DNA from: Synchiropus picturatus | Lineage: Eukaryota | NCBI GenBank assembly: GCA_044231675.1 | Contig: CM094669.1 | Coordinates: 2,993,643-3,057,642 of the forward strand | Length of the DNA stretch: 64,000 bases | Reading direction: 5' to 3' | Shown: piece after piece, positions 1-64,000 of the stretch | Position numbering within the stretch: the first letter of the stretch is position 1 | How the letters are laid out: each line of letters begins with the position of its first letter | Notes under the pieces: generated by a model | Databases searched by the model: none | What the model saw: only the letters and a program-made list of their open reading frames with translations | What the model was told of the DNA's origin: nothing | Made by a program: the position numbers and the translations under genes

Positions 1-340
1 AGTCCAGGTGAGAAGCAGTGATAGATTTCAGGTGACAGAGAACCAGACGCTCAAAGGACTTCATGACCACAGACGTTAGTGCCACCGGTCTGTAGTCATT
101 CAGTCCTGTGATCCTGGCCTTCTTGGGAACAGGGATGATAGTGGAGGACTTAAAGCAGGCAGGAACATGACAGGACACCAAGGAAGCATTGAAGATGTCC
201 GTGAACACTGGCGCCAGCTCAGCAGCACAATGCTTCAGGATGGCAGGGGAAACTCTGTCCGGACCTGCCGCCTTCCGAAGGTTCAGCCTCCTGAACTGAG
301 TGTGCACGTCCTGCTCCATGATGTCAAGAGTAAGAGGGGG
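1..340 (-). mobile_element. LINE (non-LTR retrotransposon) reverse-transcriptase fragment, 5' part of the RT domain, truncated at the window edge
   Basis: Minus-strand translation of ~1-330 reads ...[86 protein letters not shown].... This is the typical N-terminal RT segment of teleost LINE elements. It has no start codon and is not part of a host gene. Confidence 0.7.
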
Positions 341-1079
341 GAGGGGAGGGGGTGGCTCATCAAAAGGGACTGTGATCTTTGCTGTCTCAGTGACATCGTT
401 GGTCTTAGTTGAATAAACAAAACTCAAAACAATGAATAAACAAAACATGAAGCGAGAATAAACTCACCTGGCTTGTAACATGAAACCGCGGAACACATTG
501 TTTGCATAAACAAGCCGCAAACATGAGTTCAAATAATGGTCATAATAAGGTGCTGCAGCACCCTTCCGTTTGGCTGCAATAGTGAATAATATTGAGTGAA
601 ATTAAAGTTCAAATCCTAAATGTGGTAAATAATAGAACACATTTCATTATTGTAGTAGGAAACATAATAGAATGATACTCTGAATCATAATTATTATGAA
701 AACAGTTCATAAAATTATAAACAATCATCAAACGCTCAATACTACCACACCCAACTGATACTGCAGCTTTCTCGGATCCTGTACCGACAGTACAGTCAGG
801 TCAGTCACCGGTGTCCACGCCTTGCACTTGTGACCACACCCCCCGTGAAGTCAGTAGAAACCTGGAAAATACAGAAATAATGGAAGACATTGAAGCAGAG
901 AGCCAGTCCCTCTGCTCCTGAAGAAGGAGTCCACTTCACATTCAGAATCATTTATTTTAATTTAAAAACTAATCAGAACATAGGACTCATTATTTATTTC
1001 AGCTTCACTTGTGCGGCGAGGGAATAGGAAGTGACCATCGTCAAGTTCTCTGATGTCATGGGTCATGGCCCATTGGCCC

Positions 1080-3488
<2,409 letters not shown>

Positions 3489-4669
3489 TGTGCACATGAG
3501 GTGTGTGTGAAGTCTGAGGCTGTACAGGTGAGTGAAGAACATAGACGCCTAGCCAGGTCACACCCCTAAACTCCAAATATAGACTCCAGTTTGACTAACA
3601 CCTGAGGAAGCTCGCACACCGGTGACGTAATTTTCAGAACCAGAGATTACTGTTGACAGGCCTGTGAGTCGATGAATGAATGGATTATCATAACAGTCAA
3701 CATTGACATGAATGGTGCTGCCACCTTGACATACAAACCTGAGAAGCCATCCCTTCAACGTGGTGTGTGTGCCTTTGATGCATGTCACACACAGCGTCTG
3801 CGTTGTTGGATGAGTCCAGCATCCCGTTGACCTCTGACACCAGAATCAAGAAACATCCTGCACTTGTTTTGGAAGGATTCAGGTCCTGGGTTTCAGTCGT
3901 CCAGATGGGTGACTATGAACATGTGAATAGCAACTTTTTCTGAAGAGTGAAGAGGAAGATAAAATTCAGAGATTTCAGGATGTACAAGGTTTGTTTTTTT
4001 AACAAGGAGCAATGGCTTCAGGCTGGTTCACCAGAGGGAAATGTTACATCCAGCTGGTGACATCATGAAGACACACAAGAGCAACATGCTGGATCAAGAG
4101 GTTCCATAGACAGGAAATAGAATGGTACATATAAAAGAACCGGGAGCAGGAGTGGACAATTAAATTATGGAAGTTGCCACATTATATATTCAGAGTCCTA
4201 AATTCAACTGAGATCAGGTTTCTATAACATTATAAAACGGGGAGTAAATAGGGAAAATGTAATGACAAAATAATGCAATAACGGTTTTATATTGTTTAAT
4301 TTTAATACTGAGATTTGGGTGAATATCATCGTTTCTATGTAAAAGGTTGAAAGGTAAAAAGTGCTTTATCACAAATGCTTGTTTTATGTAACATTTTGGC
4401 TAGTAGGAAAACAGACACCGACAAAAGAGACCTTAAAATAACAATTGATCTATTTTTATAATGAAAAATGCAATGAATAATGGAAAAAGGTGCAATATAT
4501 TTTGTGTTTTGCGCTGCCCTCTTGAGGTCTGCATCGATGCAGGCAAAGGCCCGCACTTTGTCCAGTTCCTGGAGGAACACCGAGCACCGAGTGACACTGG
4601 GCCTGACAACAAAACTGCCTGCAAGCGGTTGACTTCTGCGACAATGCGCCGAGCGAAACACGTTTGTAT

Positions 4670-4800
4670 TTAACTACTTTGCCGCGACCGTCCCGGCACG
4701 TCCCGCGTGCTCTCGTTGTTCAACCCGCTCTCGCGAGAACCTCGCGTTACGGGCAGGACGGTCCATTGCTACATTATTATTAAGCAACAACAACACGAAC
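4670..4800 (+). promoter_or_regulatory. CpG-dense segment upstream of SH2B1, a putative promoter or 5'UTR exon region
   Basis: High CpG density (gcgcgaccgtcccggcacgtcccgcgtgctctcg...) about 1 kb upstream of the SH2B1 ATG. No coding potential. Inference only. Confidence 0.3.
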
Positions 4801-5801
4801 CTTTAACCATCATGTTCGGCCCGGATTGCAATCCACACGGACCACCAGTGTGATTCTCTGACCCCCTAGGAGGTTGCAGGAGCGCCAGCCGGAGACATGC
4901 AGGTGGAGAACCCTCCGAATCTTCTGGTGTTTCAAGATGACTGGTTTATTAATAGCTCGTTATTTAGCTGGCCTGGCTAGGCTAGCTGTTAGCTTGGCCA
5001 TCAGTCAGCACTTACTGGTGACTGTGCTACTAAACTCCCGATGTTTTGTTGACGTGAATGTGGTAAAAAAAACTCTTGCACCGGTAACATCTGCAGGGCT
5101 ACAGGCTAAGACGCCCCGAGAATGAGTTAGTCACGTAAGATATTGTTAGCCTGCTATAGAAGTTGCTAGCTGAAGTTAGCATCGCTGCAATTGAACCGTT
5201 TGACTTGCTCATGAGCGACTCTGGTGTTGGCCGTGTGTGTGGGCGTGAAAGTCGCGATGATAACCAGCCCGTCACGTGATGATGCAATAATCAGCGCGGA
5301 TAAAACTGACGTCAAAGACAGAATAACAAACCGTTGTTTCTCGACTCTCCGAGTCAAAAGACTTACCAGGTGTATTAACCCACTGACAAACGCTCCCGTC
5401 GGGAGGAAGCAGTGAACCTTGATAATAATGACACGGTTGTTATAACGTTCAATACGGGCGAGTTTAACACAGTCAAGGTTGCACGTGTAAAATGAAATCC
5501 CAAACATGAGTCTTATAGTTGTGATGACCAGCTGAACTGTGTTTTCCAGGTTGGTTTATGTTGGCATGGACGTGTGACGGATGCTGACGTCTGGATGTGG
5601 TCGGACTGAACTGTTTCCTGTCCTGGCATCAGAAGAATGTAGCGGGAAGCATCAGGTCTGACCTCCACCTCATCATGGGCGGCAGCAGTTAACCCGGGAG
5701 GGGGCGTCGCATCACTGTGAGGTGTCGCGCCTCTGACCCATATGTGCCATTTGTTTTGGGTCAGCTGATCACTCGCCGTCGCTTTGATATCTTCAGACAT
5801 A

Positions 5802-8800
5802 ATGAACGGCTCTATGCTGACACCCCCAAGCCCACGGGCTGCGAACTCCTCTCCCTTACCTCCTTCTCCCTCCCCGTCCCCGTCTCCGCCCTCACCGTCA
5901 TTGCTGCCGCTTTCCCCTCGTCCGCCCCCTCTCCCACCGCTGGTGAGCCCCCCGCCGCAGACTCATGCCTCCTCCTTGTCTGACACACCTACGCCATCCC
6001 CTTCGCCCTGCTTGAGCTGGACAGAGTTTTGTGAGCTCCATGCCCGTGTTGCAGCTGGCGAATTTGCACGGCACTTCCGTGCCTTCCTTCTTGAGAACCC
6101 CCACTACTCGCCTGACTCGGCTGCTGCCTTCTGTCGCCGCTTCACGGACCGCTTTGTCCGCCACTTCCAAAATGAACTGGAGGGGGTGCTCCCATTGAGC
6201 TGTGCCTCTGGTAGGGAGGACATGGCGAGCTGGGCTCCCCAGTCAGATGCTACATCCCTGGAAGAAGAGGCTGTGTCCCCCCTGTCAGCCGCCGCTGGTC
6301 TGACCATACCTCCCACAAGTACAACATGCGCAACAACCAAAACGGTACAAAGTCGACTTGTGATGGAGAGCCGTGTTGGCAGTGACTTGTATGCTCATGG
6401 GCAAGTCCTTCCTCCATCCTCATCATCGTCCTGCTGCTCCTCAGTCGGAGGGAATAACGGCAGACGGGAGGAGAGGAGTGCGATCATGGCACCTGGGAAC
6501 GGGGAGGCGGCAGCTGAGGAAGAGGACAGCTGGCTCAGGGGAGCCTCGGTGGGGGAGGACCTGGAAGCAGAGGAGGAAGCGGGCGAAGTGTCTGTGGACA
6601 CGGATGTTGCAGAAACCTCCATCCCACCTCTGGCAGCGACCCCTGGTGCAAAAGGAGCCAGCACCCCAAACTCCAAGATCAAGCTGAAGAAACGTTTCTC
6701 GCTGCGTAGCGTGGGCCGGAGCGTACGTGGCAGCATGCGTGGCATTCTGCATTGGCGCAGCTCCTCCAGCGATTCGACGCAGAGCCCGCTGCCGTCCAGT
6801 TACAGCTATACCATGGGCGTTCAGGACGCAGGTGCCCCCAAGAGAATCTCTGGGACTCAGTCCCCCATGCCCACCTCCTCCATGCCCATGTCTCTGTCCA
6901 TGCCTCTTTCCCTCCCGCATTCATCCTCCTCCTCTCTGCCCCCCTCCTCCTCCAGCAGCGCCACCTCGCTGTCTGTATCTGAAGCTGCTCGGGACCGGAG
7001 GCGGAGCAACGGGGAGGGGGGCGAAAAGGAGAAGTGGAGCCAACGACTGGAGAAACTGAGACTCACACGGTCGCCTCCGCCTAACCTCGTGTCGGCAAAC
7101 TCAGCCGCTTCTATGCTGCCGCCGAGCTCCGCTGCTGCCCTGGGACCAGTTCGGAAAGTTGGTCGGCTGGTGCGCGAGGGAGGGGTCACGGTCAGCTCCT
7201 CTAGTGACGAGCTGAGCAGCGGCCACGCTTTTGCTGGCTTCTCCTTTGGGCTTTTGCACCATGGTACGGACAACAACGCTGCCTCACCTGCCGCTGCGGC
7301 TGGTCCTGCCCAACCTCTGACCAGCGGAGGAAACATTCCCTGGAGAGGTGGACGCTGGCACAAGTGCCGACTGGTTCTGCGAGAGTGGGACAGAGACGGA
7401 AGTGAGAGGGGGGAGGAGTTCTACCTGGAATTCTTCATCCCTCCAAAAGTGAGTTTCAAACAGGGACATGGGTTTGTGATGTGTCAGACACCCACTGAAT
7501 TTTTGTTCTTGTGCCCTGAAGGCGTCAAAACCCAGACTCACTGTCCCGTGTTGCTCCATCCTGGATGTTAGGAGCACCACAGCTCTGGAGGTCCCAGACA
7601 AGGAGAACACCTTCTTACTACAGGTAGCTGGTGGTGGTGGGGATGATGATGATGATGATGGTGATGAGGAGGAGGAGGCTGAAGCTTGTCTCCCCTGCTG
7701 TGCAGCTGGAGGGCTCAGCCCAGTACGTGATCGAAACACGAGATGCTGTTCAGATGCGGGCGTGGCTGAGTGACATCAGAAATGGCATCTGTCTGAGGTT
7801 TGTGAACAAGTCCCGAACCCCCCAGTCCCTCGTCTTCCTCTTTTGTGTCTTTGTGTGACCTCTCACTCCATCTCACAGTGAACAGGACGAGTCAGGCGGG
7901 GTGTGTGTGGGTCCGTTAGACCTCAGTGGGACGCCGGAGACGGTGGACCGTTTGTCACAAGGTAAGTGGTGGTGTGGACAGGCGGAGTCCCCGGCGTGAT
8001 GTCACAGTCCTGCTCTCTGTCAGTGTGTTACGGGGGAATCGCAGGCTCCTCCCCCCTCATGGACCCCCTCCCTCCAGAGCTGCCCCCGCGTGCTCCTTTG
8101 GACGAGCCAGACGGCAGGATGCTTGGAAGTGGTGGGGCCAGTCTGGGCACGCCATTTGCAGAGACGCCGGAAGCCACTGGTCAGTTGGCCTCCAGAACGT
8201 CTAGCTCAGGAAGACTGATGTGATCAGAGGGGTCCTGAAGCTGTGTGTGTTTGTGTAGGATCCTTCCTGTTTTCAGACATGGCGGTGGCAGAGGCTGTTG
8301 AGCACCCTCTCAGTGAGTGCCAGTGGTTCCACGGGACCCTGTCCCGGCTGAAGGCGGCCCAGCTGGTGCTGGCCGGAGGTCCGGCCAGTCATGGTGTCTT
8401 CCTGGTACGACAGAGCGAGACGCGGCGTGGAGAGTACGTGCTGACGTTCAACTTTCAGGGAAAAGCCAAGGTGGGTCTGCCCGTGCTGTTGTCACCAGTG
8501 AGTGGAGTTGTGACGGCGCCCCCTTGCTCCCCTCGCAGCACCTACGTCTGTCCCTGAACGAGGACGGCCAGTGTCGTGTCCAGCACCTCTGGTTCCAGTC
8601 CATCTTCGACATGCTGGAACACTTCCGAGTCCATCCCATCCCGCTGGAGTCCGGAGGAGCGTCGGACGTCACGCTCATCAGCTTCGTGGGTGCCACTGCC
8701 GTCCGCCAGCCAGGTGTGTTTGTGTGCGCGCGTGCATGTGCGCCTGCGTGTGTTCTGACACTGCTGTTCTTGTCTGTTGTGTTGGTCGCTCACGCAGGCC

Positions 8801-9375
8801 GGGAGAGGGCAGGCAGTCGGCCCACCGTCTGTGATGTCATCACCACGCGCCATCCTGACTCTCCATCAACCCCCATCTCTGACTGTGTGTAAGTGAGACC
8901 GGACGCTGCAGAGTGCGTGTGTGTGTGTGTGTGTGTGTCCATGGACTCCATGACACTCCATCTCCTTCTACTTGTTTTTCTTCTTACCTTCCTCTCGCCC
9001 GATTGTTCACTGGTGTGCCATCTTCTGTGTCCAGACTTGACCAGCAGACCCCGTAGCCCCCCTCGACCCCCCCCACTGCCCCCGGGCCGGCCACCCCCTC
9101 CAACCCCACCACAGGAGCGAGGCGCTGAGACAGAGCCGGCCGGCGGCGCACCAGCCATGACGGGAGGCGGAGCAGCGGCGGTGGCATCGACGGGGGGAGG
9201 AGGAGGAGGCTCGGCAGGAGTGAGCGGAGGATCCGGGAGCGGGGCAAGCGGAGGTGGGACGGACGAGTGGGAAGAGAGAGACACTCCGCTCAGACAACTG
9301 GACACTGCGGATGGGGACGAGCGAGATGGAGCGAGGGCCCTGCGGGCTGTCGACAACCAGTACTCCTTCTTCTGA
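5802..9375 (+). CDS. sh2b1: SH2B adaptor protein 1 (SH2B1). Exons: 5802-7448, 7522-7623, 7706-7797, 7879-7961, 8024-8179, 8277-8470, 8539-8713, then alternative terminal exons 8798-8892 (beta-like, ends ...SDCV*) or 9035-9375 (alpha-like, ends ...[10 protein letters not shown]).
   Basis: Exon 1 carries the Phe-zipper dimerisation region ...[56 protein letters not shown].., [24 protein letters not shown], and the PH-domain start [15 protein letters not shown]...EFFIPPK. The PH domain continues in exons 2-3 ([34 protein letters not shown] | [30 protein letters not shown]). The SH2 domain is in exons 6-7 ([49 protein letters not shown]|[40 protein letters not shown]). All junctions are GT-AG with consistent phases. 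The true start is the ATG at 5802 (MNGS...); the ORF-track start at 5784 is a TTG. Confidence 0.9.
8798..8892 (+). CDS. sh2b1: SH2B1 alternative terminal exon (beta-like isoform: [31 protein letters not shown])
   Basis: Acceptor cacgcag|GCCGGG is in phase with exon 7 (which ends ...AVRQP + G). It resembles the human beta C-terminus (GREQAGSHAGVCEGD...SDCV). The stop TAA at 8890-8892 overlaps a GTAAGT that could also serve as a donor. Confidence 0.55.
8915..8938. repeat. (GT)n microsatellite
   Basis: gcgtgtgtgtgtgtgtgtgtgtgtgt, sitting between the two alternative SH2B1 terminal exons. Confidence 0.95.
9035..9375 (+). CDS. sh2b1: SH2B1 alternative terminal exon (alpha-like isoform, Pro/Gly-rich, ends [10 protein letters not shown])
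   Basis: Acceptor tgtgtccag|ACTTGACC is in phase 1 with exon 7 (G+AC=Asp). The C-terminal ...NQYSFF matches the SH2B1 alpha tail (...ENQYSFY). Confidence 0.6.
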
Positions 9376-12300
9376 CTGTTCCTCTTCACCTCAGCGAGAC
9401 TCTGACACGCAGGTGAAGCGTGGGGAGAACAGTCGCACCTCAGCGGACACGCACGATGTCACCACTCTTCATGTATATACATATAGACCAGATGTGACTG
9501 AAAGTGGGCGGGGCTTCAGCGGCCTCCTCTATATTCCACTCCCCTCACTCTTCAGTGTTAGCTGCCAACAGCAGAACCCGGACTGAGCGACTGAACACAA
9601 CTGGAAACCTCAGACAGCCCTGATCCCTCCAGAAAAACTGTGACACTAGTATTAATTCTGTTCCTGTGACTTTGTCTTTGTGCCTTTGTTTGATTTGTTT
9701 TTTTTAGGGGGGGTCATCATGTTTATCTCTGAAAGAAAATAGGACTTTTTCTACTCGTGCCTTCTGTGTCACCTCCTCCTTTTTGTTTCTGACCGGCACT
9801 TTCAGCACAGCGACTATGTCTGGGACTTACTGTGCCTTCTCACCTGTCTCCCCCTCTGAAGCCTGTCTCCCATCTGTCTCTGGATTCTGTGTAGACAGGC
9901 AGACGTCTGTCGCCTCCAGGTGGTTAGTTTCAGGTACTACATGAATGATATAAATGTAGTGAAACATATGTGTGTCTTTTAAATGTGTGGCTCCTCGATT
10001 TCCTGCTGTTTCTGAGGGTCACTACGGGGTCCTCTGGAGACCAGGCCGACGGACCAGACGCTGAGGCGGAGGGTTCGAACACAGCTTTAGTTTCCCCAGA
10101 CAAAAGTATCACAGATTCTCAGGATTTGTCAGTTTTCTTCCTTAAATGAAGCTGGAAGCTGCTAGCCATCATGCTCCTGGGCAGCTGGTCCACCTCCCAT
10201 CATGCACTGGGCTGCATCATCTGGGCACACAAGGAGGAGGTCGGTGACAGAAGTCGCAACACAGACATCGTCTCACAGTACTGGCTGGTTGACGTAGTTC
10301 CCCTCGCTGTCGTCGTCATCTTCAGATTCTTCGTTGCCTTGATCTGCAGTAAACATTGTCATGTGACATCTCTGCATGATGTGAGCCTGAGGACTTCACT
10401 TCCTTCTGGCTTTAACAAGCCAGTAATGTAAACCGCTCTCAACTATTTGGTACATATTAGTTTTCATCTGTCGGTTCACCAGGGTTCTGACCAGATGAGT
10501 TGCGATCATGTGACCCACCGTCTGGCTTCACCTCCACGTAATCATGGTTTCCTGCCGGCAGAGAGAAACGTCCTCAGTGATCACGTCCTGACAGCAGGTG
10601 GCGTCTCTGCCGACTCACCTGGAGGCACGTTGACGTATGTGGAACCGTCACCTGCAGAAACACCAGTGTCAAGCTCCAGGAGAAGAGTGAGGGCGATGGG
10701 CAGCGGCGTACCTGAGCTGGACATGGAGGCTTGGCTCGGGTTCCTGCTGAGCGGCTCTTCGTCCGGACACACCAGTCTGAGAGAAGAAGAGGAGGGTGAG
10801 GCGCGGCCACGGACAGGAGACGGGCACCGAGACACTTACATGTAGTCGGGGGTGTGGCAGCCCGGGTCATCCAGTCTCGTGGAGACCGAACCTGGGTCCA
10901 CTGCAAGTCGGGCACAGATTTAGGACCGGAGGACGCTCCACTCAGGATTCAGGTCACACGATCTCACCGTTCACGTAGCTGGGGTTGCTGTCTGCAGAGA
11001 AGACACAAGCATAAGAAACATACAAGTAAAAACGACAAAAAACAATAAATAGATGAAGGAAATCAGAAAAAAACAACGGGATGTAAAATAAAATACATAC
11101 ATGAACGCTCGGGGACAAAATGATTCAAATAAAGATTTTAAATTCAGAGCAAGCAGTTATCAATTTTTGTGCTTTTTGTTTGGTGGAATGTCTAATTGAA
11201 TTGAAGTATTGTTGTGTTTCAATGTAAAAACCAACTGAGCAGATTTGGATTTATGGATGCGGAACTCGGCTGAGATTTGAATGAAAAGAATAATAAAATA
11301 AGATGGGCATAAGTGCTCTTCATAGAAATCAAAAACGACATTCTTCCAAAATAATTCAAAATTACTTATTATATTGTTATGAATGAAGTCACAAACCTCC
11401 CTGGGCACAGCCAAAAAAGATGTAAAGCGGATTCAGCGGAGGATTTACAAGTGGTGTCAATGTCTTTCTGAAATCTTTTCTGAATTAATTCTTTGCTAGG
11501 ACAGATTCTTTGAAGAGTTTTAAAAGAGATTTTCTCTCACTTTATTACTCACCAAACACTGACGAGGAAGGAGCCACACCTTCTTCCACGCTACTTTCTC
11601 AATGTGGCTCCACTAAAGAAGGGTGTGTGGTGTGCTACAAACGTCTTTCTGTAATAACCTTCCAACTACTCTGTTGTTCTTCGAGTCTTTATCAAAACAA
11701 ATCCGAGCGGCAAGTGTATGTACTGGGGACAACAAACAGTGATGACTTTTCCTCAAAGGAAAATGAGGTTCTATAACGTCATCAACCTGCGTCCCCGTCA
11801 GCAGGCGCGGACCAGAGTGAGCGCTCACCTGTCTCCGTCGCACCCAGCGAGCCTCTTCTGGGCAGAGTCTCCACCAACCTGAGCACAACAGCAGGGGGCG
11901 TGAGAGCCTCAAAATACGAGCGTTTGATTTTGAACAGCATAGAGGGCTTATTTGGATGGACTCACAGAGATGAAAAACGACAAGGAAGAGTGTGGCTGAG
12001 GTCAGCTGCAGGAGACAGGGTTATCATCATCATCATCACCTTCGTTATCGATTGTTAATCTTCATCTCACCTGGGCTGATGAAGGGAAATTCTGTTGACC
12101 TGAAGAAAAACGCAGTCAGATGTCATGAGATGGACGGCAACGCTGTTACCGTGGAGCGTGTGAGTCACTCACATGATGTCATCAGGCTGCTCGACTTGAG
12201 CGATGGATTCTAGACAAGAGAAGAGACGGGCGAACGGTTTAACATTTCAACTTATCTTCTTCTGTTCTTCAATACTGAGGTTCCACCTGGAGGTCGGCGC

Positions 12301-13470
12301 TTTCTACAGTTCAGACAGACCGTCGTCGTGACAACCAGGGACACCAGGAAGACGGTTGCCATGATGATGAGGCTCCAGGAGACATCCATCCCACCTGAAG
12401 ACAGAGAAGCTGGCACTGGGCGGGAGGAAACCAGAGCTCCAATGCATGGGTCAGGCCAATGGAAAGAAAAGCTGAGCCAGAGGGCCCAAATTTGTGTTTA
12501 GCAGTCATGTGACAGCCCCGCTGTGGCTTGAGAGCGTCACATGACCACTGGCTGTAGTGCGACGGCAGACAGAGGAAGAGTTTCGGACCTGCGGCCCAAA
12601 GTGAATGAACGCCGCCGCCCTTCACTGATCTTCCGGTGAACGGCACGAGAGCCGTGGGATCAACAGGGGCCGCACACGACAACCTGACTCCCGCAGGGGC
12701 CTGCTGGGAGCAGAGCCGGGCGGGACACTCACCTGAAGGCTGGCAGTGGCGAGGACGAGGCGACAGAGCCGCCTGGACTGCAACCGTCGGTTTCCGCTCG
12801 ACGACTCCAGCGGCAGTGACGCACCGGAGTCTTCCACTCAGCTTCTGAGAGCCGAGCGCACGTCACGGCCAATCATCAGATCTACAACCTGCAGAAGCAT
12901 CTAGCGAAACTCGACAGTTGGCTCCCACTGACTGGTCCACCAATCAGACGTCGAGCCACTCTCTTCTTCACATCCTCTCACCTACAGACAGGAAACCACA
13001 CGACAGGAAGCAGGCGGGTGGTAGGGTGAGAGGAGGAGTGTGATCTGGGGTCAAAGGTTACCCATCTTGAAGCGATCGGGAGTGAACCTCTGACTGTCGC
13101 CTCCTCAGGAACGCGCTGGTATTACAGCGGGAGAACCTCAGATTCAAGGGGATGACTCCGCCCTCAGTGTCGTGTTGTCATGCTCGCAGACACAATGAAA
13201 GCCAGGCCTCTCCTCCAAATGAGCCTTGCTCTATTAGAAACGTTTATTTTGTCCACTCCAGTAAAAAGACATTACAAGTCATTTTAAAAAATAATTTCTC
13301 TCCCACTAGTCAGGATAGTCAAGGTTGCCCCTCCCCACTAGGGGGCAGACGTGACGCCAAAGGTTAAAAACAAAAAAAGAATCAGTTCCAGTTTATAAAA
13401 TCTGTCCTCAGAGTGGCGCCACAGAGTCAACTGTTAATCCAGATGGCGGCAGGTCTGGACTCGGTCAGCG

Positions 13471-15783
13471 TCAGATCAGAACGCTTGAGACGGCGACTCG
13501 AGTAGACCGGCCGCTCTTTGGGACCACAATGGGCTCGTCTGTCGGAGCGGAAACAAATGTTAGACTTCGGCAGGGAGACACCCGGCAGGGGGCGAGTCGG
13601 CTCCACCTGCGGGGGCCCGGTTCTCCGCTCTCTGACGGTCGGCCTCGATGAAGAGGGCGGTGGCCAGGAAGAAGGCTCCGCCCACCACGGCCACAAAGGA
13701 ACAGAGCAGCAGAGCATGCTGCAGGGAGCGGAACTGCCACAGGAACGAGTCCTGTTGCCGCAGGGAGTCCGACACCTGGGACACGCACAAGATGTGACGG
13801 CTGCAAGCAACGGCGCGACTGCCGACGCATGACTCACCACGCCGATCAGGTACGGACTTCCTGCGTCACCTAGAAGGTGGGAGACGACGATCTGAAGTGC
13901 CTCTGCAGTGGAGCGGCGAGTGGGAACCACCACGTACTGAGGAAGAGAGTGAGAAGATTAGGATGAGGATGATGAGGATGATGAGGATGATGAGGATGAT
14001 GAGACGCAGTGTGAGCTCACCAAGAGAATGTCAGCAACAATGGCCCAGTTCATGGAGAGGAAGGTTTCACCAAGGAAGATAAACACCTGCAGACACAGAA
14101 GACATCAGTGCTGAGGTCAGGTGGTCACCGTCTCAGCGAGGACCGCCCGCCGTGACTCACGTAGGTGGCGACTGTGCTGGCCTCTGCAAACACGATGGCC
14201 AGGTACAGGAACGGAGCAGACAGAAGCAGGCCGGCGGCGCACACCAGAGGGTCGGCCTGTGGCGTCTTTGTCCTCAGGCGCCGGCTCACCTGGACGCCGG
14301 TGGCCACGCCCAGAACGCCGGTCACGCAGGTGATGATGCCAAATATCAGACTGTCGAAAGCAAAGCTGGATGAAGCAGCCAATCCAGGAACAGATCAGGG
14401 TCTTGTGGGCAGAACCTGTCCGGGGAGTCGCAGTGGCTCTCTCTACACGGCGCTCTCACTCCGGTGAACACAGCCGCTCTGAACAGGAACGTTGGGGCCC
14501 ACAGAGCGAGGGACCCTGTGACAAAGGCCACCGCCGTAAAGCCGAAGGTCGACAGCATGAAGCTGCGACTGCAAAGACAGGTTAGAGGAGATTATGATTC
14601 AGATTATGTTCACCACTGGTGGACCTACTTCTGGGTCAGGGCCTTCAGGTCCATCACCCAGCTGGTGTGGTGCAGCTGGTGCTCGGGTCGGGCCTCTACA
14701 GCGCCACGCTTGGGCTCCTGGACCACGAAGAGTAGCAGGAGCACGGCAATGAGTCCGAGCGCTGGAGTCACCTGCGCGGCGGGAGCGACGGGTCACTTCA
14801 AGCCAACACCAACAGCAAGGTTCTGACAGCGTGAGGAGTTACCCGCAGAGCCCAGTGCCAGTTCCCAGTCAGGTTCCCCACCTGCGAGCCCACGATGTAG
14901 CCAAGACCACTGAGGAGAGGGCACAAGCAAAACGTCACCAGAGTGAGCTGACACAGGGGGCTGCCGAGTGCCTCTCACCTGCCGACGGGGATGGCGAAGT
15001 AGAAGATGGAGAGCATGTTGGTCCTCTTCTCCTTCACGTAGAGGTCGGCGATGACGGTGGGGGCGATGGTGGAGTAGCTGGCCTCACCAACTCCCACCAG
15101 ACCTCGGGTCAGCAGCAGGGCCCAGAAATGCTGCGGACAGTGAGACGGTGAGCAGAGAAAGCCCCGGGCTGCTGATGCGGCGAGGGCACCTTTCTCGGGG
15201 TGAAGGAGCTGGCGAGCGTGACCAGGGACCAGAAGGAGATTCCCAGACTCATGATGTACTTCCTGTTGTAGCGGTCGCCTAGGTAACCGAAGACCGGTGC
15301 CAGAAACATGTAGCTGCAGATGAAGACTGAAAACACGGCAGCCGTCAGAGGTGATCACGTGACTCATCATGTGATCTGGTGTGAAGAAAAGCACCTGTCT
15401 GGAGCAGACCAGACTTTCCGTCGTCGATACCGAAGTACTGCTCGATGTCAGGAAGGACCCCTGCAGAGGGAACAGTTCGGGTCACAACACACTTCCATTC
15501 TCCAGTGATCACATGACTCCCCTCCCTCCAATGGCCCGCAGCAGCGCCAGCCAGCCAGCGGCCATGTTGCCGTACCTGCCACAGTGAAGCGGTCCATGTA
15601 GTTGAGCAGGTTGATGTAACACAGGATGAGGACTGTCAGGAAGCCTCGCGCTGCCGTCACGCCGCCGCCCGCCATCGCTTCGTCTTGAGAACTTTCATCG
15701 GTGGCGTCCTGCTCCTCCGGACCCTCGCTGTCCTCAGAGAAGAAGGGCGCCGTGTCCGACACAGTTTCGTGCAGAGACATGGT
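13471..15783 (-). CDS. spns1: Spinster homolog 1 (SPNS1), an MFS transporter. About 12 coding exons. First coding exon 15575-15783; last two exons approximately 13607-13775 and 13471-13538.
   Basis: Minus-strand exons read: [14 protein letters not shown]...[22 protein letters not shown]|gtacgg; [42 protein letters not shown]; [50 protein letters not shown]; [70 protein letters not shown]; [32 protein letters not shown]; ..[35 protein letters not shown]..|[22 protein letters not shown]. These give near-identical blocks to human SPNS1 (...DDRIVVPQRGRSTRVPVASVLI). Internal exon coordinates were not all resolved. Confidence 0.9.
13959..14011. repeat. (GATGAG GATGAT)n minisatellite in a SPNS1 intron
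   Basis: aggatgaggatgatgaggatgatgaggatgatgaggatgatgag, a tandem 12-bp unit lying between SPNS1 exons. Confidence 0.85.
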
Positions 15784-16749
15784 CGCCTCCTCGAAGTGGC
15801 CAGAGGGGAAATGTGACTTAAATGAGCGACTCTCCCACCCAGACCTGACAACATGCAGGTTGGACCTGAATTGGTGCGGTTTAATTTTCACTCTGTTCTG
15901 TTTGGCAAACAAAGGAACACAACAACAAGCCAAGCTCCGCCCTAATAGAGACTCGCCGAGTGACAGACAAACGTTGATTCAGCTCCTTCTCACTTCTCAT
16001 TCTCACTTCTGTCAGCTGCTCCGCGACAGACCTCACCAGTTTCATCCAAACGTCCACGTCGATATCGAGGAGTTGAACTTTGACATTACTGATCACAACG
16101 CATTGATCCCGGCGTTATCAGTGATATTGGTGTCCGATCGCATGATCAAAGGCGATCCGGCAGTAAACATGATGACGTCAATCGGAACCCACGAAATGTG
16201 TCTAGACATCAAAGCCAACGTTACTTTTAAAAACCCATATGCTGCATTGCGCTTGTTCTATTAAGTGAAATCACAATAAACAAAAGCGGGACCTTGCTGT
16301 AGTGCAGAGTTCAGCAGCTAACGGCTGTTAGCTTATTTACCTGGAGGGATGAGTCAGGACTCCCGGCTTGTGTCGGTCCACACTCGCTGTATCCGCTCTG
16401 AAAGTTAATACCGGCGTGCAAAGGACATTATCGGCGTCGTCCCTCGGTGTCGGTTCGGACCCTGCTTCTGGTTTTCAGTGACAGACTCAGTCCTGACTCA
16501 GTTCATTTCCAGCCGCCATCCTCAGTCTGAACTTCCGCTCAGCTGCTCACATGACTACGATGCCAGGTCACATGGGTCGCTTCAGCCAATAAGGAAATCA
16601 CTTGGAGCAGCACAGGCTGTGACGCTTCCTCGTAAACAAACCTGTGGATTATCTGCCGAAGACGAATCACTGCAACGGATTTCTCCAGGAGGTGCAAACA
16701 GAAATTATTTAAGTAATGTGTATTTGTAAATAAATAAATAAAAAGTGAA

Positions 16750-17340
16750 GTACTGAGGCTCAACTGTCCAGGGTGATAGAAAGAGGTGAAGTGTGAGAAA
16801 GAGGTGAAGAAGCGGGTGCAGGCAGGATGGAATCATTGGAGAAAAGTGTCAGGTGTGATGTGTGACAAAAGGGAGTCGGCAAGGATGAAAGGGAAAGTGT
16901 CCAAAAGGGTGGTGAGGCCAGCAATGTTGTATGGTTTGGAAACAGTGGCACTGAGGAGAAGACAGGAGGCAGAGCTGGAGGTAGCAGAGATGAAGATGCT
17001 GAGCTTCTCTCTGGGAGTGAGCAGGATGATGATAGGATCAGAGGGACAGCACATGTGCCCAGGTGTTTAGGAGACAAAGTCAGAGAGGCTCGATGGAGAT
17101 GGTTTGGACATGTACAGAGGAGAGAGAGAGCCAGTACATTGGTAGATGAAGATGTTGAGATGTTGGAACTGCCAGGCAGAAGGTGGAGAGGAAGGCCACA
17201 GAGGAGATTGATGGAGGTGGTGAAGGAGGACATGAGGTCTGTAGGTTTGAGAGAAGAGGAAGCAGAGGACAGGGTGAGATGGTGGAAGATGATCCATTGT
17301 GGCCACCCCTGAAGGGAGAAGCCAAAAGGAAAAGAAGTAT
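16750..17340 (+). mobile_element. Degenerate 3' end of a non-LTR retrotransposon (LINE ORF2 C-terminal tail)
   Basis: Two frame-shifted ORFs (16786-17070 and 17055-17312) read ...VKKRVQAGWNHWRKVSGVMCDKRESARMKGKVSKRVVRPAMLYGLETVALRRRQEAELEVAEMKMLSFSLGV... and ...GDKVREARWRWFGHVQRRERAS...LPGRRWRGRPQRRLMEVVKEDMRSVGLREEEAEDRVRWWKMIHCGHP*. This is the highly conserved C-terminal tail common to teleost LINE copies. The internal frameshift marks it as a dead copy. Confidence 0.8.
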
Positions 17341-17523
17341 TTGACGCGCTTTTACATCAACAAAAGTGAGTGGCTGTGGCCAAGTGAAAACCAAAGTGAC
17401 ACAGCTGAAATGGCCATGTTTGACTTGAAAACTTTTTGATGAACATTATGCATTTTATTTCTGAAAAACATGTACAGCTGTACAACATCTTCATAGAACT
17501 TAGAACCATCTCATAGAACTGTC

Positions 17524-19309
17524 TCATGTCCACACCTCGATGATGTCGCCGTCCTCCAGGTCCAGCTCCGCCGCTGTAGCGCTGCCTTTCACTCTGGAAC
17601 CATCCAAGTGGAAACGCACCTTCTTGCGAAGTTTAGCAGGTAGAGACGACACATACTGGGAGAAGACCGAGTCCAGAGGAGCATCCTGATGTGAAACAGG
17701 TACAGAGATCAGAAGACAGTTCCTGAGCCAGATGGATACGTGAGGACTAACTCTGTGCACGGTGAAGTCCTGTAAGGAGTTGCGGTCATTCCCCTGCAGG
17801 CGGATGGTGATGCTATCGCTGCTGCTGCTGCTGCTACTGCTGCTTTTCCCTTTCTCTGTTGCCATGATGACACAATCTGAGTAGAACAGCCAAAGTATTT
17901 TTGTTTAAACTTCAACTTTTTAGTTCAGATGAAGATACAGTCAAAAGTATCTCAGAGTGCCACATGTAATCAAGACAATTTATCTAATATTAAAAAGTGT
18001 GAGCACTGCATGAAGGACACAATAGGTCATACACACACACACACACACTTGACAGACCCACCAATGATGTCAGCGATGCTGAGCCCCAGATCTGCCACAG
18101 TGGCGTCGGCAGGAAGCTCCACCTCCTTCCTGAGCAGCAGCAGACAAACAGCAGGAACTTGCAGAAGGATGGACAGTTGCTGGATGACATCACGGAGGGG
18201 TGTGGTCTGCAAGAGACCAAGCAACAACAGTGTTAAGAAGAGAGAAAGTCCCAAGTTCTCGGGTCAGACGTACTGGCAGCACCGGGACTTTATGCACGTT
18301 GGTGCGGCAGCGGATCTTCAGCGGGATCTCACGTGGCAAGGATACATCCGTGCTAGGAGGCGTCCCGGAGCCCACCACGATGATGTCATCATCCTCTTCC
18401 TCTGTTGGGGACCGCGGTTGTCTTCGTTGTCTACGAGTCCTGGTCCTGACCTCAGGAGGCGGAGAAGACGTGAAAGCCTCCAACTTCCTGTTGATCTCAC
18501 TGTCAAACACACATGAATATATCAACACACAGGGTCACCCAGCAGGCAGACCGAGACCCCAAACTCACATGAGCTTCTTCTTAACCTTGGTGGATTGTTT
18601 CTGGACAGGACTCTCAGAAGGCGGGGACGGGCAACGCACCGCCGCTCTGGAACACAGAGGTCATAGTCAGAGAGGGTGGACGGCGCTGACGCACTGGAGT
18701 CTCACGGCTCGTGGCTCTTTGTCTGGAGGCTTCTCAGCTGCAGATCCTCCTCATCCGAATCGATCACCACAGCAACGTCCTCGGTTGATGGATGCAACAA
18801 GGGACCCTGGTCTGCATCTGAGGAGACACCCAACACCGTTAGCAGACTGTCTAACCGGGAACAAAAATGAGGCTCAGGAGGGTCAAAGCAGCGATATTAT
18901 GTGGATGGAGCAGAAGCCAGGCATTACCTATCGGCGCAATGTGGCTGAAGACAGGTGCCGGCAGCTTCAGCTGCAGTCGCCTGCCGACCTGGAGACACAG
19001 TCTCAGTCAAGTGACCCCACTCCCAAACCCCAAAACAAGCAACAGTAGACTGACCTTGTTGGAGTAGATCTGCACCGGGACCACGGTAGACGGATCCAGG
19101 ATGCGTCTGCGTTTGGGCGGAGGGACATTGCTGCTGGTCGACATCTGCACACACGTCGGAGAGCAGAGGATCTTCATCAACAACAGACAGGTGGGTTCGA
19201 AAGTTTCACCCGAGGAATCGCCGCAGCTGGAACTAAACTGTGGACACCTTGAGCCGACACTGCTGACACTTTCGTCACCCGCAACAACTGCAAAAGAAAT
19301 CGTCATCAA
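17524..19309 (-). CDS. nfatc2ip: NFATC2-interacting protein (NFATC2IP/NIP45), with two C-terminal ubiquitin/SUMO-like domains. Multi-exon; start codon uncertain, between 19309 and about 19150.
   Basis: N-terminal exon ...PPPKRRRILDPSTVVPVQIYSNKV matches human RRRRLVLDPGEAPLVPVYSGKV. Ubl1 reads ...LPREIPLKIRCRTNVHKVPVL | ..PLRDVIQQLSILLQVPAVCLLLLRKEVELPADATVADLGLSIADIIGG. Ubl2 reads ITIRLQGNDRNSLQDFTVHR | DAPLDSVFSQYVSSLPAKLRKKVRFHLDGSRVKGSATAAELDLEDGDIIEVWT*, matching human ...ADLGMESGDLIEVWG. The position next to SPNS1 mirrors human 16p11.2. Confidence 0.8.
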
Positions 19310-19799
19310 AGCTGACGTTGCTCGTCTTTACAGTCCCTGACGTCATTCTTAGGCGTGAGTTGTTTCAATTAAACCTGGGGATCTTTTCACTACGGTCGCA
19401 GTTTTCCATCTAAATGCCGACCTTCACATTTGATAATACAAAACAACTCCTCTTTGGTTACAAAAATGTATTTTTCGATCTCAACTAATCAACTTTTTAC
19501 ATAATCGTGAGGATTTGAATGAGCGCTAAAATGTTTCTTATCTTCGGCTCCACATACTCACCGCTTCCGCCATTTTTGTTTTCGTCCAGTTGCCTTCAGG
19601 GAGCGCGGGAAAATATCAAATCCGTTTTTTTAAAGCCGACATTCGGGTCTCTTCCAAAAACCACGGTCTTGCTCAATTAATTAATATTAATGAGAGTCGA
19701 AAGCACATAGAGATTTGTGGTTGAGCGATGTGACGTTTCCCGACAGCAATAAATTAACTTCCGGCAACGGCGCCCTGTATTGTGTTTTGTGACTCTCAA

Positions 19800-19930
19800 C
19801 ATAGCGTTGACCGAGCGAAAAAAATTAAATAAATAAATTTTAAAAAAATAAATAAATAAATTAAAAAAAAAAAATAAATTTAAAAAAAATAAAAAGAAAT
19901 AAATAAATATATATATATATGCTATAATTT
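19800..19930. repeat. A/T-rich low-complexity (AAATAAAT)n / poly-A tract
   Basis: aaattaaataaataaattttaaaaaaataaataaataaattaaaaaaaaaaaataaattt...atatatatatat, between the NFATC2IP 5' end and the SGF29 3' end. Confidence 0.9.
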
Positions 19931-20261
19931 TGGGAAACACAGGGAGTTCTGTTTAACTAGCTAGTCCGTATGCAATTTTAATTATGTTGTTTTTTAGAAA
20001 ATACTATTTAATTATGACACATTTTCTGTCATGTATTTGAACATTTTATTCAAGACGGTGGTCTCCAGCTGAAAACACAATCACACTTTTCTTTCACGTA
20101 ACAATATAAATATGAAAATGGCCAACGCTCCAGAGCCTGTCGTTCTTCAGGTGGTGAACTTTGAGACTCCAGTTTTACTAATTCACTCGTTGACACTTCA
20201 TCTGAACACTTTTATTTCACACCACACAGCAGTTCCGGTCGACATGTCTCCTCTTCCACCT

Positions 20262-21782
20262 TCACTTCTTCTTGTTCTCTTTGCAGGCAACGACATAGCG
20301 CTGCGCCACGTTGAGAGGCGGAGAGTAACCGTCAGCGTACGAAGTGTCCTCGAACAACACCGAGTAGTCGTCCTGTGGCTGCGGGGACACACATGCACAA
20401 CGACAGTAAACACCATTGTTTTTCCTACTGCATGCACTTGAGTGTGTTCTGACCCGATTGGGGGGAGTGTGTATGAGCGCTCGGTAGAAGCAGGTCGTCT
20501 GGGGGTACAGAGCCAGAACCAGCTGGTCTTTACTGAACAGAGATTCTGGGTCGGTCTCGGGGTTTGCCTTCCACTGGGGAAGAGGGATAATCCTGCGTCT
20601 GCTCAGTGTGTGTCTCCTGAAACACACACAAACAGGTGAGCGGATACTCGGCGCCACCCTCCAGATTTGAAAAAAGGCAACACATCGGAGGAGCTACACA
20701 CTCACTCTTTGCCTTCCTCGTCGATGTCATCCACCTCATACCTGTGGCAAGACATGCAGTGGTCAGTACATGGCATCCGGTCACTGAAATGTAAAACTGT
20801 ACCCACTTGTTGGTGGCATGGCTGTAGCTGACCACCTCGGCCAGGATCCACTGCTCATCGCCGTCCACCGCCTTCACCCGTGCCGCCACCTTGTCGCCCT
20901 GCTTGGCCACGTAGTCGCCGCTTGCGGGCGTCGCTCCGCACAGAGGAGGAGGGCTGGAACCAGGTTGACAGTGACATCAAGAGGTCAACAAGGCCCTTTC
21001 CATCCATCCGGCGCCACAATGTGACATGAATTTGGCTGAGGATTTGACTAGGAAAAAATGACTAGGAATTAACTGGTTGAAGGAGTGACCCACCTCTCTC
21101 CAGGTTTGCCGATCCACAGAGGAAGAGTCATCGCCGACTGTTGCAACAGTGTCATCAGAACACCACGTCTCATGGTCTTCCGAGGGGGGTCGCTGTCGCT
21201 GTAGACGCCCGCCATCTTCGCAGCTACACACAAGTGTACATTCATGTTGAGTGACATTCATGGCTCAGCAGGCCAGCAGGAGCAGATAAGTACCGATGCG
21301 CCGCTCCTCCAGCAGAGACTTGATCTCAGCGATCTTGTCCAGGGAGTGTCGCAGGATCCTGCCGGAGAGAAGACGTGAGTCATCCCAGTGCGTCTGAATT
21401 GAACATGATATTGTGGCCGTGGCCTCACCCGCACTCGGCCTCTGCGTCTGCTTTGGCGGTGGTGTACAGTCCCCTCAGCTTGGTGCGGTAGTACGGAGAA
21501 GCTGGGAGACAAAGTGTTGGAAGTTAGACTCCGACACATGAAGCCAGGCTCAGCGCCGGTGCAGCGACTGACTTTTGTTCTCCGTCTGCATCCTCTCGTG
21601 CGTCTTCTGAACATTTAGCAGGTTGTGTTCGCTGCGGGAGCGTTCCTCCTGGAAAAAACAAAACAAAAACAATGTCAGCACCACAAACACGACAACGGGT
21701 CTGAGCCGACTCTCACCTGAGTCTGCTTGATGAGCTGGTGCAGTTCGGTGAGCAGCTCTGCGATCTTTGTGTCCGCTGACAT
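20262..21782 (-). CDS. sgf29: SAGA complex-associated factor 29 (SGF29/CCDC101) with tandem Tudor domains. About 8 coding exons; ATG at 21782-21780, stop at 20262-20264.
   Basis: Near-identical blocks to human SGF29: MSADTKIAELLTELHQLIKQT (exon 1); ILRHSLDKIAEIKSLLEERRI; AAKMAGVYSDSDPPRKTMRRGVLMTLLQQSAMTLPLWIGKPGE; DKVAARVKAVDGDEQWILAEVVSYSHATNK | YEVDDIDEEGK | RHTLSRRRIIPLPQWKANPETDPESLFSKDQLVLALYPQTTCFYRALIHTPP | QPQDDYSVLFEDTSYADGYSPPLNVAQRYVVACKENKKK*. Confidence 0.95.
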
Positions 21783-23041
21783 CTCTACACAGTAACAGTC
21801 AAACATGCAGTCATCTGCACAAACCTTAGCTCGACTATTTCTTTAGATGTTCTTCTACTTGCATCCCTTTCCTATAAGCCAATCACCTTCTGAAAATACC
21901 CAAAGCTGAGACTTGCGGATGCTGATCCATCCAGACACGCACAGGTCATAAGCTGCACAGATAAATCTCCACCATATTCAGAGCAGTTCGCAGGATCAGA
22001 AACAGAGGCAAACCTTGGCGGTTAACTCTGACTAGGGTGCACTAAACTCGAATCAAGGTTATGAGATGCATTACTTATTGAAACAAACTGTTAAGAACTG
22101 TTTAAATCCAGATGCAGTTAAATGGGGGTGATTTCGGACAACAACAAATGTTAGCCGACTGAGAAACATAGCGAGTTAGCCGCGAGACTAGGTTCATTTC
22201 CGTAAATAACTCAACCTAAACAAATGAATCGGACCACGGAGTGCAGTCGTAACCTCGTGCATGTTTATAATTCAACGTATATCACATACATACCGTCCGA
22301 CTTTCACTGTTTATTTGGTAAAGTTGCTAACAAAGCTAATAGCAACAATCTGCTTCTTCGTCTGTTTCCGTGCCGCTGTGGCACAACTGCACCGCCTGGT
22401 GGATGAGAGGCTGTAGTGCGCCTGTTTGCAGTCACTGTTTCGTCAAATTGTTTTCTTTATTTTAGGATTTTTCCCCAACGGCTTTACAGGAACACTTTGT
22501 GCACAGGTTGAGTCATCCGGTCTCCAGACTTCTGAGCAGGATGGGACACACACGCCTCAACTCAGTGACCGTGACCCGAACGGTCCTTATCGCTGTTGTA
22601 CCTCAGACCCGACAGGTGGGCGGAACCCCGTCCCTTATCGCCTTTGATAAACACCGAGTGACCCAGATCCGCGGACTGACCCAGATCTTGTGAGCCCATC
22701 AGCGGAGTTGCACCTGGAGCCAAACTCTGAAGCTCGTGCGATCCAACACCAACGGGCGACTGTTGTCTCCCTGATGGTCATGATGACGATGATAATGATG
22801 AAGATGACGACTACCGTCATCATCCTCGACCAACACGACCAGCCACACCTCCATCCTCATCATCCTCGACCTGCATGATCACCTCCAGCATCATCTTCAG
22901 CGGATGATGCAACACTGGCTGAGGAGTAACGGGATCACTTGGGCGGAGTTTGTTCCCGCGCTATAAAAGTCGGGAGAAGTTGTTGTCGCGCACATCAGAC
23001 GTTTCATCTCACCTTCCGACACACAGATGACCAGAAGTACC

Positions 23042-23318
23042 ATGAGTCACGTCGACGTGAAGAACATCAAGCCGAGCAGCTTCGAGGACGAGTACTATGA
23101 TGAGTACGAGTACTACAACCTGAGCGACAAGTACACAGGTGAGACCCCGCCAGGCTCTCCGGAGCCAAGCTGACCCGTGCTTCCGTCCAGAGGGATCGGC
23201 CCGGAAAGGCCGAAGCAAGAAGGAGGCGAGCGACAACACGAACCGACCGAATCCCGGAGGACACGAGCGCAAGATCGTGGAGAAGCTCCAGAACAGCGAG
23301 AAGAAAGCGAAGGAGTGA
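23042..23318 (+). CDS. nupr1: Nuclear protein 1 (NUPR1/p8), two coding exons: 23042-23138 and 23191-23318
   Basis: Exon 1 reads MSHVDVKNIKPSSFEDEYYDEYEYYNLSDKYT with donor acag|gtgaga. Exon 2 has acceptor ttccgtccag| and reads ..EGSARKGRSKKEASDNTNRPNPGGHERKIVEKLQNSEKKAKE*. The C-terminal block matches human NUPR1, GRKGRTKREAAANTNRPSPGGHERKLVTKLQNSERKK. It sits next to SGF29 as in human 16p11.2. Confidence 0.85.
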
Positions 23319-24407
23319 GCGGACGAGGTGACGTCAAGTGCTGACACGTTGTCATAAATCGAGCTCCGAACGGTTTTATCGAGCTGCTTAGAATCGATTT
23401 TAAGAGTTCCCCGCCGTCACTCGTGTCACGGATGCAGTTCCGTACCGCCGGTCCACGTTGGCAGTTCGTAGATGTCGCCGCTGCTCTGTCACGTGACGTG
23501 AGTTTTCAAAACATCAGGTCGGAGGGCGGGGGTCGCCGACCACTCTGGCGGAGGCATCTGTCGGCACTCCAGACACATAGCTTGTATAATAACCCCCACC
23601 AGATGAGCTGATGTTTGTCTGACCTCATCCAGGAGACCCTCGGACGGCACTTCCGGACACTGACCCTGGTCTCCACGGTGATGGACAGAGACGCGCTACA
23701 GGACCAGCGAGCTGGAAGCTGGGGGGCCCGGCCCTGAGGCCACCGTCCTCCTGCAGGCGCGTCTGTGGCGGCGACCACGTGACCTCATGCTCGCTGTTAC
23801 TTGTTGATTAAAGTTTTTTTTTTTTTTACTGTCATGTGATGCTTCATATTTGGCGAAGAGAGAGGGGGGAAGAGTGGAGGGACTTTCACTTCATTTTCAC
23901 ATCGGTACCAACACATTGATGGAGTGAGTCAGCAAGTCACCCACAGGAACGTTGACTTGATGCGAGATGGCCTGATGGAGGGGGAGAAGGACGTAAGAAC
24001 GACCAGAGGTGCAAATAAAAAAAAAGATCAACAATTCTTTTCCGCTGTACTGAAGTGATTTACCTGTTTCTGTGGCAATAAAACGGACTCACTGGTGCCC
24101 CCTGCTGAGACGTGACTGCTTTATTGACGATCTAAAATCTATAGGTGTCGATTTACAGACAAATATCAAAAATAATATCAATTCAGAATTAAGTTAGCAA
24201 ATAAATATTAGGTTCAAAAGGCCAGCAATGTCGTGTACTCTCCACTAGAGGACGCAGCTTCACATCAGGATTCTCATGGTCTACTGTATCAGGAAGAGAC
24301 AACAGCTTCCCAGTTGAAGAAACAGGACGTGACATCACAGGTCTACGAGAGCGATGACCTCATTGGACTGACTGAAGTTCTGCGGTGATGACAGCGGGTC
24401 GTGTGCA

Positions 24408-26020
24408 TCAGGCGTCGATCCGGCAGCTAAGGTCTCGCCGCAGGTGGACCTGCAGGCCGCTGGCACTGGTGAAGTGGCGGGCGCAGCGGCCGCAGCGGTA
24501 CGGTCTCTCTCCGGAGTGCGTGCGCTTGTGCTTCTTCATGGTGTCGCTGTCGCTGAAGCTGCGGCAGCAGTGCGGGCAGCTGTACGGACGCTCGCCAGTG
24601 TGGATCCGCAGGTGGCGCCGCAGGTTCCCGCGCTGGCTGAAGCGTTTGGAGCAGATGTTGCAGCGGTGCGGCCGCTCGCCGGTGTGCGTCCGGAGGTGCC
24701 GCCGCAGGTCGGCCGACTGAGCAAAGGACTTGCAGCACCAGTCGCAGGCGTATGACTTGCGCTTCTGCTCCAGGTGGAGGCGCAGCGCGGCGGTGTGGCT
24801 GAACACCTCAGCACAGCGGGGGCAGCGTGGGACAGCGGCCACTGAGGCCTCCTCTTCAGATTCTGGAGTGTTTCTGCCCACGTTCCCGACCGGACCGGAC
24901 CACTGAGAGCTGTCTTGATCCAGCTGCCCAGGAGGGGGCGCACTTCCGACTGGGCCTGTTCCTGGTTTCAGGGGCTGATGGGGCGGCGTGATGAACGGCA
25001 CCTGAGGAGAGGACGACCCATTGACACACCCCTGGTGGACAGCAGACTCTTCTGTCTTCGGTCGGTCTCCGTGGAGAAACAAAACCGACGTCCGGACGCT
25101 CACGTCCTGACCAGCAGGGGGCGTTAGTTTGTGTTCCTCAGGTTCCGTTTTGACTATGCACACTGTTGAATCTCGCCTGTCACCATGAGGTGAAGTCAAG
25201 GCCACCTGAGGGGACGGGGATGTTCTCACGAACGCCTCCTGGTGGCCGTCTGGCGTCACCTGCCCAGGTGCATCTCGAGAGGCTGTGAGGAACTGGGTCG
25301 TAGCTTCGGCCAAGTTGGGGGTTCTGATAAGGTGAAGAGTTGAATCGGGTTCCTCCAGACGATGGCTCCACTGCTCCGGTGCTGACGCTGCAGAAGTGGA
25401 CCGGCCGGACTCTGGACAAGGACCACACACACTGAATGACTGGGTCGGCACAGTAAAAGTAAAGCACTTTCAGAAACGCACAAATGTAACAAAGTCGTTT
25501 TTACTAATACAAATCTTAAGCTAACTCAACAATTATAATATTTCGGGTTTAAAATAAAAGCGCAACGACGTGAGTTTCACGTAGACAGCAATATACGTTG
25601 GCTCGTCACGTGATCTCATGTTATTGACGCGTGAAAGTGGAAGTGAAACGGCAGCACCTTTATCTTGCTATTTGGACATTGTGTTTCGTTTTCAACCCCC
25701 CGGAATGAGACCGAACATAATTTCCTCAAACATCACGCGGGTTGATGATCCTAAAATCGGTGGTTGCTGCGAACACCTGCGTGGAGCGTTAAACGAGGCG
25801 CAAAGTCTGTGAAGTTCGGAGCGGCGCACTCACTCAGCCAGCGGGTCTCGGCCTCCACAACTTCCCGCAGCTGTCGCCGCAGACTCTCGCTCTCCTGCCG
25901 GGCCCGCTCCGTCTCCTCCCGATACTCGGTGACCGTGTCCTCCACCACGGCCAGCACCTCTTTGACCACCGCGGCCAGCCGCTCGGTCAGAAACGAGCTG
26001 AGCAGCTGCAGTCGGGTCAT
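24408..26020 (-). CDS. C2H2 zinc-finger protein (fish-type ZNF with a conserved N-terminal 'LQLL..FL.ERL.AA..E' exon). Exon 1 approximately 25834-26020; main exon approximately 24408-25439 carrying six C2H2 fingers.
   Basis: Exon 1 reads [51 protein letters not shown].., the N-terminal motif shared by many teleost ZNF genes. The large exon ends with six tandem fingers: [129 protein letters not shown]. The exact exon 1 donor and exon 2 acceptor are not resolved (phase ambiguity). No specific orthologue is assigned. Confidence 0.7.
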
Positions 26021-26644
26021 GATGGCGACGGAAGTGACGACAGCTCGAATATGACAGTGGTTGGCGCTTTCTGAATAAAAGCATGAGCGTCACTGTTATA
26101 TGTTCTCAGGAGTATAAATGTGTTGAATTGTTGCATGAACAGTCATTGATAATGTGTCTGTGGTTAAAAGACTTTATGTGACTGTTCATGGCCATAGTTT
26201 AAAATTAAACAATTATTATCGTCTATATTTCAATTGTGAATGAAAACGGTCGTTCAGTTGCGGATAAAAGTTCACGTCAATTTAACGATGAAAACTTCGG
26301 AAGTGCAGTGGAGGAACGCAATTGTACGCGTTGCCATAGTTACCGACGTCTCTCGTGATGAGAGAGGAAACGATTTTAAAATCGCCAAGTCAGGGCAACA
26401 AATATCGCGAATGGGATTAAAACGATGGACTTTAGCCCAGCTATGATGGTAAAGCATCAGAAACGAGTTCAGAATGGCGAGTGAAAGAAGTCACGTGGTT
26501 GCGGACCAGGTCTGGGACGATACCATCGCCACACGAACCGGATTTCTGCCCGGAATCGTGACATACCGACGAGCCAGGACACGGTGAAAGCCCGACACTG
26601 GTGAGCACACGCGCATGCACATCCATGCTCGCTCTCGCTCTCCA

Positions 26645-26684
<40 letters not shown>

Positions 26685-26706
26685 GCACACACACACGCAC
26701 ACACAC
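26645..26706. repeat. Compound (TC)n(AC)n microsatellite
   Basis: tctctctctctctctctctcacacacacacacacacacgcacacacacacgcacacacac, between the ZNF and PRRT2 5' ends. Confidence 0.95.
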
Positions 26707-27308
26707 CTCCATCTCTGGTGCAGTGGGCTGCAGCAGACTCGCTGCGTTACCACTCTGGTTCTCGTGGTTTTCAGAATCTGAGGCTTCAGGCTTTGGCAGA
26801 TCGAACCTGCTGCTGCACCAGAACATTCCATCTCTGCTGAGACGACAGGATTTACCGAACACCCCGGTGAGTGGGACGCTGCGGAGGGTGTGTCTGTCTG
26901 TGTGTGTGTGTGTCTGTCTGCATGTGGCACCGTCTAATGTCATGTGACCAGTAGTAAAGGAACCGCAGACACCATTTGTGACCGTTTGAGTGTTTGGGCT
27001 CATTTTGTATGTTTGTTTGTGCTGCTGATGCTGGAGAAACGTTTCCATGACAACAGTCTTCCCATCGATCACTCTCATTATCGCCGGACTCATCGCACTC
27101 ACTCGGCTTCCTCCTCCAGATGAGGCTGCTGTGAGGTCAGGTGATCCTCTCAGTGATCACCCGGTGACCAGCAGCCTCGGTGAGGCCCTCAGTGTTTGCT
27201 GTTTCTCGGGCAGGGTCTTGGCCAGCGTGTGTCGGGTGACGATGGACGAGGCTGACTTTTCCTAAAAGCTCATCTTCGACGCTCACCGGTCCCTTACTCC
27301 CACACCTG

Positions 27309-28088
<780 letters not shown>

Positions 28089-29177
28089 ACATCGCTCGGT
28101 CATCACTTCCTGTCACCTGACCATCACCAAGCTACACCACCGACATCCTGCTGCTCTCGCACCCTGTTGCTGAACTCTGACCTCTGTCATGTGACTGAAC
28201 ATCTGGATGGTACTTGCTGTGTTTCTGCTGTTGAACCAGAAGCATGCAGCTCAGCACCGCCCTCTGGAGGTCGCCACCTTAACACCCTCGCCAAACTGTA
28301 TAGTTTGGCTTGTGCTATTTAGCAACCATTAGCATGCTAAATGCTACACACCAGTGCCACAAAAGTACTCTTCTTAAAAGTTTACAAATAGCTAGCATGA
28401 CTAAAACGCTGCTGCAGCAACCCTCACGTTCACTCGATCACTTAAATCTAGCTCGAATGTGTCGTCACATTTTCATGAAAATGGTTCGTGGTGCTCGGTC
28501 TGGATGTTGCTGCCAACAAGTATTTACAGGAAACTAAACCTCCTGCATGTTTACATCATTTATATCATGTAGCTTTTTTGACAGCGATGCTAACATTTGT
28601 AAAAAAAAAAAATACAGTCTAAAGAAGGAAAATCCTCCATCTTTGTTTACCAGTCTCAGGCGTGGAACCTGACTGCGCCCCCTGCAGGCTGTACGTAGCA
28701 TGTTTACTAATTCATTATGCAAATGACAGAGCAAGCCTTGACCCCAGCTCTTAAGACTGCTGCACCTGCTTGAACGCTCTTCCTGCCCACGGTTGCCTGC
28801 TGCCTTTTTGTTAGTATCCTTCTCTTAAGCACTTTTTTCCTTTGCTCAAAATCCAGTTTTTTATATGAGAAAACTTTGTACTTTTACAATCTCTTCCTCT
28901 TGTATGCACAACGCTCGCTGTCAGCTGCTTCCTGTGACTCGGGCGGGTTGTTGCATGTAACATTTATCCACAAAGACTTGATGAAATAAACGTTATCTGC
29001 AAAACCCTCAATGTTTTTGTTCCAACAGACTTGGAAGCCGATATTTGCATGAAGCTCTACATATGCTTTTATTTCAGCTGGACAGGCACAGGTGAGAAAC
29101 AGGTGACAACACCTGCTGACACCACAGCAGTGACCAGTTAGCAGATGCGGTTTCGCATTTAACTTCAAGACTTCACT

Positions 29178-32100
29178 TCACTGGCCGGTGCCGGGCAGCG
29201 CCCCCAGGAGGCCGTTGGCGGTGGTAAACAGGTTGATGGGTGCCGACCCGTCTGTGATGAGGGTGGACTTGAGTCCCAGAGATTGGAGCATCTTCACCTG
29301 CAGGGGGCAACCACACATTAGACTAGTTGTTTTCAGACCCTCGCCCCCCTCCTTCCGCCCCTGGCCAGGACACACACCTGCATTTCGGGTCCGGCCCGGG
29401 CCATCTCCTTCAGTGTGTCACTGCCCAGACTCTCCACGAGCTCCCGGAACTTCTTGGCCTCGATCTGGGCCAGACGCTGCTGTTTCTCCACCTCAAGACA
29501 GTCCAGGTCCTTCTTGTAGCTGAGCTCCTGCTCCCGGGCCTGAGCCAGGCGCTGCAGTTCTGCCTCCTGCTCCACAGACAACCCCCCTGTCAGGGACATG
29601 CACCAGAGCCCTGCTGGAGCCAACCTCGGCCGGAACTCACCGCCTCGATCCGCTGAGCTTCCGCTTTCAGCTTGGCCTCATTCACCGCAGCTTCGCCCTG
29701 AATCTTCGCCGCCTCCGCCCGAGACTGAGCCTCGGCCTTGGCTGCACCGGTGCTCTCCACCGCCGCGCTTGAGGTCACATGACAACCAGGCATGAGGACG
29801 CTTACCATGTAGTCATTTAAGGTTGACTTTGACACCATCAGTCACCTGAGTGCCTCCAACTCAAGCAGCTGCTTCCTGGCGCGCTCGGCCTCCGCCTGAT
29901 CCGTGATCCTCTGGCGTTCCAGCTTTCCGCGAGCTTCCTGTTCCAGACGCTCCGCCTCATGACTGCACACACACACAGTCATCGACAAACACATAGACTC
30001 ATGCAGTCCAATCGTGTGTGCTTACCGGGCCGCGGCCTCCTGGGAGTTGGTGGTGATCTCGATGGCCAGCTGTACGCTCTTCTGCAGGGCGTCGCGGGTC
30101 CTCTGGTCGACCGGCTCCACCGACTGAATGTCGACGCTGCTGATGACCAGATTGTTCTGGGGGAAGTGGAGCCGAGGACGCACGGACATCTTCTCATCGA
30201 AGCCGAACACGGCCGAGCAGATGATGCGGTTGGAGTTCTGGGGCGGGAGCGCGTTAGCGTTAGCGACCGTGCCGGTGGGCGGGTGTCTTGGGCCATACCT
30301 TATGAAAGTCGTCAAACTGCACAGAGGCCACTGCGCCTCGGACCCGGGAGGCGATGGCTTTGCAAGCGTCACCAACAAAGTCTGGCACAGAGAAGAGCGT
30401 TGCAGCTTCGGCAGCGTCCGAGCGCTGAGGAACGTCAAAGTGCCTGTGGAGGCAGAAACACCAGCACACGCCAAGATCAGCGCAGTGCGGCCATATTGGG
30501 CATGTTTTGTCATAGTTTAGAGGACCAAGTCTTTACAAGCCACCTTCTTCTCAAGGCATTTTGACCTGTCCTCACAAGATTTAAAGGGTTAAAAACACAA
30601 GTAAAAGCAGTTAATGTAATTACCGGACTATAGAGTGCACCGGAATATTAGCCCCACCCACTAAATTTCAGAAGGAAAATGGATCTTGTTCATACATAAG
30701 CTGCAGGGGTTTGCAAGCTGTAGGTTCAGTGGTGCTGTCTGCGCCGAAGAAAGGTCAGTGGTGGACCTGGCTAAAAACACTTCTCAAAACTAGTTTTGAA
30801 AACAGGCTCCGGCATCAAGACTGGCTCAAGAAACTGTGCAATGTTCGGAACTTGAATCATGAACTCCTCACATCTTTTACACAATAAAGCCCTCAAAATG
30901 CACAGTTTTTGCCAGCATGCCCCAAGTTCCGACACCACTGCCGGCCTCAGTAGCTGCTTCTCAATTCCAGACCTCAAGGAGATGGACTTTGTTGACAGAG
31001 CTGCGGACACGCGGGCGAAAACACAGCATTTTGAGCACTTCATGGTTAAATAAAAAGCGTCGTATTTCATCGGTTTCATCGCCTCTGATTTCATCTGATT
31101 TCGGCCTGTAAAAATCAGAGCGTGCGCGTGCATGTGTACCAGTTGTAGCTCAGCTGCAGCTGCAGCCGGGCGTGGTCAGCCGTCTCAATGGTGATGATGT
31201 CCGTGCAGAAGTCCGGTCCCAGCAGCAGGCAGATGGCTTTAATCACGTTGGGTCGCTTGGGTTTATCTCCAGACAGGGACAGAACAGTGAACTGCTCGTC
31301 CGGGCCGAGCATCACCATCTCGGGTCCAAACACCACCCTGAGGAGCAGGGCAGAACCGGGTCAACGGCCCAGCTCAGTCACCCTGGAAGGCCAGGACTCA
31401 CCTCGCTTTCTTCTCGCGATAGTCATAGACCTGCACAGCAGCGTTGTGCGGGACCCTGTAGGAGACCACCCGGGTCCGGTCTCGCTCTACCACCTGGGGG
31501 GCCCGGTTGCGGTTCGAGCGGTCAGCCAGGGGATCTTTCTGGGACGACAGCAGCTCCTCCACATTGTCAGGGAGGATCTTCTGCCAGAGCTCCTCGTCCT
31601 GTGTCAGCATGTAGGTGTGACCGATGACCGCGCGCACCTGAGAACAGGAAGTGATGTCACTGGTGTTCAACAGCAGCTGCCAACCGTCGCCGCCGCACCT
31701 TGCCAGTCTTCATATCTCTGACGTAGATTCCTTCATTCTCGTCAAGCGGGATGGCCGTGCGCCGCAGTACCACCTCCACGCAGGCAGGGGGCACATACTC
31801 GATGGGCCCCCGCAGCATCCAGCGATCTCCTGGGCGCCGCAGGATGCCACGCCGGGAGCGTTTGCTCCTGGCCTCCTCTTCCTCCTCTTCCTCCTCCTCT
31901 CCATCATACTGACAGAGAGAACGGGGGAGAGACGGGAGGAGGGGGGAGAGAAGGTTCAACATGGTGATGCATTGAAGTGAGGGAGGCGGGGAAGACGGAA
32001 GAGGAGGTGAAGGAGAAAGAGGAGATGAAGGAGCAGGAAGAGATGAATGGGGGTAGAAGCCGATCTGGGACAGGGGTGAGGAGAGAAGGAGGAAGAAGAA

Positions 32101-33853
32101 AGGTGGAGGAGAAGCAGGGGTCAGGGATGCTTCCATGTCAGTGAGATTTGTCCTCAGGAGAGCTCCAGTTCCACTCTTCTCGTGACCTGAGATCCTTCTC
32201 GCTCAGTCCAGGAGATGTTGCATAGTCAGAAAACGTGAAAAGGTTCAATAGTGGGGTCTCAGTTCTGGATGCTTCGAGTTTAGGGTTAGAAAGGGACACG
32301 TGGACCGCGCCATTACCCTGGTGGAGATGAGGTGGCACCCGGAGGTCGGCCCACACCACGACTCACCTGGTCGGTGAAGGCCTGGATGGCCCGCAGCACC
32401 AGCCCCTCTTCCTCCGACAGCACGTAAACATCCTGAATCCCGGACTCCAGCGTCTCCCCGGGCTGCAGGAAGAAGGAGCGCTCGCCCTGCGCACAGTGAT
32501 GACATCACCGCTCAGTTTCCGGGCCTCTTCGGGTCAGCAGGCTGGCTCACCTTCACCACCCTCTTCTGGCCCAGCTGGGGCTTCCCATCTGGCCCGACCG
32601 GGTCCAGGATCACACAGTACTGACGGCTGCTCAGCGTGGTCACGTTCACCACGTCCACCACTTCCTCTGACACCGACGGGATGTGGGCCTCGCTGTCAGC
32701 CATGGTGACCAGCCACTCCTCTCCGGTGCGTCGCTGCCGCCCACCGCCATCTTTGAAGGGACGCAGGGCGCGAACGTGCAGCGCTTTCTAGAGACGGGCG
32801 CCCGTGTGAGTCCACACCATCGGCACATCGACCGACACAAGTGCGACACCGACCTTGTCTGTCAAGATGAAGGCGTTAACGATGTCGATGACCTCCTCGT
32901 GGGCTCCAGGCAGGTACGCCCCCACCTTCCGGACCAGCCACTCCTCACCTGACACACCGTGAGCTGGTTAGCTCTGAGTCACATGACCCGCCGCTGCCGG
33001 CGCTGAGCTCACCGGTCACTCTGGACACGCCACTGCGGTCCACCCCCTCTTTGCGTGCACGAAGTCTGATGGCCTGATGCTCCCGGATGACGGTGGCCTT
33101 CACCGTCTCCAGAACCGCCACCTCCTTCCTGGGGATGTATGTCCCTGCAGCACCAGAATCACAGTCACATTTGGCACCAGAAAACCAGGGTCAGGTCACG
33201 GCACACACCTGGTCCCTCGAACAGCCACTCGTCACCAGCCACTCTGGTCTCGCCACCGCCGTCCGCGAAGTCCAGCAGCGCCTGCAGGCGCAGCGCCGTG
33301 TCCGGGAAGACAATCTGGAGCGCTGTCACCGCCTGTTGCACACACAGAGACGCTCAGACAGACTGGCCCACCTCGCCAGCGGAATGCAGCTCTGGTACCT
33401 GCTGGATCTCCTCTCCCGGGTAAAGGGGGAACGGGTCTTGGGTCAGGCGGATCTCCAAGTCTGCATGACGAAGCTTGGCCTGACCGGCCTCGTCGAAGAG
33501 AATCTGGCCGTCTGCGTTGCGAGCGGCTGGGTTGAGGACCACGCAGTAGTGTCGCGGCGGGACCATGACCATCCGTACCGGGGGGAACAGAACCCTGGGG
33601 AACCAGACGCCTCGCTTAGCTCAGCCAGCTAAAGCAAGCTTGTTTGTCGTGGGGCGAAAGCTCGGCCATGTTTGATGACCTCATCATGAGAATTAACCTC
33701 TGACCTCTCATTGTCTTGGCGGATGTAGGTGAGCGGGCCGATCTGCACCCGGGCAATGTTGGTGTTCTGGTCCAGGACATGGATGTAGTGGTGGGGGGGG
33801 ATGCGGATGATGGACTCCCCCTCGTAGCCGGGTCTTCCCGTGCTCTTTGACAT
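29178..33853 (-). CDS. mvp: Major vault protein (MVP), about 15 coding exons. Last exon 29178-29297. ATG approximately 33853-33851 ([30 protein letters not shown]...).
   Basis: Long collinear identity to human MVP across many exons. N-terminus: [38 protein letters not shown]; [55 protein letters not shown]. Vault repeats: [46 protein letters not shown]; [11 protein letters not shown]...[43 protein letters not shown]; [30 protein letters not shown]...[25 protein letters not shown]; [61 protein letters not shown]. Shoulder and cap-helix: [33 protein letters not shown]...[38 protein letters not shown]; ...MARAGPEMQ|[32 protein letters not shown]...*. Most internal exon coordinates are not given. 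Confidence 0.95.
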
Positions 33854-35780
33854 TGTTGACACTGGGGTTGAACAAACACCAGGATCAGACCGGGTCACCT
33901 GACCTCGGCAAACACAAAGTTGAGAGATTCATCAGTTGCACTCACACCAGAGTGATCGAGTGAATCGCTGAGTGGCAGCTGACCTCTGCCCTCCTCCTGA
34001 CACACCTGAGCTGATCACCTCACCTGTCTGTTCAAACAGCCCACGCCTCTGCTGCAACACTGTGCGTCACCACCACCGCTGTCACTCAACAGAGTGAGAG
34101 ACTCCGGCGAGAAATGGGACATTCAAGGGCTCGGTTGTCATTTAAATGTAGACGCTTCGCACTGTCACACGCAGTTAAACTTTTAAGGTGGTTAACTTAA
34201 TAAAACCTGCTCGTTGATATCAAATGGTTTTTTTTTTTGTTTTTTTAGCGTGATGCGCTGCGCAGAAAGGCCAGGCGAAGCGGCACTAAATGTAATTTAA
34301 TCATCCATCCTGTTGGTTTGGTTTTGCAGCGTTCGGAACCACTTCCTGATGTTCCGGGCCAGGTTTTTGACGGCATCACTTCCTGGTATAAACTGCGAAC
34401 TTCGAACCGGACGATAAACCTGCACAGAAACTCTTCCCACCTGCTTTTATTTGATTTGAAGCAACAAGAACTGAGTTTATTCTTCTGTTCCTAAAATGTC
34501 TGCAGACAGAAACATCTGGAAACGGCAGAGTCCCGTGCGTTTCTTTCGATTCTCCCGATGACGCACATGAAATGCGGACACTCATTAATTATAGTTTGAT
34601 TCTAAACTCGCCACGAGAAAAGTTCCTTGTTGCGCCTGGAAACATTTCAACCCAAGTCCAACACTGAAGACAGGAATCGCATTTTTCCATGAAGCACGCC
34701 TTACACTCACAGGTTTTCCAGCGGAGTTCAGTGGAGGTGAAGCGTCAGTTGTTCGCCGGGAGGCAGGCGATTCACACCGACCTCAAGTTGCGCAGCTCCG
34801 GGTAAAGAAGACGGGCTGGTGGGCGTGGTCGGGGCGTGACGTCTTCCCGGAAAAATCATGACAGGTCACGTGGTCTGCGGAATGCGGTTCTGCTGCGTCA
34901 CGCACGCACCACTTGTTTGAGTCAAAACCCGCCCCAGACCCACGCAAAAACATAAGAATACGAAATTACCATTTTAGACCATAAAAAGGCACGTGATACT
35001 TGTACATATTTGTTCATTTCCCAGGTCACCGTGGAAACGGTAGACACAGCTGCCACCAGCGGGCGGCGCCAAAGTGACAAAACAGCTGCCGTGAAATCTT
35101 TTCTCTTTATTCATGAGGACGTAAATAGAGTTATATATTAAAATGTGTAATTATGACGTAAATATTATCTTACACGAGTGGACAGCAAGGGTCACGTGAC
35201 TCAGGAATTGTATGAAAACACACAGACAAAATGTCATACAAAGAACTTTGGTTGATTCTCTGCTTGGTTACTTGAGCTGTTTTGTATAAAATTCTTTAAA
35301 AACTTCCCTTTAAAAACTGGATTTTCACAAAACTCACTCAGACGATCGATAAACATCTGAAGTTAAATAAAGTAGAGTTGGTCGTTAGTAATTTCAGTCA
35401 GACATCATGTTAAAAAGCAAATAAAATGATGAAAACAGAATATACATGAGGAAACTCACCAGTTCAGCTGAAGAAGCATTTCTATAAATCAAGCTCTATA
35501 AATCAGATGTCAGTCGCACTGTAGGGTTAATCAAGTGGATCAGTTCTCGGGCATCTATTTTGACTTGAGCACCAGTTGGTCGCCGGGACAGGAAGTGACA
35601 TCATGCAGCAATATGAAGACAACGCTTGTCTATAAAATAAATATTTGCATTCTTGTATAAAAGGACGGAGCTTGTTCTGGATTAATGTGCTGACAACACA
35701 CTGGCGCCACAGGGATCTGCCCACGCACATTTTCGGCATCAACTTCCTGAGTTCGATAAGTCTGTTTCTCCGAAGGACGG

Positions 35781-38700
35781 TCACTCCAACATGGCGTCCA
35801 GCTGGTCAGCGAGGTCGTCAAACATGTTCCCGATGTCGTCCAGGATGTTTCCCGCCGACTTGACCACGTTGGCCCTGCAGGTGACAACAAATGTTAGAGC
35901 TGCACTCGAAGGTGGTGAGGTTGGTGCTCACCCTCCCGAGTCGTCCAGGGTCCTCTCCACCGCCTTCAAGGCCTCGGCCAGCGAACTACTGGTTTGCTCC
36001 AGTCGCTGCTGCACCACTGTGTCCCCTGGATCCAGCTGAGGAAGAGGGGATGGGCTGGGAGACGGGGGGGCGGGAGAGGCAGGTCCGCGGCAGGGAGACG
36101 GTGGAGAACTGAAGGCCAGACTCTGCACCAGACTGACTGTCACTGGCGGGGCAGTGATGCCTCCTGCAGGGCAGAAGTTCAGGTTCAACAAACAGATGTC
36201 GCTGCTGTGGCTCAGGTCAAAGATCATCTCAGAATAACCTGAGTCAACAACCAGGTGGTTACCTTGAGCTGCCAGCAGACTGTGTCTCGCTGGTTTGGGA
36301 GCGACGACAGGAGGTTTCGGGGACAGCGGAGGTCTGACGCTGGACTCTGTTGCGGCACTGTTGGGACCCTCACCAGGTCTTGGGCTGACCCTGTCCTGAG
36401 ACTCTTCCCCTTCCCAGCAGGGTGAGCCGTCCTTGTCTTTGGTTCGGTGACGCCGCTTCACCGTGTCCGACTCCGTCAGATTAAACTCTGGGTTCCGGGT
36501 GGCGAGCTTCTCCAGTGGCTCAAGCACGTCCTCTGCCCGCGGTGGCGCCGGTGCTTTGGGCCGCTGCTTGATGGTCAGGTTCCCCTCCTCAGCGAAGGGA
36601 ATGCACTCGCTGGAGCTATGCTGTGGCGAAGAGGATCCTTCGATGCGGACTTGCTTGGGTTCCTCCTCCTCAGAGTCAGACTTGACCCCGCGGTCCAAGC
36701 GGGAGGCGTCGGTCTGGACACAATCGCTGTTGATCCGCCTCCTGGGCCCGCCCACCTCGGACAAGGACGGTTCCTGCTGCTGAGGGTCCGTTTTTTCCTC
36801 TTCGTCGAAGCTGCTCTCCAGAGACGCTGCACTGTTCTGGCCACTTCCTGGGCCGTCCGTCACAACACCCCCGGGGGAGGCGGAGCTGCTGTCACTCAGG
36901 TCGACGCTTGCGCCGCTACTCACGGAGCTCAGCCTCTTGGGTGGAGGCGGAGGAGGGCCTTTCTTGCGAGCGCGCACGGCGAAGGACTGGCTCCGACCCA
37001 CCCCGCCACCGGACTTCTCCGGACTGGACTGTAACCGAGCACCGTGACTCCGGTTGGGCCTCCGAGTCAGCGTGGCATAGGACGGCAGGTTGGCTGGAGG
37101 AAGGGCCTGCTCTTCGTCATCGTCGTCTGGCTCTCCGTCCGACAGAGCGTAGCGGCTCGCGCTCTGACTGCGCTTCTTGGGCGGTGCAAGCGCGCCGGCG
37201 TGGTGAGACTGCAGGTAGTTAAAACCCTTCGGTGCTGGAGATGCGAGGGGGGAGGAGCCACAGGAGCCGGCGAGTCTGGGTTTGGCGGGCAAGGCCGGGT
37301 ACTTGAAGACCGTTGCTGTCCCCAGAGGAACCTGCTTGGCCCTCTGGTCCCAGCCCTCAGGGAGGCTCCGCTCCTTGGCAGGACTTGAGTCCAGACTCTC
37401 CTGGGACCAGCTGTGGGGGCTGACAGAGGCAGTGGGAGGGTCCTGGGAGCGGCCAGATCCTCTGGAGCGGGAGTCAATGCTGTCCTGGCTCTGAGAGAGC
37501 CCTACCGCCTTCTTCATGTCTTCGCAGCCGGCGTAGCGGCTGCACATGGCGGCCTGCAGCTCAGAGCTCAGCTCACTGTCCTGGAAGGTCAGCATCTGCG
37601 GGGTGCGAGGGGACGGCGCATCAGCGCCCCCTTCTGAAGACTCAATGGCCACCAGGTGAAGCGAGCCAGGGCCTTTGCGCCGCAGAGTGCCGTGACCCGA
37701 CTCCGCCTGCCCAGCTGCCCGATGGATGTCGCAGAGCTTCTTCACTGCCAGCATCATCTTCTTCTGGTGACCTGCAGGGGGCAGACTTTCACTACATGGC
37801 GACCGGTCGAAAATTCAATCTCAGGCAACCGATCCTGACCCAGTTTGGTGACTCCGATCTCCTGCAGGTCCTCCCAAGTCAGGTCCTTGACTATACCAAT
37901 GGTGTCATAGCCATTCTCCGCCAGATGCTGCTGGTACTGCGGCAGCCCAATAGAGCAGAGCCACTCGCCCAGGTCTGACTGCGGAGGAAGCAGAACCTGG
38001 TCAGGTGCGACGTCGGCGCTTCAGGCCGAGTGGGTCTCACCGGGATGAAGTCCGGCAACCACTCTGGAATGTTCAGGTTGTTGATCTCGATGGAAATCTT
38101 CTTGCGGTGACCCGGTTTGGTGACACCAATGGCGGTCAGGTCCTGAAGCACAGCGAGACAAGGTCACACAGGGCTGTGAGGACACGTGTGTGTGTGTGTG
38201 TCAGGTGGGAGATCACCTCAGGCGTCATGCGACTGATGGTTGGGACGTCGTATCCAGCATTCAGGAAGTTCCTCGTGTATTGATCCAGTTGGAAGTCGCT
38301 CAGCCACTGATAGATGGCCTCGGCATCCTGCCACACACACACTATTAGACGCAGTCCTGGCAGGGTGCCGCATCTCCTACCTTGCCCTCCAGCAGATCCC
38401 CGGGTCGCACACTCTGCTGACAGAAACTAGGATCCGCTGCTCGCTGCACCGTCACCGTGGACCTGCGGGCAGCACCACCTGCAGGGCAGGAGGAGGGTCA
38501 GCTGCTGGAGCCCAGAGTTCTGGGTCCAAAAACCTTACATACCAGTGGGAGGGTCCTTGTCTTCAGGGCCCAGAAGCGGGGACGCCGACTGCAATCGAGA
38601 CCGAAGGAGTAGTTTGTGTTGGACAAGCCTGAGTCCAGGGTTCTTACCTTGCTGATGTGACCCGGGGTGTGCGGGAGTCCGTTGGTGGGGTTGTTGCTCT

Positions 38701-41700
38701 CGCTGCTCTGTCCACTGCCGGCGCTGCGAGTGCTGCCCACACTGCCGGTGCTAGCCACACTGCTCCGGTCACCTGCTGACCCACACAAGGGTGAGGCAAG
38801 ATCCAGAGGGAGGGGGGAGGCCTCTAGGTGGCAGCAGACCAGGAGGGAGCAGGGGGGTTAGTTGCTGCGCTAGCAAAGATGCGGTCCTGGCGTCAGCAGA
38901 ACCACAAACGTCTGAGGAGAGGTGCCACGTCTACGTGTCTGGTGAAGCAGGAGCGACGCGCTTCGAGCAAGCTTGTCAGCGCCATCTAGAGGTAAAGCCG
39001 CTCTGTTGTGCCACCTGTTGATGTCGGTCAACAAGCAACTGTGATGTCATGTCTCGCCATTCGCTAAAGCACCACTGCCGGAAACGCTTTTGTTCTGACC
39101 CATTATACTGTCGGACCTTTAAACAGTAAGATATTTCTTGAGAAACTTCTGCTTCTTTCAATGAGGCCCCCTGGTGGCAGAAGCCAGTATCTCGGGTGCA
39201 GGTTCAGCCCGAAGCGGTGGGATCTCACGCAGTTCTGACCCGACTCATCGAGACGACTCAAAGCCACCAAGCCCACAAAGCCAATCAGACGGGTCTTCAG
39301 TGGTGATGCACAGAGGGTCCGGTTGAGTCAGGTCGAGATTTGCAGGGAGTTGAGCTTCAGCCCAGCGGGTGGAGGGGCGTCGGGTCTTACCCTGACACGA
39401 GTCCCTGAGCACCCAGATGTCCTGGTACAGACACCTGGACTGGGACATGCGGCTCCACGTCGGACCTGACGGACCTGACGAACACACAAACATGAGTTCT
39501 GGCTGCAGGTCCAGAGGCCGGACTCCCGTGGCTGAGGGCTTAGGGACCACTGGGCCCAAGAGGAGGTCTGACCTCTCACTCACACACGTGCTCACTAAGA
39601 GTGTGTGTTAGTCATCAGAGTGTGTGTGTGTGTGTGTGTGTGTTAAAAGCCTGTGTGAGAGAATGTCGGTGGGTACCTGCGTTAGTGGCGAGGCCGTTGG
39701 GGAGGGGCACAACCACGTTGGTGGGGGGGACATGGAGGGAGTGGTCAGTGAGGGGGGCGGAGCTCAGGCTGGCAGTCAGGGGGGATCTGGTCAGCTGACG
39801 CTGGGGGGGCAGAGAGGCGTGCCGTGATAAAGTCCCGCCCCCTACAGGGTGAAGGGGGGGATGGTTAATGGACTGATTAGGAATGAGGTCAAAGGTTAAG
39901 TTCTGATGAGGTGGTGCATGGCAGGGCTTCGTGCATGAGGACATGGCGCACCCCGGTGAGACTGACCGTTACGCCTGCTGATGACCTCCACGATGGACGG
40001 CGGGAAGAAGCCCACCCTGTCAGTTCCTCGCTGGTCGTGGATGTGGCCCTTCCAGCGTCCATCCGCGTGCTGCTCCAGCACCTGGGGAGTCAGGAGAATG
40101 GAGCCTGGGGTCTTCCATGTCGCAGAGCCAGGGCAGAGGTCAGAGGTCAGCGGTCTCACCGTGATGACATCACCGGCACGGACGTTCAGCGCCGTCGGAT
40201 CGTGAAGGTTCCAGAAGTCCTTGAGCGCGCGGACCTGCAGCACTCCGGTTGCTTCTGCACCACATACACAGAGGGAGGGGTCATGAGCGGCAGGGTCACG
40301 TCAGGGATCAGGACGGTGCCGTCGCCACCTCGCAGCAGCTGCTTGATGTCCCTGCTGGCGTGTGAGGTGGTGAACTGGTTGACGATGTCCAACGCCGTCT
40401 GGTTGTAGGTGTTCCTGATGTTGACGTCCACGCCGGCCTCGAGGAGAAGTCGCACCACCTCCGTCTTGCCGTACAGCGCCGCCTCGTGCAGAGCGGTGCC
40501 GGACTTGGTGGTGGAGTTGATATCGATCCCAGCCTTCAGCAGCAGCCTGCACACACAGGCAGGTCAGCGTGGAGGGGGACGACCAAACACGTCAGCCGGA
40601 CAGTTCTCACAGGATGACGTCTTTGTGGCCGTTGCGAGCGGCGAGGTGAAGCGGCGTGGTGAAGGCCGAGTCGGTGGGCTCCTTCCTCTCGCCCTCCAGC
40701 AGCGCCACCACCATGTTGCTGCTGAGCAACAGCTGCGCCACCTTCAGCCTTCCGAACTCGCACGCCAGGTCCAGCGGCGTCTTCTTGGACTTGTTCACTA
40801 GGCAGGGGTTGGACTGGTGCTGTAGCAGCATCTCCGACTGTCTCAAACACACACGCACACTGTTCTGAACCCCGGAGTGCATGGATGTGACTTTGCCGGG
40901 TCAAGGTTGAGGACTTACCACCTCATAGTGACCGTACTGCGCGGCGAGGTGCAGCGGGATGTGGCCATCCAGGGAGACCGCGTTGACCGCCGCACCTGAA
41001 CGCAGCAGCATCAGCACCGACTCGGCCTTGCCCTGCCAGGCAGCGTAGTGCAGCGGACGCATGCCTGCACACACACACACAGGTGACGGTGAGAGAGTCA
41101 TGCTCACTTGTGGAGACTCCGCCCACTTACCATTACTGTCCCTCACGTCCACCGACGCCTGGGCGTCCAGCAGCGCCGCCAGCAGCTCCGACGTCCCGGT
41201 GAGAGCGGCGTGATGTAGAACAGAGAACCTGGCGGCAGGAATCAAAGGTCACGTGACCAATCGAGAGAAGAAAAGGCGCAGTTCTCACGTGACCCAGCAG
41301 GGGAACCGTTGTGCGACTGCGGTCATGGCAACCGACGCCGCAGCTATTCCATCGCTGGAGTTGTGTTTGTGTGTCCATAAGTTCTTGCCTGTGTGTGAAT
41401 GCTAGCACCGCTTTGTGTATGTGTGTTTAAGAAAGCTGTGTGTGCTCTCCAGCTCTGAGTGTGTGTGTTTAGTCAAGAGACACCAAGTTACACAATGGCC
41501 CGCAGAGAAACTGGGACTGACAAGGCAGCACACACCACACACAAAGCCCCAGATCCACGCAGACCCAGCGACACTCACCCGTCTGAGTCCTGGTAGTTAA
41601 TGTTGAGCCTCTTGCTGGAGCCGAGCAGCTCTGGAAGAGAAGCAGGTCACATTGTGAAGCAGAGGAACCGGCTGAACCATCACTGGAGTCCATCTATAAT

Positions 41701-43229
41701 AATAATAATAATCTATCTCATAATATAATCTAATCTGAGGACCCCCCAGCTAGCAGCTACAGGTCAGGATGCTGGAGCTTATGTTGCATAGGTGCTATTA
41801 AGGAAGTTATTCCGGAGCTGACATTGTGAGCGGCGACCTGTGCCGGCTGTTACCAGCCAGTGTTGACATTCTGAGGTCAAAGGTCAGAGAGCTGTTTGCT
41901 GGGGAGACTGAACAGGAAGTGTGTTCTGGTTCATGATGGAGAGTCGCTGGACATGAATGTGATGCCATCGTCCTGATGGCTGAACTCCGTGTGAGTATAT
42001 GTGCGGGTCTTTAATGCTTTTCTCTCTCTCTCCTTGTGCTCAGGGCAAGCAAGCCGTAGAACTCTGCATTCCATTCTTCTGACATCATCACCCCCGCCCC
42101 CTTCCTTCCTCCCCCGGCTTCCTTCACAGACGGCTGGGAATCGAACTAGAGAGTCAGAGGAGGACGAGTCGTTCTGCTGATCCACTGTATTGTGTGGGCA
42201 AAGCAGCAGCAGGGGATTGTGGGTATTGAGTCTGGCCTCCTTGAAGTTTATTGCATACCGACTCATGTAAACACAAACATTTCTGCACACACACTTGTGC
42301 ACTGAGACACATACACTTGTTGACTCACACAACTCGCATTCACACACTGACCCCAGTCTCGCACATAGACACACATGTATCTCTATCCTTGTGGGGACCT
42401 CTCATTGCCATAACATTTTCCCAGCCTCTCACCCTAAACCTAACCATCCAAAACACATGACTAACCTAAACCAAGACTCGGAACTAAAGTGGAATGCAGT
42501 TAAAATCACACAGTTGCTATGAAGTCTTCCTCCTCAAATTGAGGCTTAACCTGATAGAGTCCAGCCAAATGTCCCCACAAAGTCATACGGTCCTCACAAG
42601 GACAGTGTTAATCTGTTGTCAAGGATTGAAGTAGGATAAACAAGCCCCCACACACAGAGATATAGAGTGAAAGCAAAGTGAAAGTGGAGTCATCCCTCAG
42701 TCACATGACCTGAGGTCACGTCACGTGACTTCATATTTGTAAAGAAAAGTGACAAAAGAGAAAAGATGGAACATCGTTACGTAAGGAGGCACCGGGGGGC
42801 AGGCGGGGGGAGTGGGGAGGGGGAGGAGAGTGGATGAAAGTGGAGGAAGAGTAGAAAGAGGACAAGGAAAAAGTAGCATGGAGGAATAGGAGGAGGAGGA
42901 AGGGGAAGAGGTGGAGGAGGAAGAGCAGAGTGAGGAGGAAGGAGACATGGAAACTGGCCTTCCTACTTTCACAATCATATTTCACAGCCCAGTTCAAACA
43001 CTTGACCTCTGACCCCAGATCCGTACAAGATCCCATGCACAGACATCAGAATCTGGACCATCATCTGAGTCGTCTCCAGTGAGCCATCACTGGCAGGTGA
43101 GCCATTTGAGATGAGTCACCCGCCGAGTCACTTACTGGTTCTGCCGGACTTGAGTTTGGTCAGAAGCCTCTGGGCGGTCGGCAGGTCTCCGTTCTTCACT
43201 GCCTGCAGTAGCTCTTGCTCCTTCCCCAT
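35781..43229 (-). CDS. caskin2: CASK-interacting protein 2 (CASKIN2): ankyrin repeats, SH3, two SAM domains, a long Pro/Ser-rich exon and a conserved C-terminal domain. Resolved exons: exon 1 43136-43229; large exon 35932-37772; last exon 35781-35874. Other exons lie about 38000-41650.
   Basis: Exon 1 reads [31 protein letters not shown]|gtaagt. ANK exons (40186-41245, 41590-41640) read [78 protein letters not shown]; [38 protein letters not shown]...[16 protein letters not shown]; [72 protein letters not shown]. These match human CASKIN2 better than CASKIN1. SH3 (39896-40243): [43 protein letters not shown]...[18 protein letters not shown]1 and SAM2 (37796-38342): [50 protein letters not shown]...; ..[16 protein letters not shown]|[19 protein letters not shown]-terminal exon: ..DSGG|[30 protein letters not shown]. 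Confidence 0.9.
39621..39644. repeat. (TG)n microsatellite in a CASKIN2 intron
   Basis: tgtgtgtgtgtgtgtgtgtgtgtg. Confidence 0.95.
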
Positions 43230-44893
43230 GACTCCTGCCGCTCACAGACGCTCCTCACGATAACATGCCGGTGGGCAGGACAGCGCCGCCTGCTGGTGAG
43301 GCCCGGAAACCAGAGAAAGGTGAGTGGACGGGGGGAGCAGGTGGGAGTCAATCATGTGACTATAAATGTCAGTTTCATCATCTGTCCAATCAAATACTGT
43401 ATGGCGGCTGCAGAACCTTCACTCCAGATAAGTTGTGTCCATTTTATAACCTCTATAGGTGAAGACAACGCCCCCCTCTTCACTCAGTACACTTATCAAA
43501 CTCTTCCGGGCCGCTGCTCTTCAGAACCTTTCTGCTTGACAGAACTTTGTTGCTCCACAAACACCGCGTCCCGGTCCGATCCACGGTGCCCTGGTTACTG
43601 GAGAGGCGCGGAGCTGTCAGCACCAGTTACTCCATCACGTCTCCTCGGGCCATTTTCACTCTCAGCGTGGACCGGACCAGGCTCAACTCTGGATGTTGAC
43701 AGCCAGGCGAGCAGCTGAATCCTTGTTATCCGGAACCAGCGAAGACCTTGCAAGAGAGGTTTGACGTGGACTGGCCACCGGTCCGTAAAGGTCTCGTTTT
43801 AACGTGCACAACCCGAATGATTGCGGTCAAAGACACAGTTCGGAGTAGTTTCTGTTTTGTCCCCAAATCAAAGTTCGGCTCAGATTATACAATATCGAAG
43901 AACCAACTCCACATTCTCGCTGAAAAGTCACACGCCGATGTTTGAGACGACCTCACCTCACGTCACGTCCTCAACTTTACAGAGCTCACATTGGACCCGA
44001 GTCCAGCGGCGCGAGCTCGGAGATCCGCGGGGGGAACCGACAGCCTTGGTCCGGAATCTGGTGCGACAACGGTGGCCAGAGCTTCACCCTTCACCCGCCG
44101 CCTTTTGCGAACCAGAACCGGACACTTTCCCCGCGTCTTCAACTCAACCAAACAAACACTGGATTTACCTTTAACTGCGGAAACTGGACTGTTTCCCAAC
44201 TCGCAGTTATGGAGTCTCCAGGAAACTATTCCCGATCTTGTGATTCCGACCAGAACTTTCCTTTTCCCACCGCGCTCCCGTCCACAGGCGTCGCCCCGCC
44301 ACCGTGTCCAGCGCCGCTGTCGTTCGGAGTCCACATCAAACACTCTGATGCGGGATTTTGGGGAACTTTTCCTCTCGTTCGGACGTCCCTTGCGCCACTT
44401 TTCCCTCCGCCGTCCCGAGCCCTCAAGGTGTCAAGTTACACGTGACACTAACAGTACATCCGCAAGGCGCTTTCAGAATAATAGCCAACTACCGGACGTT
44501 CCTAATCACAGTGAGAACCTGGTCCCTGTTGAAAGGGTTCAACTAGTGGCAGGTAAAACCGAAGCTATCACTCATAAAATAAACCCAACGTTGACCGGAG
44601 ATCTAGAAAAAAAAAAAAAAAGAAGATCATTAAGGGCGAGTGAAATACTGTCACCTGCTGAGGAAGACCGGGAACTGCAGTTCACATGTCGCTATAAATA
44701 ATAAACAACACGTGGAAGCTCTACATCTATATTTATTTTCAGTACAAACCAGCCACTCATGAGTACAGACTACATTAGTTAACACACGCCAAACGACAGT
44801 TAAACTACCAAGTTCTAAGTTTGAATGAAAACGCTAGTTTTTTCTCATATCAATAGCCAACAACATTGTGATCAATCAGTCCGGGGAAGCTGC

Positions 44894-46956
44894 TCAGAGG
44901 GAGTAGAGCTTGAGCTGCTCCTCCACCTCCCCCTCCGTCACGCCCCCCAGCGCCTCCTGGTTCTCCCGCAGCAGCAGAAAGATGGCGGCCAGCTGCTCCT
45001 GCTGGACCCTGAGGACCACAACATTTAAGTTAGTTCGACCTGAGAAGCTCCCACTCCATGTTCTCCTCAGGAAATCCACCGGTCAGGTGGCGTGGTTCTG
45101 TCAGCTCGGTCGACCCAGGACTGGACCAGCTAGCGTCCGAGGACGGACCTCGGATGAGGATCCGCACCTCTGAATGAAGCACCTACGAGTGAAGCGGCTG
45201 CGGTGCTTCAGTCAGCCGTAGGAGGGCGCCGTGAACAAGGCGTGAATGTGACCAGCAGGTGTCGCTGTCCGGCGGACGTGAACACACGAGACAAATCACT
45301 TCAACTGTTTATTGGCTGAGATTGAACCACAAATAAACACCTTCATTCATCCTCCCTTTTGTGGTTATTTTCCCTCGAATTTCTTCCTTCACAAATTCAT
45401 CATTTACATTTTAAGATAAATTTCATTGACTGAAATGAATGGCATCTCCTTTACTTCATAACCTAAAGACAAAATGCTCTATTGATACTGAATATTTTGA
45501 ATGAAAATGACTCAACACAACTTATTTTTTCTTCTTGTTTTCAGATAATGAAATAAAACCTGTAAATACATTTGTGTGTCTTCATAACGCTTCAAGCATC
45601 ATCAGATCTGAAAGAGAAAAAAAAACATAAATATTTGTTATTCACCAAACATCAAACAAAACCATGTATAAAACATGACCCAGCAGTAAAAACTCACCAG
45701 GAGGAGGCTGTTAGCAGGCAGCATGCTTGTCATCATTAGTTAGCATGTTAGCAGCAATACGTCCTTCCTTGTGCGACAGGAACCGTCGGTGAGTCTCGCG
45801 GCGATCGAGATGGATGCTAACGTTAGCGGCGACTAGCACCAGGCCGAGTGTAAAACCACCAACTCAGCAGTGAGCGTGAAAATATTCACCGAACGAAACA
45901 GCATAAAAGTAATCCTGATTCATCATCAGCACCGGAGGAAATGCTGAGTCATAGGAAGTTATTTTCCCCCAAATCCAAATGTGAACTCGCTGACTAATCA
46001 CTTACTTTTTAAGATATGAAAACCATAAATAATAAAGTAGCTAAAACTGCTGACGGATGAAAAAGAACTGCAAAGTCATTGTTCACTTTAAAAATATATA
46101 TATATATAAAGCGCTGACTCATCGTTCACATTGAATCAGGTGGACAGCGTCACGGGACATCAAAGGAGTCGTCTGATGTTTGACCTGATGAGCTGCGGCC
46201 AGATTGACAGGAGAATTAGGAGATTAATCAGGATTAAGCAGCTGCCAGTGGAACAGCTGGCCGTCATGTCAGTGGCCAACCTGAGCAGCAGGTAAGGGAT
46301 GACTCGGGTCAGTGGGTGAGGATGACTCACTGGAGACTACACACTGAACAGGGGTCAGGGGTCACAGACGACACTGGGCACCTTACCAGCGCAGTGTCGC
46401 GCTCGGACGATGAGGCGGTTACAGAGACGTAAGGTCGGAGGTGAACTCGACCCTGCAGAGATAAAGCTTCATGTGGAGCACTGCGACTGTGAGGCGTGAC
46501 AGCCAGGCAAGAACTCGGGGTGTCACACAGGAAGTTAAGTCAGTCGGGTCACACCAGGTCATGAGGTTCAGGCTGACCACAACATTCTTGTTAGCACCAG
46601 CAGGAGGAGCAGAACCCATTCAAGCACTGTGTGTGTGTGTGTCTGTGTGTGTGTGTGTGTGTGTGTGTACCTCTGTTCCTCCATCATCTCCTCCTTCGTC
46701 ATCATCGTCTGCAGTTTATTCTGCTTCTTCCCTGGAGTGAACATCACTTTGTCTTCAGCCTCACCTGCCAAAGACACAACATCTCGTCTGAGACACACTT
46801 TATTGGGACTCTATTGAGTGCAGCGTTTCTCTGCTGGTAGTTACTGAACAGAGCAGTGTGTTGGTGTTTGTGTCTCTCGTGTGTGATGTCATCGGGTGAA
46901 TCGAGTTGATCAAATGGACACCAGCTGAAGACCAGATTAAGGGTCCGACAGATGGC

Positions 46957-47005
<49 letters not shown>

Positions 47006-49415
47006 TTGAATTCATCTGTTTCTGGTCCCGGTGGGGTGGCAGGAACTTCTTCTGCTGTAGAAGACACGCTTGGTTCCGGTACTGGGTCTGATCCTAACTG
47101 GATCTTTGGTTCAGATTCTGGGAGGGTAATGGGTGCTGCTTCTGGTTCCGGAGCATGAATAGCTTCTGTATCCGGGCCTTGTTCCGGCATTGTTAGTGGC
47201 GCAGACATAGGTCCAGATTCCAGTTCTGATGACTGCTCAACAGACATGGGCTCTGCTAAAGAGGTGGATTCTGGTACTGGGACAGATTCTGTCACTGGAT
47301 CTGATGCTGTGAAAGACGCTGGTTCTGGTGCTGGGACAGGTTCTGGTTCCGGTTCTGAAATGGGGACCAATCCGGTCAGTGGTTCTGAAACAAGGACCGG
47401 TTCAGTCACTGGTTCTATTGCTGGAAATGGTTCTGGCACTGGGACAGATCCTGGTTCTGGTGCAGGTACTGTTTTCAGTACTGGTTCTGATGCTGGTTCT
47501 GGAACAAGGATCGATTCAGCCTCTGGCCCAGGTGATGGGACAGAAAATGTTTCTGGGAGAGATGTTAGTCCTGGCACAGGGACAGACACTGGTTCCAGTA
47601 ATGCCTCTGAAACTGGGGCTGATTCAGTCACTGGTTCTGGTGCTGGCACAGACACTGGTTCCGGTATTGGGACAGATGCTAGTTCCGCTGCTCGTACAAC
47701 TATTGGTTCCGGTACTGGAACAGATTCTGGTACAGATGCCTGGACAGATAATAGTTCTGGTTCTGGAGCAGATGCAGGTTCCAGTGCTGGGGCAGGAACT
47801 GATTCCCGTGCTGGGACAACTATTGGTTCTAGTACTGGAACAGATTCTGGTTCTGGTACTGGGACAAAAGCTGGTTCTGGTTCTGGAGCAAATGCTGGTT
47901 CTGGTGCTGGGACAACTATCGGTTCTGGCACTGGAACAGATGATGATTCTGGTTCTGGAGCATATGCTGGTTCCGATGCCAGGACAACTATCGGTTCTGG
48001 TACTGGAACAGATTCTGGTTCTGGTACAGATGATGGTTTCGGTGCTCGGACAGGTGCTGGTTCTGGTGCTGGGGCAGAAACGGTTTCCGGTGGTGGGAAA
48101 GATATAGGTTCTGGAGCAGATGCTGGTTCTGGAGCAGATGCTGGTTCTGGCACTGGGATAGATTGTGTCTCACATACTGGCTCTGGTGCTACAGCAGAAA
48201 CAGGTTCAGGTGCTGGGACAGATAGAGGTTCTGGTTCTGGAGCAGATGCTGGTTCTGGCTCTGGGATAGATTGTGGCTCACATACTGGCTCTGGTGCTAC
48301 AGCAGAAACAGGTCCAGGTGCTGATGCTGCGGCCGGTTCTACTGTGGGTTTTGGCTCCTGCCGAAAGACAGAATAATTTCTCGTCACAACTAAAGACCAT
48401 GAGGAAAACAAACCACAAATGCTGTTTGGTTCTGGTCCAAATTTAGAGCTTCAGCTGACTCGCCTGTCGCGGTCGACCTATGACCTGAACTGTCACCCAC
48501 AGACCTCGTTAAAGCAGCCGGTGCTGACAGAAATATTCTGGTCCACTTGACAGTCTGGTCAAGTGTTCCTGTTGGTCTGTTTTCATGGGACCTCATATGG
48601 ACCTGTTTGGTCCTGGTGCTTCAGTGACCACTGTAATGGATCTCTGGACACCAGATGTCACTGAGACCTGCTTCCCTTATGTTGGTCATGTGACAGTGGT
48701 GCGTAAATATAGGAAGCATGTTGGGCCCAATATAGACGCTTGTAACCCGGGGGGCGGGGTTAGTGATCGCCACGCCCACCTTCTACTAAACCTAGCTGAT
48801 CATTACTCAGCAGATTTACAGCTAATTAGCATTTTAGCTTCATTTCTAATCGCAGTTGAACAGCAACGTCATGGGGAGATTTCACCAAAGTGCAGTTGGA
48901 GAATTCCTGGGCCGCTAACGTCCACATTTCCATGATGCAATTGGAAAGGAGTTTTTTTGTTTTGTTTATATTTTGCGAAGAACAGACCAAACTTTCCATA
49001 TTAATAATAGCAGAACTAATAAACGTGTCCACAGCGTTCATCACATGACTCGCAATGCTTCATTCAGAATGAAATAAGCGCGTTAATTCAGTTTAAATAA
49101 CATCGAGTTCTGGGTTTGTTAAGCCCGTCTAAGCTTTAAGCGCACAAAAAAATAAATACATTAAAAGTTACTTTCTATAAAGACTTTTAAAGTATTTTTT
49201 AAATACTTCACAAGTCTCATAGACCAGTACTTAAAATGTGTCGGGTGTCTGACCTGGACCGGAGGCGCTCGGGTCTCCACAGGTGGTCTGCTGTCACTAG
49301 TGCGTCCGCTTTTGGGTTTGTCATCGGTACCGGTTCTTCTGCCGAACCAGGACGAAGCCACCACGACTGCAACAACGGTGAAGAGGAGCGCGGGAAGCAG
49401 CAGTTCAAGCTCCAT
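44894..49415 (-). CDS. mxra7: Matrix-remodelling-associated protein 7 (MXRA7-like), a single-pass membrane protein. Exons: 49254-49415 (signal-anchor/TM), 47004-48357 (very large Pro/Glu-rich tandem-repeat exon), 46671-46764, 44894-45008.
   Basis: Exon 1 reads MELELLLPALLFTVVAVVVASSWFGRRTGTDDKPKSGRTSDSRPPVETRAPPVQ|gtcaga (human MXRA7: MEAPAELLAALPALATALALLLAWLLVRRGAAASPEPARAPPEP..). Exon 2 follows acceptor tctttcggcag|GAGCC and is 1354 nt of (PEP/PAP/VPV)n repeats, ending ...EEVPATPPGPETDEFK|G gtgtgt. Exon 3 reads ..EAEDKVMFTPGKKQNKLQTMMTKEEMMEEQ|R. Exon 4 reads VQQEQLAAIFLLLRENQEALGGVTEGEVEEQLKLYSL*. The last two exons align to the human MXRA7 C-terminus, ..YSPGKLRGNQYKKMMTKEELEEEQRTQKEQLAAIFKLMKDNKETFGEMSDGDVQEQLRLYDM. 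Junction phases are consistent (0/1/2). The gene is adjacent to JMJD6 as in human 17q25.1. Confidence 0.8.
46629..46668. repeat. (GT)n microsatellite at the 5' end of the MXRA7 intron 3 (exon 3 donor is gtacacacac... on the minus strand)
   Basis: gtgtgtgtgtgtctgtgtgtgtgtgtgtgtgtgtgtgt. Confidence 0.95.
46958..47003. repeat. (CA)n microsatellite immediately 3' of MXRA7 exon 2 (the intron starts gtgtgt... on the minus strand)
   Basis: cacacacacacacacacacacacacacacacacacacacacacacc. Confidence 0.95.
47030..48350. repeat. About 1.3 kb tandem repeat (18/36-bp periodicity; units like GGTTCTGGTGCTGGGACA) forming MXRA7 exon 2
   Basis: Plus-strand text repeats ...ggttctggtgctgggacaactatcggttctggcactggaacagat.... 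All three plus-strand frames are open over hundreds of codons (ORFs 47246-48376 and 47328-48107), in addition to the minus-strand coding frame. That pattern is the signature of a stop-free tandem repeat. Confidence 0.85.
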
Positions 49416-50117
49416 GACGCCGCGTGAGTCCGATGGGAGTCAGGAGTGAGGAGCAGCAGGAGCGGCGACGGAGATCGGTTCCTCTCACAGGAAACGGACT
49501 GGTGGCGCCTTTCAAAATAAAGGCCTTTTTTATAACCCATCTGTCAGCGCCAGAGAGGATTCACCTGCTGGCGTGACGTCATAGTCTCACGTCGCCTGAC
49601 TCGTCCTCAACTAAAAAATAATTTGATTTGGACGTGTGTCTGATTGTATAAAATGTATTTTTAACGCAAGTCTTCAAGCATCTCAGAAGCCACTTCCTGT
49701 CCTGAAGATGACCTCTCCAGCCTCTCCGCGTTTGCCCCAGGGCCTCCACCCAATATACTGGACAGCTCTCACAGACAGTTGATTCTCCTCGACCAAGACA
49801 GGCCAGACCACGAAAATAGAAAATATTTTATTAGCAAAAAGATCAGTGGGATTTGGCTGTGGATGCGCACACGTCGGAGGCACTTAGATTTACAGAACCA
49901 CAAACTGAAGCAACAACTTCTGCAGGACCATCAGCAACACGCTCTGATTAAACACACTGGAGAAACCTCAGGAGCCCGAAGACACGGTAAAAGGTTGGGG
50001 TTACGAAAGCTGTGATTTTCTTCCGCGGTGCATACACGCAGGTACGCACACACACAAAGCACAGTGGTGAAAGGCCTGCGTGTGTTCCTGGAGCTGCTCG
50101 TCTGGCGGGGCGCGAGG

Positions 50118-52732
<2,615 letters not shown>

Positions 52733-53234
52733 CCCTCGCTCCGGCCGTCAGTGCTGTGAGCGTTTCCCCGCTGCTGATTCGAGCTAACACCGGCGCTGCT
52801 AGCCGGCTAGCTGCGCTGCTCAGAGAAGCTCAGTGGTGCGGGACCAGCGAGAAACACTCGAAGACACAGTCCGGTTATGTACAGACACGACGGTGACGGT
52901 TCATACGCACGTTTAATTTGACAGCGTTTGTTCATGAGCCGACCAGGACCGACGCACACTGTGACACAAGAAGCACACAATTATTTTGCAACTGGTGACG
53001 TCACCAACCTCCAGTTGTGTGATTGGTCTGAAGCCGTTTGTCTATTGGCTGAGAAACTGTACGGGGTTCCCGCCTGTTCTTTTAAAGTGATTTCATTGGC
53101 TGTTGGAATTCCGCTTTTGATTTGAAGCGGAAGTAGCACGGAGGAGATCGGTGTTGTTGAACCCATTCACATTGCTGACAGTTTTATGTAAATGCGAACG
53201 ATGACCTGCAACTGCTGGGCAACTCAGGAGCACC
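52733..53234. promoter_or_regulatory. Head-to-head intergenic region between JMJD6 (-) and METTL23 (+), a putative bidirectional promoter
   Basis: About 500 bp separates the two divergent start codons. The region is CpG-containing (cggccgtcagtgctgtgagcg..., cgctgctagccggctagctgcgctgc) and the same arrangement is known in human. Inference; TSSs not determined. Confidence 0.5.

Positions 53235-64000: not shown

Follow-up and report, generated by a model that had tools for sequence, protein, structure and literature searches.

The locus examined here, a 64,000-nucleotide stretch from the dragonet Synchiropus picturatus (Callionymidae; hereafter the window), is a segment of a compact genome that raises a simple question: how did genes whose human counterparts lie in separate chromosomal regions come to stand side by side? 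The initial annotation had described a switch from a 16p11.2-like to a 17q-like block between MVP and CASKIN2. We propose that the interval between these genes is a real spacer between a tandem CASKIN2 and MVP and a genuine evolutionary synteny junction resulting from intrachromosomal rearrangement, a reading to which we assign a probability of roughly three in four.

The block switch is real, the gene identities on both sides having been confirmed by Pfam and PDB matches. Left of 33.9 kb the window carries a trypsin-like protease (Pfam Trypsin domain; a putative PRSS8, prostasin-like in the initial annotation), SH2B1 (Phe_ZIP and SH2 domains), SPNS1, an NFATC2IP-type gene (Rad60-SLD domain), SGF29 (288 bits to the human protein), NUPR1/p8, a PRRT2-like gene and MVP. 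The SH2 domain scored higher against SH2B1 (206 bits) than against SH2B2 (186) or SH2B3 (149), and the SPNS1 call rests on 663 bits versus 536 for SPNS2. The MVP exons are 96-100% identical to those of Neosynchiropus ocellatus; MVP Pfam domains occur in all of the 120 best matches listed, and among these almost every named match is major vault protein. Right of 35.8 kb lie CASKIN2, MXRA7, JMJD6 (453 bits), a METTL23-type gene divergent from JMJD6, CASC3 and RAPGEFL1 (RA domain; PDB 2dhz, 127 bits). By cytoband, we take the right-block genes to be human 17q25 and 17q21 genes, and the left-block genes other than MVP, PRRT2 and the protease to be 16p11.2 genes. Coordinates of the main features are collected in Table 1. 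MVP and PRRT2 are, with FAM57B, human 16p11.2 genes (PMC3484866).

Table 1. Features of the window that bear on the two block switches (window coordinates)
Feature	Position	Strand	Remarks
PRRT2-like CD225 gene	27300..28100	+	PF04505, E = 4e-24; convergent with the MVP 3' end
MVP coding region	29178..33853	-	many exons; ATG 33853 in second exon; stop 29178-29180
MVP 5' region (predicted)	33854..34841	-	non-coding first exon plus ~0.85 kb intron; acceptor ~33862
Conserved MVP promoter module	34842..34897	-	E-box CCACGTGAC, then TTCCGGGAA
True intergenic spacer, junction (best estimate, approximate limits)	34900..35085		least conserved stretch
CASKIN2 3'UTR (predicted)	35086..35780	-	AT-rich; minus-strand AATAAA 35106-35111
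CASKIN2 coding region	35781..43229	-	ATG 43229; stop 35781-35783
MXRA7	44894..49415	-	upstream of CASKIN2; PF25473 MXRA7_helical, E = 7e-20
Second block switch	54257..54661		METTL23-type stop 54254-54256; CASC3 ATG 54662

The switch could in principle be an artefact, arising either from an assembly chimera or from gene misidentification, such as a CASKIN1 labelled CASKIN2, in which case all the genes would come from one human region. We found nothing that supports this explanation, and several observations make it scarcely credible. The predicted product has the ankyrin repeats, SH3 domain, tandem SAM domains, proline-rich region and Caskin tail of a Caskin, and among its 120 best matches listed every informative name is caskin-2, caskin-2-like or CASK interacting protein 2, the remaining names being a few generic hypothetical-protein labels; these listings, here as for the other homologues, comprise the best 120 matches, all of them from euteleosts (percomorphs, pike and salmonids). 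The SAM tandem likewise favours human Caskin-2 over Caskin-1, if by a modest margin (220.6 versus 201.7 bits). In all species examined, CASKIN2 has a 17q25-type neighbour on its upstream side, either an ST6GALNAC-type gene or MXRA7: MXRA7, JMJD6 and the METTL23-type gene in the window, an ST6GALNAC-type gene in Polymixia and Thunnus, and the last exon of MXRA7 in Aulostomus. Match names, SAM scores and neighbours thus agree, and we identify the gene, as first annotated, as CASKIN2 and not CASKIN1.

An assembly chimera is ruled out, as tested here, by recurrence of the same join in Neosynchiropus, Aulostomus, Thunnus thynnus and T. maccoyii, that is, in independent assemblies (GCA_044231665.1, GCA_048301465.1, GCA_963924715.1 and GCA_910596095.1), and the window itself contains 0 Ns. 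Neosynchiropus has the order Caskin, MVP, CD225, p8, SGF29, with the CD225 gene beside MVP at the position equivalent to that in the window; its CASKIN2-MVP gap is likewise 1.9 kb and aligns end to end with the window interval at 77% identity. In Aulostomus CASKIN2 precedes MVP by 5 kb. In both tunas CASKIN2 is followed after 5.3 kb by a partial copy of MVP, which is fused to Ifi-6-16, and after a further ~8 kb by the true MVP, for a spacing of ~18 kb. The two genes also share one 267,689 bp scaffold in Stegastes, so that adjacency or proximity extends over three percomorph series, Syngnathiaria, Pelagiaria and Ovalentaria (in the last within 268 kb). In Esox and Oreochromis the 10 kb that precede the MVP ATG contain no CASKIN2, but the ~18 kb spacing in tuna exceeds this range, and in Perca the 10 kb flank downstream of CASKIN2, in which no neighbour gene was seen, is largely a 7.8-kb duplicate; none of these three flanks counts as a negative.

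Both genes lie on the minus strand in tandem, and the CASKIN2 stop is separated from the MVP ATG by 1.9 kb, which bears out the localisation of the junction to less than 2 kb. No ORF of at least 90 aa lies wholly within the interval (33854-35780), no Rfam match or tRNA occurs in the window, and no gene is annotated between CASKIN2 and MVP in Neosynchiropus or Aulostomus. Read from the CASKIN2 side, the interval would instead begin with the 3'UTR of that gene, cross a few hundred bases that are truly intergenic, and end in the MVP promoter and a 5'UTR intron. At the CASKIN2 end, the putative 3'UTR has a GC content of 32-45% and a CpG observed/expected ratio of 0.5-0.9, and is mostly ~80-96% identical to Neosynchiropus, the exceptions being a gapped, poorly aligned patch at ~35400-35500 and a dip to ~70% at ~35200-35300. 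TTTATT occurs on the plus strand only once within 34.5-35.78 kb, at 35106, and this poly(A) signal lies ~0.2 kb from the MVP promoter. At the MVP end, exon boundaries were placed from the sequence: the putative intron acceptor before the ATG reads ...ccccag/TGTCAACAATG, and near 34713 a GTGAGT resembles a splice donor. Two blocks of this 5' region (34330-34450 and 33941-34063) are conserved in the profile against Neosynchiropus, and the CpG observed/expected ratio is mostly ~1 or higher across 34.1-35.2 kb.

Immediately upstream lies the conserved promoter module, in which the E-box CCACGTGAC places CACGTG at 34867-34872 and TTCCGGGAA occupies 34844-34852 (plus strand). Identity between the two dragonets is 82-88% across the region of this module. 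The module also precedes MVP in Neosynchiropus, in Thunnus maccoyii and in Polymixia, a fish in which MVP does not adjoin CASKIN2 and to which a blastn match spans window positions 34874-34814; it was not found within 10 kb of MVP in tilapia (Oreochromis) or pike (Esox). The presumed intergenic spacer sits between the CASKIN2 poly(A) signal and this module, and identity to Neosynchiropus falls there to 58-68% (35033-34916). Because MVP has kept its own conserved promoter module, the junction is probably confined to roughly 35085-34900, and MVP would have arrived with its own promoter. A screen of the interval found neither direct repeats nor transposon remnants, a poly-T run being the sole feature of this kind; the interval also has no TTAGGG array, and the one near-match, outside it at 42432, is compatible with chance.

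The origin of the junction is best judged from an outgroup that lacks the join and keeps reference-like neighbours. In Polymixia lowei MVP and CASKIN2 lie on the same record (CM105254.1), 8 Mb apart. MVP, at 4.36 Mb, has 16p11.2-type flanks in the order TLCD3B, MVP, CD225 (PRRT2-like), the upstream gene being named TLCD3B/FAM57B from its homologues, and CASKIN2, at 12.3-12.4 Mb, has 17q-type flanks in the order ST6GALNAC-type, CASKIN2, RUNDC1, RPL27. The junction therefore appears to be derived, not ancestral, with its polarity taken from this one outgroup and from the human arrangement, in which we take MVP to lie amid 16p11.2 genes and CASKIN2 amid 17q genes. The initial annotation had offered ancestral vertebrate linkage, later split in tetrapods, as one possible origin, an idea that has nothing in its favour beyond the adjacency itself and that the Polymixia arrangement contradicts. 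CASKIN1 (16p13.3) and CASKIN2 (17q25) are, moreover, paralogues on 16p and 17q. This paralogy, together with published reconstructions (PMC8040251), suggests that the two human regions come from different post-2R chromosomes, and we regard an ancestral vertebrate adjacency as exceedingly improbable.

A less ancient variant of this idea would have the CASKIN2-MVP adjacency date from the teleost ancestor or earlier and be broken secondarily in Polymixia, and perhaps in other lineages. The join, or close proximity, in Syngnathiaria, Pelagiaria and Ovalentaria is compatible with such a history, and Polymixia is the one clear negative species. The Polymixia flanks, however, are all of each gene's own human-block type, a pattern that human shares, and had the adjacency been broken secondarily, such 'pure' contexts would have to have re-formed on both sides; we consider this variant unlikely.

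The other origin proposed in the initial annotation, a teleost-lineage fusion, would make the interval the physical scar left where an Hsa16p-type and an Hsa17q-type ancestral chromosome fused on the teleost stem. In its favour, orthologues from Hsa16p and Hsa17q do occur together on teleost chromosomes (PMC2839281; PMC3484866), and the 17q21-type chromosome, at least, is separate in gar and birds (PMC8040251). More specifically, Hsa17 is described as a fusion of five ancestral chromosomes that occupies two cells, 4B and 4C, of one paralogon, with one of the five persisting as a chromosome of its own in zebra finch (chromosome 27) and gar (LG15) (PMC8040251). Orthologues of Hsa16p and Hsa17q have been assigned to a single pre-duplication protochromosome, e, represented on Dre3/12 and Ola8/19 (PMC2839281), and the zebrafish homologues of 16p11.2 genes lie on chromosomes 3 and 12 without conserved gene order (PMC3484866). 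MVP and CASKIN2 also share a chromosome in ~30 acanthomorph species, as judged from equal-sized records for both genes, with coordinates in Polymixia only. These co-chromosomal records and the published protochromosome imply that chromosome-level linkage is old and already known and that the junction came later. The junction is accordingly not the teleost fusion point, because both blocks were already on one chromosome before being brought together: Polymixia has both on one chromosome, and yet the two genes lie 8 Mb apart. Nor does the window resemble a preserved scar: its blocks are scrambled internally relative to human on both sides, the 16p11.2 genes departing from the human order and 17q25 genes adjoining 17q21 genes, and the interval is free of interstitial telomeric or other repeats. 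A fusion scar is thus very unlikely at this interval, and a teleost-lineage fusion is plausible only at the scale of whole chromosomes, where it has already been published.

Under the intrachromosomal rearrangement that we favour, genes of the Hsa16p11.2 and Hsa17q types would already have been together on the chromosome involved before the teleost genome duplication. At least one rearrangement, probably a transposition or successive inversions, would then have joined CASKIN2 and MVP once the Polymixia lineage had split off, in an ancestor shared by Syngnathiaria and Pelagiaria and possibly by further percomorphs. The junction is in this respect an ordinary evolutionary breakpoint, an ordinary gene-order reshuffle within spiny-rayed fishes, and no function attaches to it as such. 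Like other synteny breakpoints, it brings orthologues from two human regions together, recurs in relatives and is absent in an outgroup, and it resembles a micro-rearrangement within a conserved macrosyntenic chromosome in that both blocks are co-chromosomal across acanthomorphs. It differs from other evolutionary breakpoints in that no repeat, segmental duplication or transposon remains at the dragonet junction, the sole duplication seen being tuna-specific; its unusual narrowness reflects the compactness of the dragonet genome. Protochromosome e, which stems from Kasahara et al. 2007 as used in PMC2839281 (zebrafish 3/12, medaka 8/19), similarly carries Hsa16p, Hsa17q and Hsa22q orthologues together, but it is a statement about whole chromosomes, whereas the join of MVP and CASKIN2 is a much younger local event. 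The zebrafish 16p11.2 set of Blaker-Lee et al. 2012 (PMC3484866) includes mvp, prrt2 and fam57b as 16p11.2 homologues, clustered on one or two teleost chromosomes without conserved order, but that study does not describe Hsa17 neighbours or the CASKIN2-MVP junction. The literature that we found on gar synteny makes chromosome-scale statements, none of them at gene level for this junction.

The junction has little significance beyond bookkeeping, with one possible use. The CASKIN2-MVP join may be a rare genomic change diagnostic of one particular percomorph clade, either Syngnathiaria plus Pelagiaria or a larger group including Ovalentaria, a tentative suggestion to which we give rather less than even odds. 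If it held, the join could supply an independent character at the base of the percomorph radiation, which is poorly resolved, and its presence or absence would be a cheap phylogenetic marker. The arrangement of the two genes in tandem could also serve the study of transcriptional read-through or insulation in compact genomes. More generally, an abrupt change of block relative to the human map calls for an outgroup before it is interpreted as ancient linkage or as a fusion point. A 64-kb stretch of compact fish genome can mix pieces of three ancestral chromosome types, here 16p11.2-like, 17q25-like and 17q21-like, because chromosomes fused long ago and gene order has gone on being rearranged locally since.

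The third of these types enters at a second switch, from 17q25 to 17q21 genes, that had been placed at about 54.3-54.6 kb and is indeed present there (Table 1). The flanking identities, established in the window only, rest on a Methyltransf_16 domain in the METTL23-type gene on one side and on a Btz domain and a PDB match (149 bits) for CASC3 on the other. Elsewhere in the right block, MXRA7 contains a 568-aa Pro/Glu-rich repeat exon with tandem repeats (46747-48450). Two further genes in the left block are absent from the initial annotation: a candidate LAT gene at ~10.5-12.5 kb, for which the domain search gave no Pfam support, and a C2H2 zinc-finger gene at ~24.4-26.1 kb.

The genes flanking the junction between CASKIN2 and MVP were assigned in the initial annotation from sequence alone, and these assignments are now backed by database matches. 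In the left block (genes below 33.9 kb, of human 16p11.2 type), domain and bit-score matches agree with SH2B1, SPNS1, NFATC2IP-type, SGF29, NUPR1, PRRT2-like and MVP genes: SH2B1 combines a Phe_ZIP domain with an SH2 domain that scores 206 bits against SH2B1 versus 186 against SH2B2/APS and 149 against SH2B3, SPNS1 scores 663 bits versus 536 for SPNS2, SGF29 matches the human Tudor domain at 288 bits, and the C-terminus of the CD225 protein is one that we take to be PRRT2-like. In the right block (genes above 35.8 kb, of human 17q25/17q21 type), domain and structure matches agree with CASKIN2, MXRA7, JMJD6, METTL23-type, CASC3 and RAPGEFL1 genes. JMJD6 scores 453 bits against the human protein and is transcribed divergently from a Methyltransf_16 gene (METTL23-type), as is METTL23 in human; CASC3 has a Btz domain (149 bits) and the closest RA-domain match of RAPGEFL1 is PDB 2dhz, 'RapGEF-like 1'. 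The human cytobands of the block genes are established knowledge. For MVP, PRRT2 and FAM57B alone, a 16p11.2 location was also confirmed in the literature (PMC3484866).

Features of the window and of the CASKIN2/MVP interval (window coordinates)
Feature	Position	Strand	Remarks
LINE remnant	~1-1000	-	Second reverse-transcriptase-like fragment; downstream of protease gene
Trypsin-like protease			Left block; identified to Trypsin-like level
Possible LAT gene	~10580-12500	-	Adjoins SPNS1
LINE remnant	16786-17070	+	Reverse-transcriptase-like ORF fragments; between SPNS1 and NFATC2IP-type gene
Rad60-SLD protein			Left block; NFATC2IP type
NUPR1 (p8)			Left block
C2H2 zinc-finger gene	24408-26100	-	Between NUPR1 and PRRT2-like gene
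PRRT2-like gene	27300-28100		Left block
MVP	ATG 33853, stop 29178-29180	-	Left block, gene nearest junction; ATG exon follows acceptor ...ccccag/TGTCAACAATG
Inter-coding stretch	33854-35780		1.93 kb
MVP promoter module	34842-34897	-	CCACGTGAC...TTCCGGGAA
AATAAA	35106-35111	-	Sole one in putative CASKIN2 3'UTR
Palindrome	35191-35200		GTCACGTGAC then TCA
Putative CASKIN2 3'UTR	35780-35085	-	32-45% GC
CASKIN2	ATG 43229, stop 35781-35783	-	Right block; C-terminus is Caskin tail
MXRA7			Right block; PF25473
MXRA7 open exon	46747-48450	-	568 aa
METTL23-type stop to CASC3 ATG	54257-54661		405 bp

The window DNA is eukaryotic, gene-dense and free of Ns. The MVP protein pieced together from the minus-strand exons is 97% identical to MVP of the dragonet Neosynchiropus ocellatus (individual exons 96-100%). 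For the large CASKIN exon, identity is 92% to caskin-2 of Synchiropus picturatus and 84% to its N. ocellatus counterpart; on these values, we took the window to belong to a third callionymid. Confusion with CASKIN1 was named in the initial annotation as a possible refutation, and three lines of evidence favor CASKIN2: the informatively named homologues among the matches listed are all caskin-2, caskin-2-like or CASK interacting protein 2; by bit score, the SAM tandem is closer to human Caskin-2 (220.6) than to Caskin-1 (201.7); and the upstream neighbor is of 17q25 type in every species seen, with MXRA7 in this position in the window and in Aulostomus, and a gene of ST6GALNAC type there in Polymixia and Thunnus. 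The limits of the interval agree with those originally proposed, and no ORF of at least 90 aa lies wholly within it; no Rfam families or tRNAs were found in the window, and no genes are annotated between CASKIN2 and MVP in Neosynchiropus or Aulostomus.

PF16600, the Caskin1 CASK-interaction domain, appears in the precomputed Pfam lists of teleost caskin-2 at five comparison loci (L001, L005, L006, L007, L008); descriptions of mammalian Caskin-2 usually state that it does not bind CASK.

The switch between blocks at this interval is real, and the possibility that it is an assembly chimera is contradicted by the same CASKIN2→MVP order in independent assemblies of Neosynchiropus, Aulostomus and Thunnus. 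N. ocellatus (GCA_044231665.1) has the order Caskin→MVP→CD225→p8→SGF29 with a gap of 1.9 kb, and its entire interval is collinear with the window at 77% identity; in the trumpetfish Aulostomus maculatus (GCA_048301465.1), MVP lies 5 kb downstream of CASKIN2 on the same strand, with an MXRA7 exon upstream. Thunnus thynnus has a gene model of 288 aa (L007 87637-92334) 5.3 kb downstream of CASKIN2, in which MVP exons 1-4 recur in diverged form (77-86% identity to true tuna MVP) and are joined to an Ifi-6-16 domain. In T. maccoyii, the corresponding model (L009 1-2141) precedes the true MVP (883 aa) by ~8 kb and, as the two tuna loci overlap, true tuna MVP is located ~18 kb downstream of CASKIN2. 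The ~0.5 kb preceding the ATG of true MVP is copied along with exons 1-4, so the model is a chimeric gene produced by a partial tandem duplication. In the damselfish Stegastes partitus, both genes map to a scaffold measuring exactly 267,689 bp. In Esox and Oreochromis, the 10 kb preceding the MVP ATG contain no CASKIN2, and in Perca the 10 kb that follow CASKIN2 contain no MVP. We counted these flanks neither for nor against the join, because the two genes are more than 10 kb apart in tuna, no copy of the conserved promoter module of MVP was detected in the 10 kb examined in tilapia or pike, and most of the Perca flank consists of a duplicate of 7.8 kb, which makes it uninformative. Perca flavescens has two copies of the last CASKIN2 coding exon, separated by 7.8 kb and identical in translation (L008 77748-77855 and 85572-85679); the tandem duplication may be real or may stem from the assembly.

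Within the interval, the junction initially placed in the spacer can be narrowed further. The stretch adjoining the CASKIN2 stop is AT-rich, with a CpG observed/expected ratio of 0.5-0.9, is mostly 80-96% identical to Neosynchiropus apart from a gapped patch at ~35400-35500 and a dip at ~35200-35300, and ends with its AATAAA; we read it as a putative CASKIN2 3'UTR. Identity then falls to 58-68% (35033-34916) and recovers to 82-88% (34940-34750) within 1.1 kb (34.1-35.2 kb) over which the CpG observed/expected ratio is for the most part ~1 or higher. This conserved block holds the MVP promoter module. Near-identical copies precede MVP in Neosynchiropus (at 971 bp from the ATG), in T. maccoyii (at 3.5 kb) and in Polymixia (at 3.4 kb). 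The presence of the module in Polymixia, where CASKIN2 is not adjacent, implies that MVP retained its own promoter when the genes were rearranged. In human, MVP has a TATA-less promoter that carries an E-box and a STAT/GAS site, which offers a lead. With transcript ends that we infer from these features, the junction would be confined to roughly 35085-34900. No tandem or dispersed repeats, noteworthy inverted repeats or telomeric repeats were found at the junction. The palindrome in the presumed 3'UTR, ~1.3 kb upstream of the MVP ATG, is kept in Neosynchiropus and could be a distal MVP regulatory element instead of UTR sequence.

An ancestral vertebrate linkage, one of two origins initially offered for the junction, is contradicted by Polymixia lowei, an acanthomorph outside Percomorphaceae. 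Its MVP (4.36 Mb of CM105254.1) has a TLC-domain gene 8 kb upstream and a CD225 gene downstream, and its CASKIN2 (12.32-12.40 Mb of the same contig) has a sialyltransferase (Glyco_transf_29, ST6GALNAC-type) upstream and RUNDC1 at 2.8 kb, then RPL27, downstream. The named homologues of the TLC-domain gene are TLCD3B/FAM57B (several labelled 'ceramide synthase'), with one unnamed sequence scoring higher. Both genes are thus flanked on both sides by genes of their own human block, a pattern shared by human, so that parsimony favors a derived CASKIN2→MVP join, which is, as far as the data reach, not ancestral. TLCD3B (FAM57B) is itself a 16p11.2 gene (PMC3484866). MVP and CASKIN2 share a contig, as judged by equal length, in ~30 acanthomorph species, Polymixia included; the blocks were thus already on one chromosome. 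Because both Polymixia genes are on the same strand with MVP first, one inversion cannot give CASKIN2→MVP, and a transposition or several inversions would be needed; the join would postdate the divergence of Polymixia and would have been in place, at the latest, in the common ancestor of Syngnathiaria and Pelagiaria. Further local rearrangement is visible around the junction. In Polymixia, MVP and the PRRT2-like gene downstream of it (L003 28512-30488) are arranged in tandem, and in dragonets they are convergent. Upstream of CASKIN2, the ST6GALNAC-type gene of Polymixia and tuna is missing in trumpetfish and dragonets, which have MXRA7 there.

At chromosome scale, this linkage has already been described. 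Table 1 of Braasch et al. 2009 lists genes from Hsa16 (ATP6V0C, MGRN1), Hsa17 (NSF, SOX9) and Hsa22 (SOX10), with duplicates mainly on Dre3/Dre12, Ola8/Ola19, GacXI/GacV and Tni3/Tni2, and places all of them on protochromosome e, a pre-duplication chromosome in the scheme of Kasahara et al. 2007 (PMC2839281). Zebrafish 16p11.2 homologues lie on chromosomes 3 and 12 without conserved gene order (Blaker-Lee et al. 2012, PMC3484866), and Lamb 2021 concludes that Hsa17 arose by fusion of five ancestral chromosomes, one of which persists as a separate chromosome in zebra finch (27) and gar (LG15) (PMC8040251). The mix of 16p-type and 17q-type genes on a teleost chromosome is therefore an old, known feature, and fusions along the teleost stem are its most likely source. 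Accordingly, the two histories initially considered, ancestral linkage or teleost-lineage fusion, apply to the chromosome and not to the 2-kb junction. The initial observation and orthology hold, and the interpretation is revised in part: the junction is an ordinary evolutionary breakpoint, sharpened by a compact genome and without evident function of its own. Its potential as a clade marker within percomorph fishes is only modestly interesting.

The second switch initially noted, from 17q25-type to 17q21-type genes, is likewise observed, in the short gap between the METTL23-type gene and CASC3; the 17q21-type chromosome is separate in birds and gar (zebra finch 27, gar LG15) (PMC8040251). The internal gene order of both blocks is unlike human, and the window thus has several breakpoints, not one.

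The C2H2 gene, absent from the initial list and uncalled in the Neosynchiropus annotation, has at least five fingers and an N-terminal LSSFLTERL... motif. The possible LAT gene encodes a transmembrane segment, then CxxC and ...STYVNVPPGESAE... (YVNV motif), and had no Pfam match; LAT also adjoins SPNS1 in human 16p11.2, and we treat the call only as a lead. The open MXRA7 exon consists of degenerate Pro/Glu/Val-rich repeats with DNA periods of 24, 48, 72 and 108, the 108-bp unit occurring twice at 96% identity, and the opposite strand is also open (376 aa); the acidic linker of human MXRA7 is far shorter than this exon.

Follow-up and report, generated by a model that had tools for sequence, protein, structure and literature searches.

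Within the 64-kb window of the Synchiropus picturatus genome that we analysed (the window hereafter), the minus strand carries a long Pro/Glu-rich repeat array between segments resembling the two ends of MXRA7, a poorly understood vertebrate protein whose structure and topology are undefined (PMC12092922). We asked whether this array is a translated exon, how it reached its present size, and what the peptide it encodes would do.

A large second exon in an MXRA7-family gene

Four minus-strand exons can be joined in frame through canonical AG/GT sites to give a 574-residue protein. Codon walking and splice contexts place the coding part of exon 1 at 49254..49415 (54 codons from the ATG, all coordinates in this paragraph on the minus strand); as judged by AF2, hydropathy, and flank charges, it encodes an N-terminal membrane anchor followed by a basic juxtamembrane stretch, and it ends in phase 0 at the donor GTCCAG/gtcaga. 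Exon 2 (47004..48357) spans 1354 nt, or 451 codons plus 1 nt, and encodes a Pro/Glu/Val/Ala/Ser-rich linker predicted to be disordered. Its acceptor (tttcggcag/GAGCCA) and donor (TCAAAG/gtgtgt) are both good sites, and it is entered in phase 0 and left in phase 1. The conserved MXRA7 region begins in exon 3 (46671..46764; 94 nt, phase 1 to 2, donor context ACAGAG/gtacacac), which encodes EAEDKVMFTPGKKQNKLQTMMTKEEMMEEQ(R), and continues into the coding part of exon 4 (44894..45008), where (R)VQQEQLAAIFLLLRENQEALGGVTEGEVEEQLKLYSL forms the core of the MXRA7 helical domain and is followed by TGA. A preliminary description of the locus had proposed a single 1354-nt exon between the anchor and the conserved C-terminal exons, and the open frame, splice sites, and phases bear this out. 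It had also placed microsatellites on both flanks of exon 2. Both repeats exist and each lies at a donor, but both are 3' of exon 2 in the transcript sense, and the 5' flank is ordinary sequence. The first, (GT)23 in transcript sense or (AC)23 on the plus strand, occupies 46958..47003, is 100% identical by TRF, and has the GT of the exon 2 donor as its first unit; the second, which TRF reports at 46628..46668 as plus-strand (TG)20.5, reads (CA)20 in the transcript and begins 3 nt into intron 3.

The C-terminus of the predicted protein (residues 518-573) matches the Pfam profile PF25473 MXRA7_helical with 66.6 bits (E 1.9e-18; curated cut-off 22 bits), covering profile positions 8-63 of 64, and an MXRA7 profile search recovered 419 homologues. 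The N-terminal hydrophobic anchor (residues 3-21, mean Kyte-Doolittle 2.39) resembles that of 12 other family members and is preceded by a very short N-flank. Immediately upstream of the gene lie a JMJD6-like JmjC exon (51035-51352, minus strand, E 2.9e-21) and a METTL23-like Methyltransf_16 exon (53587-53877, plus strand), and the same neighbours are present at the MXRA7 loci of Dissostichus, Hoplias, and Dunckerocampus (L001, L003, and L004). The splice phases around the linker exon (0/1/2) match those of Hoplias, those of exon 2 itself also agree with Dunckerocampus, and the platypus exon encoding FSFKYSPGK is likewise entered in phase 1. On these sequence grounds we assign the gene to the MXRA7 family, the profile match and the METTL23/JMJD6/MXRA7 synteny agreeing with the identity originally proposed. 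Teleosts carry at least two further MXRA7 sequence types (PLRYMPGMLR... and KYIPGKSQSHH...), and an Esox copy of another type that is labelled srsf2a suggests duplicated blocks. A literature search on teleost MXRA7 or tandem repeats in MXRA7 turned up nothing on exon 2; its only related item was an eQTL at a VNTR in the human 5'UTR.

Exon 2 consists in part of in-frame tandem repeats of differing age

TRF reported periods of 18, 24, 30, 48, 60, 72, 108, and 120 nt in exon 2, all of them divisible by 6. A 24-nt unit dominates, corresponding to 8 residues of the form (V/A)PxPEPxx, and in most TRF rows the copies are 63-85% identical. Self-match at a lag of 24 nt is 0.535 over the whole exon, and the central 400 nt reach 0.66-0.70 at lags of 24-120 nt, compared with codon-shuffled controls that average 0.397 and never exceed 0.434. 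Words of the form GGTTCTGG are concentrated here as well, 22 of the 25 in the 64-kb window falling within exon 2. We conclude that exon 2 is tandemly repeated in frame beyond chance and, in its repeat structure, may count as a coding minisatellite.

The repeats are nested, with higher-order units of differing ages as judged by TRF. The youngest duplication is a 201-nt block at 48123..48323 (minus strand, as for all parts of the exon below), in which a 108-nt unit is present 1.9 times at 96% identity (TRF score 381); this unit encodes 36 residues, SAVAPEPVCE(P/T)QSIP(E/V)PEPASAPEP.... Overlapping it, an 18-nt unit repeated 2.4 times at 48107..48150 forms the sole perfect patch (TRF, 100%). The core array at 47578..48009 holds about 18 of the 24-nt (V/A)PxPEPxx units in one register, arranged in 72- and 120-nt higher-order units at 80-85% identity; TRF periods (24/48/72/120), lags, and 8-residue rows support this array. 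A decayed zone follows at 47308..47577, with 30- and 114-nt lags at about 54-59% self-match and a 30-nt TRF unit repeated 2.2 times at 77%. The remaining ~300 nt (47004..47307), the 3' part of the exon, are non-repetitive and align partly with pipefish orthologues. The first account of the array therefore needs revising in two respects. It had described near-perfect copies of an 18/36-nt unit, and near-perfection holds for the 18-nt patch and the 108-nt duplication only; the dominant unit is the more diverged one of 24 nt. It had also described an exon made almost entirely of repeats, and the last ~300 nt (47307-47004) show only the level of self-match that shuffling produces. Its suggestion that the array evolved while keeping the reading frame fared better: the nested units, all multiples of 6 nt, support in-frame duplication.

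The exon encodes the PEP-type motifs first reported and is indeed Pro/Glu-rich (P 26.8%, E 16%, V 13%, A 12%, S 11.5%), with Ser+Thr at 15.5% and a net charge of -68. Base composition is strongly codon-periodic, position 2 being 54% C and position 3 57% A. The unit had been described as lacking stop codons in every frame, but across the exon only the MXRA7 frame is stop-free; the other five contain 19, 9, 9, 25, and 1 stops, and none of 2000 mononucleotide shuffles of the exon was stop-free (mean 17 stops). Differences between repeat copies showed no third-position excess, and in the core array position 2 was the most variable (0.40-0.44 vs 0.21-0.33). Thus, the copies give no sign of purifying selection on single residues, only on frame and composition, and the codon-position test cannot serve as coding evidence. 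Pfam searches with the minus-strand repeat peptide and with the plus-strand ORF matched no family on either strand. When the exon 2 peptide was searched against a 5.8-billion-protein set, the only hit among the 8000 candidates listed was an uninformative, compositional one, to a metagenome protein that carries a cornifin-type label from Pfam.

The orthologous exon varies widely in length among fishes

The equivalent of exon 2 comprises about 135 codons in Dissostichus, 270 in Dunckerocampus, about 315 in Hoplias, and 451 in S. picturatus. In Hoplias it is a single exon (L003 19690-20652) with phases 0/1/2 as here, and in Dunckerocampus it is again a single exon (L004 7367-8176). The internal repeats differ: Hoplias has a near-perfect array of a 24-nt unit repeated 14.1 times at 96% identity, Dissostichus an array of 18/36-nt units, and Dunckerocampus almost no array. 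In our protein the MXRA7 domain begins near residue 506, compared with 425, 371, 323, and 314 in the longest representatives among the matches listed. A profile search with the C-terminal domain against the 5.8-billion-protein set returned mostly short fragments, the closest from Lates at 85%, and no longer orthologue. Of the versions compared here, that of S. picturatus is the longest, and linker length differs greatly from one fish to another. A long exon 2 is not unique to S. picturatus, since RefSeq teleost MXRA7 proteins already include 270-315-codon versions.

The closest parallels are long-linker teleost proteins from Hoplias malabaricus (XP_066497625.1, 485 aa), Paramormyrops kingsleyae (XP_023692734-7, 402-444 aa), Nerophis ophidion (XP_061740421/2, 388-407 aa), and Dunckerocampus dactyliophorus (XP_054614677-9, 362-399 aa). 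Like S. picturatus, they have the anchor, a single large Pro/Glu/Val/Ser-rich exon 2, and the MXRA7 helical domain at the C-terminus, and they agree with it in exon phases and in having JMJD6 as a neighbour, but their exon 2 has 270-315 codons rather than 451. Hoplias also shares the 24-nt (8-residue) in-frame type of array, although its unit is EPTPGPVS rather than (V/A)PxPEPxx and Paramormyrops has a 14-residue unit; compared with the Hoplias array, the one in S. picturatus is older and has decayed further (65%, vs 96% in Hoplias). Platypus, the only mammal mapped in the size comparison, stands in for human MXRA7, which is described as having 4 exons and a mass of 22 kDa (PMC12092922). The place of the fish exon 2 is taken in platypus by a pair of short exons (33 and 22 codons), and the proposed several-fold difference from the mammalian counterpart holds against these ~55 codons. 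Platypus MXRA7 (XP_028912680.1, 210 aa) likewise has an acidic N-flank and a basic C-flank at the anchor, a Pro-rich and then acidic linker, and FxxxPGK...MTKEELEEEQR with the helical C-terminus, but its linker, about 115 residues in total with exon 1 encoding most of its Pro-rich sequence, is far shorter and lacks the 8-residue array.

Two better-known repetitive proteins invite comparison. Like the linker, the PEVK region of titin and similar entropic spacers combine a repetitive, Pro/Glu-rich sequence with a lack of predicted structure and a length that differs among species or isoforms, a likeness that we offer as a functional analogy. Titin-type PEVK sequence contains about 70% or more P+E+V+K, in 26-28-residue PPAK or poly-E units. 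The linker has no sequence relation to it: Lys is scarce (5 of 451 residues, 1.1%), P+E+V+K amounts to 57%, the unit is 8 residues, and there is no PPAK. As neither the titin-type composition nor the 26-28-residue unit was found, we reject homology. Tsetse EP protein and trypanosome EP procyclin share Glu-Pro-rich low complexity with the linker, but (EP)n runs in it extend no further than EPEPEP, and the conserved domain of the protein is MXRA7_helical. Homology to EP-procyclin was rejected as well, the RefSeq name 'TsetseEP-like' given to orthologues deriving from composition alone.

The linker is predicted to be disordered and to face the cytosol

AF2 placed helices at residues 3-27 (the membrane anchor), 529-557, and 562-573 (a C-terminal hairpin), and gave residues 28-528 no secondary structure, with block-averaged pLDDT of about 35-55 and mostly near 40. 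The model thus predicts an intrinsically disordered linker. Across 13 family members, the anchor is preceded by 2-15 residues that lack Lys and Arg in 12 of the 13, and is followed by a flank with 2-5 Lys/Arg in 11 of the 13. By the positive-inside rule, the basic flank of a membrane anchor faces the cytosol, so an acidic N-flank and a basic C-flank would leave most of the protein on the cytosolic side. This charge pattern suggests that the linker is cytosolic rather than an extracellular glycosylated stalk.

The stalk had been proposed in the preliminary description: an extracellular, mucin-like, O-glycosylated array would keep the C-terminal domain off the cell surface. A Pro-rich linker with some Ser/Thr and no predicted structure fits such a role. 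Mucin-like stalks, however, typically contain a quarter or more Ser/Thr in addition to Pro; here Ser+Thr reaches only 15.5%, Glu dominates, and the anchor flank charges in the 13 family members favour a cytosolic linker. Experimental reports fall on both sides, with mouse MXRA7 described as secreted or acting from outside cells, but MXRA7 also found to bind vimentin, with cytosolic staining (PMC9841631). We consider the stalk unlikely.

Other readings question the exon itself. The array might be an untranslated intronic minisatellite, open by chance, with exon 1 spliced straight to exon 3. A stop-free unit stays open by construction, the copies differ without third-position excess, and the Dissostichus annotation P0002 skips the orthologous exon. 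That model, however, reaches the frame only by starting in mid-exon 3 (KTMMTKEE), and joining exon 1, which ends in phase 0, to exon 3, which starts in phase 1, would frameshift the conserved domain. Moreover, the non-repetitive last 101 codons are likewise open in the sense frame alone, and the exon forms part of predicted gene models from Hoplias, Dunckerocampus, Nerophis, and Paramormyrops, its phases being conserved in both of those mapped. We therefore regard an untranslated array as very improbable. It is scarcely credible that the plus strand codes instead, through an ATG-initiated ORF at 47246-48376 for a 376-residue Gly/Ser/Thr/Asp-rich protein in a frame with one stop across the interval. 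CCN-GAR-CCN codons necessarily give an antisense strand with few stops, no Pfam family matches the ORF, and that strand offers it neither flanking exons nor a gene context. Within the non-repetitive part, 7, 1, and 5 stops interrupt the antisense frames, and splice phase ties the minus-strand reading to the conserved exons. Finally, collapsed or falsely duplicated copies could mean that the true length is not 451 codons, as short reads can mis-assemble a 201-nt block that is 96% self-identical at a 108-nt period or a perfect 18-nt patch. But most units, at 63-85% identity, differ enough to be assembled, neither the frame nor either splice phase is broken over 1354 nt, and an error would affect at most the copy number of the youngest block (36 codons). 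We regard a partly artefactual array size as rather unlikely.

Discussion

We consider it quite probable that exon 2 of this teleost MXRA7-family gene is translated and encodes a disordered, strongly acidic, Pro-rich spacer that grew by in-frame duplication. The case for translation rests on the open frame, the splice phases, and the orthologues, whose models are RefSeq predictions. The 451-residue spacer would link a short N-terminal membrane anchor to the two-helix C-terminal MXRA7 domain, and may be free to vary in length because it acts as a spacer. Repeated tandem duplication of the 24-nt unit and of 72-, 108-, and 120-nt blocks, probably by unequal exchange or replication slippage, would have enlarged the exon, with most copies diverging afterwards and selection apparently keeping only the open frame and the Pro/Glu-rich character. 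Other fish lineages would have expanded the orthologous exon independently, with different units. Our verdict is that repeats expanded in frame, specifically in this lineage, within a disordered acidic segment that is presumably translated in vivo and presumably serves as a spacer.

The feature is real but fairly ordinary, an expansion of a low-complexity exon. Such an exon is easily missed by annotation, as the Dissostichus model illustrates, and orthologues have been misnamed 'TsetseEP-like', 'pinin-like', or 'FILIA-N KH-like'. A more far-reaching idea, to which we give little credence, is that exon 2 is a recurrent hotspot at which selection, beyond mere drift, tunes linker length. If so, the independent arrays of the characiform, mormyrid, notothenioid, and S. 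picturatus lineages would determine the reach of the C-terminal hairpin away from the membrane, possibly towards vimentin or other cytoskeletal partners, and array length would be polymorphic within populations, with phenotypic effect.

For the family as a whole, the comparison separates constrained from variable parts. Constraint falls on the anchor, including its asymmetric flank charges, and on the two-helix domain at the C-terminus, while the Pro/Glu linker varies about 3-fold in length among the fishes mapped and about 8-fold relative to platypus; variation of this kind beside constrained ends speaks for a spacer role of the linker. From the flank charges one would further expect most of MXRA7 to lie in the cytosol, a prediction relevant to the unsettled view that it is a secreted matrix protein.

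An MXRA7-family gene with an unusually long linker exon

The Pro/Glu-rich repeat reading of 47004-48357 appears on the minus strand only, as exon 2 of a four-exon, minus-strand gene whose joined CDS of 1725 nt encodes 574 residues. Exon 1 opens with an ATG at 49415 and supplies 54 codons (MELELLLPALLFTVVAVVVASSWFGRR...) before a good phase 0 donor, GTCCAG/gtcaga. Exon 2 (48357-47004) is entered in phase 0 after the acceptor tttcggcag and runs one base over at its donor, AAAG/gtgtgt. Exon 3 (46764-46671), after tttggcag, completes the split codon, reads EAEDKVMFTPGKKQNKLQTMMTKEEMMEEQ and ends in phase 2 at AGAG/gtacac, and exon 4 (45008-44894), after tcctcag, reads (R)VQQEQLAAIFLLLRENQEALGGVTEGEVEEQLKLYSL, followed by a stop. 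Since no GT follows ...KPK in exon 1, the site equivalent to pipefish ...TPK, only the long form of this exon seems possible in the Synchiropus window. The pipefish (Dunckerocampus, L004 6001-6174) has isoforms differing by 18 residues, VGYTDDVSPSKLCATEPQ, encoded contiguously inside exon 1 in X1, which points to a putative upstream alternative donor after ...TPK.

The C-terminal exons had been attributed to MXRA7, and this stands: residues 518-573 matched the MXRA7 helical domain (Pfam PF25473) at 66.6 bits (E 1.9e-18; cut-off 22 bits). Searching with the domain profile returned 419 proteins among 1.84 billion representatives, the named ones being matrix-remodeling-associated protein 7 of fishes, amphibians, reptiles and mammals. 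JMJD6-like (JmjC) exons lie directly upstream on the same strand (50529-52231, minus; E 2.9e-21), head-to-head with METTL23-like (Methyltransf_16) exons beyond them (53408-54253, plus). The MXRA7-domain gene of Dissostichus, Hoplias and Dunckerocampus likewise has a JMJD6-like neighbor ahead of it, and Dunckerocampus has the METTL23-like gene as well; JMJD6, METTL23 and MXRA7 together form a conserved vertebrate gene block. Teleosts have further MXRA7-type sequence classes, and from the domain match and these neighbors we assign the gene, at family level, to MXRA7 in its ancestral neighborhood.

Downstream on the same strand (about 38000-43241, minus) lies a gene with ankyrin repeats, SH3 and a SAM domain, a CASKIN-like architecture; this position is taken by other genes in Dissostichus, Hoplias and Dunckerocampus (sialyltransferase, PDZ/EBP50 protein and TPR protein). 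At 55659-56114, downstream of a plus-strand ORF starting MADRRRRRRRASQDSEDDD at about 54660, several frames are open through a low-complexity triplet-repeat stretch (poly-Glu/Gln on plus, poly-Ser/Leu/Pro on minus), which may be an acidic exon of a further gene.

Exon 2 contains a decayed, in-frame minisatellite

Plus-strand words in exon 2 are of the GGTTCTGG type, whose reverse complement, CCAGAACC, encodes Pro-Glu-Pro; 22 of the 25 such words in the 64-kb window fall within the exon, so the PEP-coding motif is confined to it. According to the preliminary description, no frame of the unit contains a stop. This is wrong for the actual sequence, because minus frame 0 is the sole stop-free frame of the six over 451 codons and the other five contain 19, 9, 9, 25 and 1 stops. 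No stop-free sequence arose in 2000 mononucleotide shuffles (mean 17 stops). The peptide (26.8% P, 16.0% E, 13.1% V, 11.8% A, 11.5% S) contains 31 PEP triplets and has a net charge of -68.

Tandem Repeats Finder, a check suggested at the outset, reported periods of 18, 24, 30, 48, 60, 72, 108 and 120 nt, every one a multiple of 6. The array is real, but not the near-perfect 18/36-nt one initially described: most rows matched at 63-85%, and self-match over the whole exon peaked at a lag of 24 nt (0.535, versus at most 0.434 in codon-shuffled controls). Near-perfection is limited to two patches, an 18-nt unit x2.4 at 48107-48150 (100%) and a 108-nt unit x1.9 at 48123-48323 (96%). In the central 400 nt, self-match reached 0.66-0.70 at lags of 24, 48, 72, 96 and 120 nt, and exon residues 117-260 (48009-47578, minus) form a single-register array of eight-residue rows, (V/A)PxPEPxx, followed 3' by about 270 nt of decayed repeat. 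Likewise, the core is repetitive but the exon is not almost wholly so, as self-similarity over the last ~300 nt (47307-47004) does not rise above that of shuffles. The array is thus a decayed minisatellite of 24-nt units that also has higher-order blocks and a single young duplication. Copies differ most frequently at codon position 2; x-position residues vary freely, but frame and Pro/Glu pattern are kept. A Pfam search of the repeat matched no family.

Exon 2 varies widely in length among relatives

Hoplias (485 aa) also has a single exon 2 (L003 19690-20652, about 315 codons), and its gene's three junctions have the phases seen in the window (0, 1 and 2). The 24-nt period is common to both, whereas the unit EPTPGPVS, present x14.1 at 96%, is Hoplias's own. 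The Dunckerocampus exon (single, 270 codons) has almost no repeat, Dissostichus has about 135 codons with 18/36-nt units, and Paramormyrops, known here at the protein level, has proteins of 402-444 aa with a 14-residue unit. In the platypus, exon 1 carries the anchor and most of the Pro-rich sequence, two small exons follow (33 and 22 codons) with no 8-residue array, and the FSFKYSPGK exon begins in phase 1, as it does in the fish. Human MXRA7 is a 22-kDa protein from 4 exons (review, PMC12092922). The window exon is about 1.4x as long as that of Hoplias, 3x that of Dissostichus and 8x the corresponding platypus exons; a several-fold excess, first claimed over the human segment, is seen here against platypus, the mammal compared. 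None of the 150 best of 419 representatives has an MXRA7 domain beginning beyond residue 425, against about 506 in the window protein, so the window linker, between anchor and helical domain, is the longest seen here.

The Dissostichus mawsoni exon (L001, JAAKFY010000014.1, 28653-29122) is PEP-rich and skipped by the published model F7725_002943. Near 28976-29021 its reading frame is apparently broken by a single base, either through an assembly indel or through a genuine lesion.

An intronic minisatellite is unlikely: without exon 2, exon 1 (phase 0) and exon 3 (phase 1) would not join in frame, only the MXRA7 frame stays open through the non-repetitive tail, and ortholog gene models contain the exon. 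The long plus-strand ORF across the interval, which might suggest coding on that strand, is accounted for by Pro/Glu codons, which yield few stops when read antisense. Assembly error could have altered the array, affecting at most the 108-nt duplication. We conclude that exon 2 is an extreme case of a low-complexity linker exon that, within a known gene, has expanded in frame in one lineage.

Microsatellites adjoin splice sites

Two microsatellites had been placed on either side of exon 2. Tandem Repeats Finder confirmed both, near donors, but both lie downstream of the exon in the transcript sense: (GT)23 (46958-47003) starts exactly at the exon 2 donor, and (CA)20 (46628-46668) starts three bases into intron 3. 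The former presents a ladder of alternative GT donors, one per 2 nt. Intronic CA repeats are hnRNP L-dependent splicing elements, and by analogy the lengths of these tracts could influence splicing of the gene. In Hoplias, a (TC)22 microsatellite (L003 19652-19695) immediately 5' of the exon 2 acceptor makes up its polypyrimidine tract, a further case of a microsatellite as splice-site context in this gene.

Predicted structure and topology of the linker

AlphaFold2, run with the small alignment A3, predicted helices at residues 3-27, 529-557 and 562-573, with no secondary structure between the first two (block-averaged pLDDT about 35-55, mostly near 40). This predicted disorder, the codon-position-2 differences and the large length differences between species fit a disordered, polyanionic, Pro-rich spacer. 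Unequal exchange or slippage that keeps the frame would lengthen such a linker, which would afterwards decay, and the blocks at 65%, 80-85% and 96% identity would record successive rounds of expansion.

The N-terminal flank of the anchor is short in 13 family members and lacks Lys/Arg in 12 of them; the C-terminal flank carries 2-5 Lys/Arg in 11 of the 13. By the positive-inside rule, these charges predict an outward N-terminus with the linker and helical domain in the cytosol, in agreement with the vimentin binding and cytosolic staining reported for mouse MXRA7 (PMC9841631), a study that also claimed secretion. The possible O-glycosylated extracellular stalk envisaged earlier is the less likely reading: Ser+Thr make up only 15.5% of the exon 2 peptide, and the flank charges would place it on the cytosolic side.

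Our literature search found no paper on this MXRA7-family exon. RefSeq already holds proteins with 270-315-codon versions of it, misleadingly named: orthologs appear as 'TsetseEP-like', 'pinin-like' and 'FILIA-N KH-like domain-containing'. Among MXRA7-domain proteins more widely, one from Esox is called 'serine and arginine rich splicing factor 2a isoform X1'; such names seem to come from low-complexity matches or a neighboring gene. In humans, one of the strongest VNTR eQTLs overlaps the 5'UTR exon of MXRA7 (bioRxiv 10.1101/2020.11.03.367367) and has no connection with the coding array described here. The exon, though no surprise to specialists, is of use for annotation and for views on MXRA7 topology.
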